From positions 1-51,914 of the forward strand of contig DAOTYI010000043.1 of assembly GCA_034434895.1 (NCBI GenBank): a stretch of 51,914 nt of DNA, written 5' to 3'. Shown in pieces: positions 1-51,914 of the stretch. Origin of the DNA: Anaerolineae bacterium. GTDB lineage: Bacteria > Chloroflexota > Anaerolineae > JAAYZQ01. Under the pieces are notes generated by a model. That model made no database searches. It was not told the DNA's origin and saw only the letters and a list, made by a program, of their open reading frames with translations. Made by a program: the position numbers and the translations under genes. Positions within the stretch are counted from its first letter, which is position 1; every line of letters starts with the position of its first letter.

Positions 1-16
1 AGCCTCAGGCAAACAA

Positions 17-57
17 ATGGGAGTGGAGCCTTCAGGCGGAAAAGGCCGGCTAAAGCC
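17..57. repeat. ~41-nt intergenic repeat with imperfect hairpin (copy 1). The inverted copy is at 14657-14697.
   Basis: ATGGGAGTGGAGCCTTCAGGCGGAAAAGGCCGGCT(A/G)AAGC is present here on + and as its reverse complement at 14657-14697. CTTCAG...CTGAAG arms can pair. It overlaps the TAG stop (50-52) of the exonuclease gene. Confidence 0.6.
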
Positions 58-1318
58 TCGACTCCAGCCTGTAGTCCGTGCCATCTACAAGTTCCAGCTT
101 GCGCTGGAGCCGCTCCCGCCGGTGGTACAGTCCGGCCAGAGCCTCCCGGCGTTGTGGACCGGGTGGCCAGGTTTCGGCCAGGGCGATGCCCTGCTGCGTC
201 CAGGCCAACGCCTGGGCAAGGTCCACGTCATGCCATTCGTGGTGTTTGGCCAGCTCCTCACAGGCGTACACGGCCCCATCCAATTCGGCCAGTTGCTGCC
301 ACCAGGGCAAGGCCTCCTCCCGGCGCCCCTGCCGCTTCAACAGATAAGCCAGGTCGCGCCGGGCCATCTCCCGCACCTGGGCCAGGCGGCAGGTCTGGGC
401 CGCCTGAGCATAGGCGGCTTCGGCTTCGGCCAGCCGTTCCGCCTCCTGGAGAAGGCGGGCCAGGCCATACAGCTCCTCGCCGGATAGGCTCTCATCGGGC
501 GGGGAGGTCAACAGGCTGCACAGCCGCGCCGTCAGGGTCACCAACGACAGGATGTCCTGGGCATTGTGATAAAAGACACGCGGCATCTCGCGGGCGTCGC
601 CGGTGCGGGCGTATTCCACGTACAGGCTGGGGATGAGCCAGCCGGGCACATCCTCCTGGCTGCGCCGTACCCCCAACACCTCGGCCTCCAGCGAGGACAG
701 GGCGCAGGAATCGAGGCGATATTTCCACACGCGCCTGGCCGACGGCAACAGGTCCAGGTGGGGAGCCCCGGTCAGGCGCGGCACCTGGTGGGCCAGGAGG
801 AAGCGTGTCTCCAGCAGGGGCAGGTCAAAGCTCTTGCCGTTGAAGCTGACCACCGCCTCCATGCCTTCAAGCAGCTCGCCCAGGGCGCAGAGTTGGGCCG
901 GCTCCTCACTATAGTCGCGCATGAAGAACTGGTGGACGGTGAACTGTTCCCCCTCAAAGACGCCCACCCCCACCAGGAAGGTATAGGTGCCGGTGCCGCC
1001 GACCAGGCCGGTGGTCTCGGTATCCACAAAAGCGGCCCGGCGGAGATCCACCGTGGCCAGCCGCTCGTCGTGGGCCAGGCAGGCCGCGACCGCCGCCGGA
1101 TGGGCCAGCAGATCGGCCAGGGCGTGATGGCCGTGACGATAGAGCAGGTCGTAGCTCTGGCGGTGCAGGAAAAAGGGGCCGAGGTCGGTGTCTATGACCT
1201 CGCCGGGGAGCAGTTGTTCGATAGGCCGTGGCCGGCGACGTGGTTGTGGGATCAGGTGGCGTGCACCCTGATACACCCCCAGGCGTCTCAATCGCTCGCG
1301 GAGGTCGGTGCTTTCCAT
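50..1318 (-). CDS. RNase H-like (DEDD/PolB-exonuclease-like, YprB/COG3359-type) predicted exonuclease with C-terminal TPR-like helical region
   Basis: 422-aa ORF. Motif order is FVDTETTGL, then SFNGKSFDLPLL, then YHNAQDILSL, as in DEDD-type exonucleases. The C-terminus is an Ala/Leu-rich helical repeat region. Confidence 0.65.
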   Translation of the reverse strand: MESTDLRERLRRLGVYQGARHLIPQPRRRPRPIEQLLPGEVIDTDLGPFFLHRQSYDLLYRHGHHALADLLAHPAAVAACLAHDERLATVDLRRAAFVDTETTGLVGGTGTYTFLVGVGVFEGEQFTVHQFFMRDYSEEPAQLCALGELLEGMEAVVSFNGKSFDLPLLETRFLLAHQVPRLTGAPHLDLLPSARRVWKYRLDSCALSSLEAEVLGVRRSQEDVPGWLIPSLYVEYARTGDAREMPRVFYHNAQDILSLVTLTARLCSLLTSPPDESLSGEELYGLARLLQEAERLAEAEAAYAQAAQTCRLAQVREMARRDLAYLLKRQGRREEALPWWQQLAELDGAVYACEELAKHHEWHDVDLAQALAWTQQGIALAETWPPGPQRREALAGLYHRRERLQRKLELVDGTDYRLESRL

Positions 1319-1340
1319 TCGGTCTCCTCGCCGTCTGTCG

Positions 1341-1440
1341 GAGCCAGTCTGAAAAGCTTACCACAAAGGCCACAAAGGAACACGAAGGAAACGAATACCC
1401 TTGGTGTCCTTTGTGTCTTGGTGGTTTTCAGACAAGCTCT
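1341..1440. repeat. ~100-bp MITE-like element with GTCTGAAAA / TTTTCAGAC terminal inverted repeats (copy 1)
   Basis: The reverse complement aligns almost end to end with 35686-35793 (AGAGCYTGTCTGAAAACCACCARGACACAAAGGACACC...CCTTTGTGGCCTTTGTGGTAAGCTTTTCAGAC) with a few indels. A half copy sits at 14543-14590. It is intergenic in all cases. Confidence 0.7.
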
Positions 1441-1534
1441 CAGAGGGGCAGCCTGGAGTCGGGGTTACAGCCTCCACTCCGACAGGCTGCCCGGCGCGGA
1501 TTATACCACCCTTTCCGGGCATTGGCAACAGCAT

Positions 1535-1563
1535 TTGCCTTTTTCGCCGGGTTGTGGTAGAAT
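1535..1563 (+). promoter_or_regulatory. sigma-70-type promoter upstream of the metG leader
   Basis: TTGCCT (1535-1540), a 17-nt spacer, then TAGAAT (1558-1563) with an extended -10 TG at 1555-1556. Confidence 0.55.
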
Positions 1564-1723
1564 GATAACAGCCGGAAGGGGAGGGAATGTCTGTGGGAGT
1601 TCAAAACCGACCACCCCATACCGCTCGCCAGTCGTCGGCGGCCAAGGGCTTCATGGGGGCTCGCCCCCGCCTGCACCTGGTCTGTCCCGGTTGAGTCCCT
1701 TGCCGCCCGGTCCAGCTAAATCC

Positions 1724-1755
1724 GAGCGAGGGGGCCTCCCTCGCTCGTTTTGTTG
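1724..1755 (+). terminator. intrinsic terminator inside the metG 5' leader (candidate attenuator)
   Basis: GAGCGAGGG (1724-1732), loop GGCCT, then CCCTCGCTC (1738-1746), followed by GTTTTGTTG. It sits immediately before the AAGGAG RBS (1762-1767) and the ATG at 1774. Confidence 0.65.
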
Positions 1756-1773
1756 AGAACAAAGGAGAAGATC

Positions 1774-3543
1774 ATGGCCAAGAAAATCTTTATCGGCGTG
1801 GCCTGGCCTTACGCCAACGGCTATCAACATCTGGGGCATCTGGCCGGGGCCTACCTGCCGCCTGACATCTTTGCCCGCTACCATCGCCTGGCGGGCAATG
1901 AGGTGCTTATGGTCTCCGGCTCCGACGCCCATGGCACCCCCATCACCGTCCGCGCCGACGCAGAGGGGGTGCCGCCACGGCAGATCTTTGAACGCTACCA
2001 CCAGGCTTTTCTGGAGAGCTATCAACAGATCGGCCTGACCTTTGACCTGTTCACCCACACCGACACCGAGAATCATCACCGCGTCGCCCAGGACATCTTT
2101 CTCAAAATTCTGGAGAACGGCTACCTGTACAAAGAGGTGCAACGGCAGCTCTACAGCCCACGGGAGGGCCGCTTCCTGCCCGACCGGTATGTAGAGGGGG
2201 AGTGTCCCTACTGCGGCTATGCCGATGCCCGGGGTGATCAGTGCGACCATTGCGGAAAACTTTTGGAGCCGACAGAGTTGATCAACCCGCGCAGCAAGGC
2301 CAGCGGTGACAGGAACCTGGAAATCCGGGAGACAGAGCACTATTTCCTGGACCTGGCCAGGCTGGGCGATGAACTGACAGACTATCTCAGTCACGGCAAA
2401 GAGCACTGGCGGCCCAATGTCATCAACTTTGCCCGCAACTATGTGCAGGACCTGCACGGGCGGCCCATCACCCGCGATATTGACTGGGGCATTCCCCTGC
2501 CGCTGCCCGGCTATGAAGGCAAGTGCCTGTATGTCTGGTTCGAGGCGGTCATCGGCTACTTTTCGGCCAGCATCGAGTGGGCCAGGAACCGGGGCACGCC
2601 CGATGCCTGGAAGAGGTGGTGGTACGATCCGGAGGCGCTGACCTACTACTTTATCGGCAAAGACAACATCCCCTTCCATACCGTCATCTGGCCGGCCGAG
2701 TTGCTGGCTGTGGGCCGGCTCTACCACGATGACCCTGCAGCCCGGTTGAACCTGCCTTACGATGTGCCGGCCAACGAGTACCTGAACTTCCGCGGCGGCA
2801 AGTTCAGCAAAAGCCGGGGGGCGGTTGTAGATGTGCCCTACTTCCTCAGCCGCTACGACCCCGATCCGCTGCGCTATTACCTGACCGCCGTCGCCCCCGA
2901 AACCCGCGACACCGAGTTCTCGTGGGAGGATTTTGTCGAGCGGAACAACAACGAACTGGTGGCCACCTGGGGCAACCTGGCCAACCGGATGCTGAGTTTT
3001 GCCTGTAAGCGCTTTGATGGCCGGGTGCCGGAGCCGGGCGAATTCGATGAGGAGGACCGGCGGCTTTTAGAGAAGGTGGAAGCCGGCTTCCAGACTGTGG
3101 GGGAATTGTACAGCACCTGCAAGTTCCGCGCTGCTCTGGGAGAGGCGATGGCTCTGGCCCGCGAGGCCAACATCTACCTGGACCGCAAAGCGCCCTGGTT
3201 CCAGATCAAGGAGGACCGGCAGGCGGCGGCGACAACGGTGTATGTCATCCTGCGCGTCGTGGACAACCTGAAGACGATCCTGGCTCCTATCCTGCCCCAC
3301 ACCGCCCAGCGGCTGCACAGTTACCTGGGCTATGACGGGCAGCTTTTCGGGCAGCAGCAGGTGGTTGAGTACCGGGAGGAGGGGCGCAGCCACCGGGCCT
3401 TGACCTATGACCCCAGCGGCGCGGTCGGCACCTGGGCACCGGGCCGACTCCCACCCGGCCAGGCGCTGCGGGAGCCGGCGCCGCTCTTCAAAAAGCTGGA
3501 CGAGAAGGTGGTGGAAGAGGAGACGGCGCGGCTGGAGGGGTGA
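1774..3543 (+). CDS. metG: methionine--tRNA ligase
   Basis: Class I HIGH motif region ([15 protein letters not shown]), a Zn knuckle (CPYCGY...CDHCG) and a KMSKS-like FSKSRG. The ATG at 1774 has an AAGGAG RBS. The upstream TTG at 1750 is an unlikely start. Confidence 0.93.
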
Positions 3544-3571
3544 ATTAGATGCTCTGTGTTGTTGAGTCCCG

Positions 3572-5257
3572 ATGCTCCGCTTCCTGACCGCCGGTGAATC
3601 CCACGGGCCGGCGTTGCTGGCGATTTTGGAGGGGCTGCCGGCCGGATTGATTCTGTCGGAGGAGGAGATCGATCTCGAGCTGCGCCGGCGGCAGCAGGGG
3701 TTGGGCAGCAGCGCCCGGATGCAGATGGAGCGCGACAGGGTGCAGATTGTGGGTGGCCTGGCCAACGGCCTGACCACCGGCGCGCCCCTTGGCCTGCTCA
3801 TCGAAAATCGGGATGTGCGCCCGCTGTCCGGCGAAGCGGTGACGGTGCCGCGCCCCGGCCACGCCGACCTGGCAGCGACGCTCAAGTATGGCTACAGCGA
3901 CATGCGTCTGGCCGCCGAACGGGCCAGCGCCCGTGAGACGGCGGCCCGGGTGGCGGTCGGCGCCGCCTGCAAACGGCTCCTGGCCGAACTGGGGGTGACC
4001 GTCGGCGGCTATGTGACCCAGATCGGCCCGATCGTTGCTCCCCTGCCGGAGGCGGTGGACCACCTCCCCTTCGTTGTCCGCTTCATCCGGGCAGAGGCCA
4101 GCCCGGTCCGCTGCCCCGACGGAGAAGCCGGCGCAGCCATGGCCGGGGCCATCGCCGGGGCCGAAGCCGAGGGGGACACCCTGGGCGGTGTCTTTGAGAT
4201 CATCGCTCTGGGCCTGCCGCCGGGGCTGGGCAGCCACGTCCACTGGGACCGGCGGCTGGACGTCCGGCTGGCAGCGGCGCTGCTGAGCATCCCCGCCGTC
4301 AAAGGGGTCGAGTGCGGTCCGGCCTTTCAGCTTGCCGGGCAGCGGGGCAGCCGGGTGCATGACCCCATCCTGGTCGAAAAGGGCACGTGGCGGCGGGTGA
4401 CCAACCACGCCGGTGGGCTGGAGGGGGGCCTCAGCAACGGCCTGCCGCTCCACCTGCGGGCGGCGATGAAGCCGCTGCCCACCGTGCAGCCGCCGCTGCC
4501 GTCGGTGGACCTGGCCACCGGCCAACCGGCGACCGCGCCCCCCATCCGCTCCGACTGCTGCGCCGTGCCCCGTGCCGTCGTCGTCGGCGAAGCGATGGTC
4601 GCCTTTGTGCTGGCCCAGGCCGCGCTGGAAAGGGTGGGGGGCGACACCCTGGACCAGGTGCGCTGCCGCTGGCAGGCATTGGCCGCTCCGCCCGGCCCCG
4701 CGATCCGGACGGAGAGCAACCAACAGCCCCTGATCCTGACCGGTTTCATGGGCACCGGCAAGACTGCCGTGGGGCGGATGCTGGCCTGGCGTTTGGGCTG
4801 GACTTTCGTGGACATGGACGCAACCATCGAGGCCCAGTTTGGGCTGACGGTCGGCCAGATTTTCGCCGCCTATGGCGAAGCAGCCTTCCGTCAGGCGGAG
4901 GCTGCTCTGTGCCGCGACCTGGCCGGGCAGCGCGGGCTGGTGATCGCCACCGGCGGGGGCACCCTCCTCTCGGCCGAAAACCGACGGGTGATGATCGCTT
5001 CCGGCCCGGTGATATGCCTCGCCGCCCGTCCGGAGGTCATTGCTGCCCGGCTGGCCGGCGTGTCCGACCGCCCGTTGCTCCAACCTGCCGTCGGACAGAG
5101 CCTCCAGGAGCGCATCGCAGACCTGCTGGCCCAACGCCGGGAAGCTTATGCCGCCCTGCCCCATCAGGTGGATACCTCCGACCTGGGTCTGGAGGAGGTG
5201 GCTGAAATGGTGTTGCGGATCTGGCATCAGAGCTGCGGGGGAAAGGTCAACCGATGA
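3572..5257 (+). CDS. aroC: chorismate synthase fused to shikimate kinase (AroC-AroK bifunctional)
   Basis: The N-terminus MLRFLTAGESHGPAL...GRSSARE-like and RSDxCAVP are chorismate synthase signatures. The C-terminal ~170 aa has the shikimate kinase P-loop GFMGTGKTAVGRMLA followed by FVDMD and GGG. Confidence 0.88.
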   Translation: MLRFLTAGESHGPALLAILEGLPAGLILSEEEIDLELRRRQQGLGSSARMQMERDRVQIVGGLANGLTTGAPLGLLIENRDVRPLSGEAVTVPRPGHADLAATLKYGYSDMRLAAERASARETAARVAVGAACKRLLAELGVTVGGYVTQIGPIVAPLPEAVDHLPFVVRFIRAEASPVRCPDGEAGAAMAGAIAGAEAEGDTLGGVFEIIALGLPPGLGSHVHWDRRLDVRLAAALLSIPAVKGVECGPAFQLAGQRGSRVHDPILVEKGTWRRVTNHAGGLEGGLSNGLPLHLRAAMKPLPTVQPPLPSVDLATGQPATAPPIRSDCCAVPRAVVVGEAMVAFVLAQAALERVGGDTLDQVRCRWQALAAPPGPAIRTESNQQPLILTGFMGTGKTAVGRMLAWRLGWTFVDMDATIEAQFGLTVGQIFAAYGEAAFRQAEAALCRDLAGQRGLVIATGGGTLLSAENRRVMIASGPVICLAARPEVIAARLAGVSDRPLLQPAVGQSLQERIADLLAQRREAYAALPHQVDTSDLGLEEVAEMVLRIWHQSCGGKVNR

Positions 5258-6336
5258 GGAGGATCCTGGCCCCTCCCTCGCTGGGCAGCTATCCGGTGTG
5301 GATCGGCCACCGCCTGCTGCCGCGCCTGGGCCATCTGCTCGCCGGGTGCCTGCCGCCTGGCCCTGTCGCCCTGGTGAGCGACGAAACGGTGGCAGACCTC
5401 TATGCCGGAGCTGCTTCCACAGCGTTGCGGTCGGCCGGTTTCCGCCCCTTTCTGTGTCTCCTGCCCGGTCCGCCCGGCGAGGGGGTCAAGACGCTGGCGA
5501 CCGTAGCGGCGTTGTACGACCGCTTCCTGGACAGCGGGTTGGACCGGGGTGGTTGTGTTGTGGCCCTGGGCGGCGGGAGCGTCGGCGATCTGGTCGGATT
5601 TGCAGCGGCGACCTGGCTGCGCGGGCTGCCCCTGGTCCAGGTGCCGACCACACTGCTGGCCATGGCCGACGCCAGCATCGGCGGCAAGGTGGGGGTCAAT
5701 CTGCCGCGCGGCAAGAACCTGGTTGGGGTCTTCAAGCAGCCGGCCCTGGTTGTTGCCGACCTGGAGACGCTGGCCACGTTGCCGGTGCGACAGGTACAGG
5801 CTGCCTGCGCCGAAATCGTCAAAACGGCGCTGGTGGGCGACGCGGCGCTGTTCGCCCACCTGGAACAGCATGGCCCGCAGCCGCTGGACGAGGTGGTGGC
5901 CCGCTGCGTCGAGATCAAGCTGGCCCTCGTCGCCCGCGATCCGGAGGACCAGGGGGAGCGCCAGCTACTGAATCTGGGACACACCTTTGCCCACGCTCTG
6001 GAGACCGCCTCGGAGCACCGCCTGAATCATGGCGAGGTGGTGGCGGTCGGACTGGCCATTGCCGCCAACCTTTCCTGCCGCCTGGGGCTGTGCCCGTCAG
6101 AAGTGGCAGAGCGGGTCCTCGCCCTGCTGGAACGGCTGGGGCTGCCGTCAACATTTGAGGGGGTGACGCCCGAAGCCCTTCTGTCGGCGATGGCCTGCGA
6201 CAAAAAGCGCCGGGCCGGGGCGCTGCGGTTTGTGCTGCTCCGCGACGTGGCTGCCCCTTGCCTGATCCCGGCGGACCAGGTGCCGGAGACAACACTCCGG
6301 GCGGCATTCAGTCTCGACCTCTCGCCGGATTGGTGA
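5254..6336 (+). CDS. aroB: 3-dehydroquinate synthase
   Basis: GGGSVGDLVGFAAATWLRGLPLVQVPTTLLAMADASIGGKVGVN and NLGHTFAHALE motifs. ATGA overlap with the upstream gene. Confidence 0.9.
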   Translation: MRRILAPPSLGSYPVWIGHRLLPRLGHLLAGCLPPGPVALVSDETVADLYAGAASTALRSAGFRPFLCLLPGPPGEGVKTLATVAALYDRFLDSGLDRGGCVVALGGGSVGDLVGFAAATWLRGLPLVQVPTTLLAMADASIGGKVGVNLPRGKNLVGVFKQPALVVADLETLATLPVRQVQAACAEIVKTALVGDAALFAHLEQHGPQPLDEVVARCVEIKLALVARDPEDQGERQLLNLGHTFAHALETASEHRLNHGEVVAVGLAIAANLSCRLGLCPSEVAERVLALLERLGLPSTFEGVTPEALLSAMACDKKRRAGALRFVLLRDVAAPCLIPADQVPETTLRAAFSLDLSPDW

Positions 6337-6360
6337 CTGCCTGATTTGGGGGAGTGAAGC

Positions 6361-6801
6361 ATGAAGATTCTGGTGCTGCATGGCCCCAACCTGAACCTGT
6401 TGGGCGAGCGGGAGCCGGAGCTGTATGGCCGGCTGACCCTGGCCGAAGTTGACCGCCGGCTGGCCGACTATGCCGCCGAACAGGGCATTGAACTCAGGAC
6501 TTTTCAGTCGAACCACGAGGGGGCGTTGATTGATGTCCTGCACGAACATCGGCAGTGGGCCGACGGCGTGCTCATCAACCCCGGCGCACTGGCTCACTAC
6601 AGCTATGCCCTGCGTGATGCGCTGGCTGCCCTGCCCTGCCCGGCAGTGGAGGTCCACCTGAGCAACATCCACGCCCGCGAACCGTTCCGCCGCTGTTCGG
6701 TCATCGCCCCTGTCTGCCTGGGTCAGATCGCCGGCCTGGGCTGGCAGAGCTATCTGCTGGGCCTGCTGGCTCTGGCCGGGTATCTAAAAGGAGGGCCATG
6801 A
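6361..6801 (+). CDS. aroQ: type II 3-dehydroquinate dehydratase
   Basis: [38 protein letters not shown] and [14 protein letters not shown] are canonical type II DHQase motifs. Confidence 0.92.
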
Positions 6802-7871
6802 ACCTGGAGGAGTTGCGGCGGCAGATGGATGAGATCAACCTGGCGCTGTTGGAGCTGTTGAACAGGCGGGCGCAGGTGGCACAGGCCATCGGGCGACTCA
6901 AACGAGCACAGGGGCTGCCGCTGTACGATCCGGAGCGGGAGGAGGCGATGCTCGCTTCCCTGATCGCCTGCAATCGGGGGCCGCTGAGCGACGAGGCGGT
7001 CCGTGGCCTGTTCCGGGAGATCATCCGGGCGTCGCTGGCCCTGATGCAACAGGAAAAGATGGGGACGCTGCTGGTCTCGCGCCGTCCCGCTGTGGAACGA
7101 ACTGTGGTCCAGGTGAGGCGGGTGACGATCGGCCAGGGGCTGCCGCCGGTGCTGATCGCTGGCCCGTGCGCCGTCGAGAGTGAGGAGCAGTTGGCTGCCG
7201 TTGCCGGGCAGGTGCGGCAGGCCGGGCCGAATGTCATCCTGCGCGGCGGAGCCTTCAAGCCGCGCACCTCGCCCTACAGCTTCCAGGGCCTGGGCCAGGC
7301 GGGCCTGCGCATCCTGCGTCGGGTGGCCGATGCCTTTGACCTGCCGGTTGTCAGCGAGGTGCTGTCTCCCGGCGATGTGGAGTTGGTGGCGCACTATGCC
7401 GACATGCTCCAGGTGGGCGCACGGGCCATGCACAATACGCCCCTGTTACGGGCGGTGGGGGGCTGTGGCCGGCCGGTGCTCCTCAAGCGGAGCTACATGG
7501 CCACTGTGGAAGAGTTCCTGCTGGCCGCCGAGTACCTCCTCGGCGAGGGCAACAACCAGGTGGTGTTGTGCGAGCGGGGCATCCGCACCTTTGAGCCGTA
7601 CACCCGCTACACGTTGGACGTGGGAGCCATAGCCCTGCTCATCGGGATGACCCACCTGCCGGTGATCGCCGACCCTTCCCACGCGGCCGGCCGCCGTGAC
7701 CTGGTCATCCCCCTGGCCCGGGCGGCGCTGGCCGCCGGGGCAGCCGGCCTCATGGTCGAGGTTCACCCCAACCCGGCCGTCGCTCTGTCGGATGGGGCAC
7801 AGGCGCTGACCTTCAACCAGTTCGAAGAACTCCGGGCGTTGTTAGCCGGCCAGGCCGCCGGTCAGACCTGA
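6798..7871 (+). CDS. bifunctional chorismate mutase / 3-deoxy-7-phosphoheptulonate (DAHP) synthase, type I-beta
   Basis: The N-terminal ~90 aa is AroQ-class chorismate mutase ([33 protein letters not shown]). The remainder has [36 protein letters not shown] and [14 protein letters not shown], which are DAHPS/KDO8PS family motifs. Confidence 0.88.
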
Positions 7872-7882
7872 AAGCTCTTCCC

Positions 7883-7911
7883 TTGACAAACAGGCCGAAT
7901 GGCGGTATAAT
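7883..7911 (+). promoter_or_regulatory. perfect-consensus sigma-70 promoter
   Basis: TTGACA (7883-7888), a 17-nt spacer, then TATAAT (7906-7911). A GGGGAGGG RBS precedes the ATG at 7941. Confidence 0.7.
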
Positions 7912-7940
7912 GCTATGCGAAGGTCGGGGAGGGATGTTCT

Positions 7941-8909
7941 ATGAGTCAGCAGCCACCCACCATCCGCCAACTGCCCCTGTTTCCGGGAGAGGAAGCGCAG
8001 GTCGTTTCCGGCCCGACCACCGTCGAACCAACCGAACTGACGGCCACTTCTCCCCTCAGCCTGGCCGTCGAGCAGTTCCGCGACCACATGCGCCGGCAGG
8101 AGTACACCGTGAATACCCAAAACTCCTTCCTGGGCGACCTGGGCCTCCTGAAACGCTATCTGAAGGGGGATCCACCCATCGGTCAGATCAGCACCAGGAC
8201 CCTGCAGAGCTTTCTCCACTGGCTGCAATATGAGCGGGGCAGGCCGTGCAGCCCCAAATCCTATGCCCGGCGGCTGACGACGCTCAAGGTCTTTTTTTCC
8301 TGGCTGGCCGACCTGGGGGTCGTGCGCCCCGACCCGGCCGCCCCTCTGGTCCACAAGCCGGTGCAGACCCCCCTGCCCACCATCCTCGATGACCATCAGG
8401 TGGAGGAGGTGCTGGCCGTCACCCGGAGGTTGATGACCGGCGACAAACCGGACCCCCGGCCCCACCTGCTGGTCACGCTGTTGTTGCACACCGGCATCAA
8501 AAAGCAGGAGTGCATGGCCTTGAAGCTGACCCACATTGACACCTCTGACCCAACCGGGCCGGTGATCCAGATCCGCTACGACCGGCCGCAGATGCAGTAC
8601 AAAGAGCGGCGCTTGAAGCTGCCGGCCGAATGGGCGCGGACCCTGGCCGCCTACCGCCAGGTCTATGAGCCCCAGGAGTTCCTGTTCCCCTGCACGGCGC
8701 GCAACCTGGAGTATGTCCTGGCCGACGTGGCCAGGCTGGCCGGGTTGCCGGCGGGGCTGTCATTCGAAATGTTGCGCTGGACCTGCGCCGTGCGCGACTA
8801 TCGGGCGCGGATGGACGCCGAACGGCTACGGCGCAAGCTGGGGCTGTCGGAGATGAGCTGGCGCGAGACGGAACCCAGGCTGGTGCGCCTGGCCGAACCG
8901 CCGTTGTAA
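7941..8909 (+). CDS. tyrosine-recombinase (phage-integrase/XerCD-fold) family protein with degenerate active site
   Basis: SAM-like core-binding N-domain pattern (LAVEQFRDHMRRQEYTVNTQNSFLGDL...LKVFFSWLADLG). In the catalytic domain, the Arg of TG(L)R is Lys (HTGIKKQE), the HxLRH box reads EMLRWT, and no Tyr is present in the C-terminal LGxS...Y box (LGLSEMSWRETEPRL). Confidence 0.7.
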   Translation: MSQQPPTIRQLPLFPGEEAQVVSGPTTVEPTELTATSPLSLAVEQFRDHMRRQEYTVNTQNSFLGDLGLLKRYLKGDPPIGQISTRTLQSFLHWLQYERGRPCSPKSYARRLTTLKVFFSWLADLGVVRPDPAAPLVHKPVQTPLPTILDDHQVEEVLAVTRRLMTGDKPDPRPHLLVTLLLHTGIKKQECMALKLTHIDTSDPTGPVIQIRYDRPQMQYKERRLKLPAEWARTLAAYRQVYEPQEFLFPCTARNLEYVLADVARLAGLPAGLSFEMLRWTCAVRDYRARMDAERLRRKLGLSEMSWRETEPRLVRLAEPPL

Positions 8910-8915
8910 AAGAGC

Positions 8916-8940
8916 AGGGCAACAGCTCGCAGTTGCCCTA
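8916..8940. repeat. palindromic GC-rich element (REP-like), copy 1. Probable bidirectional terminator between convergent genes.
   Basis: AGGGCAACAGC-TC-GCAGTTGCCCTA. The same element occurs at 24662-24689 and 25393-25414. Its distal CCCTA supplies the TAG stop (8938-8940) of the minus-strand gene. Confidence 0.75.
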
Positions 8941-10845
8941 CTTCAAGGCCAGGATGAGCACCCCATCCTGCTCATAGACCGTCTCGTAAGCCGGGCTGCG
9001 GCGCAGGGTCTCGGCGTCCAGCAACGGTCCCCCCACCTGGCCGATGTAGACATGGGTGATGCCCTGGGAGCGCAAGAACTCTACCAGCTCTGGATCGTCC
9101 AGCCGGCCGGCCTCCAGGCGGCGGGCCAGGGCGTTCACCTGCTCCTGGTAATCGGGCGGGTCGGCGGCCTCCATGCTGTAGGTGGCAGGTGGCACCGTGT
9201 TGGCCCGCCCGGTCAGCAGGGGGATCCACCAGCCGGCATCGGAGCCAAAGATGTAGTGGCCCCCAAAGGAAAAGAAAGAGTTGACCAGGAAGCGGGCGTG
9301 AGGAGGCGTGTTTTCCCGGATCCAGGCCATGGCCTGCTCGTCGGCAGGGGTAACCAACTGGTAGGTGTGGTCCAGCACATCGGACCGGGCATGGGCTCCG
9401 ACCAGGCTGAGGAGTGCAGTCAAGGCCAGGGCTATTCCCTGGACCCGGTGGCGGCGGGCGGCCAGTTCCAGCCACTCGCCGGCCAGATAACCCAGCAACA
9501 TCGCCGTCGGCAGGTAGAGGCTGATGATGACCGTAAAGTTGTTGACCAGGCCGCTGTCCAGGCCCAGCCGGTACAGGTTGGCCAGAGCCAACACCAGCCC
9601 GGTCCAGAAGGCGATCAGGCTGGCCGGCGAACGGCGGACCAACGCCCAGGCCGCACCCAGCAGCGCCGGCCATACCAGCCAGCCGGGTGAAAAGTGCCAG
9701 TTGACCCGGAAGGCATTATACTGCTCGTACAGGCTGGCCGATGCCTCGCCCCGCTGATAGGCGGCCAGATTCCCCGGCAGCAGGCCGAAACCGAGCCGCC
9801 ACAGCCAGGGCATCGCCAGTGCCAGGGCGATCAGGCCTGTGCCCGCCAGGCGGAGGAAGGGCACCGACCACAGGCGGGGCGCGTGGCGGGTCACCAGCAG
9901 ACGGTAGATCAGGTAGGGTGGCAGGAAAGCCAGGTAAAAGAGGAGGATGCGATAGTGCGTCAGGCCCAGGCCGGCCACGGACAGGGCAGCCAGAGCCACC
10001 CGACCGGCGTCCCACCGCCCGGCCTCGACCGCTTCCAGCGTGAACCACAGGGCGACCGGCAGGATGGTCAGGCCGGTGAGTTGCGTATAGCGGCCCCAGT
10101 TCACGTAAAACAGGGGCATGGTCGTCAGCAGCCCGGCGACAAGCACCGCCCCGACACCGGCCCAACGCCGTCCATCACTCAGCCGCACCGCCAGCGGATA
10201 GAGGGCCAGGGCGGCCAGGGCGTTGATGAACTGGCCGACCAGCACCACCGTCCGGGGGGTAGAGTTCCCGGTCAGCCAGCCGGTGGCCCACTGGAACAGG
10301 GCTACGTCGGCATGAAAGCCAAAGTGGTAGGTAAAGGAACGCAGCGGGACATAGGGTTGCCACGATTCGAACAGGCCCCCGTTGTCCAGGATCAGTTGGG
10401 CGATCATCGTGTGCTGGTAGGAATCGCCCCAGAAGCCAACGTTGACCCCGCGCACGACCCACAGCCGCACCCAGAGGGTCAGGGTTGCCACCAGCATCAG
10501 CGCCACCAACGGTGCGTCCAGCCACGCCAGCCTCTCGCGCCCCGATCCTCTTCGCCACCAGGTCCACCAGCCCGGCCCTCGCCGCCACAGGATCACCCCG
10601 GCGCTGAGAGCCAGCATGGCCAGGATGGCTCCCGTACCGACCTGCCACCCGACCAGGTGGAGAAACAGCAGCCCGACCGGCGTCAGGGCCAGGGTCAACC
10701 CGGCAGCCAGCACAGGCCACAAAGCCACATCGGAGTGGTTGGGGACGCGGGGCCACAGCAGGCTGAGCAACGCTCCCCCCGGCAACAGAAAGAGGAACGG
10801 TGCGGCCAGCGTCGCCGCGAAAGTGCCCCAGGTGATCTCACCCAC
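8938..10845 (-). CDS. polytopic integral membrane protein, GT-C-fold glycosyltransferase-like, with C-terminal soluble domain
   Basis: 635-aa ORF with more than 10 hydrophobic segments and a ~150-aa hydrophilic C-terminus. GTG start at 10845 preceded by a GGGAGGAG RBS. The function is inferred from topology and neighbourhood only. Confidence 0.5.
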   Translation of the reverse strand: MGEITWGTFAATLAAPFLFLLPGGALLSLLWPRVPNHSDVALWPVLAAGLTLALTPVGLLFLHLVGWQVGTGAILAMLALSAGVILWRRGPGWWTWWRRGSGRERLAWLDAPLVALMLVATLTLWVRLWVVRGVNVGFWGDSYQHTMIAQLILDNGGLFESWQPYVPLRSFTYHFGFHADVALFQWATGWLTGNSTPRTVVLVGQFINALAALALYPLAVRLSDGRRWAGVGAVLVAGLLTTMPLFYVNWGRYTQLTGLTILPVALWFTLEAVEAGRWDAGRVALAALSVAGLGLTHYRILLFYLAFLPPYLIYRLLVTRHAPRLWSVPFLRLAGTGLIALALAMPWLWRLGFGLLPGNLAAYQRGEASASLYEQYNAFRVNWHFSPGWLVWPALLGAAWALVRRSPASLIAFWTGLVLALANLYRLGLDSGLVNNFTVIISLYLPTAMLLGYLAGEWLELAARRHRVQGIALALTALLSLVGAHARSDVLDHTYQLVTPADEQAMAWIRENTPPHARFLVNSFFSFGGHYIFGSDAGWWIPLLTGRANTVPPATYSMEAADPPDYQEQVNALARRLEAGRLDDPELVEFLRSQGITHVYIGQVGGPLLDAETLRRSPAYETVYEQDGVLILALK

Positions 10846-10874
10846 AACTCCTCCCTACCTCAATGACCTGTTAC

Positions 10875-10890
10875 CGCAGAGACGCAGAGA
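10875..10890. repeat. CGCAGAGACGCAGAGA short repeat (copy 1 of 3)
   Basis: The same 16-22-nt string occurs at 14604-14625 and 24629-24651, always intergenic. Confidence 0.6.
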
Positions 10891-10953
10891 TCCCTTGTCT
10901 TTCCTCGAAGCCTCCAAGAGCCAAGGGTGTATGACCAATTGTTGAACCATTCA

Positions 10954-11000
10954 CCACAAAGGCACGAAGGCAAATTCTTCGTGTCTTGGTGCCTTTGTGG
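10954..11000. repeat. hairpin repeat related to the CCACAAAGG core of the MITE-like family
   Basis: CCACAAAGGCAC (10954-10965) pairs with GTGCCTTTGTGG (10989-11000), with inner GAAG/CTTC pairing. Confidence 0.5.
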
Positions 11001-11052
11001 TCAGCCTGCCGGGTCAACGGCGTACCCCCCTGTGATCGAAGGCAAAATCGGT

Positions 11053-11079
11053 GTCCATCCGTCCCATCCGTGCTATCCG
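11053..11079. repeat. three tandem 9-mers (consensus TSCYATCCG)
   Basis: GTCCATCCG TCCCATCCG TGCTATCCG read directly in the intergenic gap. Confidence 0.45.
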
Positions 11080-11129
11080 TGTCCCATCAGGGGTCAACCT
11101 GTTATGAACCATCCCAGACCTTCCAGGTT

Positions 11130-13028
11130 TCAAAGATAGTAGTAAGGCAGGATCACGGTCCACCAGGCCACCATATCCAGCGCCACCAGGCCCAACAGGC
11201 CCAACCAGGCAGCCTCTTTGCGCCGGTGACGCGGCAGGAGTTCGGCCAGCCCGGCGCACAGAAGCAACGCTGTGGGCACAACGGCTGTGCAGGCATAGCG
11301 GGCCGACGGCCAGAACAGGAAACGGGTGACGAACAGCGGATGGACACGCAGCACCGTCCCTCCCCAGCTCATCAGCAGGACGACGCCCAGTATCACCCCC
11401 AGACGATTCTGCCATGCCCCGGACAGACCTCCGGTTCTGAGGCGGCGCACCAGAGCCAGGCCGCTGCCGACGATGCCCAGGGCGGTGAGCAGGGCCAGCG
11501 GATAAAAGTAAGCGCCGGGCAGACTCAGATGCCCCCAGGCGAATTTCCCCCAAAAGCTTTGGAACAGCAGCCACAGTTCCGGGCCGTATACCCAGCCGGT
11601 CCGGGACCACTCGCCCAATGAGTGGACCACATGGACAATGGGCTGCCGGTACAGGCTGCCATCGCCGGCCCAGGCCCGCAGGCCGACCCACGCCCTCTCC
11701 GCCGAACCGTTGCGCACCAGATTGACCAGCGGTTGGCCGCCCCATTGCCCCGTCGTGGCCTCGGCTGTCTGGAATCGGGGGGCCAGGTGCAGGGGCCTCT
11801 CACCCTCCACCAGCACCACCCCATCCGCCTGAAGGGTCGGAGCGGCGGTCGGCTGTTGGGGCAAGAGGATGGAAATGGCCACACCAGTGGCATCGGCGCT
11901 GAGGGTGGTGGTAAAGGCGTAGAACCGCCACTCGGGTGTCACCTCAACCCGGTGCCAGACCCCGGTCCGGCCATCGTCCAGGCTGAGGATGGCGAGACCC
12001 CCTCCCCCTTCAGGCACCCGGAGCCAGGCCCCGGCGGTCACGACACGCCCCCGCAGTGCCCGGCCCTCCAGGCGGTTCAATTCCTGAAAGAGCACACGGG
12101 GATGTTCCTGACCGGCGGCCGACAGGGCCAGAACCGAACGCCCCAGCGGGGCCTCCGCAACAACACGATTGGGGGAGGTCGGCTGGTCGGTGCCGTACCA
12201 GTGGGCGGCATGTTGGCCCCAACTGCAAAGCAGAGCCACGGCCACCAGGGCCAGCAATATCGCTCCCCACCCCAGCCGGCGCCGCCACCACGGGGGCAGG
12301 TAGCCAACGCCAAGAAGCAGCAGGATGGACAGGGCCAGGCTCCCCGCCGTGCTTTTGGTGGCCAGACAGGCGGCTGCCAGAAACAGCACCACCCCGACCC
12401 GCCCTGGCGATGGCCCCCACCGCAACAACCGGGCGCTGGCCCACAGCAGCGCCGAGACCGCCGCCGCCGCACCGACATCGTTGTTCACCGCACTCATCAG
12501 ATCGGTGAAAGGCGGCAACAGAGCCACAAAGGCAGCCACGGCCACGGCCAGTCCCGGCCGGCGGGGAAAGAGCCCGGCCGTCAGCCCATAGGCCGCCGCC
12601 ACGACGACCAGGTAGAACAGCACCGATCCCAGGCGGGCCAGATATAGCTGTGTCTCCACATCCTGATGGGCGGCCAACAACTGCGGCAGGGCCAGCAGCA
12701 GGTAGTAGAGTGGCGGGTGCTCCAGTTCGCTGATGCCGATCCAGGGCGGTTCCTCGGACCAGAAGTCAAGGGCCGGGGCCCCCAGGTCTTTCCAGAAGCC
12801 GGCCGCCTGCATGGAGGAGGCGATCTCGCGCCGCATCTTCAGATCAGAATCCCCCACCTGCGGCAGGCGGCCCCGTTCGGCAATGAGCCGCACATACTCA
12901 AAATGGGTCGGCTCATCATAGTGCTGCCAGGGAGGGATGGCAGCCAGATAGAGGAGGCCCCGGATCAGCGCCAGGGCCAGGATCAAAAGCAGGGCTCCTC
13001 GCTGCCGGGCAGGGCAGGGGCCAGGCAC
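11130..13028 (-). CDS. polytopic membrane protein, DUF2142/GT-C-like putative glycosyltransferase
   Basis: Many TM segments and an early loop motif, PPWQHYDEPTHFEYVRLIAERGRLPQ. The central ~200 aa is hydrophilic. The track ORF extends to 13223 but that part overlaps the upstream gene. The GTG at 13028 lies 2 nt after the upstream TGA and is the likeliest start, though still uncertain. Confidence 0.5.
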   Translation of the reverse strand: MPGPCPARQRGALLLILALALIRGLLYLAAIPPWQHYDEPTHFEYVRLIAERGRLPQVGDSDLKMRREIASSMQAAGFWKDLGAPALDFWSEEPPWIGISELEHPPLYYLLLALPQLLAAHQDVETQLYLARLGSVLFYLVVVAAAYGLTAGLFPRRPGLAVAVAAFVALLPPFTDLMSAVNNDVGAAAAVSALLWASARLLRWGPSPGRVGVVLFLAAACLATKSTAGSLALSILLLLGVGYLPPWWRRRLGWGAILLALVAVALLCSWGQHAAHWYGTDQPTSPNRVVAEAPLGRSVLALSAAGQEHPRVLFQELNRLEGRALRGRVVTAGAWLRVPEGGGGLAILSLDDGRTGVWHRVEVTPEWRFYAFTTTLSADATGVAISILLPQQPTAAPTLQADGVVLVEGERPLHLAPRFQTAEATTGQWGGQPLVNLVRNGSAERAWVGLRAWAGDGSLYRQPIVHVVHSLGEWSRTGWVYGPELWLLFQSFWGKFAWGHLSLPGAYFYPLALLTALGIVGSGLALVRRLRTGGLSGAWQNRLGVILGVVLLMSWGGTVLRVHPLFVTRFLFWPSARYACTAVVPTALLLCAGLAELLPRHRRKEAAWLGLLGLVALDMVAWWTVILPYYYL

Positions 13029-13030
13029 CT

Positions 13031-14425
13031 TCAATAGGCCCCCTTGCTCTTTAACACTGCGCCCACGGTATGCCACAGGATCTGGAGATCGAGCAGGAAG
13101 GAATAGTTCTGAATGTAAAAGAGGTCTTCGTCGGTGTAGAGGTGCATCGGTTTGTCGCTGCGGCCGTTCACCTGCCACCAACCGGTGATGCCCTGGGGGA
13201 CAGAGAAGCGCTGCCACTGCCACGGCTCATATTTTTCCACCAGCCAGGGCAGTTCCGGCCGTGGGCCGACCAGGCTCATCTCCCCCTTGAGGACGTTGAT
13301 GAGCTGGGGAAGCTCGTCCAGGCTGGTGCGACGGATGAACCGGCCAACGCGGGTCACGCGAGGATCGTCGGGGTGCTTGTAGAACAGCCTGCCATCCCCG
13401 CGGACGCGCACTGTTTTGAACTGTTGCTGCTCGGCACCCTGGATCATGGAGCGGAATTTATACATCCAAAAGATCTTGCCCTGCTCCCCCACCCGTTTTT
13501 GCTTAAAGATGACAGGGCCGGGCGAGTCAAGACGGACGGCGATGGCGACCAGCAACAGGACAGGGGAGAGCAGGATCAGCAGGAGGCTGCCGACGATCAG
13601 GTCGAATGCCCGCTTGATCCGCCGCTCAAAGGGATCCAGCGTCGGTTGTCGCAGGGTGATCATCGGCACGCCGGCAAACTCTTCGGCCACAGTGCGGAAC
13701 AGCGTTATCTTGATGTGGTCCGGCACAATCCGCACCCGGGCCGGCAGCGATTTCATGCCATCCAACAGGCGGAAGAAACGGTCGTAGGCCTGTACCGACA
13801 GGGCCACCACGATCTCCTCGATCCCCTCCGCTTCCACGACCCGGGCCACCTCCTCGACCCGGCCCAGCACCGGATAGCCCTCCACCTCTGTGCCGGGCGG
13901 CAGGTCGTCATCCAGAAAGCCTGCCAGCTCCAATCCGGTCCAGCGGTGGCGTTCGATCATATGCACCGTATCGCAACCGACCGGCCCGGCCCCCACGATT
14001 AACACCTTCCGCCGGTTATACCGGGGTTTGTCCACCAGCCTCAGGCCGAGCCGCACCAGAAGCCGGGAGCCGATCAGGAAAGCCAGGTCCAGGGCGTAAA
14101 AGGTGAGGATCTGGAGCCGTGAAACGTGGGGGAAGGTGAAAAAGAGCACGCCTGCCAGGGCCAGGGTAGCCAGAGTGATGACAAGAAACAGGCTCTGGGT
14201 CTCATCCACAGCACGCCGGTCGCGCGCCCGATAGAGCGGTGACAACAGCAGGGCAACGCTCCAGATCATGGCCACCAGCAGATAGACGGTCAGGCCCGGA
14301 TGTGCCTGGGAAGTGGCAAACAGCAGCGGACTCGAGACGACAGCCAGCAGCAGGGCCGATTCTGTCAGGATTAGATCCGATCCAAAGCGCAAAAGGGTCA
14401 AGTGGGCTCTGAACCGCTCCGACAT
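13031..14425 (-). CDS. polyprenyl-phosphate glycosyl-1-phosphate transferase (WbaP/EpsB-type bacterial sugar transferase)
   Basis: N-terminal TM bundle, a Rossmann-like [10 protein letters not shown], and a C-terminal Bac_transf signature ([10 protein letters not shown]...[10 protein letters not shown]...FRSM...[24 protein letters not shown]...[13 protein letters not shown]). Strong purine-rich RBS. Confidence 0.88.
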
Positions 14426-14542
14426 CCTTCCTTCTCCTCTCTCCCATCACCCGGTACTGGTGGGGCAGGGCGATGGTCTCTTCTCCCGGCCCTGATTATA
14501 CCCCAGCTTTCGCCAAAAGGCAATATCCGCAGATGACCATTT

Positions 14543-14590
14543 AGAGCCTGTCTGAAAAACCACCAGGGACACAGAGGGCACCCTATTTGT
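14543..14590. repeat. half copy of the MITE-like element
   Basis: AGAGCCTGTCTGAAAAACCACCAGGGACACAGAGGGCACC matches the left end of 35686-35793. An inverted CTTTGTGCCCTGGTGG follows at 14733-14748. Confidence 0.55.
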
Positions 14591-14603
14591 TGATCAGATG
14601 CAT

Positions 14604-14625
14604 CGCAGAGACGCAGAGAACGCCG
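14604..14625. repeat. CGCAGAGACGCAGAGAACGCCG short repeat (copy 2)
   Basis: Identical core to 10875-10890 and 24629-24651. Confidence 0.6.
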
Positions 14626-14656
14626 GGGAGACCACGGAAATCAGGCTGGATTTGAA

Positions 14657-14697
14657 GCTTCAGCCGGCCTTTTCCGCCTGAAGGCTCCACTCCCATC
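14657..14697. repeat. inverted copy of the 17-57 repeat
   Basis: The reverse complement reads ATGGGAGTGGAGCCTTCAGGCGGAAAAGGCCGGCTGAAGC. Confidence 0.6.
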
Positions 14698-14759
14698 GCT
14701 CACAAAGACACCAAGGCTCAGAGTCAATAAATCTTTGTGCCCTGGTGGTGACCATGCGG

Positions 14760-16589
14760 TTACCACGCGCCAAAGAATTCCGCCAGGCGTGTATACAGCA
14801 CCCGCTGGTTCCTGGGCCTGACGATGCCGTGGCCCTCATCGTCAAAAGCCAGCAGTTCATACTCGACCCCGGCCTGCTCCAGCGCCTGGCGCACGACCCG
14901 CACATTTTCGGGCGTGACGTTGGGGTCCTGCAACCCCTGAACGATCAGCAACCGCCCCCGGATGTTGTGGACGGCATAGAGGGGGGAACGCTCCCGGTAA
15001 CGCTCCGGCACCTGTTCGGGCGAGCCACCCATCATCTCTTCGCTCAGCGGGCGCAGGTCAGGGCGGGTGGTCTGGTAATCCACGACCAGGTCGGTCATGC
15101 CACAGATAGGGGCTGCGGCGGCCACCACCTGGGGAGGAAAGTGGGTGATGGCCCACCAGGCCGAGTAGCCGCCATAGGAGGTGCCGGTGATGCCCACCCT
15201 GCCCGGTTCGGCGATCCCGGCAGCGATCAGCGCCTCGATTCCGGCACGGATGTCCTCCTGCTCGCGGCCGCCCCAGCCGTCGGCTTTGATCGCCTCGCGG
15301 TAGGCGCGGCTGAACCCGGTGCTGCCCCGGTAGTTGGGGTCCAGCACATGGAAACCCTGCGAGACAAAAAACTGGATCTGAGCATTGATCCGGTCCTGGC
15401 TGTGCCAGGTCGGTCCGCCGTGGACATAGACGATGGTCCCCCGTGGCTCGCCCCGGGCCCGGTAGAGCCAGCCCTGCACCTCCAGCCCGTCGGCCGAGCG
15501 CCAGCGGAAATCCTCGGCGGGGGCCAGGTCTGCTGGGCGGAGCCAGGTGCGCTCCCAGACGCAGGTCAGGCTCACCAGCGATTCCGGGTCCGCGGCCTGA
15601 AGGGAAAAGCGCACCAGATCGGCCGGTTGTTGCGAGCTGTAATAGTGCCCGACCCACTCCCCTTCGCCGACCGGAGCCAGCGGGATCAGGTTGCCGGGGA
15701 GAGGAGGCAGGGGGGTCTCCTGGCCGCTCTCCACATCCAGCAGCGAAGCCCGGACCCGGGCCTGCCGGTATTCGAGAATGACAGCCTGGCGGCTGCCGTG
15801 GGGCACATAGGCCGACTCGATGTTGCGGGCCGGGTCATCCAGCAGCCAGCGCAGTTGCCCCCCTTCCATCTCCCACACGCCGACGCGCTGGTGGGTTTCT
15901 GTCTCGGCCAGAACCAGGGCACGCTGGCCGTCGGGGAACCAGGTGGCCTGCGCCCTTTTGTCGTCGCCGACATTGATGATTTCGCGGTCCTCCCGGCCTT
16001 CGATGTCCACCAGCCACACCTGCCGGCCGGCGGGGTGCCGGTCGGCGCGGCGGTAGAGGAGATGCGTGCCCGGCTCGTTCAGCTCCGGTTCGTACCAGCA
16101 GCCGCGTTGCGGGCGGGCCAGGGGCACGCGTTGACCGCTCTCCAGGTCGTGACGGTAGAGCCAGGTCGGCTCGATCTCCCGGCCGGCGGCCTGGTCCCAG
16201 TTGGCGGCATAGACCAGCCAGCGGCCATTGGGGTGCAGTTGCCCGCCGCGCAGGAAAAAGCTGGGCGACGGCTCGGTCAGCGGCTGCATGACGCCCGGAT
16301 GGTCCAGCTCCACGCGGAAGAGTTGAGCCCGTTCATCCCCATCGCGGTCCTGAGCAACCAGCAGCGCCCGGCTATCGGGCGTCCAGGAGACGACCAGTGT
16401 GTCCTGGTCTGTGTCTGTCAGGCGGATGGGCGGGGCCGAACCGTCGGTCGGCGCGGCATAGACATCAGCCGCCGGGCCGGTGCGATACCAGGTCCAGGCG
16501 GCCCAACGGCCATCTCGTGAGATCCTGGGTTCTTCCAGTGTCGGCAGACTGAGTAAAGCCTCTAAAAAGCTGTCCCTATTCATGCTCAT
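14760..16589 (-). CDS. S9 family serine peptidase (prolyl oligopeptidase / acylaminoacyl-peptidase-like)
   Basis: N-terminal beta-propeller-like repeats (W/DG-rich) and a C-terminal alpha/beta domain with nucleophile GTSYGGYSA plus distal FDDEGHG. ATGA overlap with the upstream gene at 16586-16589. Confidence 0.85.
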   Translation of the reverse strand: MSMNRDSFLEALLSLPTLEEPRISRDGRWAAWTWYRTGPAADVYAAPTDGSAPPIRLTDTDQDTLVVSWTPDSRALLVAQDRDGDERAQLFRVELDHPGVMQPLTEPSPSFFLRGGQLHPNGRWLVYAANWDQAAGREIEPTWLYRHDLESGQRVPLARPQRGCWYEPELNEPGTHLLYRRADRHPAGRQVWLVDIEGREDREIINVGDDKRAQATWFPDGQRALVLAETETHQRVGVWEMEGGQLRWLLDDPARNIESAYVPHGSRQAVILEYRQARVRASLLDVESGQETPLPPLPGNLIPLAPVGEGEWVGHYYSSQQPADLVRFSLQAADPESLVSLTCVWERTWLRPADLAPAEDFRWRSADGLEVQGWLYRARGEPRGTIVYVHGGPTWHSQDRINAQIQFFVSQGFHVLDPNYRGSTGFSRAYREAIKADGWGGREQEDIRAGIEALIAAGIAEPGRVGITGTSYGGYSAWWAITHFPPQVVAAAAPICGMTDLVVDYQTTRPDLRPLSEEMMGGSPEQVPERYRERSPLYAVHNIRGRLLIVQGLQDPNVTPENVRVVRQALEQAGVEYELLAFDDEGHGIVRPRNQRVLYTRLAEFFGAW

Positions 16590-18190
16590 CCCCTCCTGAT
16601 AGGCCGCAAGACCCGTCCTGGCCGCTCATCGGTCTGCTGGCCGTCACGCACGACAAACCGTCCGTTGACCAGCACATGGCAGATACCGGCCGGGTAGCGG
16701 TGCGGCTCGGTGAATGTGGCCCTATCGGCGATGGTCGCCGGATCCAGGACAACCAGGTCGGCAAATGCCCCTGGGCCGACCACACCCCGGTCGCGAAGGC
16801 CAACGCGGGCGGCGGGCAGGCTGGTCATCTTGCGGATCGCCTCCTCCCAGGTGAGCACACCCTGCTCCCGGACATAGCGGGCCAACACGCGGGGATAGGT
16901 GCCATAGGCACGGGGATGGGGCACCCCCTCGGCCAGAGGGCCATCGGCGGCCAAGGCCTCGGCATCGGTGATAATGGCGGTCTGGGGATGACGGAGGATA
17001 GTGGTCACGTCCTCTTCATCCATGCCAAAGTGGACCATCGTCGCCTGCGCCTCCGACTCGACGATCAGGTCGAGGGCGGTCTGCAGGGGATCGGCGCCAG
17101 CGGCAGCAGCGATCTCAGCCAGGGTGTGGCCCGCCAGTTCAGGGCGCGAGGGGTGAAACGAGAGCAGAAACTCCTCCCATGCCTGGTCCTCGGCCATGTT
17201 TTCCCAATCGGACGGGCTGCCGCTGGTGAGCATCCGGGCGATTTCGGCCCGGGTCTGGGGGTCGCGCAGGCGGGTCAGCAGCGCCGCCGTGCCCCCGGCG
17301 TGAAAGGGGGGCGGCACCAGCGCGTCCAGCGAGGTGGCCGAGGCGGTATAGGGGTATTGGTCCCACCCCAGGTCCACCCCCTCAGCACGGACGGCCTCCA
17401 GCCAGGCCAGCAACCGTTCGGCCCCGCCCCACAGGGAGCGAGCGCCCAGCTTCAGGTGAGAGATCTCCACCCGCGCCCCGGTCGCCCGCCCCACGGCGAC
17501 CGCTTCCTCCAGCGCCGCCATCAGCCCTGCTGCCTCGTTGCGCACGTGGCTGGCGTACAGCCCGCCCTGGGCGGCGGCGACCCGTGCCAGGGCAGCCAGC
17601 TCCTCATGGTCGGCGTAGGAGCCGGGGGCGTAGAACAGGCCGCTGCTCAGGCCCAGCGCCCCTTCCTCCAACGCCTGGGCAAGCAGCCGGGCCATGGCCG
17701 TCCGCTGCTGGGGTGTGGCCGGCCGGTCGGAGCCGCCAACGACAGCGTAGCGCAAGGTGCCGTGGCCGACCAGCGTGCCGAAATTCAATGCCACCCCCTG
17801 GCGCTCCAGGCGGGCCAGAAATTCGGCCATCGTCTCCCAGTCAGGCTCCAGACCCAGGCGGTTGAGAAAGACAGGCAGCTCCTCTCGCGCCTGACCCAGC
17901 AGCGGTGCAGCGGAAAAGCCACACTGACCCGAGATCTCGGTGGTGACCCCCTGGCGCACCTTGGATGCGCCGCGTCCGTCGGCCAGCAGGCTCAGCTCCG
18001 AGTGGGCATGGAGGTCCACAAAGCCAGGGGTGACGAACAGGCCGGAGAGGTCGAGCGCCTGCTGCGCTTCACGCCCACGCAACTCACCCACGGCGACGAC
18101 CCGGTCGCCGACGATGCCCAGGTCGGCGGGGCGAGCCGGAGCGCCGGTGCCATCAATCAACGTGCCGCCACAAAGAAGCAGGTCGAACAT
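16586..18190 (-). CDS. N-acyl-D-amino-acid deacylase (D-aminoacylase), amidohydrolase superfamily
   Basis: FDLLLCGGTLIDGTGAP...GFVDLHAHSE (HxH metal site), followed by the typical D-aminoacylase C-terminal beta-domain (GRIAPGAFADLVVLDP-like: VGPGAFADLVVLDP). The ATG at 18190 has an AGGAGGA RBS. Confidence 0.82.
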   Translation of the reverse strand: MFDLLLCGGTLIDGTGAPARPADLGIVGDRVVAVGELRGREAQQALDLSGLFVTPGFVDLHAHSELSLLADGRGASKVRQGVTTEISGQCGFSAAPLLGQAREELPVFLNRLGLEPDWETMAEFLARLERQGVALNFGTLVGHGTLRYAVVGGSDRPATPQQRTAMARLLAQALEEGALGLSSGLFYAPGSYADHEELAALARVAAAQGGLYASHVRNEAAGLMAALEEAVAVGRATGARVEISHLKLGARSLWGGAERLLAWLEAVRAEGVDLGWDQYPYTASATSLDALVPPPFHAGGTAALLTRLRDPQTRAEIARMLTSGSPSDWENMAEDQAWEEFLLSFHPSRPELAGHTLAEIAAAAGADPLQTALDLIVESEAQATMVHFGMDEEDVTTILRHPQTAIITDAEALAADGPLAEGVPHPRAYGTYPRVLARYVREQGVLTWEEAIRKMTSLPAARVGLRDRGVVGPGAFADLVVLDPATIADRATFTEPHRYPAGICHVLVNGRFVVRDGQQTDERPGRVLRPIRRG

Positions 18191-18216
18191 GATAGAGTCT
18201 CCTCCTGGGCCGCCAT

Positions 18217-19347
18217 TCAACACAGCAGGCAGGCCACCTGGTGGCCCGGGGCAACCGGGCGCAGGGGTGGGTCAATTTCCCGGCATTCGGCAATGGCCTG
18301 GGGACAACGGGGGTGGAAGCGGCAGCCGGGTGGGATGTCAACCGGGTTGGGAATTTCACCTTGCAGGATGGTGCGTGTGTGGCGGCGGCGCGGGTTGGGG
18401 ACAGGGATGACCGAGATGAGCGCCTGGGTGTAGGGGTGGCGCGGACGGGAGAGGAGGGCCGCTGTCGGCCCCAGCTCGACGATGCGACCCAGGTACATGA
18501 CCGCCATCCGCCTGGTGAAAAAGCCGGCCGTGGCCAGGTCGTGGGTGGTGTACAGGATGGTGATCCCGCGCTGCCGGCGCAGTTCATGCAGCAGGTTGAG
18601 GATGTCGGCGCGGATGGAAACGTCCAGCATCGAGACCGGCTCATCGGCAACCAACAGGTCCGGCTCCAGGACCAACGCCCCGGCGATGACCACCCGTTGT
18701 CGCTGCCCGCCCGACAGCTCGGCCGGGTAACGTTTCCAGAAATGGCCGGCGGGGACCAGGCCACAGGTCTCCAGGGCAGCCTGGACGCGGGCTTCAGTCT
18801 CGTCACGGCTGCGGGTCAGGCGGTGGATGGTCAGCGGTTCGGCCACGATATCGAAAACGGTCTGGCGCGGGTTGAGCGCCTCGTAAGGGTCCTGGAAGAC
18901 CATCTGCGCTCGCTGGCGCAGGCGCATGACTCGCTGGCGACGGCTCAAAGCAGCCAGAGGACCTTCGACCTCCAGCGAGGGTCCATGTCCCTGCGCCCAT
19001 TCGGCCACGTCATAGCCATCGAAACAGACGCGGCCCCGGCTGGGCCGTTGCAGGCCCAGCACATTCATGCCGACTGTTGTCTTGCCCGACCCCGATTCGC
19101 CCACCAGGGCCAGGATATCGCCCCGGTCCAGGGCAAAGCTCACCCCATCCACGGCGTGCACAATGCGGCGCGGCTGACGGCGCACTATGGCTGTCACCCC
19201 TCGCGGCAGGGGGAACTCCTTATGCAGGTCCTCGACCTGGAGGAGCGGAACCCCCTCCGCCTGCGGCCAGCCACACCCCATCCCAGGCCCGCCGGGCGGC
19301 GGTCCGGGAACAGGATTCAGGGCCGGAAGCGACGATGAGCTGGTCAT
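18217..19347 (-). CDS. peptide ABC transporter ATP-binding protein (OppF/DppF-like)
   Basis: Walker A GESGSGKTT, signature LSGGQRQR, Walker B LLVADEPVSMLD and a C-terminal oligopeptide-ATPase extension. The ATG at 19347 forms an ATGA overlap with the upstream stop. Confidence 0.88.
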   Translation of the reverse strand: MTSSSSLPALNPVPGPPPGGPGMGCGWPQAEGVPLLQVEDLHKEFPLPRGVTAIVRRQPRRIVHAVDGVSFALDRGDILALVGESGSGKTTVGMNVLGLQRPSRGRVCFDGYDVAEWAQGHGPSLEVEGPLAALSRRQRVMRLRQRAQMVFQDPYEALNPRQTVFDIVAEPLTIHRLTRSRDETEARVQAALETCGLVPAGHFWKRYPAELSGGQRQRVVIAGALVLEPDLLVADEPVSMLDVSIRADILNLLHELRRQRGITILYTTHDLATAGFFTRRMAVMYLGRIVELGPTAALLSRPRHPYTQALISVIPVPNPRRRHTRTILQGEIPNPVDIPPGCRFHPRCPQAIAECREIDPPLRPVAPGHQVACLLC

Positions 19348-20312
19348 GGTTCCGCCTCGGCCTGGTAGCAGGACACCCAATGGCCGGATGCGATCTCGAT
19401 CGCCGGCGGCGGTGCAGCGGCACAGACCTGGAGGCGGCGGTGGCAACGCGGCTCGAACCGACAGCCGGGCGGCAGGGCATCCAGGCGGGGGGGATTGCCG
19501 GGAATGGAGGCCAGAGCTGTACCCGGCTCCTCCACATCGGGGAAGGCCTGCAACAGGCGTTGGGTGTAGGGATGGCGCGGGGTGTTGAAAATCGCATCGC
19601 TGCTGGCGTACTCGGCGACCACCCCGCCATACATGACCAGCACCTCATCGCAGCTTTCGGCCACAATGCCCAGGTCATGGGTCACCAGCACCAACGCCAG
19701 GCGCAGGTCGCGCTGCAAGCCTTCCAGCAACTCCAGGATTTGAGCCTGGATCATCACATCCAGTGCCGTCGTCGGTTCATCCGCAATCAGGATGCGGGGG
19801 TTGCAGGCCAGGGCCATGGCGATGACCGCTCGCTGGCGCATCCCGCCACTGTACTGGTGGGGATACTGCCGGCCCCGATGGGCAGGGATGCCGACCAGCT
19901 CCAGCAGTTCCCCGGCGCGTTGGCGGGCGGCCTGCACCGACCTGGCCAGGCCGTGCCATGTCAGCGCTTCGACGATCTGACTCTCAATGGTGCGCACCGG
20001 GTTCAGGGCATTCATCGCCCCCTGAAATACCATGGCGATCTGATGCCAGCGCACGCGGCGCATCTCGGCCTCGCTCAGGCGCAACAGGTCTCGCCCTTCG
20101 AACAGCACCTGGCCGCCGACGATGCGCCCTTCCTGGGGCAGAAGGCGCAGCAGAGCCATCATCACCGTCGTCTTGCCACAGCCGCTTTCACCCACCAGCC
20201 CCAGCGAGCGTCCCTCTGCCAGGTGAAAGCTCACTCCCTCTACAGCGTGCAGAGGCGTGCCCCTGTCTGTCAGATAATCCACCGCCAGGTCCCGAACTTC
20301 TAACAGCGCCAA
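19344..20312 (-). CDS. peptide ABC transporter ATP-binding protein (OppD/DppD-like)
   Basis: Walker A GESGCGKTT, signature YSGGMRQR, Walker B ILIADEPTTALD and a C-terminal PGCRFEPRC motif. Confidence 0.9.
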   Translation of the reverse strand: MALLEVRDLAVDYLTDRGTPLHAVEGVSFHLAEGRSLGLVGESGCGKTTVMMALLRLLPQEGRIVGGQVLFEGRDLLRLSEAEMRRVRWHQIAMVFQGAMNALNPVRTIESQIVEALTWHGLARSVQAARQRAGELLELVGIPAHRGRQYPHQYSGGMRQRAVIAMALACNPRILIADEPTTALDVMIQAQILELLEGLQRDLRLALVLVTHDLGIVAESCDEVLVMYGGVVAEYASSDAIFNTPRHPYTQRLLQAFPDVEEPGTALASIPGNPPRLDALPPGCRFEPRCHRRLQVCAAAPPPAIEIASGHWVSCYQAEAEP

Positions 20313-20329
20313 GCCCTGATCTCCAATCT

Positions 20330-21217
20330 CTACCCGCTGTTCTGGATATTGACCATCCGCCGCGCATCAAACAGGTGATGGCTGCGCAGCCGGGGATTGA
20401 CGATCTGGTCCAGGGTATTGCCGATGAGGATCAACGACAGGCTGACCCAGACAATGGCAAAGCCGGGCGGCAGCAGAAACCACCACGCCTGAGCGCTGAT
20501 CGCCCGCTCGAAGGCAAAGTTGAGCATTGTGCCCCAACTGATCAGCGTCGGATCGCCCAGGCCCAGAAAAGCCAGCGACGACTCTTCCAGGATGGCCACC
20601 GAGATGTCAAGCACGGCCTGGGCGATGACCAGGGGCAACACCTGGGGAAAGATGTGATGCCAGATAATGTGCATATGGCTGGCGCCGATGGCCCTCGCCC
20701 GGAGCACATATTGCCGCTCCCTGACCGTCAGCACCTGCGAGCGCACCAGCCGGGCGGTATAGGTCCAGCCCAGCAGGCCGATGACCAGGATGATGTTCAG
20801 CAGGCCACGGCCCATCACGGCGATGATGACCAGCATCAGCGGCAGGTCGGGGATGACCATGAGGAAATCCACGACACGCATCAGGGCATTGCCGACCCGC
20901 CCGCCGAAATAGCCGGCCACCAACCCCACCGTCGTGCCGATGATCATAGACATAAACGAGGCGGTAAAGCCGACGATCAGCGACACCCGCGCGCCGTAGA
21001 GGAGCTGGCTGAGCACATCCCGGCCGGCGTCATCGCGGCCCAGCAGGTGTTGGGCGTCGGGTGGGGCCAGAATGTCGGCCGGGGTGACCTGGAGGCGCGC
21101 CTGGGGGTCGTAAGGGGCCAGCTCCGGGGCCAGGAGGGCGACACACACCACTACCAGGAGCATTCCTGTGCCGATAACGCCCATCGGATTGCGCACAAAC
21201 TTGCTGATGGCTGCCAT
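20330..21217 (-). CDS. peptide ABC transporter permease (OppC/DppC-like)
   Basis: Six hydrophobic segments and a BPD-transporter EAA-like loop (ARAIGASHMHIIWHHIFP). Confidence 0.85.
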   Translation of the reverse strand: MAAISKFVRNPMGVIGTGMLLVVVCVALLAPELAPYDPQARLQVTPADILAPPDAQHLLGRDDAGRDVLSQLLYGARVSLIVGFTASFMSMIIGTTVGLVAGYFGGRVGNALMRVVDFLMVIPDLPLMLVIIAVMGRGLLNIILVIGLLGWTYTARLVRSQVLTVRERQYVLRARAIGASHMHIIWHHIFPQVLPLVIAQAVLDISVAILEESSLAFLGLGDPTLISWGTMLNFAFERAISAQAWWFLLPPGFAIVWVSLSLILIGNTLDQIVNPRLRSHHLFDARRMVNIQNSG

Positions 21218-21231
21218 CGTGTCCCTGGTGT

Positions 21232-22245
21232 CTATTCCGCTTTGACGCGCGGGTCGAGAAGGGTATAGAGCAGGTCGGCCAGCAGGTTGGCCAGGATGAC
21301 GCTCACGGCCAGGAGCAGAAAAGTTCCCTGCAACACCGGGTAGTCCCGCTTTTGCACCGCCTCGTACATCAATCGGCCCAGGCCCGGCCAGGAAAAGACC
21401 GTCTCCACCTGGATCGCCCCCCCGACCGTGTAGCCAAAGGTCAGGGCGATCAGGGTCACCATCGGCAGCATTGCATTCTTGAGAGCGTGGTCGCGCAGGA
21501 TGCGGAGGGTGCTCAACCCCTTCGCCCTGGCCGTGAGGATGTAATCTTCGGCCAGGACCTCCATGACGCCGCTGCGCATGATGAGGAGATATTCGCTGGT
21601 GTAGACGATGGCCATGGTGAGGGTGGGCAGGATGAGATGCCGCCCCACGTCGAGCCAGTACTTCAGCCCATCTTCAGGCTTCAGGCCCGGCGTGGCCATC
21701 CCCCCAACGGGCAAGTGGCCACGGGCCAGGATAAGCAGAATGATGCCCAGGAAGAAGGTTGGTAACGCCCAGGTAAAGAGTGCCCCCAGCAGGATGCCCG
21801 TATCCAGCCGGCTGCCGCGCCGCCAGGCCGCTACCAGCCCCAGGGCCATCCCTAGAAAGATGGCCAGCAGATCGCCGCCGGTGACCAGCACCACGGTGCG
21901 CCACACCCGTTCCTTCAGCAGGTCAGACACGTCCCGCCGGGTGGCAAACGAGATGCCCAGCTCGCCCCGCAGCAGGTTGCGCAGATAGGCGGTGAACTGG
22001 GTGTCGAAGGCGCCCACCAGATCGCCCTGCCGCAATCGCTCGCCGTTGAACCAGATCGGCTTGTCCAGGCCGAAGGCGGTCTGGATCCGCTCCTGGGCCT
22101 GGCGGGTCATGCGCGGGCTGTGGATGATCAGCCTGACCGGGTCGCCAGGCAGGATGCGAAAGAGGAAAAAGTTGAACACGACGACCGCCAGCAGGGTCAT
22201 CGCGGCGAAGGAGATCTTGCGCAGAAGGTAGTTGCCCTGTTTCAT
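21232..22245 (-). CDS. peptide ABC transporter permease (OppB/DppB-like)
   Basis: N-terminus typical of DppB/OppB (YLLRKISFAAMTLLAVVVFNFFLFRILPGDPV) and an EAA-like loop (TARAKGLSTLRILRDHALKNA). Confidence 0.87.
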   Translation of the reverse strand: MKQGNYLLRKISFAAMTLLAVVVFNFFLFRILPGDPVRLIIHSPRMTRQAQERIQTAFGLDKPIWFNGERLRQGDLVGAFDTQFTAYLRNLLRGELGISFATRRDVSDLLKERVWRTVVLVTGGDLLAIFLGMALGLVAAWRRGSRLDTGILLGALFTWALPTFFLGIILLILARGHLPVGGMATPGLKPEDGLKYWLDVGRHLILPTLTMAIVYTSEYLLIMRSGVMEVLAEDYILTARAKGLSTLRILRDHALKNAMLPMVTLIALTFGYTVGGAIQVETVFSWPGLGRLMYEAVQKRDYPVLQGTFLLLAVSVILANLLADLLYTLLDPRVKAE

Positions 22246-22261
22246 CCCTGACCTGGTGGGC

Positions 22262-23947
22262 CTATGGCACCGGTCTGGCTGTCAGCAGGGCCGACTTCCA
22301 CAGGATGTCACCCGGCTCCAGGCCAAAACCGGTGAAGCGGTCGCGGCGGTAGGCCTGCACCGTCTTGGCGTAGGTCAGGACAATGTAGGGCCGGTCGTTG
22401 AACAGCTTTTCCTGCATCTGCCAGATAAGCCGACGGCGTGCTTCCCGGTCCACAGTGACAGCCTGTTGCCGGTACATCGCCTCGAACTCTTGATCGCAAT
22501 AGCCGCTGTCGTTCCAGCCTCCCTCCTCCCGCTGGTCGCAGGTAAAGATCAACATTGCAAAATCGGGGTCGGGGTCCAGCCCCCAGCCCCAATAGATCAG
22601 GTCAAAATCATAGGCGGGGTAGAGGCCGATGAGGCTGTCTTCGTCCATCGGCTGGGGCGGGGCCGAGATGCCGATCTGGGCCAGACCGTTGGAGATGATC
22701 TCCAGGATGCGCACCGGCGTGGCTTCGTCGTTGCCATAGAGGCGGTATTCCAGCGGCCTGCCCTCCCTGTCCTCGCGGATGCCGTCGCCGTCGCTATCTT
22801 TGTAACCGGCCTCTTCCAGAATCCGGGCCCCCTCTTTTGGGTCGAAGGGGATGTCCTGCACGTCGCTGTTGTGCCAGTCGCCCATCGAGGTAGGGACGAT
22901 CACGCTGGCCGGCTCGGCGTAGCCCAGGTAGGCGACATTGACGATCTGCTGCTTGTCAATGGCGTAGGCGATGGCCAGACGCACCGCCGGGTCGTTGAGG
23001 CTGGCCGGCTGCGTGCCATTCTCATGAGAATTGAGGATCAGCTCGTCAATGGAGGTAGAGTCCATGATCGGCACTTCGATATTCTTCTCCGCCTGCAAGG
23101 TGGCGATGGCGGTGTTGGGGATGGCATCGCCAGCAGCAACATCAATCTCGCCGGCGATCAGCGCCTGAACGACCGCATCCTCGGTCGCATATTCGCGCCA
23201 GATGATGCGGTCAATGGCCGGGGCTCCTCGCCAATAATCAGGATTGGCTTCCAGGATCAGGTACTCCCCTTCGACCCAGTCGGTCAGCCGGTAGGGTCCG
23301 GTGCCGATGCCCGCTTTCAGATCTTCAAACTCCAGGATCTGGTCTGGGGTCATGCCCTCCCACACACTGCGGGGCAGGATCCAGACATACATCAGCAGGT
23401 ATTCCATATTGCCGACCGGCTCTGACAGGGTGACCTGGAGTGTGGTCGGGTCCAGGGCAACGATCTCGGCAAAATTTTTCAGGTAGAAGGCAAAAGTTTC
23501 AATCTGGTTCTCGATGGTCCAATTGAGGCTCCAGGCTATATCCTCGGCGGTGCAGGGGGTGCCGTCATGGAACCTGACGCCCGGACGGATTTTGAAGGTC
23601 CACACCAGGCCGTCGTCAGAAACCGTCCAGCTCTCGGCCAGGCCAGGGATAAAATGGGCAATGCCGGCCTCCTCCACCAGCGTATCATAGATCAGGTAGC
23701 GCAGGGTGTAGTTATACCAGCCGATGGCCGGGTTCACCGTATCCCAGATATAGGTCGTGCCCACACGCAAGGTCACAGGCTCTTTTGTCGCAGACGCAGG
23801 CTGAGGAGTCAGGGTCGGCTCCGGCCCTTGCGTTGGCTCCGGTGCCTGGGTCGGTTCGGAGGCGGGTCCACAGCCCGTCAGCCCGGCCCCCAGCAGGGCC
23901 AGGATGCTCAGAGTTGCCAGAAGATGCCACACTCTGTTTCTCACCAT
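22262..23947 (-). CDS. ABC transporter substrate-binding lipoprotein, family 5 (peptide/nickel)
   Basis: The ATG at 23947 has an AAGGAGG RBS. Lipobox LTGC, a Pro/Thr/Glu-rich linker, then an SBP_bac_5-like body (TLRVGTTYIWDTVNP...WTFKIRPGVRFHDG). The track ORF start at 24070 is an upstream extension. Confidence 0.85.
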   Translation of the reverse strand: MVRNRVWHLLATLSILALLGAGLTGCGPASEPTQAPEPTQGPEPTLTPQPASATKEPVTLRVGTTYIWDTVNPAIGWYNYTLRYLIYDTLVEEAGIAHFIPGLAESWTVSDDGLVWTFKIRPGVRFHDGTPCTAEDIAWSLNWTIENQIETFAFYLKNFAEIVALDPTTLQVTLSEPVGNMEYLLMYVWILPRSVWEGMTPDQILEFEDLKAGIGTGPYRLTDWVEGEYLILEANPDYWRGAPAIDRIIWREYATEDAVVQALIAGEIDVAAGDAIPNTAIATLQAEKNIEVPIMDSTSIDELILNSHENGTQPASLNDPAVRLAIAYAIDKQQIVNVAYLGYAEPASVIVPTSMGDWHNSDVQDIPFDPKEGARILEEAGYKDSDGDGIREDREGRPLEYRLYGNDEATPVRILEIISNGLAQIGISAPPQPMDEDSLIGLYPAYDFDLIYWGWGLDPDPDFAMLIFTCDQREEGGWNDSGYCDQEFEAMYRQQAVTVDREARRRLIWQMQEKLFNDRPYIVLTYAKTVQAYRRDRFTGFGLEPGDILWKSALLTARPVP

Positions 23948-24041
23948 CCCCTCCTTTTGTGTGAGCGCAAGGCCACCGGCCCCCGGCGGAAGCAGGGCCC
24001 CTGGCCCCTCACGATCGCCTGGGGCGCTACCGCCCACAAGC

Positions 24042-24070
24042 ATTTTAACACACAACCCCCTGCCGCGCAA
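24042..24070 (-). promoter_or_regulatory. candidate promoter of the peptide-transport operon
   Basis: On the minus strand: TTGCGC, a 17-nt spacer, then TAAAAT (forward ATTTTA at 24042-24047 and GCGCAA at 24065-24070). Confidence 0.35.
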
Positions 24071-24472
24071 ACAAGACCTGCCAGGGGTTTTCGAAGCAGA
24101 ACATGGGCGTGGGGCACCGCCATCGCTCGGCGGGGGTCTGTGACCAATGGCATCAAGCTAAGGCGCAGGCGATTGGAAATCGCACCGGTAGGGACAGAGC
24201 GCCGCTCCGCCCCTGGCCCTCAACTTTGGCTTTTTGCCCGTGGCCCCTTGCATGGGCCCCTGACGGCTTCCACGGCCCCAAAAAGAAGATTATTTTTAAA
24301 ATTTTCTTTTTGTTCTTTTGGACTCGCCGGAGGCGGGTTTTGGAGATTTTCCCGCCCCACTCTGAAAAAGGCCAAACTCCAGGGAGGCGTCCACCGGCGT
24401 GGACGCCTGGCCGCAGGCCCCTGAGGGGTGACTTGAGTCGCTTACCTTGATGCGTATGGGGTTGGGGGATAA

Positions 24473-24630
24473 GGTGAGGTCGAATCGAACGTTGTCGAGA
24501 TAGCCACTGAGGTCATTGCGGCTATCAAAGCCTTTCGCCGTGGTCGTTCCCTCGGCTTTCCCCTCAAGGATTTGATTGACGAAGGACGACCATGAGCGCG
24601 CTGTTCGTGCTGGATGCCTCTATTCTCACC
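24473..24630 (+). pseudogene. possible relic of a type II toxin-antitoxin pair (antitoxin C-terminus plus 13-codon PIN/VapC-like N-terminus)
   Basis: An open frame ends ...AAIKAFRRGRSLGFPLKDLIDEGRP-TGA, overlapping by ATGA an ATG (24592) that encodes MSALFVLDASILT. That frame then runs straight into the CGCAGAGA repeat and the palindromic element. There is no start codon for the upstream frame. The evidence is thin. Confidence 0.2.
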
Positions 24631-24651
24631 GCAGAGACGCAGAGAACGCCG
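24629..24651. repeat. CGCAGAGACGCAGAGAACGCCG short repeat (copy 3)
   Basis: Identical core to 10875-10890 and 14604-14625. Confidence 0.6.
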
Positions 24652-24661
24652 AGGAATTATA

Positions 24662-24689
24662 GTAGGGCAACTGCTCGCAGTTGCCCTAC
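24662..24689. repeat. palindromic GC-rich element (REP-like), copy 2, perfect 13-bp arms
   Basis: GTAGGGCAACTGC-TC-GCAGTTGCCCTAC. It again provides the TAG stop (24686-24688) of the minus-strand gene. Confidence 0.8.
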
Positions 24690-25174
24690 TGTAAAGGAGG
24701 CGGTAAAAGGCTCCCCCTGCCTTCCAACAACGCCACCAGTCTGACCACCGCATCTTCAACCTTTCCCATCTCTGGCCCCCCGATCGCCCCCTCTTCCCTT
24801 TCTTCGGCAGACCCCTGGCACACCCCGGCGCTGCGCAGAACTGCGTCGGCCGCCCCCAGGGCCAACAGGTAGCCCCCTTCCCCTGCCACCTGGCGCAGCA
24901 GGGTGTAGACCCGTGGCTCGGCGCTGAGCTGGCGGGCCGCCTGCACTCCGCCCGGCAACACCACCGCCCGCGGCCGCTCCCCCTCCATTTCGCTGAGGGT
25001 CGCGTCCGGCGTCACCAACAGGCCATACGCCCCCCGGATCGGCCCGGCCATCAGGCCAACCACGATCACCGGCAGGCCTGCCCGCCGCAACAGGCAGGTC
25101 ACCACCGCCAGGTCGGTCTCCTCAAAGCCGGGAGCCAACAGCACAAACACCTGACCTTTCCTCGCCCTGTGCAT
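24686..25174 (-). CDS. DJ-1/PfpI-fold protein lacking the nucleophile cysteine
   Basis: VFVLLAPGFEETDLAVVTCLLRRAG...AVVLPGG... is the DJ-1/PfpI pattern. The nucleophile-elbow position (AICAGP in DJ-1) reads ALGAAD. A GAGG RBS lies 8 nt before the ATG. Confidence 0.6.
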   Translation of the reverse strand: MHRARKGQVFVLLAPGFEETDLAVVTCLLRRAGLPVIVVGLMAGPIRGAYGLLVTPDATLSEMEGERPRAVVLPGGVQAARQLSAEPRVYTLLRQVAGEGGYLLALGAADAVLRSAGVCQGSAEEREEGAIGGPEMGKVEDAVVRLVALLEGRGSLLPPPLQ

Positions 25175-25326
25175 CCCCCAACCTCAGCACACAAAAAATG
25201 ACCCTGTCTCCCCTGAATGCCTGCGGTCCAAAAGGGGAGACAGGGCCGGGGGGAAAGGGTGCTCCGCCCGTTGGACCTTTCAGGTCTCAGAGCACAAAGG
25301 AGTCCACCGCCTCTTTCAGTATACCA
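25175..25326 (-). promoter_or_regulatory. candidate structured 5' leader (riboswitch/attenuator-like) with extended -10 promoter
   Basis: Minus-strand TGGTATACT (forward 25318-25326). The leader contains the GACC-TGAAA-GGTC hairpin and GTGCTC...GAGCAC pairing. GGTCCAA is complementary to TTGGACC in the terminator loop. Confidence 0.35.
25191..25245 (-). terminator. intrinsic terminator-like hairpin ~20 nt upstream of the DJ-1-like start codon
   Basis: On the minus strand: CCCTGTCTCCCCT (reverse complement of 25233-25245), an 18-nt loop, AGGGGAGACAGGG (reverse complement of 25202-25214), then TCATTTTTTGTGTG. Confidence 0.55.
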
Positions 25327-25392
25327 CCAAATCATCTGCCTGCATCTGCCACTTTCCGCCAAACCCCGCCGATTTCCGCCGCAGTGAATGGA

Positions 25393-25414
25393 GGGCAACT
25401 GCTCGCAGTTGCCC
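25393..25414. repeat. palindromic GC-rich element (REP-like), copy 3
   Basis: GGGCAACTGC-TC-GCAGTTGCCC. Confidence 0.75.
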
Positions 25415-25430
25415 GACGGCCAGGAGGGGC

Positions 25431-25459
25431 TTGACAGCCCTCCCAAGATGCCATATAAT
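25431..25459 (+). promoter_or_regulatory. perfect-consensus sigma-70 promoter of the STAND gene
   Basis: TTGACA (25431-25436), a 17-nt spacer, then TATAAT (25454-25459). Confidence 0.7.
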
Positions 25460-25478
25460 GGCGACGGATGGATGACCG

Positions 25479-26921
25479 ATGACCGAAGGGGGGGGCATGG
25501 AACCGACGCCTGATGGATTGTCCCTGGCCGTCCGTGATGCGTTGCATCGCTGGTATGCAGGAGAATATGACGCCTCTCCCTGGACCGAGATGTTCCTCGT
25601 CACCCAGCGGTTGGCCGAACAGCCCATCCCCAATCGGGATCTGGCGGTCAAAGAGGTCCTGCTGGAGGCGTTGCGCGCCCTGGACAGGCAGGCAGGCGGG
25701 GATGCAGCCCGGCTCCTCCGCCTCCGTTTCCTGGATGGTCTGACGGCCCAGGAGGTGGCCAACCGTCTGAACCTTACCGAGGATGTGGTGTACAAACGCC
25801 AGCGCGCCGCCCTCCGCGACCTGACCGAAGCCGTCTGGCAGGCTGAGCAGGCGGCCCGCACCGCCAGGGTTGCCCGCCTTGCCGCCCGGCTGGAGTTCCA
25901 GGAGCCTCCCCTGCTCTTTGGCGTGGAGGACAAACTGGCCGAACTGACGGCCCTGCTGACCGCCGCAGGCCCTTCCTGGCTGGTGGCCGTGGTGGGCATG
26001 GGCGGCATCGGTAAAACCTCCCTGGCCGATGCGGCTGTGCGCCGGGTGGCCGGCTCCCCCTCCTTCGCCGACATTGCCTGGGTCAGCGCCCGACAGGAAC
26101 GCTTTACCCTGTGGGGCGGTCTGATGGAAGAGGCTCACAGAGGGCCGGCCCTGACCCTGGAGGGGCTGACGGAGGCCCTGATCGAGCAGTTTGGCTTTCA
26201 TGACCTGGCCCAACTGCCCCTGCCCCGCAAGTTGACCGGCCTGCGCGCCCGGCTCAAAGCCCGGCCCTACCTGATCGTCGTGGACAACCTGGAGACAGCC
26301 GCCGACTATCATGCCCTGGTCCCCGACCTGCGCGACCTGGCCAATCCCAGCCGCTTCCTCTTCACCTGCCGTCACTGTCTGCATGACCATCCCGGCGTTT
26401 ACAACCTGAGCCTGGACGAGCTGTCGGCCGCCGATAGCCTGGCCCTCCTCCGCCACGAGGCCGGCGAGCGCGGTCTGACCGACGTGGCCGCTGCTCCCGA
26501 CGAACTGCTGGAGCAGGTTTACCAGGTGGCCGGCGGCAACCCCCTGGCCCTCAAGCTGCTGGTGGGGCAGATGTATGCCCTCTCCCTGCCCCAGGTGGTA
26601 GAGGACCTGCGCCAGGCGCGAGGCCAGACCGTGGAAGAGCTGTACCGTTTCATCTACTGGCGCTCCTGGCACCTGCTCAGCGATGAGGCCCGACAGGTCC
26701 TGGCCCTCATGCCCCTGGTGGCCGAAAGCGGCGGCGGCCTGGAGCAGATCGCGGCCCTCAGCGGCCTGGCCGCGGAGCCGCTGGCCGCCGCCCTGAGGCA
26801 GCTGGTCACCCTCTGCCTGGTCAACGTCCGGGGCGGTGTGGAGGCGCGCCGCTATAGCATCCACCGCCTGACCGAAACGTTCCTGCTCAACGAGGTGCTC
26901 AAGTGGCAGAATGCGGGATGA
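25479..26921 (+). CDS. STAND NTPase: sigma-70 region-4-like HTH plus NB-ARC ATPase, with no sensor repeats in this ORF
   Basis: HTH LRLRFLDGLTAQEVANRLNLTEDVVYKRQRAAL, Walker A GMGGIGKTSLA, Walker B YLIVVDNLE, GxP motif GGNPLALKLL and winged-helix YSIHRLTETF. The TGA stop lies inside the heptamer array. An alternative start at ATG 25497 follows a G-rich RBS. Confidence 0.8.
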   Translation: MTEGGGMEPTPDGLSLAVRDALHRWYAGEYDASPWTEMFLVTQRLAEQPIPNRDLAVKEVLLEALRALDRQAGGDAARLLRLRFLDGLTAQEVANRLNLTEDVVYKRQRAALRDLTEAVWQAEQAARTARVARLAARLEFQEPPLLFGVEDKLAELTALLTAAGPSWLVAVVGMGGIGKTSLADAAVRRVAGSPSFADIAWVSARQERFTLWGGLMEEAHRGPALTLEGLTEALIEQFGFHDLAQLPLPRKLTGLRARLKARPYLIVVDNLETAADYHALVPDLRDLANPSRFLFTCRHCLHDHPGVYNLSLDELSAADSLALLRHEAGERGLTDVAAAPDELLEQVYQVAGGNPLALKLLVGQMYALSLPQVVEDLRQARGQTVEELYRFIYWRSWHLLSDEARQVLALMPLVAESGGGLEQIAALSGLAAEPLAAALRQLVTLCLVNVRGGVEARRYSIHRLTETFLLNEVLKWQNAG

Positions 26922-26986
26922 GGAATGCGGAATGAGGAATGCGGAATGAGGAATGCGGAGTGCGGAATGCGGAATGCGGAGTGCGG
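26910..26986. repeat. tandem heptanucleotide array, 11 units (AATGCGG / AATGAGG / AGTGCGG)
   Basis: Units counted by hand: 26910-16, 17-23, 24-30, 31-37, 38-44, 45-51, 52-58, 59-65, 66-72, 73-79 and 80-86. The array contains the stop of the NB-ARC ORF and the first ATG of the TPR ORF. Confidence 0.9.
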
Positions 26987-28177
26987 ACTGATTGGCCCCT
27001 CTTTTTCCGCCAGCAGGTAAAGGCCAACGTCCACTTCTGGCTGTCCAGGCTGGCCACCTGTCGCGCCCAGGATGAAACGTTGCTGCGGGAACGATCCAAC
27101 ATCGTAAAGGCGCTGAGCCTGGCCTTGAAGTTGGAGGCAGCGTGGGAACCGGCGCTGGACCTGATGCTGGCCTTTCACCCCTTTGTGAACTGGCAGGGGG
27201 GAGGAGCCGGTTGGGAGTCGCTCCTGGAGGCCGGCCTGACGATCAGCCGGCAGCGGGGAGATGTGGGCCGGGAGGCGGCGTTGCTGGATCGGCTGGGTGA
27301 GTGGAAGCAGAGCCAGGGGGATTGGGCGGCGGCCATCGCTTGCCACGAGGCAGCCGCCCGGCTCAGCGCCCAGATCGGCGATGAGGCCGGCCGCGTCCGT
27401 GCTCTGACCAACGCCGGTCAGGTGTATCACCTGCGGGGACAACACACCCAGGCCCGCATGGCCCTGGAACAGGCGCTGGCCGGCTGCCGGGGCTGTCAGG
27501 ACCTGACCGGGCAAGCGTTCGTGCATAACCACCTGGGCCTGATTGCTCTTGACCAGCAGCAATGGGATCAGGCCCTGTTGCACTTGCAGCGGGCGTATGA
27601 ATTGTGGGCGAAGGCACAGAATCTGGGGGGCATGGCCCAGGCCCAGTACAACCTGGGCAACCTCTATCTGGTGCAGGGTGACCGGCCCCAGGCGGAGCGA
27701 TGCTATCGCGCAGCCATCGCCCTGTATGAGCAGACGAATGCCGGTATTCCGTTAGCCAGGGCCATCATGGCCATGGGCAATCTCTCCTTGCAGCAGGATC
27801 GGCCGGACCAAGCCGAACAGTTCTACCACCAGGCCAGGGAGAGGATGCAGGCAGTCGGCTACACCCTGGGCCTGGCGCAGGTATTCAACAACCTGGGCCT
27901 GGCCTGTGCCCGGCAGCAGCGATGGGCCGTGGCCGAAGACCACTTCCGACGCTCCATCGCCCTGTGGCAGCAGCTTGACCAGCCGGTGGGCCGGGCCAAT
28001 GCCGAGGACAACCTGGCCGAGCTGTACCTGCACCAGCAAAGATGGCAGGAAGCGGCGGAGCTGCTGGCCCAGGCCCAGGAGCGGCTGGCCGGCCTGGAAC
28101 GCACCGGCCGGGTCGCCAGCCTGCTGGCCGACATCGAAAAGCACCGGCAAAGGGCCGAACGGTTCAGAACCGGTTGA
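26939..28177 (+). CDS. TPR-repeat protein (detached sensor/scaffold module of the STAND NTPase)
   Basis: More than 8 TPR-like units (e.g. ALTNAGQVYHLRGQHTQARMALEQAL, AQYNLGNLYLVQGDRPQAERCYRAAIALY, VFNNLGLACARQQRWAVAEDHFRRSIALW). The start is uncertain (ATG 26939 or GTG 26981, both inside the repeat). The frame differs from the upstream ORF. Confidence 0.7.
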   Translation: MRNEECGVRNAECGVRTDWPLFFRQQVKANVHFWLSRLATCRAQDETLLRERSNIVKALSLALKLEAAWEPALDLMLAFHPFVNWQGGGAGWESLLEAGLTISRQRGDVGREAALLDRLGEWKQSQGDWAAAIACHEAAARLSAQIGDEAGRVRALTNAGQVYHLRGQHTQARMALEQALAGCRGCQDLTGQAFVHNHLGLIALDQQQWDQALLHLQRAYELWAKAQNLGGMAQAQYNLGNLYLVQGDRPQAERCYRAAIALYEQTNAGIPLARAIMAMGNLSLQQDRPDQAEQFYHQARERMQAVGYTLGLAQVFNNLGLACARQQRWAVAEDHFRRSIALWQQLDQPVGRANAEDNLAELYLHQQRWQEAAELLAQAQERLAGLERTGRVASLLADIEKHRQRAERFRTG

Positions 28178-28183
28178 CACCCC

Positions 28184-29749
28184 TCATCCTCCCACCCCCT
28201 GTTCCGACCGGGGTCCACGCCATGGCCACCAGTTCCAGCGTCCTAACAGCACGGCGATGGACGAGACGAGGATGACAACCACAAAGGCATCCAACAGCAC
28301 CCCCACGGCGATGGCAAAGGCCAGTTGCACCAGCCCTTGCAACGAAGAGGAGAGCATGGCTGCAAAGGTGGCCGCCATGATGATCCCGGCCGAGGCGATA
28401 ATGCCGCCGGTGTGCTGCACCGCCCGCCTGACGCCGCTCCGCACATCGCTGCCGGCCACCTCTTCCTTGACGCGCCCCATGATAAAGATATTGTAGTCCA
28501 TCCCCACCGCCATCAGCAGCACAAAGATCAAAAAGGGGACAAACCAGGTCAGGCCGCGATCCAGAATCCCCCCGAAGACCAGGCGGGTGATCCCCAAAGT
28601 GGCGCCATAGCTCAGCAGGATGGTGAGCAGCATATAGATTGGGGCGACCAGGCTGCGCAGGAGGAGCACCAGCACCAGCAGGATGCCGGCGAGCACCACC
28701 ATCATGACCCGGACAAAGTCACGGTCCATGACCTGCTGGAGATCAAGGTTGGTCGCGGTGCTGCCACTGACATAGCCGTTGCTGGCCTCTTTTACCCTGT
28801 CCCTCAGCCTGGCGGCGGTGTTCAACGCCTCCGGGCCAAAGGGGTCACTGTCCAGGATCACCTGCAGCCGGGCCGCACTGCCATCGGCTGTGGAATAGGT
28901 GTCCAGCAGCCGATCGAGTTCGTCAGCCCAATGGGTCGTCCCCCCCGCGCCAGAGGCTAATAGACCGGTTTGCCCCTCCAACTCTGCCAGGGCCCTGGGG
29001 ATGAAAAAGTGATCGCCCTGCCCCTCCAGATGATCGCGCAAGGCAAGCAGAGCAGCCTGGAAGCGGTCCAGTTCGGCCAGCAGCGGGGCGGTGATCGCCT
29101 GCGCTTCACTCCCCAGCAGGTTCTGGGAGGGGAGGCAGGTCGCCTGGGGCAGTCTGGCCTCGACCGCCGTTGCCAGTTGCTCCAGGGCTCCGGCCAGTTC
29201 CTCCCCTGCTGCCGAGATGGTGGGCAGCGGATCGGCGATCAGCAGGCCGGAAGAGGCAGGGTCGGCCAGGACTGTGGAAGGGACAAAAGTGGCTTCCGGC
29301 AGTTCACTGTGGACAAACCCGGCGACGAGGGCCAGATCCCCGGCAGCGGCTGCAATCTCGTCCAGGACGGGGGTCAGATCCGGCCCCAGGCTCAGTGCCC
29401 CCATGGGCAGGTCCTCGGGGACAAACAGGGCCTCGGGCAGGGTTTGCGCCGCCACGACCGACAGGTCGGAGAAGGCGTTGCTCAAATCGGCCAGCAGTTC
29501 ACCGATCTGGGCGATCGTCTCCCCCATCCGGGCCAGGTCAATCGTCGTCAGCCGGGCGCTCAGGTTGTTGGCGGCTGTCAGAGCGGCCCCATACTCGTCG
29601 GTGGCGGCCAGCGAAGGGTAGGCCTGGCCCAAAGCGGTGTAATAGTGTTGCACCACTTCGGCCGGCGTGGCAGCCTGGGCGGCCACAACAGGCGCGGTCA
29701 ACAGGGTGACCAGCATGACGATCCCGATCCAGTAGGTTTTTTTGCACAT
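28184..29749 (-). CDS. half-size MMPL/RND-superfamily membrane protein with signal peptide and large helical extracytoplasmic domain
   Basis: The signal peptide ends in VAAQA. It is followed by a ~330-aa Ala/Leu/Glu-rich region and one C-terminal MMPL-type TM bundle (VMMVVLAGILLVLVLLLRSLVAPIYMLLTILLSYGATLG...LMAVGMDYNIFIMGRVKEE). AGGAGG RBS. Confidence 0.65.
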   Translation of the reverse strand: MCKKTYWIGIVMLVTLLTAPVVAAQAATPAEVVQHYYTALGQAYPSLAATDEYGAALTAANNLSARLTTIDLARMGETIAQIGELLADLSNAFSDLSVVAAQTLPEALFVPEDLPMGALSLGPDLTPVLDEIAAAAGDLALVAGFVHSELPEATFVPSTVLADPASSGLLIADPLPTISAAGEELAGALEQLATAVEARLPQATCLPSQNLLGSEAQAITAPLLAELDRFQAALLALRDHLEGQGDHFFIPRALAELEGQTGLLASGAGGTTHWADELDRLLDTYSTADGSAARLQVILDSDPFGPEALNTAARLRDRVKEASNGYVSGSTATNLDLQQVMDRDFVRVMMVVLAGILLVLVLLLRSLVAPIYMLLTILLSYGATLGITRLVFGGILDRGLTWFVPFLIFVLLMAVGMDYNIFIMGRVKEEVAGSDVRSGVRRAVQHTGGIIASAGIIMAATFAAMLSSSLQGLVQLAFAIAVGVLLDAFVVVILVSSIAVLLGRWNWWPWRGPRSEQGVGG

Positions 29750-29814
29750 CGTTTCCTCCTGTTATTGTGTGATTGGTCGTCGGCCAGGTGAAAAGCCCAG
29801 CCGTTACACAGGTA

Positions 29815-29876
29815 ATACCGACCGGTCGGTATCTATTTACCACAAAAGGGCAGATTTGTCAAACCGACCGGTCGGT
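29815..29876 (-). promoter_or_regulatory. promoter of the MMPL gene flanked by two palindromic operators
   Basis: An 18-bp perfect palindrome ATACCGACCGGTCGGTAT (29815-29832) and a 14-bp core ACCGACCGGTCGGT (29863-29876). On the minus strand they flank TTGACA (forward 29857-29862), a 17-nt spacer and TAAATA (forward 29834-29839). Confidence 0.65.
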
Positions 29877-29903
29877 ATGGTTTTGTGAAAAAGGGTTCCA
29901 GTT

Positions 29904-29932
29904 CCTTCAGGTCTTGACGCAGGCTGACAGCC
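29904..29932 (+). promoter_or_regulatory. near-consensus sigma-70 promoter upstream of comEC
   Basis: TTGACG (29904-29909), a 17-nt spacer, then TATAAT (29927-29932). Confidence 0.65.
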
Positions 29933-29945
29933 ATAGTATAATGGT

Positions 29946-32384
29946 ATGGCAACCAGGCCAACTCGAAAGGAAAAGCCGATGCCCCCTTTGGTATGGGTCG
30001 CTGTTGCCTGGGCTGCCGGTCTGGTGACGGCCCGCCACTGGCTGGTGCCTGCGGGGATCAGGCCGGCCTCGCTGCTCCTGCTCTGCGCCATCCCTCTGGC
30101 GGCTGTTATTCTGTGGCGTAAGGACCGCTCTGTGCGGCTGTCTGGCTTTTGTGCCCTGGCTTTGCTGCTGGGGGCGCTCCGCTATCAGGTGGCCCTGCCC
30201 GACCTGAGCGATCCCCACTTTGTGGCCCACTACAACGATGCCGGCCAGGTGACGCTGGAGGGGGTGGTGCAGGGCTATCCCGACGTGCGCGACACCTGGG
30301 TCAACCTGAAGCTGCGCAGTGAGTGGCTTGAGGTCGAAGGGCAGCGGCTCCCGGTCTACGGCCTGGTGTTGGTCCGCGCCCCTCGCTTTCCAGAGGTCCA
30401 CTACGGCGACCGGCTGCGGGTGTCGGGTCGGCTGGAGACGCCGCCCGAGTTCCAGGGCTTTTCCTACCGCGACTATCTGGAACGGAAGGGGATCTACTCG
30501 CTGCTCGGCCACCCGCAGGTCGAACGGCTGGCTTCCGGTCAGGGCAATCCTGTCTGGGCGGCAGCCCTGGCCGTGAAGGATCGCGCCCGCCGGGTCATCG
30601 CCCGGCTGGTGCCGGAACCGCAGGCTTCGTTGTTGCAGGGGATTTTGCTGGGCATCGAGGCCGGCATCCCGGACGACCTGTATGACGAGTTCAACGCCAC
30701 CGGCACCAGCCACATCATCGTCATTTCCGGGTCCAATATCACCCTGATCGCGGCCCTGTTGGCCACCAGCTTTGGGCGCATGTTGGGCGGGCGCCGGGCC
30801 TACTGGTTCACCGTGGCCGGCATTGCCCTCTATGTGTTGTTTGTGGGCGCCGATGCAGCCGTGGTCCGTGCCGGGGTGATGGGCGGGCTGTATGTGACCG
30901 CTCGCCATCTGGGGCGCCGGGCCACAGCCTATGTGTCGCTCTGTGCCTCCGCCATCCTGCTGACAGCCATCCAACCCCTGGCCCTGTGGGATGTCGGTTT
31001 TCAGCTCAGCTTCGCCGCCACCCTGGGGCTGATCCTGTTCACCCCGGCCATCGAGCGGCTGTTCGAAAAGGCCCTGGTGCGGCTGGTCTCGCGGGAGAGG
31101 GCCCGGCAGCTCCTCCGCTATCTCAACGACCTGCTCATCGTCACACTGGCCGCTCAGGTTCTGACCATTCCCCTGGTCATCTACCACTTTGGCCGGCTAT
31201 CTCTGGTCGCCCCTCTGACTAACCTGCTGATCCTGCCGGTGCAGCCGCCGATCATGATCTGGGGTGGGGCGGCCACTCTGGTCGGGCTGGTGTCTTTTCT
31301 GCGGCCGGTGGCCCAGGTGATCGCCTGGCTGCCGTGGCTGTGCCTGGCCTACACGACGACCATCGTCCACTGGATGGCAGGCTGGCCTCTGGCTTCCCTC
31401 CAGATCGGCCGGGCCAGCGCGGGCCGGCTGGTGATCTACTATGGGGTCCTCATGGGGGCGGTATGGGCCTTGCGCCAGCGGCAGGGGTATGCCCGCCGTG
31501 CCTGGAGATGGATGATGAGCCGCTGGTCCACCTCCCTCATCGTCGGCGTGCCGCTGGCGGCGGCCATTCTGGCCTGGCTGGCGGTGTTGCAACTGCCCGA
31601 CGGCAGGTTACATGTCGCCTTTCTCGACGTGGGCCAGGGGGACGCGATCCTCATCACCACCCCACAGGGCCGACAGGTATTGGTAGATGGCGGCCCCAGC
31701 CCCACCGCCCTGGCCTCTGCTTTGGGGAAAGAGATGCCCTTTTGGGACCGCTCCATTGACCTGGTGGTGATGACCCACGCCGATGCCGACCACATCGGCG
31801 GTCTGGTGGAGGTGCTGGACCGGTACAGGGTGACCGGCTGGCTGGATAACGGTCGGCCGGATGAGGACCCTCTCTTCCGTGAGTGTCAGGCTCTGCTGAC
31901 CAGGGCCCATGTTGCCCGCCAGGTCGTGTACGCCGGCTACCGGCTGGACCTGGGGCGAGGGTTGGGGCTGGAGGTGCTGCACCCGCCGCCGGGGCTGATG
32001 GTCGGCACCCAGGCCGAGGCGAACAACAATTCGGTGGTGCTGCGGCTGGAATGGGGGCAGGCCCGCTTCCTGCTCACGGGCGATCTCGAAGCGGAGGGGG
32101 AGGAATGGCTGTTGCGCTCAGGTCTGCCCCTGGCCGCCGATGTGCTCAAGGTCGGCCACCACGGCAGTGGCGGCTCCTCCACGGCCGGGTTCCTGGCGGC
32201 GGTGAGGCCCCGCTACGCCGTCATCTCGGTCGGGGCCGACAATCGCTTCGGCCACCCCGACAGGGCCGTGCTTGAGCGCCTGGCCCAACTGGGCGGGGTG
32301 ACCGTGCTGCGCACCGATGAGCAGGGCACCATCGAGTTCATCACCGATGGACGGCGGCTGTGGGTGCGCACCGGCCATCGCTGA
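29946..32384 (+). CDS. comEC: DNA internalization-related competence protein ComEC/Rec2 (DUF4131 + competence channel + metallo-beta-lactamase domain)
   Basis: A polytopic core with GTSHIIVISGSNITLIA and a C-terminal MBL domain (DVGQGDAILI, THADADHIGG, LKVGHHGS). The ATG at 29946 is only 13 nt after the -10. The ATG at 29979, preceded by AAAGGAAAAG, may be the true start. Confidence 0.88.
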   Translation: MATRPTRKEKPMPPLVWVAVAWAAGLVTARHWLVPAGIRPASLLLLCAIPLAAVILWRKDRSVRLSGFCALALLLGALRYQVALPDLSDPHFVAHYNDAGQVTLEGVVQGYPDVRDTWVNLKLRSEWLEVEGQRLPVYGLVLVRAPRFPEVHYGDRLRVSGRLETPPEFQGFSYRDYLERKGIYSLLGHPQVERLASGQGNPVWAAALAVKDRARRVIARLVPEPQASLLQGILLGIEAGIPDDLYDEFNATGTSHIIVISGSNITLIAALLATSFGRMLGGRRAYWFTVAGIALYVLFVGADAAVVRAGVMGGLYVTARHLGRRATAYVSLCASAILLTAIQPLALWDVGFQLSFAATLGLILFTPAIERLFEKALVRLVSRERARQLLRYLNDLLIVTLAAQVLTIPLVIYHFGRLSLVAPLTNLLILPVQPPIMIWGGAATLVGLVSFLRPVAQVIAWLPWLCLAYTTTIVHWMAGWPLASLQIGRASAGRLVIYYGVLMGAVWALRQRQGYARRAWRWMMSRWSTSLIVGVPLAAAILAWLAVLQLPDGRLHVAFLDVGQGDAILITTPQGRQVLVDGGPSPTALASALGKEMPFWDRSIDLVVMTHADADHIGGLVEVLDRYRVTGWLDNGRPDEDPLFRECQALLTRAHVARQVVYAGYRLDLGRGLGLEVLHPPPGLMVGTQAEANNNSVVLRLEWGQARFLLTGDLEAEGEEWLLRSGLPLAADVLKVGHHGSGGSSTAGFLAAVRPRYAVISVGADNRFGHPDRAVLERLAQLGGVTVLRTDEQGTIEFITDGRRLWVRTGHR

Positions 32385-33819
32385 GGCTCGGCTCCGTCCC
32401 CAACCGGACCGCCACCATCGCCAGCCCCAGGTATAGCCAGAAGATTGACACCGAATGGGGAAAGTTCAGGTTGAAAAAATAGTGGTCAAATAGCCCACCC
32501 ACCAGGATGCCGACCACCGAGGCGACCAGGCCCAACAGGATGGCGTCCAGGCCACAATCACGGCTTTCCCGGACCAGGGGCCAGGCGCGCCGCACCTGGA
32601 CGAAGAACAGGGCGAGCAGGAGCAGAAACAGGGCCAGCCCGATCAGGCCCATCTCTTCGGCGATGAGCAGATAGACGTTGGACACGCCGATATACAGGCT
32701 GCTTTCCGGCGTGCCGGCAAAGCCGACCCCAATCCACGGATGCCGGCCGATCAGGATCAGCGCATCCTTGTACTCCCCCAGACGCATCAACGTCGCCAGG
32801 TCCTGAAGCTGAATGCCCTCGATCAGGTGCTGCACGTAGGTCTGGGTCTGGGGCAGGAGCAACAGCAGCATGGCTGCCCCCACCATGGCCGGGAGCAGCT
32901 TGCGGTAGCGCACCAGGGCCAGCACCCCCACGCCCACCGCCAGGCCCAGCATGGAGCCGCGCGAGTAGGTCAGATACAGGCACAAAAGATCGGTCAGGAC
33001 CATCCCGGCCAGCAGGGGCTGGTGCAGAAGTGGCCTGTGAGCAAAGAGTTGGGCCGTGGTCAGGGTGGTGACGAGGATGAGCAGGCTGCCGAGCACGTTG
33101 GGATCGGTCGAGGTGGAGATGGCCCGCTGGGGCAGGTCGGGATTGTCCTCAATGTAGCGCAGGACGCCCGCGCCGGTCGGATATCCCACCCGTCCCAACG
33201 CCGACAACAGGCGGATGCTCAACTCCTCCGGCAGGAAATAGAGGACCACGCCAAGGCAGGCAGCGGCAAATCCGGCCAGGATGAGGACCCGGACCAATTC
33301 CTGAAGCTGTTGCCGGCTGCGTACACAGTTGACGACGACAAAAAAGAGGGCGATGCTCAGCAAGATCTCGACAAAATGGCGCAGGAGATATTGGCTGAGG
33401 GAGGCATGGGCCAGCCCGGCCACGAAGGAAGCACAGGCCAGGAGCAAAAAGATGACCAGGGGCAGACCCAAAGCCGTGCCGATGAATCTCCCTGCCCGGC
33501 CGGTAGCAATCCGCACGATCCAGACGAAATAGAGGGCCAGCAGCGCCAGGTCCAGAAAGGTCGGCGTAAAGCCGATCTTGAACGGCAGCGCACCAAAGGG
33601 CAACAGGCAGATCAGGCCGATGATGGCCATCAGGCTCCATTGCGTGTCGCGCAGCATCAACAGCCCACCGGCGACAGCCACCACCCCGGCGACAGCATAG
33701 AGGGGGGACAGGATGGCCACGTAGGCGCCCACAACCAGGCCGGCGGCCACGCTCAAGGCGATGGTCACAGCCAGCACCAGGCGGCGGTCACCCCCAACGA
33801 CTATCCTCTCGATTCCCAA
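32341..33819 (-). CDS. O-antigen ligase / Wzy_C-family polytopic membrane protein
   Basis: At least 10 TM segments and a Wzy_C-like loop (LTYSRGSMLGLAVGVGVLAL). TTG start, which is uncertain. The 3' end overlaps comEC convergently by 44 nt. Confidence 0.7.
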   Translation of the reverse strand: MGIERIVVGGDRRLVLAVTIALSVAAGLVVGAYVAILSPLYAVAGVVAVAGGLLMLRDTQWSLMAIIGLICLLPFGALPFKIGFTPTFLDLALLALYFVWIVRIATGRAGRFIGTALGLPLVIFLLLACASFVAGLAHASLSQYLLRHFVEILLSIALFFVVVNCVRSRQQLQELVRVLILAGFAAACLGVVLYFLPEELSIRLLSALGRVGYPTGAGVLRYIEDNPDLPQRAISTSTDPNVLGSLLILVTTLTTAQLFAHRPLLHQPLLAGMVLTDLLCLYLTYSRGSMLGLAVGVGVLALVRYRKLLPAMVGAAMLLLLLPQTQTYVQHLIEGIQLQDLATLMRLGEYKDALILIGRHPWIGVGFAGTPESSLYIGVSNVYLLIAEEMGLIGLALFLLLLALFFVQVRRAWPLVRESRDCGLDAILLGLVASVVGILVGGLFDHYFFNLNFPHSVSIFWLYLGLAMVAVRLGTEPSLSDGRCAPTAAVHR

Positions 33820-33844
33820 TTGGCCGTTCTCGATTCACAACTGA

Positions 33845-33941
33845 CGGGAGTGGATGGGAGTCGAACCCACCAGGGCTGCTTCTGCAGCACCCCCCAGACG
33901 GTTTTGAAGACCGCGGAGCCCACCGGGACTCAACCACCCCC
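33845..33941 (-). tRNA. selC: tRNA-Sec (selenocysteine), anticodon TCA
   Basis: Hand-folded from the minus strand. The 8-bp acceptor is GGGGGTGG/CCACTCCC (one G-U). The 6-bp D stem GAGTCC/GGGCTC has a 4-nt loop CGGT. The anticodon loop is CTTCAAA. The 26-nt variable arm has GCTGC/GCAGC pairing. T arm is GTGGG-TTCGACT-CCCAT and the discriminator is G. This is the 8/5 architecture of bacterial tRNA-Sec and resembles E. coli selC. CCA is not encoded. Confidence 0.85.
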
Positions 33942-33948
33942 ACACATT

Positions 33949-34740
33949 CTACCGCGTGCGCCGACGCCACTCTTTCTTGACACTCAGCTCCTGTAACTGC
34001 TCCGCCGTTTCCACATCCATAAAGTCGCGGAGCAGACGGCTGAACCTGGCCGGCTCATCCAGCATGGGGAAATGCTGGGCGTCGGGCAGCACGATCGCCC
34101 GGGCAGAATAGTGATTGCCCTCCAGTTCATCAGCCTGGGAGGGGTCAACCACCGGGTCTTTGCCGCCATAGACGGTGAGGAGCGGCACCTCAATCTCTTC
34201 CAGGACCTCTCTCAGGTCGAGCCGGGCCACCGCCTGGATGGTCAGCGCGACGGCGTTGTGGGCCATCTTGGGCAGGCTGCTTTCCACTTCCGGGTAAGGG
34301 TGCTGCCGCTGCCAGAACAACCGCGCCAATGCATCATTGGAACCGGCAGTGAGCAGCTTGCGGTTGATATAGTCGGCGTTCAGCGGCAGGCAGACGGCCA
34401 TGACCTTAGACACCCGGTCCGGATACCTGGCGGCCAGCCTGGTACTGATGGCTGCGCCCAGGGTGTGGCCGACCAGCGGGGCACGCCAGATGCCCAGTTC
34501 ATCCATGAAGGAGATGATCAACTCGACGTAACTGTCCACATCATACCTTTCCCGGCTCTTGTCCGAGTCGCCAAAGCCCCACAGGTCCAGGGAGTAGGTG
34601 CGGTGATCGATGGAAAAGAGATCCATCACCGGGACCCAATAGCGCCACGAACCCAGCCAGCCGTGGATAAAGAGGATCGGCTGCCCTCGGCCAAAGGTCT
34701 CATAGTGTACCAGGCTGTTGTTGATCAGCAGGCCGCTCAT
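33949..34740 (-). CDS. alpha/beta-fold hydrolase family protein with Thr at the nucleophile position (GHTLG)
   Basis: PILFIHGWLGSWRYW (oxyanion region), LVGHTLGAAIS (nucleophile elbow, Thr codon ACC at 34462-34464), GGKDPVVD and DAQHFPMLDEP (Asp/His). The ATG at 34740 has an AAGGTGA RBS. Confidence 0.75.
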   Translation of the reverse strand: MSGLLINNSLVHYETFGRGQPILFIHGWLGSWRYWVPVMDLFSIDHRTYSLDLWGFGDSDKSRERYDVDSYVELIISFMDELGIWRAPLVGHTLGAAISTRLAARYPDRVSKVMAVCLPLNADYINRKLLTAGSNDALARLFWQRQHPYPEVESSLPKMAHNAVALTIQAVARLDLREVLEEIEVPLLTVYGGKDPVVDPSQADELEGNHYSARAIVLPDAQHFPMLDEPARFSRLLRDFMDVETAEQLQELSVKKEWRRRTR

Positions 34741-34775
34741 CCGATCACCTTTGTACGGGAGAGCATGCATCGCCC

Positions 34776-35183
34776 CTACTGATGGCGTTCCAGAATAGCT
34801 GCCACTCGGCGGTACAGCTCATCAGGCGCAAACGGCTTGAGAATATACTCCTCCGCGCCCAGTCCCAATCCATACTTGATCTCAGCCTCCTGGCCACGTG
34901 CCGACAAAAAGACGATCGGGATGTGTCTGGTAGACTTGTTGGCTTTGAGCTGCTCGCACGCCTCATAACCGCTCATTTTGGGCATGCGCACATCCAGCAG
35001 AATCACATCCGGCTGCTCCTTGATGGCCATTTGCACGGCGTTTTCGCCATCCTGCACCTGAATGACTTTGAAGCCGGCATACTCCAGGCTGTAGGCGATC
35101 AGCCCCCGAATATCCGGTTCATCTTCAGCGACCAGAACTTTTTTCTCCGCTTTGACCACACTTATCTCCAGATTTCTATCCAC
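34776..35183 (-). CDS. single-domain response regulator (CheY-like receiver)
   Basis: VLVAEDEPDIR...DVILLDVRMPKMSGYE...IPIVFLSARG...YILKPF. Confidence 0.88.
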   Translation of the reverse strand: MDRNLEISVVKAEKKVLVAEDEPDIRGLIAYSLEYAGFKVIQVQDGENAVQMAIKEQPDVILLDVRMPKMSGYEACEQLKANKSTRHIPIVFLSARGQEAEIKYGLGLGAEEYILKPFAPDELYRRVAAILERHQ

Positions 35184-35213
35184 ACGCCCGGCATTGTGAT
35201 AGGGCAGCCCCCC

Positions 35214-35615
35214 TCATCGCAACCATTTGCACACTGTGACGGTGGTGCCCACGCCCGGGCGCGATCTGATCTCAAAGCGATCCATGAGGCGTTTGATGCC
35301 GACCAGGCCCTTGCCTGCGCTCTGTGTTGTTGCGGAACCCTCGCCCATCACCCTCTCGACATCCTCAATCCCCGGCCCCCAGTCTTCGCAGATGATCCCC
35401 AGGCCCTGCCGATTGTTGGAAGTCAACCGCTTCAGCGTGATCTGGCCGCTGTGCGCATACAGGACCACATTTCGCGCCAGTTCCGAGACGACAGTGGCGA
35501 TGCGAGCCTGGTCAATGAGGCCAAACCCCATCTCCCTGGCCAGGTTCCGGGCCTCGACACGGGCAGCGACGATGTCGAGATCACTGCTGATGGGAATGCG
35601 CTGCTCCTCAACCAC
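35214..35615 (-). CDS. RsbT/RsbW-type anti-sigma regulatory factor (small GHKL serine-protein kinase)
   Basis: The 134-aa product DIVAARVEARNLAREMGFGLIDQARIATVVSELARNVVLYAHSGQITL...GLGIICEDWGPGIEDVERVMGEG...GKGLVGIKRLMDRFEIRSRPGVGTTVTVCKWLR parallels B. subtilis RsbT along its length (from memory). The GTG at 35615 has an AAGGAG RBS 7 nt upstream. The longer track ORF to 35891 runs through the MITE-like repeat. Confidence 0.75.
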   Translation of the reverse strand: MVEEQRIPISSDLDIVAARVEARNLAREMGFGLIDQARIATVVSELARNVVLYAHSGQITLKRLTSNNRQGLGIICEDWGPGIEDVERVMGEGSATTQSAGKGLVGIKRLMDRFEIRSRPGVGTTVTVCKWLR

Positions 35616-35685
35616 AGGTCTGCTCCTTACACATCCAGCGATGCTGTTCCACCCCGGTTCACCCTGCCACCTCCTGCCTTTCCTT

Positions 35686-35793
35686 AGAGCCTGTCTGAAA
35701 ACCACCAGGACACAAAGGACACCTTGCTTTTTATTCGTTTCCTTCGTTTTCCTTTGTGGCCTTTGTGTCTTTGTGGTAAGCTTTTCAGACCAG
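35686..35793. repeat. ~108-bp MITE-like element (copy 2, opposite orientation to 1341-1440)
   Basis: See 1341-1440. It occupies almost the whole gap between two genes of the signalling block. Confidence 0.7.
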
Positions 35794-35796
35794 TTC

Positions 35797-37965
35797 TCAC
35801 CGCGTGCGTTCGGCCACGGCCAGGGTGAAGCGAAACGCACTGCCTTTGCCTGCTTCGCTCTCCACCCAGATCTGCCCGCCATGCAGTTCAACCAGCGATC
35901 TGGCGATGGACAGGCTCAGCCCCCGCCCCGGATGGTGCTGGACCAGAGGATGATCGGCGCGGAAAAAGCGCTCGAACACCCGGGGTTGATCCTCCGGCGC
36001 AATGCCGATCCCTGAATCCAGAACCGAGACCACAACCTTGGCCTGCTGCCCCTGCCCACCGTCCTGGAGCCGGGCCTCAATGGTGATCTGGCCTTTGGGC
36101 AACGTGTACAGGTAGGCGTTCATGAGCAGGCTGTTTAACACCTGGCCGATCCGCTGCCGGTCGGCATAGACCGGCGGCAGCCGGGAGGGCACCCGGACCA
36201 CCAGCCGCAGGTTCTTGTCCATCAACCGTTTCTCGAACGAGGAGGTGAGCTGCGCCACCACCTCGGCGAGGGAGACCGGTTCGAGGTGGAGCCGGGTTTC
36301 CCCTGTTTCCAGCCGCGAGATGTCCAGCAGGTCTTCCATCAAGGTGATGAGACGGTCGGTATTGCTTTCGATCCGGCGGACGATATCGGCCTGTCGCTCC
36401 TCCAGATCGCCCATGGCTCCGGAGAGCAGCATCTCGTTGTAGCCTTTGATGGCCGTCAGGGGCGAACGGAGCTGGCGGGCCATCGTCGCCACGAACCGGC
36501 TTTTCGCTTCATGGAGCTGCTGGGCCTCCCGATACAGGCGGGCATTCTCCAGGGCAATGGCGACCGGATGGGCGACGTTGCTCAGCCGTTCCACATCTTC
36601 CTGGGTGAAGGGGCCATGAACCTTGTTCAACAGTTCCAGGACGCCGATGCAGCGGTCCTGCACCAGCAGCGGCACACACAGAATGGAACGGGTGACAAAC
36701 CCGGTGGCCTGGTCCACCTGGGTATAGAACCGATCGTCGGCATAAGCATCGTTCACCACCATTGGCCGGTGTGCCAGGGCTACCTGCCCGGCGATCCCCT
36801 GCCCCAGCTTCAGGCGCAGGCCGCGCAGCGGCTCGATGGTGCCCAGCCAACTGGTGACGAACTCTAACTCCTGGCTGTCCTCATGCAGCAGCAACAGCGA
36901 TCCCCCTTCCACATGGAACATCTGGCCGATCTTGGCTGCGACCAGATCAAAGATCTGCTGTCGATCCAGGGTAGAGGTGACCGTCCGGGTGATGTCGTAC
37001 AGATAGGTCAGTTCCTCCACCCGCTGGGCCAGCGCCTTGTCGGTGGCCTGGTAGGCCTGCGCATTCTCGATGGCGATGGTCGCATAGTCGGCCAGGGCCT
37101 GAAGCATGGCCTCATCGTTGGCGGCAAAGGGCCGTTTGTCGCGGTGATTGGCCACCAACAACACCCCGACGGTGCGGCCCTTGATGCTCAACGGCACGGA
37201 CAGCAGGGCGCGGGCCTGATAGCCAGCCGCAATCGCGATCTCCTCCCCGGCGTCGCCTGCCAGGCGCAGCGGCTGTGAATCCCGGAAGACCCGGCCGACC
37301 AGGCTGTCCTCGATGCTCAGCCGCAAGATCTGCTCGCGCCTCTGCCCTGACCCTTTCCCGGCGCACAGCAACAGCGTGCCGGTCTGTGGTTCCAACAGCC
37401 ACAACGCCCCCTGGTCAGCACGGGTGATGAACACGGCCGCTTCCACCACGCGGTCCAGCACCTTATCCAGGTCCAGCAACGAGGTCACCGATTTGCTGAC
37501 CCCGAACAGCACCGTCAGCTCTTTGACCCGCTGCTCCAGGTCGCGGCGGGCCTGCTCCAGCTCCTGGCTCAGGCGTTCCCTGTCGCGCTGCAACTGCACC
37601 TGGGCCAGCACCCGCTCTATGGTGGCCAGGCCCCACTCGACATCGAACGGCTTGATCAGATAGTCCCTGACCCCCAGGCGGAAGGCCTGCACCGCCATAG
37701 ATTCGGAACCGTAGGCGGTCATCAGGATCACCGGCACCGTCTGTTGCTGTTCGGCCAACTGTTGGAGGATCTCCAGGCCGGAGATATCGGGCAGTTGGTG
37801 GTCGAGCAGGACCAGATCGGGCTGTTCCTCGGCCAGCAGACGCAGGGCCTGCTGGCCGGTGGCGGCCGCCAGCGGACTGTAGCCATGCTCCGGCAGGAAA
37901 TCCTGGACCAGGAACGAGCGCAGCCTGGCGTCGTCCTCTACCACCAGGATCCGTTCATGAGCCAT
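35797..37965 (-). CDS. REC-GAF-GAF-HisKA-HATPase protein with Arg in place of the phospho-acceptor His (pseudo-histidine kinase)
   Basis: Receiver ILVVEDDARL...DLVLLDHQLPDISG. Two GAF domains end in AIENAQAYQ and ALENARLYRE. The H-box reads FVATMARQLRSPLTAIKGY (Arg codon CGC at 36475-36477), against FISTVSHELRTPMTSIKGY in the neighbouring giant kinase. N and G boxes are present (LLMNAYLYT, DSGIGI, GRGLSLSI). The ATG at 37965 overlaps the upstream gene by 11 nt. Confidence 0.8.
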   Translation of the reverse strand: MAHERILVVEDDARLRSFLVQDFLPEHGYSPLAAATGQQALRLLAEEQPDLVLLDHQLPDISGLEILQQLAEQQQTVPVILMTAYGSESMAVQAFRLGVRDYLIKPFDVEWGLATIERVLAQVQLQRDRERLSQELEQARRDLEQRVKELTVLFGVSKSVTSLLDLDKVLDRVVEAAVFITRADQGALWLLEPQTGTLLLCAGKGSGQRREQILRLSIEDSLVGRVFRDSQPLRLAGDAGEEIAIAAGYQARALLSVPLSIKGRTVGVLLVANHRDKRPFAANDEAMLQALADYATIAIENAQAYQATDKALAQRVEELTYLYDITRTVTSTLDRQQIFDLVAAKIGQMFHVEGGSLLLLHEDSQELEFVTSWLGTIEPLRGLRLKLGQGIAGQVALAHRPMVVNDAYADDRFYTQVDQATGFVTRSILCVPLLVQDRCIGVLELLNKVHGPFTQEDVERLSNVAHPVAIALENARLYREAQQLHEAKSRFVATMARQLRSPLTAIKGYNEMLLSGAMGDLEERQADIVRRIESNTDRLITLMEDLLDISRLETGETRLHLEPVSLAEVVAQLTSSFEKRLMDKNLRLVVRVPSRLPPVYADRQRIGQVLNSLLMNAYLYTLPKGQITIEARLQDGGQGQQAKVVVSVLDSGIGIAPEDQPRVFERFFRADHPLVQHHPGRGLSLSIARSLVELHGGQIWVESEAGKGSAFRFTLAVAERTR

Positions 37966-40522
37966 AGGCCCCCTCCGCTGCCGGGGCCTCAGCCGGCCCA
38001 GGTCCTGTCCCGCCGGCGGTGGCCAGAGGCAGGGTAAAGCCAAACGTGCTGCCCTCGCCGACCTTGCTTTTGACCCACAGCCGACCGCCATGGAGCTCCA
38101 CCAGCGACCTGGCGATGGCCAGTCCCAGGCCGGTGCCCGGTTGCTCCCGCACCAGCGGGTTTTCGCTGCGGTAGAACCGCTCAAAGATGCGCTCTATTTC
38201 CTCTTTGGAGATACCGATGCCGGTATCGCTGATCGTGATTTCGGCCACCCCATCTTTCCGGCTGGAGACGATGGTGATCCGGCCTCCGGCCGGGGTGTAG
38301 CGGCAGGCGTTGCCGATCAGGTTGGTCAGGATCTGCACCGTCCGCTGCGGATCGGCCCTGATCAGGCCCGTGTCGGGCGACAGAGCCACCTGAATCTGGA
38401 GCCCTTTGTGCTCGATCAGTTCGGTCAGAGAATTCAGCGTCTCCTCCACCGCCTGGGGAAGGGAAAAGGGTTCAGGGTGAATCGTCAACCGCCCGGTTTC
38501 AAGTTTGGAAACGTCCGACAGGTCCCCGACCAGCCGCATCAGCCGCCTGGTATTCGTATAAGCGGTCTGCAGAAACCGTTGCTGCCTGTCGTTCAGTGGG
38601 CCAACCCGGCCATCCACCAATAAGTGCAGGTAGCCGTGGATGGAGGTCAGGGGGATGTTCAATTCGTGATAGACGGCCGAGATAAAGTCGCGCAACTCCC
38701 TGGTGCGCTCCTGGACCTTTCTTTCCAGCTCCTGGCTGAAGGCATGGACCTCTTCATAGAGGCGGGCGTTGGCGATGGCCGTGGCTGCCTGGTTGGCCAC
38801 CGTGCGCACCAGGTCCAACTCCTGGCGCCGATAGAGGTCGCCGGAGAGTCTGGCTCCCAACAGATAGACACCCACGAGCCTGCCCCCACTGGCCAGGGGC
38901 AGCACAAGCTGAACGCCGCTCTCTCTCCAGGTGGATAAGATCGGGTCCGCCTGTTCGCTGTCGAGCAGGAGGATCTGGTCGGTCTGGGTGAGGTGGGTGG
39001 CCAGGGGACTGTCCACCGGCAGGGACAGGGCCTCCTTTGCTTCAGAGCTGTCCGCTCCCCTTCGGGCCGATTGGCCGGCATCGGCAGGATCGGTCAAAAC
39101 CGGCAGGGGCTCCAGGCACGTTTCCTCCTGATTGAGCACCAGACACCAGGCGCCCTGGAGCAGCAACTGACGAGGCAGTTGCTGGAGCAGCAGCCGCGCC
39201 AGGTCGGCAAAACGGATGCTTTTGCTCAGCTCTTCACTCCACTGGATCAGAACACGCTGATAGTCCACCTGCTGGCGGAAAAAGGCCCGGTCTATAATGG
39301 CCTGAATCCTGGCTCGCATCGGGTTGACCAGGATGCCGATGAACAGGGCCGACAGGAACACGATCAGGGGATAGGCGCTGCTGCCGGCGGCGATGCCCAG
39401 GGCAGTGGACAGCAGGCTGATCAACAGCAGGTAGAGGGCGGCCAGGCAGGCGGTCAACAGGCCATAGACCATACTGCGGTTGACCACCAGGTCAATATCC
39501 AGCAGGCGGTAGCGCAGGATGGCAAAGGCGAAGGAGACAGGCAGGCAGATGGTGCTCAACAGCATCAGATAGTGCAATTCATAGGTCTGCTGCCGGAGCA
39601 CCGTCAGCACAATGTCCGCCCCGCTCACCACGACGACACAGCCCAGGCCCCACATAATCCATTGGGCCTGACGTTTCAGGGTCGCGTCCGTGGTCGTGGT
39701 GTACAGGTAGCCCATATAGGCCAGTCCAAAGGTGGCGCTGAGCGCCAGATAGCCGAAACCGATCTTGTCACTCAACAATGAATAAAAGGGCGCAAAAAAG
39801 ATGCCGGTGCCGGCCCTGACCGCCTGGTGAAAGGCTCCCACGGTGAAGGCCATCAGGACCAGGCTGGGGAGGTAGAGCAGGAACCACCAGCGGCTCCTGG
39901 CCAGCCACCGCTCCTGGGGGAAGGAGAGGAAGAAATGGATCACCAGGCCGGGCGCCAGAGTCAGGGCCACCGCCTGGAGATAGATGAGGGTGGTCGTTTC
40001 GGTGCCCACCAGGGCCAGATAGACCCCCAGGGCGATCGCCGTGAAAAAGAACAGGCGCGCCGTTCTGCTCTGGAACCGTTTCAGGCCGACCAACGTCGCA
40101 ATCGCCAGGAAAGAAAGGGCCACCAGGCTCTGCACAACCAGGGCCAGGTCCAGCTTCTTGTGGTAGAGCACAAGGGGAGCCAGGGTGAGGGTCTCGGCGC
40201 CCCGTTCCACGGTCAGGATGACCTGGCTGCCTGCCCGCTGACGGTTGATGAGCCGCCGATAGTCAAGCACATTGGCCACCTGCTGCCCGTTGACGGCCAC
40301 GATGCGGTCCCGGAGCTCCACCCCCAATTCCCGGCCCCGGTCGTGCACTTCAAAGATCTGCAGGTTGGCGTCGTAGTAAGCGCCCAGGATCTCCCGCACC
40401 GGATAGGCAGCCGCTTTGGAATAGATCCCCACGGCCTGGACGGTCAGGGTGCCTGCCGCCAGGAGGATCACCAGGAGGTGATGAGGCAGGTTCGCCAACG
40501 TTCTGTCCGTCTGCCGACTCAT
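37955..40522 (-). CDS. membrane sensor histidine kinase: PDZ-like domain, multi-TM sensor, GAF, HisKA, HATPase
   Basis: PDZ-like GVELRDRIVAVNGQQVANVLDYRRLINRQRAGSQVILTVERG, then ~7 TM segments. The GAF domain ends in AIANARLYEE. H-box FISAVYHELNIPLTSIHGY, with G boxes DTGIGI and GTGLGLAI. ATGA overlap with the giant kinase. Confidence 0.82.
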   Translation of the reverse strand: MSRQTDRTLANLPHHLLVILLAAGTLTVQAVGIYSKAAAYPVREILGAYYDANLQIFEVHDRGRELGVELRDRIVAVNGQQVANVLDYRRLINRQRAGSQVILTVERGAETLTLAPLVLYHKKLDLALVVQSLVALSFLAIATLVGLKRFQSRTARLFFFTAIALGVYLALVGTETTTLIYLQAVALTLAPGLVIHFFLSFPQERWLARSRWWFLLYLPSLVLMAFTVGAFHQAVRAGTGIFFAPFYSLLSDKIGFGYLALSATFGLAYMGYLYTTTTDATLKRQAQWIMWGLGCVVVVSGADIVLTVLRQQTYELHYLMLLSTICLPVSFAFAILRYRLLDIDLVVNRSMVYGLLTACLAALYLLLISLLSTALGIAAGSSAYPLIVFLSALFIGILVNPMRARIQAIIDRAFFRQQVDYQRVLIQWSEELSKSIRFADLARLLLQQLPRQLLLQGAWCLVLNQEETCLEPLPVLTDPADAGQSARRGADSSEAKEALSLPVDSPLATHLTQTDQILLLDSEQADPILSTWRESGVQLVLPLASGGRLVGVYLLGARLSGDLYRRQELDLVRTVANQAATAIANARLYEEVHAFSQELERKVQERTRELRDFISAVYHELNIPLTSIHGYLHLLVDGRVGPLNDRQQRFLQTAYTNTRRLMRLVGDLSDVSKLETGRLTIHPEPFSLPQAVEETLNSLTELIEHKGLQIQVALSPDTGLIRADPQRTVQILTNLIGNACRYTPAGGRITIVSSRKDGVAEITISDTGIGISKEEIERIFERFYRSENPLVREQPGTGLGLAIARSLVELHGGRLWVKSKVGEGSTFGFTLPLATAGGTGPGPAEAPAAEGAYGS

Positions 40523-43500
40523 GCTGGTTGCCTCTCCTCAATGGCTGCCTTGATCTCCCGGACAAGCATGTCAACCGACAGCGGCTTGGTCACATATTGC
40601 GCCGCCCCCATGCCCAACACCCGCACTCGATCCCGCTCCTTGTCCACCGGGCTGGCGGTGATAACGATGATCGGGATGGAACGGGTGGATTCCTCCCCCT
40701 TGAGGCGTCGGATCACCTCATAGCCGTCAATCCCCGGCATGCGGATGTCGAGCAGGATCAGGTCTGGCTGGAGTTCCGGCGTGCGTTCCAACGCCTCGCG
40801 GCCGCTGGCCGCCGTCCACACCTGGTAGCCGTGGAACGACAGAGCCTGATCCAGGAAGTTCAGAATATCGGGATCGTCGTCTACGACCAGCAGCCTGAGC
40901 GGTTCGCCTTTCTCATGGGGAGCCAGGGCCCGGCGCACACTCTCCAGCAGTTTCTCCTCGTCAAACGGTTTCACCACATAATCCACCGCCCCCAGGGCAT
41001 ATCCCCGGTCGGCCTCGGTCAGGACAGAGATGATGATCACCGGGATCAGGCTGGTCACCGGATGTTCTTTGAGCTGCTCCAGCACCGCAAAGCCATCCTG
41101 ATCGGGGAGCATGATGTCCAGGGTAATGAGCTGAGGTTGCTCCTCTTTGGCCAGCCACAGGGCATCTTCCCCGCTGCCGGCCAGGAGCACCTGATACCCC
41201 TCCCCTTCGAGGTGTCGCCGCAGGAGCAGGGCCAGATCACGGTCATCTTCCACCACCAGGATCTTGGGACGCCGCCCGACGGCCGGGGGCGGTTCCACGG
41301 CAATCAGGTCGGGGTGGACGATCTCCGCTTCGGGCAGTTTGGCGCCGGCCAGGGGCAGGGTAAAGCTGAACACGGAGCCAACTCCCAACTCGCTCTCGAC
41401 CCAGATTTCGCCTCCCAACATCTCAACGAACATCTTGACGATGGCCAGGCCCAGGCCGGTGCCACCGGCTTCCTGCACCAGCGGGTGATCGGCCCGGTAA
41501 AATCGGTCGAACACCCGGGGCAGATCGTCCGGCCCGATGCCGATGCCGGTGTCGGCCACATCCACCTGCAGGAACCCATCCCGCTGCCGGAGCGACACGG
41601 TCACGCGCCCCCCGCTGGGCGTGTATTGCCAGGCGTTGGCCAGGAGGTTGTTCAAGACCTGGGTCACCCGGTCGGCGTCGCCTCGCACCTGGGGCAGCCC
41701 TGGTACTTCCATCCATTCCAGTTTCAACCCCTTTTCCCGGTACTGTTCCTGGAAGGCACGGACAACCTGGGTGATGAGGCTGGCCAGGTCCAGCGGTTCG
41801 ATGGTCAGGCGAATGCGGCCGGTTTCAATGCGCGAGATGTCGAGGATGTCGTTGACCAGGGCGGTCAGGCGGTCGGCGTTTGACTTGATGATCTGCAAAA
41901 AGCTCCGCTGGGCATCGCTCAGACCCCCCGCCATCCCCAGGAAGAGCAGGTCGGTGTAGCCCTTGATGGAGGTCATGGGGGTGCGCAGTTCATGAGACAC
42001 GGTGGAGATAAATTCGTTCTTGAGCCGTTCCACCTCCGCCTCCCGGCTGATGTCGCGCAACGCGGCCACCAGGCCAGGCGCGCCGCCCAGTTCGGTGATC
42101 AGCGGGGCGATGGTGACGGCCAACACCCGCTTGCCGGCGGTGAGGCGCACCGTGCTGACCTGGGTCCGGGATGGGTCATCGGCCGGGGTTTCCAGCCTCT
42201 GGCGCAGCTCGGAGTAGAGGGCCTGGGCCAGCTCCCGGTCGGTCGCCGTCTCCCCCAGGCCCAACATGTGGCGGAAATGCTCCCCCTGAAGCGCGATGGC
42301 CGAAAAGCCCAGGAGCTCCTCCGCCGCCGGGTTGACCAGCAGCACCCGTCCATTGTGGTCAAGCACCAGCACCCCGTCGGCGATTGATTCCAGGATGGCC
42401 CGGCTCTTGGCTGCCTCGGCCTGCTGCGCCTGAAGCATCCGGCCGAGCTGGTCTGCCTGGTCGGTGATATAGGCGTACAGGTCCGAGTTGTTGACGGCGA
42501 TGGCCACCTGCACGCCGGCTGCCGTCACCAGTTGCAGGTGTTCTTCGGTGAAATAGCCCACCTGCGGATGGCCCAAGGTCAGCACCCCCAGGATGTCGCC
42601 TCCGCCCACCGACAGAGGGGCGGCCACCACCGAGCGGATGTGGGGGTCCTGGCCATCGGTGGTCACCCAGCGCGGATCGGTGGTGATGTCGGAGATGAGC
42701 ACCGGTTGGCGATGTTCCAGGACCCAGCCGGCCAGCCCAAAGCCACGCCGCAGCGGGGTGCGCTCGTTCAAGGGGATCAGGCCCGGCTTGCGTTGGAGGG
42801 AAGCCCGGAGGTGGAGGTGGCCGGTTTCCTGGTCCACCAGGGTGATGGTCCCGTGCTCGACCCCCATCACGTCGGCAAAGAGCTGCAAGGCGCGTTGCAG
42901 CACCCGCTCCAGCTCCAGCGAAGCCCCCAGCTCAGAGGTGATGCGATAAAGCGCCTCGGCGCGGTCGCGCTGCAACGTGAGTTCCTGCATGGCCTGTTCC
43001 AGGTCGCGGGTGCGGGCTTCGACCCGTTTTTCCAGTTCGCTGCTAAAGTTCACAATCTGCCCGTAGAGTTGGGCATTCCGCACCGCTGCAGCCGCCTGGG
43101 CGGCAATGGTGGATAGCAGCTTGAGGTGGTCCTGGCTGTACACATATTCCCGCTCGTAGCTCTGGACGGCGATGACACCCACCACCTGGTCAGCCGCGAT
43201 CATCGGCACACCCAGCCAGGAACGGCAGGTGCCGGCTGTGATCTCCTGCCCCCTCTCCCGATAGATCCCGGCCACGCCGGTAGGCAGCAACAAAGGCTCC
43301 CTGGTGCGGATGATCCGGCCGGTCAACCCCTCTCCTGCCTTCCGTGGCCGCCAATCCTCCCGCTGCTCCGGGTCTACAACAAAGGGGAAGGTGATCTCAT
43401 CCCGTTCTTCATCGTAGAGGGCGATATAAAAGTTGGTTGTATCCATCAGGCGGCTGACCTGCTGGTAGACCGTTTGCAGCAACTGATCCAGTTCCAGGGT

Positions 43501-46500
43501 GGAGCTGAGGGCCTGGGACATCTCGTTCAGGACGGCCAGCTCGTTGATCCGCCGCTCCCGCTCCTGGAAGAGGGAGGCGTTCTGGAAAGCGATGGCCGCC
43601 TGGTTGGCAATCGTGGTCAGCAGGCGCAGATGGCCTTCGTCAAAGGCATCCTCCTGCTCGTAGCTCTGCACGGCCATGGCGCCGATGACCCGGCCCTCGG
43701 CGATCATCGGCACGCCCAGCCATGACCGGGCGGTGGCTCCGGCGCGGGTCAGGCCATGCTCTTCAACAAAGGCCTCGATATTGCGGCGCAGCAGCAACGG
43801 CTGGCCGGTGCGGATCAGGTAGCTGGTGAGGCCCTGGCCCAGCTTGAGGGTCAGGGGGGCTTCCCGCCGGCCGTTCTCCACGACAAAGATAATGTGGATC
43901 AGTTCCCGGTCTGCATCGTACAGGGCGATGAAAAAGCTGCGGTTGTCCAGCAGTTTGCCCACCTGGCTGTGGATCAGGGTGGACAGTTGATCGACATCCA
44001 GAGTGCCGCTGATGGCCCGGCCGATCTCGTTGATGGTCGCCAGTTCGGCCACACGGCGCTGGCTCTCCTGGAAGAGGCGGGAGTTCTGGATGGCGACGGC
44101 CAGTTGATCGGCGGCGATCTCCAGGGCAGCGGCATCCTCTTCGCTGAAGGCGTTGGGCTGATCCGCCTCTGCCTCCAGCACACCCACCACACGGCCGGCG
44201 ATCCGGATCGGCACCGACAGAGTCGCCCGCGAATCCCAGCCGGTGACCGGCAGGTTGCGCTCGTCCGCCAGGGAATCGGGACTGAGGACCGTCTTGCCGC
44301 TGGCCGCTGCCAGGCCGATGAGGCCCGTTCCCACCTTCTGGCGGTAGTTGGGCGGGATGACCGGCCAGAATTCATCGTTGGCAGCAGCCACATACAGCTC
44401 CTGCGCCGCTTCATCCACCAAAAAGACGGCCACCCGGAAATAGCCCAGGATCTGGTGCAGCGCCCTGACCGTGGTGTCCAGCACCTCCTGGAGTTCCAGT
44501 TGGGCAGCGGTGCGGCGGCCGATCTCGTTCAACAGGGAAAGGCGCACGGCTGCCTGCTGCGTGCTGGCAAACAGGCGGGCGCTCTCCAGAGCCACCGCGG
44601 CCTGGTCGGCCAGGGTGGTCAGCAGCATCTGGTCGGCCTCGGTCAGGGCATATTTGGCGGAGCTGTCGGCAGTGAGCACGCCGATCACCTGCGGACCGGC
44701 CAGGATCGGCACCAGCATCATCGAGCCGATCGGCACCGGGCCGGGGACAAAGCGGGGTTCCTGCTCCGTATCGGGGATGAGCAGAGGGGTGCGGGTGGCT
44801 GCCACATGGCCGACCAGGCCCTCACCGGGGGCAAAGCGCAGGTGGCGCATGTCCGCCAGGCTGACGCCATAGCTGGCCGTCCCGACAAATTTGCCGTCTG
44901 TCGGATCGGCCTGGAAGATGGCGCTCGATTCGCAGGGCAGCAGGCTGCACACCGCCCGGACCACGATGTTCTGGACCTGAAGGGGGTCCTGGACCTGGGT
45001 CAGGGTGCGGCCCACCTCGTTGATCAGGGCCAGGCTGTCGCCACGGTGCCGGGCATCGCTATACAGGCGGGCGTTCTCCACGGCGATGGCTGCCTGGTTG
45101 GCAAAGATGGTCAGCGCCTCCAGCGTCTGGCGTCCTGGCCGCCGCCCATCGCGGGGATCGTCCACCGAGATGATGCCCACCAACCGCCCGCCCACACCCC
45201 ACAAGGGAACCAGGAGCATGTCGTGCGGGTGCCATTGCCCCTCGTGCCACTCCTCGATTTCGGGCATCGGGGTCACGGTGTGGACCCCGGCTCCCCACTC
45301 CGCTTCCTTCTGGAAGGGGAAGAAGTAGCAGGCTCCCTGGCGGTACTCCTCCCGCAGAATCTGAAGATACCGCTCCACCGGCTGGCGGATCCGTTTCATT
45401 TCCTCAAAGGTATCCAAGGGCAGCCCGGCGGCCACGGCCCGCCGCAGCAGAGGCGGTGTCCCCTCCACAACACTGATGACGACAAGGTTAAAGCCGACCG
45501 TCTCCTGGATGGCGTAGGCGATCTCCTCCAGCGTCTCTTCCAACGGCACATCGGCGCGGAGTTTTTGCCCCACCCGCAGCAGGCCCTCCATCTGCGCCGT
45601 GCGCTGGCTGAGGGCGGTATTGAGCCGCACCTGTTCCTCAAACCGGATCGAGTTGCCGATGGCAATGGCCGCCTGGTCGGCCAGGGCGCGCACAAACTCC
45701 TGATCGTCGGCGTTAAAGGCCGCGGTCCGGGTGTGATACAGGCTGATCAGGCCCACAACCTCGCCGGCATATTGAACCTGCATGCCCCCGATTTCGGTCA
45801 CCGGCTGGGCGGTAAAGATGGGCACGATCAGCGCCGAGCAGGTGTCAGGCCGGATGCAGGCCAGGCAACCATCGCGAGGGATATTCTCCACAATGCGGGC
45901 CTGGCCGCTGTGGAGCACCTGCAGGATCAGGCTATCCCGGTCGGGGTCCAGCAGTTCCTGTTCGATGAACGCCCGTTCCTCGTCCGAATAGCCCAGGGCA
46001 GCCCGCACAGTCGGCCGCCCGGTGTTGGAGTCCAGGAGCACGACGTTGCCATGGGTGGCCCCGGTGGTGTGCAGGGCCGATTCGAGCACAACCTGGAGGA
46101 TATGATCCGACTCCAGGGTGGCGTTCAGTTCCCTGGTGGTGCGTTGGAGAGCCACCAGCTCATCCACCCGGGCCTGGAGGCGCTCATCGGTCTGCTCATA
46201 CAACCGGGCATTCTCGATCGCCACGGCTGCCTGGTTGGCCAGGGCCTGACACAGGCGCAGGTCGTCGGCCGAGAATTCACGGGCCCGACGACGCTCACAC
46301 AGCTCGGCCAGCCCCACCACCCGGTCACGGGTGACCAGCGGGACCATCAGCAGTGACTTGTGCCCGAACTGCTCCAACAGGGCCCGTTCAGCCGGATCGG
46401 CCTGGGGATCGGCGGCCTGGATCACACGGGGCTGGCGGTCGCGCAGGACCTGGGCGGTGGTCGGATATTCATCCAACGAGTAGGAGACCCCGATGTCACT

Positions 46501-49500
46501 GGTATACGGCAGGTCTGTCCATTCGGGATCGGCTGCCTCGGAGACCAGGGTGCGGACCTGGTTCCCGGTTGGGTCCCAGTCGGAAAGGGTGCAATTGGAC
46601 ACATCCAGGGCGCGGGCCATCTGGCGGGCCACCGCCCGCAGCACCTCGTTCAACTCCAGGCTGGAGGAGATGGCGGCGCTGGTCTCGTACAGGATGGCCT
46701 GCTCCCGGAGCTGGCGTTGCTGGAGTTCAAAAAGCCGGGCGTTCTCGATGGCAATGGCCGCCTGGTCGGCAAAGAGTTGCAGGGCGGCGACATCCTCTTC
46801 GTCGTAGGCCGCCACCCGGTCGCTGGCCAGCTCCAACGTGCCGACAAAGGTCTCGCCGACCTTCAATGGCAATCCGATATAGGACCGGACCGGGGTGTCG
46901 GGTTCGACCACCTTGGGCTGCACATCGGTGCGGGCCGTGGTGTCGGCGATAAGCAGGCTCTGCTGATGGCGGGCGATCCAGCCGGTGAACCCTTCGTTCA
47001 GGCGGTAGATGCCGCCGCTGCGGGCCTTGTAGCGTGGATCGCCGGCGCTGGCCCGGGTCACCAGCGCCTGTTCCCCCTCCTGCCACAGGCAGATTTCGGC
47101 AATGTAATAGTCCATCAGCTCCTTGAGACGGGCCAGGATCAGGTTCAGGGTGCGCTCCAGGTCCAGGCTGGCGCCGATCTCCCGGCTGATCTCGCCGATG
47201 GCCGACAGCATCTGCGTCCGCCGTCGCTCCTGCTGGAACAGGCGGGCGTTCTCCAGGGCGATGGCCGCCTGGTTGGCAAAGGTCTTGAGGGTGTCGAGCT
47301 CTACGGCGGTGAACTGGTGCGGTTGAGCATAATACACGGTAAACTCGCCCAGCGGTGCTTCCCGGCCACGCAGCGGGACGTCGGCCAGGGCGCGGAAGCC
47401 TTCGGCCCGCGCCAGCGGGATAAAGGCGGCCATCCGTGGGTCGGTTTCAATGTCGGTCACCACCAGCGGCTCCTCGCCAAGGAGGACCTGGGCACGGCTG
47501 TCGGGCGTGACCTCAATATTCTGGGCGCCGGCCACATATTCGTCGCTCAGGCCACGGCTCATCCGCAGGCTGACACGGCCACGCTCCAGGACAAAGATCG
47601 CAGCTTTCTGGCAGCCGGTGACCTGGATCACCGAATCTACAATGGTCTTCAACACCTCATCCGGGTCAAGGACCGAGCTGACCACCGCCGACACCTGGTT
47701 AAGGGTGGCCAGGTCGGCGGCCCGCTGCCGCTGTTCCTGGAACAGGCGGGCGTTCTCCAGAGCGATGGCGGCGTGGCTGGCCAGATGCTCCAGGAAATGC
47801 AGGTCATCCTGGTTAAAGGCACCCACCCGATCGCTTTCCAGGTGGAGGACACCGAGGACCCGGTCTTCACACTGAATGGGGACCGCGACGGCGGAGCATG
47901 TCGTCGTCGCCAGGGGGACACACTCAGGGGTGGCACTCACATCCGCCATCAGAAGAGGCTGGCCGCTGTGCGCCACCCGGCCGATCATGCCCTGGTCCGC
48001 AGGCAGGGAAGCCATCTCTGACCATTCAGCCGGCCAGAAACGGATCTCCGGCGGCTGTCCTTCGGCCCGCAGGATGGCGATGGCCCCCAGGGTGGCCTGA
48101 CAGGCCTGGGCAGCCCGCTGCAACACCAGGTTGATGGTCCGGTCATAGTCCAGGCTGGTGCCCAGTTCGTGGTCAATCTCTTCGATGGCAGCCAGCTCTT
48201 GCAGCCGCCTGTGCAACGCCTCGTCGGTCTGCTCGTACAGGCGGGCGTTCTCTACGGCGACGGTCGCCTGGTTGGCCAGCGCCTGGCAGATCTGGATCTC
48301 GTCGGCGGAGAAGGAGCGCTCGCTGCGGCGGTGAGCGGCGACGATAAAGCCGCGCGGCTGCTCCTGGACATACAACCCCACAAACAGACAGGAACGGATG
48401 CCAAGCGCCTGGAGCATGGGACGAAGCCTGGCGTCCAGGCGGGGGTCGGTGTCAACCGATTCGATGGCCACATAGCCGGTCTGACGGATCAGGGCACGCA
48501 GCCAGGGGTGCTCCAGGACGTTATAGCGGGTTCCTTGCAGGTTCGAGAGTGTGCCTTCCGGGTCGTGGAGGGCGCGGAGCACGGTCCAGCCCTGGCCCAG
48601 CCGGTCGGTTTCGTGCAGGAACACGCCGCACACATCCACGCCCAGGGCAGCCACCGTCTGTTCGGCGATGGTGGACAACACCTGCTGAGTATCCAGCGTG
48701 GCCAGGCTGCGGCCCACCTGGTAGAGGGTGTTGATCTGTCGCAGGCGGCGGTGGGTCTCCTCGTACAGATGGGCGTTCTCCAGGGCGATAGCTGCCTGGG
48801 CAGCAAAGGTGGACAGCAGGTTCAGGTCTATCTCATCAAAGGGGGTGCGGTCCTGTTTGTTGATGACTTCGAGAGCGCCGATGACGCAGTCCCGGCTAAT
48901 AAGGGGCACACACAGGATCGAGCGGGTCTCAAAACCGGTCATGGTATCCGGCGCAGCCGACCAGCGCCGGTCGGTATGCACATCGTTGACAAATTGCCCC
49001 TCTCCCGTCCGGATCACGGCCCCGGCAATCCCCTCACCAGGGGCCAGGCGCCGGCCGACCAGCGATTCACCGGCCGGGCCGAGGGCCACGCGGAAGACCA
49101 ATTCACCGGGCTCCTCCCCCAGCCGGCAGGGGCTATCCAGGAGCAGGAGTGAGCTGGCCTCGGCATTGAGGATCTCCATCGCCTTGGCCGTCACCAGATT
49201 GAGCACCGACTCCAGCTCCAGGGTGGAGGTCACGGTGCGGCCCACCTCATAGACGGTGGACAGTTGCTGGAGGCGCTGCGAAGCGTCGCGGCTGATTCTC
49301 AGTTGCCGCGCCTCCATCGAAACGAGATAGTTCACCGCAAAGGTCAGGATCAGATAAATGAGCAGATTCCAGACAGCCTGGAAGGGGAGTGATATACCCA
49401 GGAAAAGCCAGGAATAGATGGACGGCCAGGTGAAGATCAGCCATAGCCCGGCGCTGAGGGCCAGAGCCAGCCATAAGCCGAAGCGCGCCGCGACGATCCC

Positions 49501-49815
49501 GGCCAGGGCAAAGCCCAGGATGCTCCCCCAACCGGACAGATCGCCGCTGAGATAAAAAGCGGTTACACCCAACGCGACATCAAAAAGGCTAAAGGCCACA
49601 TGTTTCCACCTGCCCGGTCCAGGCCACGGCGAGATCAGGTAGGCAACCGCGTGCACCACCAGAATCCCACCCAGGGCGAGCGCCGGGAAGAATTCCTGGC
49701 GGACCAGCGCCGCGATCAGCAGCAACAGCAGGGCTGCTCGCTGGAACCAGAGCAAGGCGCGTTCGATGCGGCTTTCAAGCCAGGCCGGCAGGTTACGACC
49801 GTTCATGCCCCACAC
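40519..49815 (-). CDS. giant (3098-aa) hybrid sensor histidine kinase: N-terminal TM region, 13 tandem GAF domains, PAS, HisKA, HATPase, two receiver domains
   Basis: There are 13 recurrences of the GAF-terminal motif A(A/V)A(L/I)ENARL(Y/F)xx, from AIALENAHLYEE to AIAVNNSDLYAY. PAS is ILESIADGVLVLDHNGRVLLVNPAAEELLG (~aa 2474) and the H-box is FISTVSHELRTPMTSIKGY (~aa 2607). G boxes are DTGIGI and GTGLGLAI. REC1 is KILVVEDDRD...ITLDIMLPDQDG (~aa 2851) and REC2 is RLLVVDDDPD...ILLDIRMPGIDG (~aa 2974). Confidence 0.85.
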   Translation of the reverse strand: MWGMNGRNLPAWLESRIERALLWFQRAALLLLLIAALVRQEFFPALALGGILVVHAVAYLISPWPGPGRWKHVAFSLFDVALGVTAFYLSGDLSGWGSILGFALAGIVAARFGLWLALALSAGLWLIFTWPSIYSWLFLGISLPFQAVWNLLIYLILTFAVNYLVSMEARQLRISRDASQRLQQLSTVYEVGRTVTSTLELESVLNLVTAKAMEILNAEASSLLLLDSPCRLGEEPGELVFRVALGPAGESLVGRRLAPGEGIAGAVIRTGEGQFVNDVHTDRRWSAAPDTMTGFETRSILCVPLISRDCVIGALEVINKQDRTPFDEIDLNLLSTFAAQAAIALENAHLYEETHRRLRQINTLYQVGRSLATLDTQQVLSTIAEQTVAALGVDVCGVFLHETDRLGQGWTVLRALHDPEGTLSNLQGTRYNVLEHPWLRALIRQTGYVAIESVDTDPRLDARLRPMLQALGIRSCLFVGLYVQEQPRGFIVAAHRRSERSFSADEIQICQALANQATVAVENARLYEQTDEALHRRLQELAAIEEIDHELGTSLDYDRTINLVLQRAAQACQATLGAIAILRAEGQPPEIRFWPAEWSEMASLPADQGMIGRVAHSGQPLLMADVSATPECVPLATTTCSAVAVPIQCEDRVLGVLHLESDRVGAFNQDDLHFLEHLASHAAIALENARLFQEQRQRAADLATLNQVSAVVSSVLDPDEVLKTIVDSVIQVTGCQKAAIFVLERGRVSLRMSRGLSDEYVAGAQNIEVTPDSRAQVLLGEEPLVVTDIETDPRMAAFIPLARAEGFRALADVPLRGREAPLGEFTVYYAQPHQFTAVELDTLKTFANQAAIALENARLFQQERRRTQMLSAIGEISREIGASLDLERTLNLILARLKELMDYYIAEICLWQEGEQALVTRASAGDPRYKARSGGIYRLNEGFTGWIARHQQSLLIADTTARTDVQPKVVEPDTPVRSYIGLPLKVGETFVGTLELASDRVAAYDEEDVAALQLFADQAAIAIENARLFELQQRQLREQAILYETSAAISSSLELNEVLRAVARQMARALDVSNCTLSDWDPTGNQVRTLVSEAADPEWTDLPYTSDIGVSYSLDEYPTTAQVLRDRQPRVIQAADPQADPAERALLEQFGHKSLLMVPLVTRDRVVGLAELCERRRAREFSADDLRLCQALANQAAVAIENARLYEQTDERLQARVDELVALQRTTRELNATLESDHILQVVLESALHTTGATHGNVVLLDSNTGRPTVRAALGYSDEERAFIEQELLDPDRDSLILQVLHSGQARIVENIPRDGCLACIRPDTCSALIVPIFTAQPVTEIGGMQVQYAGEVVGLISLYHTRTAAFNADDQEFVRALADQAAIAIGNSIRFEEQVRLNTALSQRTAQMEGLLRVGQKLRADVPLEETLEEIAYAIQETVGFNLVVISVVEGTPPLLRRAVAAGLPLDTFEEMKRIRQPVERYLQILREEYRQGACYFFPFQKEAEWGAGVHTVTPMPEIEEWHEGQWHPHDMLLVPLWGVGGRLVGIISVDDPRDGRRPGRQTLEALTIFANQAAIAVENARLYSDARHRGDSLALINEVGRTLTQVQDPLQVQNIVVRAVCSLLPCESSAIFQADPTDGKFVGTASYGVSLADMRHLRFAPGEGLVGHVAATRTPLLIPDTEQEPRFVPGPVPIGSMMLVPILAGPQVIGVLTADSSAKYALTEADQMLLTTLADQAAVALESARLFASTQQAAVRLSLLNEIGRRTAAQLELQEVLDTTVRALHQILGYFRVAVFLVDEAAQELYVAAANDEFWPVIPPNYRQKVGTGLIGLAAASGKTVLSPDSLADERNLPVTGWDSRATLSVPIRIAGRVVGVLEAEADQPNAFSEEDAAALEIAADQLAVAIQNSRLFQESQRRVAELATINEIGRAISGTLDVDQLSTLIHSQVGKLLDNRSFFIALYDADRELIHIIFVVENGRREAPLTLKLGQGLTSYLIRTGQPLLLRRNIEAFVEEHGLTRAGATARSWLGVPMIAEGRVIGAMAVQSYEQEDAFDEGHLRLLTTIANQAAIAFQNASLFQERERRINELAVLNEMSQALSSTLELDQLLQTVYQQVSRLMDTTNFYIALYDEERDEITFPFVVDPEQREDWRPRKAGEGLTGRIIRTREPLLLPTGVAGIYRERGQEITAGTCRSWLGVPMIAADQVVGVIAVQSYEREYVYSQDHLKLLSTIAAQAAAAVRNAQLYGQIVNFSSELEKRVEARTRDLEQAMQELTLQRDRAEALYRITSELGASLELERVLQRALQLFADVMGVEHGTITLVDQETGHLHLRASLQRKPGLIPLNERTPLRRGFGLAGWVLEHRQPVLISDITTDPRWVTTDGQDPHIRSVVAAPLSVGGGDILGVLTLGHPQVGYFTEEHLQLVTAAGVQVAIAVNNSDLYAYITDQADQLGRMLQAQQAEAAKSRAILESIADGVLVLDHNGRVLLVNPAAEELLGFSAIALQGEHFRHMLGLGETATDRELAQALYSELRQRLETPADDPSRTQVSTVRLTAGKRVLAVTIAPLITELGGAPGLVAALRDISREAEVERLKNEFISTVSHELRTPMTSIKGYTDLLFLGMAGGLSDAQRSFLQIIKSNADRLTALVNDILDISRIETGRIRLTIEPLDLASLITQVVRAFQEQYREKGLKLEWMEVPGLPQVRGDADRVTQVLNNLLANAWQYTPSGGRVTVSLRQRDGFLQVDVADTGIGIGPDDLPRVFDRFYRADHPLVQEAGGTGLGLAIVKMFVEMLGGEIWVESELGVGSVFSFTLPLAGAKLPEAEIVHPDLIAVEPPPAVGRRPKILVVEDDRDLALLLRRHLEGEGYQVLLAGSGEDALWLAKEEQPQLITLDIMLPDQDGFAVLEQLKEHPVTSLIPVIIISVLTEADRGYALGAVDYVVKPFDEEKLLESVRRALAPHEKGEPLRLLVVDDDPDILNFLDQALSFHGYQVWTAASGREALERTPELQPDLILLDIRMPGIDGYEVIRRLKGEESTRSIPIIVITASPVDKERDRVRVLGMGAAQYVTKPLSVDMLVREIKAAIEERQPA

Positions 49816-49830
49816 TCACAGATTGGCCCT

Positions 49831-50727
49831 TTAGACCCCCTGTTGGGCACGGCGCCGGGCTTCGGCGGCTACCTCTGTGATCTCCCGGATGTCGGCAAAG
49901 GGGGCGGTGTCGTGGTGGATCAGGCCGACCGCCAGGGTCATCAGCGGCGCTTTTTGGATATCCCCCCGGCCATTCACCACCTCAATATAGCCCCGCTCCC
50001 GGTCCCGGAAGTTGTAGAAGGTCATGACCTCCTCGTTGAAACGCTGGATCAGGCGGTTTTTGATCGCGGGTGAGACCTCCGGGGAGCTGATGATGATAAA
50101 GTCGTCGCCCCCGATGTGGCCGATAAAGTCGGTGCCGGTGCCCAGTTCATCCACCACTTCGGTCAGCAACATGGCCGTGAAGCGCAGCACATCGTCGCCG
50201 GCCACAAAGCCATAGACATCGTTAAAGTCGTTGATGTGGTTGATGCCGATATAGAGCACCGACCAGCCTTTGCGGCGCATGATCTGGCGCAACTGATCCT
50301 CGATGAGCTTGCTGCTGGGCAGGCCGGTCACCGGGCTGGTCAGGCTCAGCCAGCTAGAGCGGTGCAGGGAGTTCTGCACGCGCAGCAGCAAGAGCTGGAG
50401 GTCGAACGGCTTGGTGATATAGTCGTCGGCACCCAACTCCAGCCCGGCGATCTGATCGCTGCGCTCATCCCGCTGGGTGAGGAAGATAATGGGGATGTGG
50501 CTGGTGCGCAGATTGGCGCGCAACTGACGGCAAACCTCATAGCCGTTGATGTCGGGCAGCATGATGTCCAGGATGATCAGATTGGGCAGTTTGCGGCGGC
50601 AAATCTCCAGCGCCTCCTCTCCCCGGGTGGCGACGTTGCTCTCGTAGCCCTGAGAATCAAAATAGATGCGCAGCATGTTAGAGATGTCAAAATCGTCTTC
50701 GACAATCAGCAGGCGTCCTTTGCTCAT
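49831..50727 (-). CDS. response regulator with GGDEF-family output domain carrying a non-canonical GGDDF motif
   Basis: Receiver LLIVEDDFDI...LIILDIMLPDINGYE...IIFLTQR...YITKPF. The output domain has PVTGLPS..., INHINDFNDVYGFVAGDDVL and GHIGGDDFIII. There is no RxxD I-site 5 residues upstream. Confidence 0.8.
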   Translation of the reverse strand: MSKGRLLIVEDDFDISNMLRIYFDSQGYESNVATRGEEALEICRRKLPNLIILDIMLPDINGYEVCRQLRANLRTSHIPIIFLTQRDERSDQIAGLELGADDYITKPFDLQLLLLRVQNSLHRSSWLSLTSPVTGLPSSKLIEDQLRQIMRRKGWSVLYIGINHINDFNDVYGFVAGDDVLRFTAMLLTEVVDELGTGTDFIGHIGGDDFIIISSPEVSPAIKNRLIQRFNEEVMTFYNFRDRERGYIEVVNGRGDIQKAPLMTLAVGLIHHDTAPFADIREITEVAAEARRRAQQGV

Positions 50728-50814
50728 CCTGTGTATCCTCCCCCTCTGTCATGTGTCCTGTTTTCGTGTGGCTGCCTGCCCCCATTGCGCGGGTCACAGG
50801 CCCGCCGAGAGCCT

Positions 50815-51906
50815 TCAGGGCAGGGAATCATGCTTTCGTGCTGCATGGGCCTTCTTTCTGGTTTCTTCGATCTGTTCATCGCTCAAGGGCTGTCCGAAAC
50901 TGCGAAACCCGGCCAGCCGAATTCCATGCCTGGCGGCCATACGGGCCATCTCCTCGACCCGTTCCAGGGAGATCTCCCGGCCCAGGCTATAGCTTTCAAA
51001 GCGGCCTTCCAGGACCAGGGCGGCAGTTTCGGCCATGCAGCCATAGGCCTGACCCGGCGGCAAGCCGAAATCAAAGCCGAAATCTACCGCACCGGGTAGC
51101 TCTACCACCCCCCCCTCGATCACCAGCAGATCGTCCCGCAGCGCAGCGACACGGCGGGAGACATTGCGCGGTCGGGCCACATCGCACACGACGGCTCCCG
51201 GCTTCAGATGTTCCGGCTCGATGATCGGTTGCAGGGAAGTCGTCACGGCCAGTACGATGTCGGCCTGGCGGATCGCGGCCAGATCGGTGGTCGCCACGGC
51301 CCGGCCACCGGCCGCTTCAATCTGGGCCTGCACCTCCTGCAAACGGTCCGGCTTGCGGCCCACCAGCAGCAGTTGGGAGACGGAACGGGCCAGGAGTCGG
51401 GAACAGGCCCGCCCGATGGAACCGTACGCGCCGACGACGGCTGCCACACACCCCGCCGGCTCAAGGTCCATCCGCCGGGCCGCTTCCAACGCAGCCTCGA
51501 TCGTCACGCTGATCGTAAAACTGTTGCCGGTCGTCACCGGGATCCTCAGGCTCCGGGCGATGGTGATCCCGCCGTCGCCGACCACGGAGGTATAAGCCCC
51601 CAACCCCAGAAGTTGAGCACCCAGCCGCTCGGCCAGCCGTCCGGTCTGGATGATCTTGTGGTATGCCACCCGCACCGGCACAGTCAGCATCCGCCTGGGG
51701 GTCAAGGGGCAGGCGATCAGCCAGCCCTCAATCTCTTTGCCGGTGGCCAGCGAGCGGATGCCGGTGATGTGAGACAGCCGGACGGGGGGGAAGAAACGGC
51801 AGAAGTAGTCAATGACGGCCGGTGGCAGCCTGCCCAATAAGGGGAACTTGCGGGCCACATCCTTTTGGGGTTCGACAGGGTGAATGATGAACGCAAAATT
51901 ATCCAT
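50815..51906 (-). CDS. acyl-ACP-reductase-like NAD(P)-dependent oxidoreductase (COG5322 / AAR family, shikimate-DH-like Rossmann domain)
   Basis: It is colinear with cyanobacterial AAR as I remember it. Paired motifs (this ORF / AAR) are FAFIIHPVE / FGLIGHLTS, LGAYTSVV / LGGFTSII, TTGNSFT / TTGNTHT and VVGAYGSIGRACSRLL / VVGATGDIGSAVCRWL. The catalytic-Cys context is AYGCMAETAALVLEG / MFACFAEAMLLEFEG. ISLERVEEMARMAARHG matches ITIEKMEAIGEASVRHG. Confidence 0.65.
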   Translation of the reverse strand: MDNFAFIIHPVEPQKDVARKFPLLGRLPPAVIDYFCRFFPPVRLSHITGIRSLATGKEIEGWLIACPLTPRRMLTVPVRVAYHKIIQTGRLAERLGAQLLGLGAYTSVVGDGGITIARSLRIPVTTGNSFTISVTIEAALEAARRMDLEPAGCVAAVVGAYGSIGRACSRLLARSVSQLLLVGRKPDRLQEVQAQIEAAGGRAVATTDLAAIRQADIVLAVTTSLQPIIEPEHLKPGAVVCDVARPRNVSRRVAALRDDLLVIEGGVVELPGAVDFGFDFGLPPGQAYGCMAETAALVLEGRFESYSLGREISLERVEEMARMAARHGIRLAGFRSFGQPLSDEQIEETRKKAHAARKHDSLP

Positions 51907-51914
51907 TGTGGAGG

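Follow-up and report, generated by a model that had tools for sequence, protein, structure and literature searches.

A Conserved Two-Polypeptide STAND Locus of Anaerolineae-Type Chloroflexota with a Length-Variable Heptanucleotide Array at the Gene Junction

The window analyzed here, i.e., a DNA stretch of 51,914 nucleotides from an Anaerolineae bacterium (GCA_034434895.1, DAOTYI010000043.1:1-51914), contains two adjacent ORFs on its plus strand. ORF1 (25479-26921, +) encodes a 480-aa protein with an N-terminal sigma-70 region-4-like HTH followed by an NB-ARC (STAND) NTPase. Because many ORF1 orthologues, as well as one gene call of the same protein (P0271, 474 aa), begin approximately with MEP, the ATG at 25497 may be the true start instead of that at 25479. 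Upstream of ORF1, a putative sigma-70-type promoter (25431-25459, +; TTGACA-17 nt-TATAAT) matches the consensus at 12 of 12 positions, in agreement with the original prediction. The HTH segment (25710-25823, +; residues 78-115) was recognized by Pfam Sigma70_r4 at 27.2 bits (cut-off, 24.1) and the NB-ARC domain (25932-26579, +; residues 152-367) by PF00931 at 51 bits (cut-off, 23.5), which bears out the domain assignment made earlier from the DNA. The family profile of ORF1 also matched the sigma-factor region-4 structures 3hug, 6dxo, and 8jzt. ORF1 was rejected as a sigma factor, because none of the full sigma-factor models reached its cut-off for this protein.

The NB-ARC domain of ORF1 contains a Walker A motif (GMGGIGKT; 25995-26018, +), a Walker B motif (LIVVDNLE), a TCR sensor motif and a GGNPLA motif. 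The P-loop signature, i.e., Walker A (GxxGxGKT) together with Walker B (hhhhD), is thus complete, and the residues G176, G178, K179, D269, G352, G353, and P355 were invariant among 50 homologues. ORF1 likewise has the NBD-HD1-WHD arrangement with a GxP motif (within GGNPLA) and an MHD-like histidine in the winged helix; in the corresponding IHRL motif, H462 was found in at least 90% of the sequences. The AlphaFold model of ORF1 had a pLDDT of 91.5, and plant NLRs, CED-4, and Apaf-1 were at the top of its Foldseek list. The predicted fold resembled that of Apaf-1 (TM 0.52, query-normalized; rmsd 5.3 Å over 374 columns) and the NB-ARC domain of the plant NLR NRC1 (TM 0.67, target-normalized). 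A PDB search with one sequence gave no match; the matches were obtained with the family profile, including Roq1 (6e-17) and AfsR (9e-10). Unlike Apaf-1, CED-4, and the plant NLRs, ORF1 has an HTH in place of a CARD, TIR, or CC effector, and its repeat sensor is on a second gene: ORF1 ends after the winged helix, with no C-terminal TPR, WD40, or LRR repeats on the same chain.

That second gene, ORF2 (26939-28177, +), encodes a protein of 412 aa when counted from the first in-frame ATG (26939-26941, +) and is in a frame different from that of ORF1. Its product matched TPR_12 at 126.8 bits along with many other TPR models, and was colinear with the TPR genes of six loci without the array described below, with identities of 43-54%. 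The NB-ARC nucleotide-binding/oligomerization module of ORF1, in which all motifs are present, resembles that of Streptomyces AfsR (PDB 8k60; profile match over residues 125-461), and ORF2 is similar to the TPR region of AfsR in NCBIfam (68.8 bits); like AfsR, the NTPase has a DNA-binding domain attached. In contrast to AfsR, which has an OmpR-type winged helix and a BTAD, ORF1 has an HTH of the sigma-70 region-4 type at its N-terminus, and the TPR module is on a separate polypeptide. No Pfam match to Trans_reg_C or BTAD, the features of SARPs, was found. An AfsR orthologue was rejected, as only the TPR protein matched the NCBIfam model, at 68.8 bits compared to a cut-off of 1430. A MalT/LAL regulator was also rejected, given that the HTH is N-terminal, in contrast to the C-terminal LuxR-type HTH of that class, and that TPR_MalT scored only 31.8 bits (cut-off, 45).

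A DJ-1/PfpI gene (24686-25174, -; Pfam, 71.5 bits) is divergent from the ORF1/ORF2 pair and is its conserved neighbor. This gene was kept in L005, L006, L130, L131, and L196-L199, and the block of DJ-1/PfpI (-), NB-ARC (+), and TPR (+) was syntenic in distant relatives; the pair is still next to DJ-1/PfpI in relatives of 67-70% identity. The DJ-1/PfpI promoter and a palindrome at 25389-25418 are candidate targets of ORF1. The impression that the locus lies in an accessory part of the window is not upheld by this synteny. PADLOC returned no match for ORF1, only a generic TPR match for ORF2 and no defense system. The anti-phage STAND proteins (Avs and similar) were rejected on the basis of the missing PADLOC match for ORF1, the conserved synteny and a context that is not island-like.

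Between the conserved parts of ORF1 and ORF2 lies a heptanucleotide array (26909-26992, +) of 11 units (26909-26985) and a degenerate 12th unit, GACTGAT. The 11 units are, in order, GAATGCG, GGATGAG, GAATGCG, GAATGAG, GAATGCG, GAATGAG, GAATGCG, GAGTGCG, GAATGCG, GAATGCG, and GAGTGCG; Tandem Repeats Finder gave 11.3 copies of a 7-nt period at 26909-26987 (84% matches). This non-triplet (7-bp) repeat overlaps the stop of ORF1 and the start of ORF2. As originally described, the ORF1 stop codon TGA (26919-26921, +) is in unit 2, and ORF2, which is all TPR and in another frame, has its first ATG inside the array (unit 5). The array is unique within the 52-kb window, as all 10 matches to the two-unit pattern fell inside it, compared to a chance expectation of 0.51. 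The motif itself is generic and not special to this locus: four-unit GARTGMG arrays were found in at least 120 genome contigs that represent many phyla, and also in 41 viral contigs, compared to 27 for a reversed-order control pattern that partly overlaps the motif. Heptamers have been reported as the commonest class of bacterial repeats (PMC4679880). As a guide to whether these foreign arrays are coding or intergenic, the longest open frame spanning them was used; it had a median of 316 codons compared to 450 at random sites, a weak depletion that is not interpretable in high-GC DNA.

STAND proteins usually carry NTPase and sensor on one chain, and it had been proposed that the array parts the ATPase from the TPR module here. 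Comparison with homologues indicates that it did not. More than 100 ORF1 homologues with identities of 52-72% were 471-475 aa long, and no TPR Pfam domain was found in any of the best 120, nearly all of which had this length. The stop codon was located exactly four residues after a conserved Trp in 98 of 116 homologues, as it is in the window. At larger scale, 932 clusters at 50% identity matched with E < 1e-30; nearly all of the best 150 representatives were short, with about 125 of them having 460-495 aa and ending at the same boundary after the winged helix. In all eight array-free loci the TPR protein was encoded by a separate ORF in the -1 frame, whose start was either inside the K/R-W codons of ORF1 or in an ATGA overlap, giving overlaps of 19 or 4 nt, respectively; the 19-nt overlap was found by gene calls in L005, L006, L129, L131, and L132. 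The split between ORF1 and ORF2 is thus ancestral and predates the array. What the array replaces is confined to the part of the junction whose length and sequence differ among orthologues. Of the possibilities raised originally, a genuine two-polypeptide STAND protein is strongly supported by these observations; to take the NB-ARC and TPR ORFs for pieces of one frameshifted gene, tempting as it is, would be a mis-annotation. Programmed -1 frameshifting was considered for joining ORF1 and ORF2 in the orthologues and rejected, as their overlaps contained no slippery heptamer and each ORF2 had its own start and Shine-Dalgarno (SD) sequence.

The arrangement in the orthologues resembles that of translationally coupled overlapping genes, in which the downstream start and its SD sequence are inside the upstream gene; the lineage of the window differs in having the array in place of the overlap. 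A GAGGTG (26892-26897, +) that resembles an SD sequence lies within the N-E-V codons of ORF1, 5 nt before the ancestral ORF2 start, and would have served that start. It was found in L005, L006, L129, L131, and L132 as well as in the window. L128 and L130 have GAAGTG instead, and there AGGA(G) and an ATGA start are found downstream. The ORF2 start position of the orthologues corresponds in the window to a GTG within the K-W codons of ORF1 (26903-26905, +), which opens only a 10-codon mini-ORF (VAECGMRNAE*) that is ended by a TGA of the TPR frame in unit 4 (26933-26935, +). The window has two alternative in-frame starts for ORF2, GTG at 26960 (+), with GAGGA 7 nt upstream, and GTG at 26981 (+), before the first conserved residue of ORF2, a Trp (codon at 26993-26995, +). 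At the junction, no terminator-like site was found between ORF1 and ORF2, RNA structure was no better than that of shuffled sequence (z = 0.55) and Rfam gave no match.

Single-chain candidates with both NB-ARC and TPR were rare, numbering two (P0145 and P0203) among the best 150 cluster representatives, and colinearity was demonstrated for one. Over its 854 aa, P0145 aligned first with ORF1 (40% identity) and then with ORF2 (30% identity, E 4e-36). This colinearity suggests that the NTPase and TPR proteins function as a pair. We regard the locus as a probable conserved two-gene operon of Anaerolineae-type Chloroflexota, encoding a putative STAND regulator in two polypeptides, of which the first would combine HTH and NB-ARC NTPase and end just past the winged-helix domain and the second would be its TPR partner. 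The ancestral TPR start would be in the -1 frame within the last codons of the NTPase gene, at the [A/G]TG of the K/R-W codons or in the ATGA overlap. As a two-polypeptide STAND conserved in a large family, such a pair would be a natural system for the study of NTPase control by a sensor in trans.

The array was found in this lineage only (identity of at least 95%). The scan of metagenome contigs with ORF1 gave only two close loci; looking up exact proteins and the members of clusters supplied further alleles. In total, five alleles were identified, having 6, 8, 10, 12, and 14 units (42-98 nt), with every step between them being 14 nt. The 12- and 14-unit alleles occurred together in one metagenome (sample 3300022548), on overlapping contigs, and also in strains that were 99.9% identical. 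The possibility that these length differences arose during assembly, as artefacts of a short repeat, has some basis in the contigs L003, which ends inside the array, and L002, which ends 50 nt past it. We consider it very improbable, as all arrays are shorter than a typical read, each allele recurred unchanged in two or three assemblies made independently, from different samples and by different pipelines, and the alleles follow SNP-defined sub-lineages. The array has been kept, and still varies, in two sub-lineages that are about 4% apart in DNA, a persistence that could point to selection over tolerance. All the unit numbers seen were even, which tolerance of the repeat does not account for. 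An active heptanucleotide repeat is thereby documented in uncultured environmental Chloroflexota, exactly on a stop/start overlap.

The TPR ORF was unbroken in all 10 array-bearing contigs. In the array-bearing lineage its dN/dS was 0.33, compared to 0.30 for ORF1 and 0.21 for the neighboring comEC, with fewer non-synonymous changes than expected (p = 1.4e-4); the TPR ORF is therefore under purifying selection in this lineage. Its integrity in the 10 contigs and its dN/dS suggest that the TPR gene remains functional. These results bear directly on the proposal that the array recently disrupted what had been one STAND gene, or that slippage reversibly fuses and unfuses NTPase and TPR. The two frames can indeed be joined: deletion of 11 full units (77 nt), or of 5 or 8 units including the first TGA-bearing one, restores a frame of 873-887 aa, and deletion of units 2-6 gives one ORF of 887 aa, exactly as had been worked out before, while rare fused relatives exist in P0145 and P0203. 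The earlier remark that a loss of two units still meets a TGA holds for every two-unit deletion, ORF1 staying at 480 aa. None of the five natural alleles, however, fuses ORF1 and ORF2; when slippage was simulated, just 5 of 132 alleles did so, each by a deletion of at least five units, and all eight array-free loci have two ORFs. A recently broken gene is rejected, because the stop four residues past the conserved Trp is ancestral and the TPR ORF shows no decay, being intact in every array-bearing contig and subject to purifying selection there. A switch between fused and unfused forms is unlikely, and taken together this pair of proposals retains only a minimal probability.

The explanation that we favor, with a probability of roughly 0.6, is that of a STAND regulator which was already split in the ancestor and which tolerates a hypermutable repeat where its two genes meet. 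The heptanucleotide GAATGCG and its variants would have expanded in the lineage of the window only, at the sole unconstrained stretch of the junction, which begins with the last three codons and the stop of ORF1 and extends up to the residue at which conservation of the TPR protein sets in. Hypermutable in 14-nt steps, the array would carry the stop of ORF1 and supply the ATG or GTG for the TPR protein. Every unit contains an ATG or GTG, 7 and 3 are coprime, and the 3' units are free of stop codons; because of this, an in-frame TPR start is expected to survive any change in unit number, so that the TPR gene would stay functional. Consistent with this expectation, each of the five alleles has TPR-frame starts at 4 and at 11 codons ahead of the conserved Trp, and none of the 132 simulated slippage alleles was without an in-frame ATG or GTG before that Trp. 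Most likely the array is near-neutral and tolerated, and at most alters the coupling of TPR translation to upstream translation. It would then be a clean example of an out-of-frame junction that absorbs a non-triplet repeat without loss of function, where the repeat now provides both the stop codon of ORF1 and the start codons of the TPR protein.

The conserved SD sequence and GTG start read into the TPR ORF in none of the five alleles, so that TPR expression has been rewired and might differ from allele to allele. The distance from the ORF1 stop to a usable TPR start is 3 to 31 nt, and -61 nt in the 6-unit allele. The SD-like GAGGA inside the array is 0 or 7 nt from the candidate starts, and initiation strength is therefore uncertain. 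With respect to the repeat-controlled ON/OFF switch that had been envisaged, the polymorphism in unit number is genuine, with five alleles of which two share a sample, whereas a switch based on frame gains no support, since no observed allele is fused and no simulated allele loses the TPR start; a subtler effect of the allele on translational coupling is possible. Of the two observations that had been named together as refuting the proposal, the first was made, in that the orthologues are always two ORFs and have a ribosome-binding site each, while the second, a lack of repeat-number polymorphism, was not.

An effect on translational coupling is the basis of an alternative that we hold to be tentative, in which the array is a contingency locus and acts on the TPR subunit as a translational phase switch or rheostat. 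The SD sequence and GTG (26892-26905) might still capture ribosomes, with unit number setting the phase and distance to the TPR start. With 6 or 12 units, the mini-ORF ends at a TGA with an in-frame ATG 3 nt later, which would favor re-initiation (ON-like). With 8 or 10 units, translation from upstream would cross the TPR starts out of frame. With 14 units, the mini-ORF again stops early, but the ATG 3 nt on is in another frame and the first ATG in the TPR frame lies 17 nt downstream; TPR translation in these three alleles might be OFF-like or low. The sensor-to-NTPase ratio could then vary in the population. In line with this possibility, the GTG-to-Trp distances of 48, 62, 76, 90, and 104 nt in the five alleles pass through all three phases, the array is retained in two sub-lineages, the 12- and 14-unit alleles share a metagenome, and two assemblies break at or beside the array. 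On the other hand, all other members of this very large family are without the array, which is thus not a conserved regulatory device; the starts 4 and 11 codons before the Trp are kept in every allele; the TPR ORF is under the same constraint as ORF1; and the pair resembles a conserved syntenic regulator, not a surface or defense gene, with no PADLOC system match. That in free-living Anaerolineae the repeat shifts the phase between the upstream and TPR starts, such that the sensor-to-NTPase ratio and hence the set-point of a STAND transcription regulator vary from cell to cell, is in our judgment rather unlikely. If unit number did tune TPR translation, phase variation would here take the uncommon form of acting on a subunit ratio, and the logic of contingency loci would extend to translational coupling and beyond host-associated pathogens.

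Two known repeat systems are relevant to this alternative. Heptanucleotide repeats cause phase variation elsewhere, such as in neuO of E. coli K1 (PMC13001214), where, as in the array described here, a 7-nt tandem repeat is found near the 5' end of the coding sequence, with unit numbers that vary among close strains and a unit length that is not a multiple of 3. The neuO repeat is, however, inside the ORF and downstream of a fixed start, which makes the gene ON only at multiples of three units (PMC13001214), whereas the array of the window is at a gene junction, each of its units has its own ATG or GTG, and frame is not lost. The TAACTGA heptamers of Beggiatoaceae, Cyanobacteria, and Bacteroidetes are intergenic direct repeats just upstream of start codons, with up to ~170 sites per genome and 2-6 copies at each, and heptamer repeats in this position have been proposed as sites of post-transcriptional control (PMC4679880). 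The similarity is in having a heptamer array upstream of or overlapping a start codon and 7-nt indels between close strains; in contrast to the TAACTGA repeats, the array found here is a single one of 6-14 units in 52 kb, has a different unit sequence and overlaps two coding regions.

The gene encoding an HTH- and NB-ARC-containing STAND NTPase (ORF1; positions 25479-26921, plus strand, 480 aa) is preceded by a TTGACA-17-TATAAT promoter (25431-25459) with a consensus score of 12/12 and followed, in a different frame, by a TPR gene (ORF2; 26939-28177, plus strand, 412 aa). At the junction, Tandem Repeats Finder identified a period-7 array of 11.3 copies (26909-26987), the units of which are, in register, GAATGCG GGATGAG GAATGCG GAATGAG GAATGCG GAATGAG GAATGCG GAGTGCG GAATGCG GAATGCG GAGTGCG, followed by a degenerate GACTGAT. 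The TGA stop of ORF1 (26919-26921) lies in unit 2 and the first ATG of ORF2 (26939) in unit 5; the original prediction had placed both ORFs, the array and these two codons correctly. No second such array is found in the 52-kb window (10 overlapping matches versus 0.51 expected by chance).

Pfam assigned Sigma70_r4 (residues 78-115) and NB-ARC (residues 152-367), each over its cut-off, to ORF1, and TPR along the whole length of the ORF2 product. Walker A (GMGGIGKT), Walker B (LIVVDNLE), the GGNPLA motif and the MHD-like IHR are conserved across 50 ORF1 homologues. The AlphaFold model of ORF1 is confident (pLDDT 91.5, pTM 0.89) and superposes on ADP-bound Apaf-1, CED-4, NRC1 and further plant NLR NB-ARC domains. 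The ORF1 family profile matches Roq1 (6e-17) and the entire nucleotide-binding module of AfsR (9e-10), and its N-terminus matches sigma-factor region-4 structures. PADLOC matched nothing for ORF1, and none of the NCBIfam models attained its cut-off. The pair is best described as a putative HTH-bearing STAND regulator with its TPR module supplied in trans, which would work like AfsR or MalT, yet belongs to neither family.

ORF1 has 1164 homologues among the 5.8 billion proteins searched. The best 120 of them (52-96% identical) are almost all 471-475 aa long, and none of these 120 carries a TPR domain. The homologues end in LNEVLKWQ plus three residues, and 98 of 116 stop exactly four residues past the conserved Trp, as does the window (KWQNAG-stop); thus, the unit 2 TGA occupies the ancestral position of the stop. 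When 1.84 billion cluster representatives were searched exhaustively, 932 clusters had E < 1e-30 to ORF1, and about 125 of the best 150 representatives are 460-495 aa with the same end boundary. In all eight array-free loci read (47-72% identity; listed as L005, L006 and L128-L132), the TPR gene stands as its own ORF, in the -1 frame. The K/R-W codons of ORF1 supply an ATG or GTG start codon for it in six of them, 5 nt downstream of a GAGGTG contributed by the ORF1 N-E-V codons; this start accounts for the 19-nt overlap called in the five of the six that have gene calls. In the two loci with GAA in place of GAG, AGGA(G) instead precedes an ATGA overlap of stop and start. The TPR proteins of the array-free loci are colinear with ORF2 (43-54% identical). 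Ahead of the conserved Trp (W19 of ORF2) TPR proteins have neither sequence nor length in common, and from W19 onward W..F...V..N...W is invariant. The block of DJ-1/PfpI (minus strand), NB-ARC (plus strand) and TPR (plus strand) genes is also syntenic. These comparisons show that the split of the NTPase and TPR genes is ancestral. They bear out the two-polypeptide STAND offered as one option in the original prediction, and contradict its claim that the array separates the ATPase from its TPR module.

Fused lengths were found in two of the best 150 cluster representatives, P0145 (854 aa) and P0203 (874 aa), both matching ORF1 N-terminally, a count that leaves out four longer representatives. 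Residues 11-466 of P0145 align to ORF1 (40% identity) and residues 469-851 to ORF2 (30% identity, E 4e-36), which by the gene-fusion argument suggests that the ORF1 and ORF2 products act together as a single STAND. Trp 476 of ORF1 (26903-26906) lies four residues from the C-terminus, in a tail modelled with lower confidence, yet at least 90% of 50 aligned homologues have it; its TGG gives the TG of the overlapping ORF2 start ([A/G]TG G). Both fused proteins are without Trp at the join, which fits a dual-coding constraint in which, judged from two cases, the near-invariant Trp of the split forms may be partly held by the overlapping start codon.

The TPR ORF is uninterrupted in 10 of 10 array-bearing contigs (391-394 aa counted from the Trp). 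Between the window and the 96%-identical lineage, dN/dS is 0.33 for ORF2, 0.30 for ORF1 and 0.21 for the neighboring comEC, and ORF2 has a significant deficit of non-synonymous changes (28 of 54 versus 76% expected, p = 1.4e-4). The TPR gene is, by these measures, alive. With an ancestral ORF1 stop, an intact TPR ORF and this dN/dS, a broken gene is unlikely.

Every contig found to have the array is at least 95% identical to the window. If the degenerate last unit is included, there are five alleles, of 6 (L004, L198, L199), 8 (L127, L197), 10 (L195, L196), 12 (window, L002) and 14 (L001/L193, L194) units, and the repeat-number polymorphism raised earlier is thus real in these contigs. Carriers of the 12- and 14-unit alleles are 99.89% identical across 21 kb and differ there by 10 SNPs and the 14-nt indel, and JGI sample 3300022548 has both alleles on two contigs overlapping across the array. 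One assembly breaks inside the array and another 50 nt past it; given that each allele recurs in at least two independent assemblies, an assembly artefact is an unlikely source of the length differences. All steps are 14 nt and all unit numbers even, which fits the two-unit higher-order pattern and may reflect slippage between two-unit blocks.

From the ancestral GTG start (26903) to the conserved Trp codon (26993), the 6-, 8-, 10-, 12- and 14-unit alleles measure 48, 62, 76, 90 and 104 nt, covering all three phases, and the ancestral start leads into the TPR ORF in none of the five. In the two alleles that are in phase, it meets a TGA after 3 or 10 codons, with an in-frame ATG 3 nt on; in the 8- and 10-unit alleles it opens an out-of-frame ORF of 24 or 29 codons; and in the 14-unit allele the same 10-codon mini-ORF as in the window falls outside the TPR frame. 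The indels are confined to the array's 5' portion, so that all alleles keep in-frame starts 4 and 11 codons ahead of the Trp; in the window a GTG at 26960 has GAGGA 7 nt upstream. Since a start downstream of the array would lose invariant residues, TPR initiation must, on sequence grounds, fall within it. Four alleles give ORF1 a tail of 4 aa; the 6-unit allele gives one of 23 aa. The hand checks of the original prediction were reproduced: removal of units 2-6 creates a single ORF of 887 aa, and after loss of any two units the frame still ends at a TGA. Among all 132 single slippage events simulated (deletion or duplication of contiguous units), only five fuse the ORFs, each by deletion of at least five units, making a switch between fused and unfused forms unlikely; none of the 132 removes every in-frame TPR start.

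The best-supported reading is an ancestrally split STAND operon in which the repeat would have expanded in the one part of the stop/start overlap that is not under constraint, tolerated because every unit has a start codon and the 3' units have no stop. It retains the two polypeptides and the polymorphism of the original interpretation, but not separation by the array. As a motif, the unit is generic: GARTGMG arrays four or more units long were found in at least 120 genome contigs of many phyla, and in 41 viral contigs versus 27 for a reversed-order control. The loci L007-L126, from Acidobacteriota, Planctomycetota, Verrucomicrobiota, Gemmatimonadota, Bacteroidota, Chloroflexota, Cyanobacteria and others, have mixed GAATGCG/GAGTGCG or homogeneous GAGTGAG or GAATGAG arrays of up to 17 units, several at contig ends. 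This spread matches the statement that most bacterial genomes have heptanucleotide repeats as their commonest class (PMC4679880). No unusual RNA structure was found at the junction, nor any Rfam match. The main rival, a less likely reading, is that unit number tunes TPR translation through phase and spacing to the conserved upstream SD and GTG and the ORF1 stop; the array would then work as a contingency locus that sets the ratio of the subunits. The mechanism would differ from neuO phase variation, where the heptanucleotide repeat is inside the ORF, downstream of a fixed start (PMC13001214). The polymorphic repeat thus occupies the gene junction in one lineage of a family of split HTH-NB-ARC/TPR pairs that is large but has been little described.

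Other features were noticed in the window. The palindromic element GGGCAACTGCTCGCAGTTGCCC with its flanks occurs three times (8913-8942, 24661-24690 and 25389-25418), one copy just past the 3' end of the DJ-1/PfpI gene and one 13 nt upstream of the -35 box of the ORF1 promoter, and could be a REP-like hairpin, terminator or operator. Short dispersed inverted repeats (1362-1443/35683-35767 and 17-80/14633-14696; arms of 36-64 nt, 89-97% complementary) and CGCAGAGA doublets at 10875, 14604 and 24630, some of these short repeats holding 8-10-nt tandem sub-repeats, resemble small intergenic repeat elements. A 1.8-kb segment (28150-29966) separates the TPR gene from comEC in the window and is missing in the 96%-identical relatives, in which these two genes are about 100 nt apart; it is an indel between close lineages and contains a gene with an MMPL domain (28184-29749, minus strand, 521 aa; Pfam MMPL 189.6 bits). 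A selenocysteine tRNA gene is found at 33846-33941 on the minus strand (Rfam tRNA-Sec 69.8 bits versus a gathering score of 47). Repeats of 63-132 nt at 43484-48824 (60-75% identity, many about 500-560 nt apart), on a minus-strand coding region, look like internally repeated domains, possibly of a multi-GAF sensor histidine kinase as called from about 35.8 kb.

Follow-up and report, generated by a model that had tools for sequence, protein, structure and literature searches.

Tandem GAF domains (GAF-A/GAF-B) are found in PDE2A (3ibj, 1mc0), PDE5A (3lfv, 3mf0), PDE10A (2zmf), PDE6 and the cyanobacterial adenylyl cyclase CyaB2 (1ykd), and a cAMP-binding GAF domain is present in Lcd1 of Leptospira (5w10). 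In the phosphodiesterases and CyaB2 a long helix connects the two GAF domains, and the GAF ligand controls a C-terminal catalytic domain that is either a phosphodiesterase or a cyclase. GAF domains also occur in the mycobacterial redox and gas sensors DosS (DevS) and DosT (2vzw, 2w3d, 2y79), in which two of them are joined to a kinase of the HisKA_3/NarL class. Sensor kinases of the bacteriophytochrome and plant phytochrome type (PAS-GAF-PHY-HK; 9eut, 8upk, 8isj) contain one GAF domain plus a PHY domain and carry a bilin signature. In these proteins, as in natural or engineered PAS-type histidine kinases such as YF1 (4gcz), VicK (4i5s) and WalK, an unbroken helical spine carries the modules and leads into the DHp domain, and heptad-related linker lengths are a known trait of these phytochrome and PAS-type kinases (PMC6798134). 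Giant multi-GAF kinases pose the question of how a signal is passed or summed along roughly a dozen modules in series, and no experimental study of multi-GAF kinases of such size was found in the literature searched. Here we describe one such protein, a hybrid sensor histidine kinase with 13 GAF domains, encoded within a window of 51,914 nucleotides (the whole stretch of DNA that was analysed).

Gene, domain architecture and operon

The kinase gene is real, intact and single-copy, and belongs to an uncultured member of the Anaerolineae (Chloroflexota) whose genome is a metagenome-assembled genome (MAG) of 3.3 Mb in 307 contigs, 94.7 % complete. The initial annotation had described one uninterrupted open reading frame, and on re-reading the frame proved to be open throughout its 3098 codons, with GTG as the start. 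The public gene call (P0002) places the start at ATG 49806, three codons downstream of the GTG, giving a protein of 3095 aa. The architecture consists of a six-helix membrane domain followed by 13 GAF domains, a PAS domain, HisKA, HATPase and two receivers (Table 1). With the Pfam families PF01590, PF13185 and PF13492, 13 stretches of the kinase matched GAF_2 (E 9e-216), 13 matched GAF (E 4e-210) and 12 matched GAF_3. A profile built from the kinase's own units returned 13 domains, each at E <= 3e-46, all 13 units lay above the cut-off in a profile scan of the genome, and the GAF order of helices and strands was seen in AF2 models of GAF1, GAF11, GAF12 and GAF13. The count of 13, originally made from the recurring C-terminal helix motif, is thus upheld, and the motifs quoted at that time were all found at the units named. 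The PAS, HisKA, HATPase and receiver domains that had been read after the array were each matched by Pfam, the first three in one copy. For the kinase and its neighbouring genes no NCBIfam model reached its cut-off.

The N-terminal membrane anchor that had also been noted at the outset is visible in the hydropathy profile as about six hydrophobic helices. In the AF2 model it forms six helices at residues 13-194 (pLDDT 85.6), predicted to span the membrane and joined by short loops, with the last helix continuing into GAF1. This domain is conserved in 55 family members and is present as a single copy in nine of the 23 genomes of the order. It has no match in Pfam or NCBIfam, and Pfam did not detect it as a 5TMR-LYT domain (compare PMC11109136). 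A Foldseek search with a model of the membrane domain plus GAF1 returned matches dominated by the GAF1 part.

At the other end of the protein, the H-box SHELRTP at about residue 2608 retains the phospho-acceptor His, and in the translation the ATP-binding domain shows its N, G1, F and G2 boxes (NNLLANA, DTGIGI, FDRFYR and GTGLGLAIVK). Pfam scores were 2.7e-21 for HisKA and 1.7e-30 for HATPase_c, and the kinase core matched HK853 and WalK at E 1e-43 to 1e-47. Two Response_reg stretches carry the acceptor Asp (LITLDIMLP and LILLDIRMP). A search of the genome (94.7 % complete) for HPt (PF01627) found nothing at E <= 0.001, with a control search positive in nine of 14 reference genomes; a divergent or unassembled HPt may have been missed.

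The kinase gene is part of an operon whose synteny is kept in at least eight loci. The upstream REC-GGDEF-like protein is its candidate cognate response regulator. This partner reads GGDDF and is without one metal-binding Asp, so its output may not be c-di-GMP synthesis. The two genes that follow the kinase had been taken as repeating the same GAF-HK design. They do share GAF and kinase parts, but the array design is absent from both and the second of them has no phospho-acceptor His.

Table 1. Features of the 13-GAF kinase gene and its operon neighbours (positions in the window; residues of the 3098-codon frame).
Feature	Residues	Position	Strand	Basis
Hybrid sensor histidine kinase, 13-GAF, whole gene		40519..49815	-	ORF, Pfam, public call
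N-terminal membrane domain	4-178	49282..49806	-	hydropathy, AF2 model
GAF1, nearest to cAMP/cGMP-binding GAFs	179-351	48763..49281	-	profile, sequence and fold matches
GAF2	352-527	48235..48762	-	Pfam, own-unit profile, unit map
GAF3, nearest solved DosT/DevS GAF-A	528-692	47740..48234	-	
GAF4, absent from 97 % identical 12-GAF variant	693-860	47236..47739	-	
GAF5	861-1029	46729..47235	-	own-unit profile, unit map
GAF6	1030-1206	46198..46728	-	own-unit profile, unit map
GAF7, internal insert, motif AIGNSIRF	1207-1392	45640..46197	-	
GAF8, conserved insert with EEWHEGQW	1393-1585	45061..45639	-	
GAF9, nearest solved PtsP GAF	1586-1749	44569..45060	-	
GAF10	1750-1915	44071..44568	-	
GAF11, sister of GAF12	1916-2083	43567..44070	-	
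GAF12	2084-2251	43063..43566	-	
GAF13, helical linker in front 25 residues longer	2252-2447	42475..43062	-	
PAS domain	2470-2596	42028..42408	-	Pfam, AF2 model
HisKA/DHp, H-box FISTVSHELRTP	2599-2666	41818..42021	-	translation, Pfam
HATPase_c catalytic domain	2712-2823	41347..41682	-	Pfam
Receiver 1		40921..41265	-	Pfam
Receiver 2		40552..40890	-	Pfam
33-nt tract coding AIALENARLFQ, end of GAF3		47737..47769	-	32/33 identical to tract 47233-47265
33-nt tract, end of GAF4, crossover partner for GAF4 removal in L079		47233..47265	-	
REC + GGDEF-like (GGDDF), upstream operon partner		49831..50727	-	74-96 % identical across orthologous loci
PDZ-GAF-HisKA-HATPase, downstream gene, 4-nt overlap with kinase stop		37955..40522	-	
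REC-GAF-GAF-HisKA-HATPase, third gene, H-box His replaced (MARQLRSP)		35797..37965	-	

Age, selection and candidate ligands of the GAF units

The 13 GAF domains are 17-36 % identical in pairwise protein comparison, with the exception of GAF11 and GAF12 (48 %), and no near-identical DNA repeats were found within the array, the longest shared DNA tract being 24-33 nt. In a tree of the units every unit class formed a clade with support of 97-100 and a long stem, and a unit-to-unit map over 80 homologues gave each GAF position its own positional ortholog. Comparison with an ortholog of 82 % identity, likewise a frame of 3098 codons, gave dN/dS values of 0.10-0.32 in all 13 units. The GAF positions are thus ancient paralogues, each with a separate set of orthologs and each under purifying selection, and the low identity, the positional orthologs and the dN/dS values together show that the duplications are old and that the array is no artefact of assembly. 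Recent tandem amplification is ruled out by the same low identity, the lack of near-identical repeats and the long-stemmed clades, in agreement with the divergence after old duplication proposed in the initial annotation. The accompanying suggestion that the helix motif degenerates progressively along the array did not hold; units 7 and 9-13 do have variant motifs, but these do not vary inside the respective ortholog classes and are class signatures, not decay. Residues specific to a class at >=90 % conservation fall in strands and loops as well as in helices, and include conserved polar and aromatic loops such as EEWHEGQW in class 8 and DPE..REDW.PR in class 12.

GAF1 is the unit nearest to the cyclic-nucleotide class. 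Its best sequence match is Lcd1 (5w10, E 2e-21), followed by 2zmf, 1ykd, PDE5 and PDE2 (to E 2e-13), and the GAF1 model superimposes on cAMP-bound Lcd1 with a Foldseek TM of 0.81 at 36 % identity. The elements NK..(5)..FDE and D-x-x-T-G-F-x-T align with the corresponding stretch in Lcd1 and PDE10A, and candidate ligand-contact residues were assigned by analogy with PDE2A GAF-B. From sequence and model, GAF1 is probably a cyclic-nucleotide site, and two class III cyclases are encoded in the genome. Among the 13 units such likeness to the cyclic-nucleotide class is limited to GAF1 and, weakly, GAF12.

GAF3 has as its nearest solved relative the GAF-A domain of DosT/DevS (E 2e-9). The DevS loop PPYHPPMR (PYHPPMRT/PLHHPPMRT) aligns with PLATTTCS of GAF3, in which the His is absent. 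That His is presumably the haem ligand of DevS, so haem binding of the DosS/DosT type is not expected and a role for GAF3 as a haem sensor was rejected. GAF13 is nearest to the GAF domains of Nlh1 and NifA, and for most units close liganded relatives are absent among solved structures. A photoreceptor reading was likewise discarded, there being no bilin Cys motif (CH or DxCF) in residues 179-2447 and no PHY or phytochrome Pfam match in the kinase.

Linker spacing, module loss and the proposed working

A census of 1240 junctions in 121 proteins showed that linker lengths are quantised at 7n or 7n+4 residues. GAF-to-GAF anchor distances were 28 (741 junctions), 32 (189), 35 (162), 53 (105), 46 (16) and 39 (2), with about 22 off-series; members of a unit class inherit the length of their junction, so that the 1240 junctions amount to perhaps 15-25 independent cases. 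The chance of five non-zero length classes all being 0 or 4 modulo 7 is about 0.002. AF2 monomer models predicted continuous helices from TM6 to GAF1 (53 residues), GAF11 to GAF12 (46 residues), GAF12 to GAF13, GAF13 to PAS (55 residues) and PAS to DHp, and the solved architectures nearest to the GAF11-13/PAS/DHp/CA model are the phytochrome kinases, WalK/VicK and YF1. About six residues directly past the motif are polar in canonical linkers, so no classical hydrophobic coiled-coil seam is evident there; for this reason an a/d hydrophobic seam with an invariant Asn in its core was rejected, and no defined register is claimed.

Thirteen GAF domains in series had initially been considered extreme. 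Poly-GAF giants with 6 to 22 modules are in fact common in uncultured Anaerolineae, with 6-15 GAFs in close homologues from Anaerolineae MAGs, up to 22 in distant ones (P0119, 4407 aa, 22 GAF_2 stretches by Pfam) and at least 13 matched stretches in about 57 of the best 150 database clusters (50 % identity). Within the family, whole modules have been cleanly lost or gained, by recombination between the conserved coding tracts of the C-terminal helix motif. A 97 % identical strain (P0003/L079) is a 12-GAF variant that lacks 504 nt corresponding exactly to GAF4, with its junction inside the 33-nt tract coding AIALENARLFQ; the copies of this tract that close GAF3 and GAF4 are identical at 32 of 33 positions. 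The range of unit number in the family and the undecayed state of the gene after unit loss imply that no single N-terminal GAF is indispensable. Loss of whole units without decay of the gene would also be in keeping with a spacer role.

The explanation that we consider somewhat more probable than not is that of a genuine membrane-anchored hybrid kinase in which a dimeric helical spine sums several cytoplasmic GAF inputs onto one kinase. The protein would form a parallel homodimer with the linker helices as one continuous coiled-coil spine, and several of the GAFs would be separate cytoplasmic inputs, GAF1 probably as a cyclic-nucleotide site. GAF states, possibly together with a signal from the membrane domain, would be passed along the spine to set the kinase/phosphatase balance of DHp/CA, and the phosphoryl group would then move to the two receivers of the kinase itself and, most likely, to the REC-GGDEF-like protein of the adjoining upstream gene. 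The initial annotation had offered a multi-ligand integrator or a rigid rod; class-specific loops, purifying selection and quantised linkers fit a mixture of both.

It is possible, if on balance unlikely, that the array is largely structural, most GAFs binding nothing and acting as rigid beads that set the membrane-kinase distance or mechanical or cooperative properties, with sensing left to the membrane domain and perhaps to one or two units of the array or the PAS. The variation from 6 to 15 units among close relatives on an unchanged membrane domain and kinase core would be expected of such a rod, as would the clean loss of GAF4, the strictly quantised linkers with their continuous helices and the lack of close liganded relatives for most units. 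However, a pure spacer has no need of 13 different and positionally conserved sequences, and the loop residues retained by each unit class, the dN/dS values in every unit and the closeness of GAF1 to ligand-bound cyclic-nucleotide GAFs all count against it.

Alternatively the GAFs might chiefly pair with other GAF proteins, such as the PDZ-GAF kinase and the REC-GAF-GAF pseudo-kinase, making the giant kinase the hub of a hetero-oligomeric signalling complex. This would accord with the 86 GAF_2 matches that a profile scan found across the 3.3 Mb genome, several further multi-GAF frames among them, and with the two co-transcribed GAF kinases, one without the acceptor His. Against it, this operon contains no GAF sensor array lacking an output domain, and dimerisation in the solved tandem GAF proteins PDE2A and CyaB2 is homomeric; we regard docking as the main role as improbable. 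We are equally doubtful of a more far-reaching proposal, in which the AIALENARLF tract is a built-in, in-frame recombination site by which modules are added, dropped and shuffled on a register-preserving coiled-coil spine, and each of the 13 GAFs binds a different metabolite to give a many-input analogue integrator; if true, strains would differ in the inputs that one kinase integrates. That the array length stems from repeat collapse or expansion during assembly can, even for so fragmented a MAG, be given almost no credence, since the shared tracts of these divergent units are far shorter than assembler k-mers, a same-genus genome (with a 3098-codon frame) and P0005 (82 % identity) keep all 13 units in unchanged order, and orthologs of every unit are present in many independent assemblies.

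For the question of how signals travel along such an array, the family itself offers natural material: its orthologs combine one type of membrane domain and kinase core with anything from 6 to 15 units, two near-isogenic members are set apart by exactly one unit, and linker length follows a strict rule.

Comparison with known systems

GAF1 is alike in sequence and fold to the tandem GAFs of the phosphodiesterases and CyaB2 and to the GAF of Lcd1, and the 13-GAF kinase has in common with PDE/CyaB2 proteins the long helix between GAFs and, presumably, the general logic of ligand control over a C-terminal output. It differs from them in having 13 GAFs instead of two and a histidine kinase as output. 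The GAF-A domains of DosS and DosT end in AIAV(D/A)NARL(F/Y), like the array motif, which makes AIALENARLF the hallmark of a subfamily and not special to this protein; the two-GAF design and kinase class of DosS/DosT are unlike those described here. The modelled helical spine ending in DHp is shared with phytochromes and PAS-type kinases, whereas the 13 GAFs without PHY domain or bilin-lyase signature are not.

The closest counterparts are the poly-GAF hybrid kinases of other Chloroflexota, which have the same membrane domain, ordered unit classes and operon and are annotated merely as 'GAF domain-containing protein' or 'PAS domain S-box-containing protein'. A literature search on multi-GAF kinases in Chloroflexota and Anaerolineae found no description of the family. 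We group them informally as the Anaerolineae membrane-anchored poly-GAF kinase orthogroup, whose traits are all present here: the six-helix N-terminus, ordered GAF classes, a PAS-HK-REC-REC end and REC-GGDEF-like and PDZ-GAF-HK neighbours. The 13-GAF kinase is an ordinary member of this populous, experimentally unstudied family, and its unit count, close to the top of the range for its own orthogroup, is no record; nothing essential sets it apart from its relatives.

The giant kinase and its operon

The giant kinase is encoded by a single open frame of 3098 codons starting with GTG; the public protein of identical sequence (P0002, 3095 aa) begins at an ATG at 49806, three codons downstream. 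The initial annotation described a hybrid kinase with 13 consecutive GAF domains, and this is confirmed both by Pfam, which finds 13 stretches of GAF_2 (E 9e-216), 13 of GAF and 12 of GAF_3 together with two receivers, and by a profile made from the protein's own units, which returns exactly 13 domains (E <= 3e-46 each). The array was divided into units at the recurring C-terminal helix motif (see table), and all the motif variants cited earlier are found. The N-terminal 175 residues contain approximately six hydrophobic helices. When residues 4-360 were modelled with AlphaFold (pLDDT 85.6), six helices separated by short loops again resulted; the sixth is 53 residues long and continues directly into GAF1. 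In the translation the H-box (FISTVSHELRTP) and the N, G1, F and G2 boxes are intact and both receiver aspartates are present.

Features of the giant kinase, its operon and neighbouring genes
Feature	Position	Strand	Remarks
Unit ends GAF1-GAF13	residues 351, 527, 692, 860, 1029, 1206, 1392, 1585, 1749, 1915, 2083, 2251, 2447		C-terminal helix motif
PAS	residues 2470-2596		one match, Pfam
HisKA	residues 2599-2666		Pfam
HATPase_c	residues 2712-2823		Pfam
NAD-binding reductase-like gene	window 50815-51912	-	operon 1 (head), Shikimate_DH fold
REC-GGDEF-like gene	window 49831-50727	-	operon 2, directly upstream of giant kinase
Giant kinase	window 40519-49815	-	operon 3
PDZ-GAF kinase		-	operon 4, overlaps giant kinase stop by 4 nt
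REC-GAF-GAF kinase-like gene	window 35797-37965	-	operon 5, REC-GAF-GAF-HisKA-HATPase
Alpha/beta hydrolase		-	operon 6
Wzy_C/O-antigen-ligase-like membrane protein	window 32341-33819	-	operon 7
33-nt tract, GAF3 end	window 47737-47769	-	32/33 identical to GAF4-end tract
33-nt tract, GAF4 end	window 47233-47265	-	32/33 identical to GAF3-end tract
Sigma-70 region 4 + NB-ARC/STAND NTPase gene, then TPR protein gene	window 25479-28177	+	two adjoining genes
ComEC-type competence channel	window 29946-32384	+	DUF4131-Competence-Lactamase_B

The gene lies in a conserved minus-strand operon whose order is repeated in at least eight related loci, the Wzy_C-family gene being syntenic with it in every related locus checked. 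Against NCBIfam the reductase-like gene scores best, though below threshold, with PigE (N-terminal part), then with acyl-ACP reductase. The most conserved member of the operon is the REC-GGDEF-like protein (74-96 % identity across loci). Its activity is uncertain because its signature is GGDDF and the first metal-binding Asp is replaced (IGINH, not the IDVD of diguanylate cyclases), and the cyclase domain may be inactive or re-purposed. In the REC-GAF-GAF kinase-like gene Arg replaces the phospho-acceptor His of the H-box (MARQLRSP, 36469-36483). This gene encodes a conserved pseudo-kinase, and the replacement is no sequencing error, because orthologues also carry Arg or Gln at this position (MARELRSP in L004, the locus of an 82 % identical orthologue of the giant kinase, and VAQELRSP in L002, a locus with another orthologue of this gene). 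A scan for HPt domains (PF01627) detected none in the 94.7 % complete genome, which encodes two-receiver hybrid kinases, and the giant kinase's pair of receivers is therefore unlikely to feed a classical phosphorelay. Elsewhere in the window a plus-strand gene pair looks like a split STAND-type regulator, and a competence channel gene is also present.

Long GAF arrays and the history of their units

A series of 13 GAFs had been regarded as extreme, a view that does not hold for this lineage. A search of 5.8 billion proteins, in which 8000 candidates of comparable length were scored, gave 4688 significant matches, the named ones being nearly all from Anaerolineae or Chloroflexia MAGs. By the own-unit profile the close family (P0002-P0076) has 6-15 GAFs per protein and distant relatives up to 22; in one of these (P0119, 4407 aa) Pfam finds 22 GAF_2 stretches with a kinase and two receivers. 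The same profile matched 337,751 of 1.84 billion cluster representatives at E <= 0.001, and among the best 150 of these approximately 57 have at least 13 matched stretches (maximum 21). The distinctive membrane domain occurs as a single copy in nine of 23 species genomes of the window's order, heading frames of 1899-3098 aa and one of 818 aa, which was probably cut short by a contig end. The giant kinase is a multi-GAF hybrid histidine kinase in a populous, unstudied Anaerolineae orthogroup. In the 3.3-Mb genome that carries it, GAF_2 is matched 86 times, and other multi-GAF frames lie on contigs C41 (2075 aa), C194 (1753 aa), C42, C73 and C202. Another giant among the database representatives (P0123, 3792 aa) has 16-21 GAF domains; Pfam finds no output domain in it, whether kinase, receiver or any other kind.

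Protein identity among the 13 units is 17-36 %, with the sole exception of GAF11/GAF12 (48 %). The only element repeated in the DNA is the short tract coding for the C-terminal helix (60-84 % identity over 62 nt), and exact runs common to two unit ends reach at most 25 nt (GAF5/GAF7), with 24 nt for GAF3/GAF4. A tree built from 111 units of nine proteins places each unit position in a separate clade (support 97-100) with a long stem (0.5-1.9 changes per site) and short tips; GAF11 groups with GAF12 as its sister, and GAF3 likewise with GAF7. Against the L004 orthologue, whose frame is also of 3098 codons, dN/dS is 0.10-0.32 in each of the 13 units and 0.11 in the PAS-kinase core. From the identities, the clades and dN/dS it follows that the duplications predate the spread of the family and that selection maintains every unit, in support of the earlier reading of old duplications. 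Since the same 13 units recur in the same order in a same-genus genome, P0005 and L004, an assembly artefact is effectively excluded as the source of the array.

When each GAF of 80 homologues was assigned its best match among the 13 units, the map was strictly colinear and the units were orthologous by position (50-90 % identity). Units 7-13 occur in nearly all members, the presence of units 1-6 varies, some proteins carry additional units, and the membrane domain is retained irrespective of the class of the first GAF. Unit loss is the best reading of the shorter proteins, because the variable classes too have deep, well-supported clades. The motif variants of units 7 and 9-13, previously taken for progressive degeneration, are fixed inside ortholog classes (AIGNA.RF, ALES.RLF, AVRNAQLY, AVNNSDLY) and are signatures rather than decay.

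One such loss can be followed in DNA. P0003/P0004 match the window protein at 97.1 % identity, and precisely residues 682-849 (168 aa) are missing from them; the DNA encoding this variant (L079) is 97.0 % identical with 504 nt missing. This locus (ENA ERZ27296003 k141_89098, 3001-11784), from a 97 % identical strain, has the operon too, its kinase having 12 GAFs and no GAF4. The junction falls within the tract GCCATCGC(T/C)CTGGAGAACGCCCGCCTGTTCCAG, the signature of homologous recombination between conserved motif-coding tracts: a crossover in this 33-nt repeat took out GAF4. With k=141, an assembly would not be led astray by a repeat of that length. P0006 also lacks GAF4 and has an additional 192-aa unit following residue 1204.

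Inputs, linkers and signal transmission

We favour, with moderate confidence, a mechanism in which a dimeric helical spine would sum several GAF inputs and GAF1 would probably bind a cyclic nucleotide. Among solved structures GAF1 is nearest to cNMP-binding GAFs (Lcd1-cAMP, PDE10A, CyaB2, PDE5 and PDE2), the best E value being 2e-21 and the Foldseek TM 0.81, and such an input is plausible because the genome contains genes for two class III nucleotide cyclases. GAF3 matches the DosT/DevS GAF-A (E 2e-9) and has no His at what we take to be the haem-ligand position; GAF13 matches the GAFs of Nlh1/NifA (E 1e-13). Weaker matches link GAF9 to the PtsP GAF, GAF10 to free Met-sulfoxide reductase and GAF12 to Lcd1. 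No bilin Cys motif was found anywhere in the array.

That the array is mainly a structural rod, or a docking scaffold, are both live rivals. Residues at least 90 % conserved per ortholog class include many polar and aromatic ones that lie in strands and loops and differ between classes (EEWHEGQW...PRDG in class 8, DPE..REDW.PR...C.SWLGVPM in class 12, AGDPRYT in class 5). Such class-specific conservation exceeds the needs of a spacer and falls short of proving ligand binding.

The linkers bear on the proposed summing spine. Distances between the C-terminal motif's invariant Asn and a fixed anchor of the following unit are 27, 32, 28, 28, 28, 32, 35, 28, 28, 28, 28 and 53 residues in the window protein. 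Across 1240 junctions of 121 proteins the lengths are 28 (741), 32 (189), 35 (162), 53 (105), 46 (16) and 39 (2), only approximately 22 junctions being off-series, by one residue. Every class is 28 plus an increment of 0, 4, 7, 11, 18 or 25, each of the form 7n or 7n+4, which is the series that coiled coils tolerate. As linker length is inherited within each unit class, the junctions are non-independent; the chance for the five non-zero classes all to fall at 0 or 4 mod 7 is approximately 0.002. The six residues that follow the motif are polar and show no clean hydrophobic a/d seam, and no specific coiled-coil register is therefore claimed.

In a second AlphaFold model (residues 1916-2830, pLDDT 78) GAF11 is joined to GAF12 by a 46-residue helix without a break, GAF12 to GAF13 by a pair of 38 and 29 residues with a four-residue break between them, GAF13 to the PAS domain by a helix of 55 residues and PAS to DHp by one of 36. 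The closest solved architectures to this model are those of phytochrome kinases, WalK/VicK and YF1, which are dimers with a helical spine (reviewed in PMC6798134).
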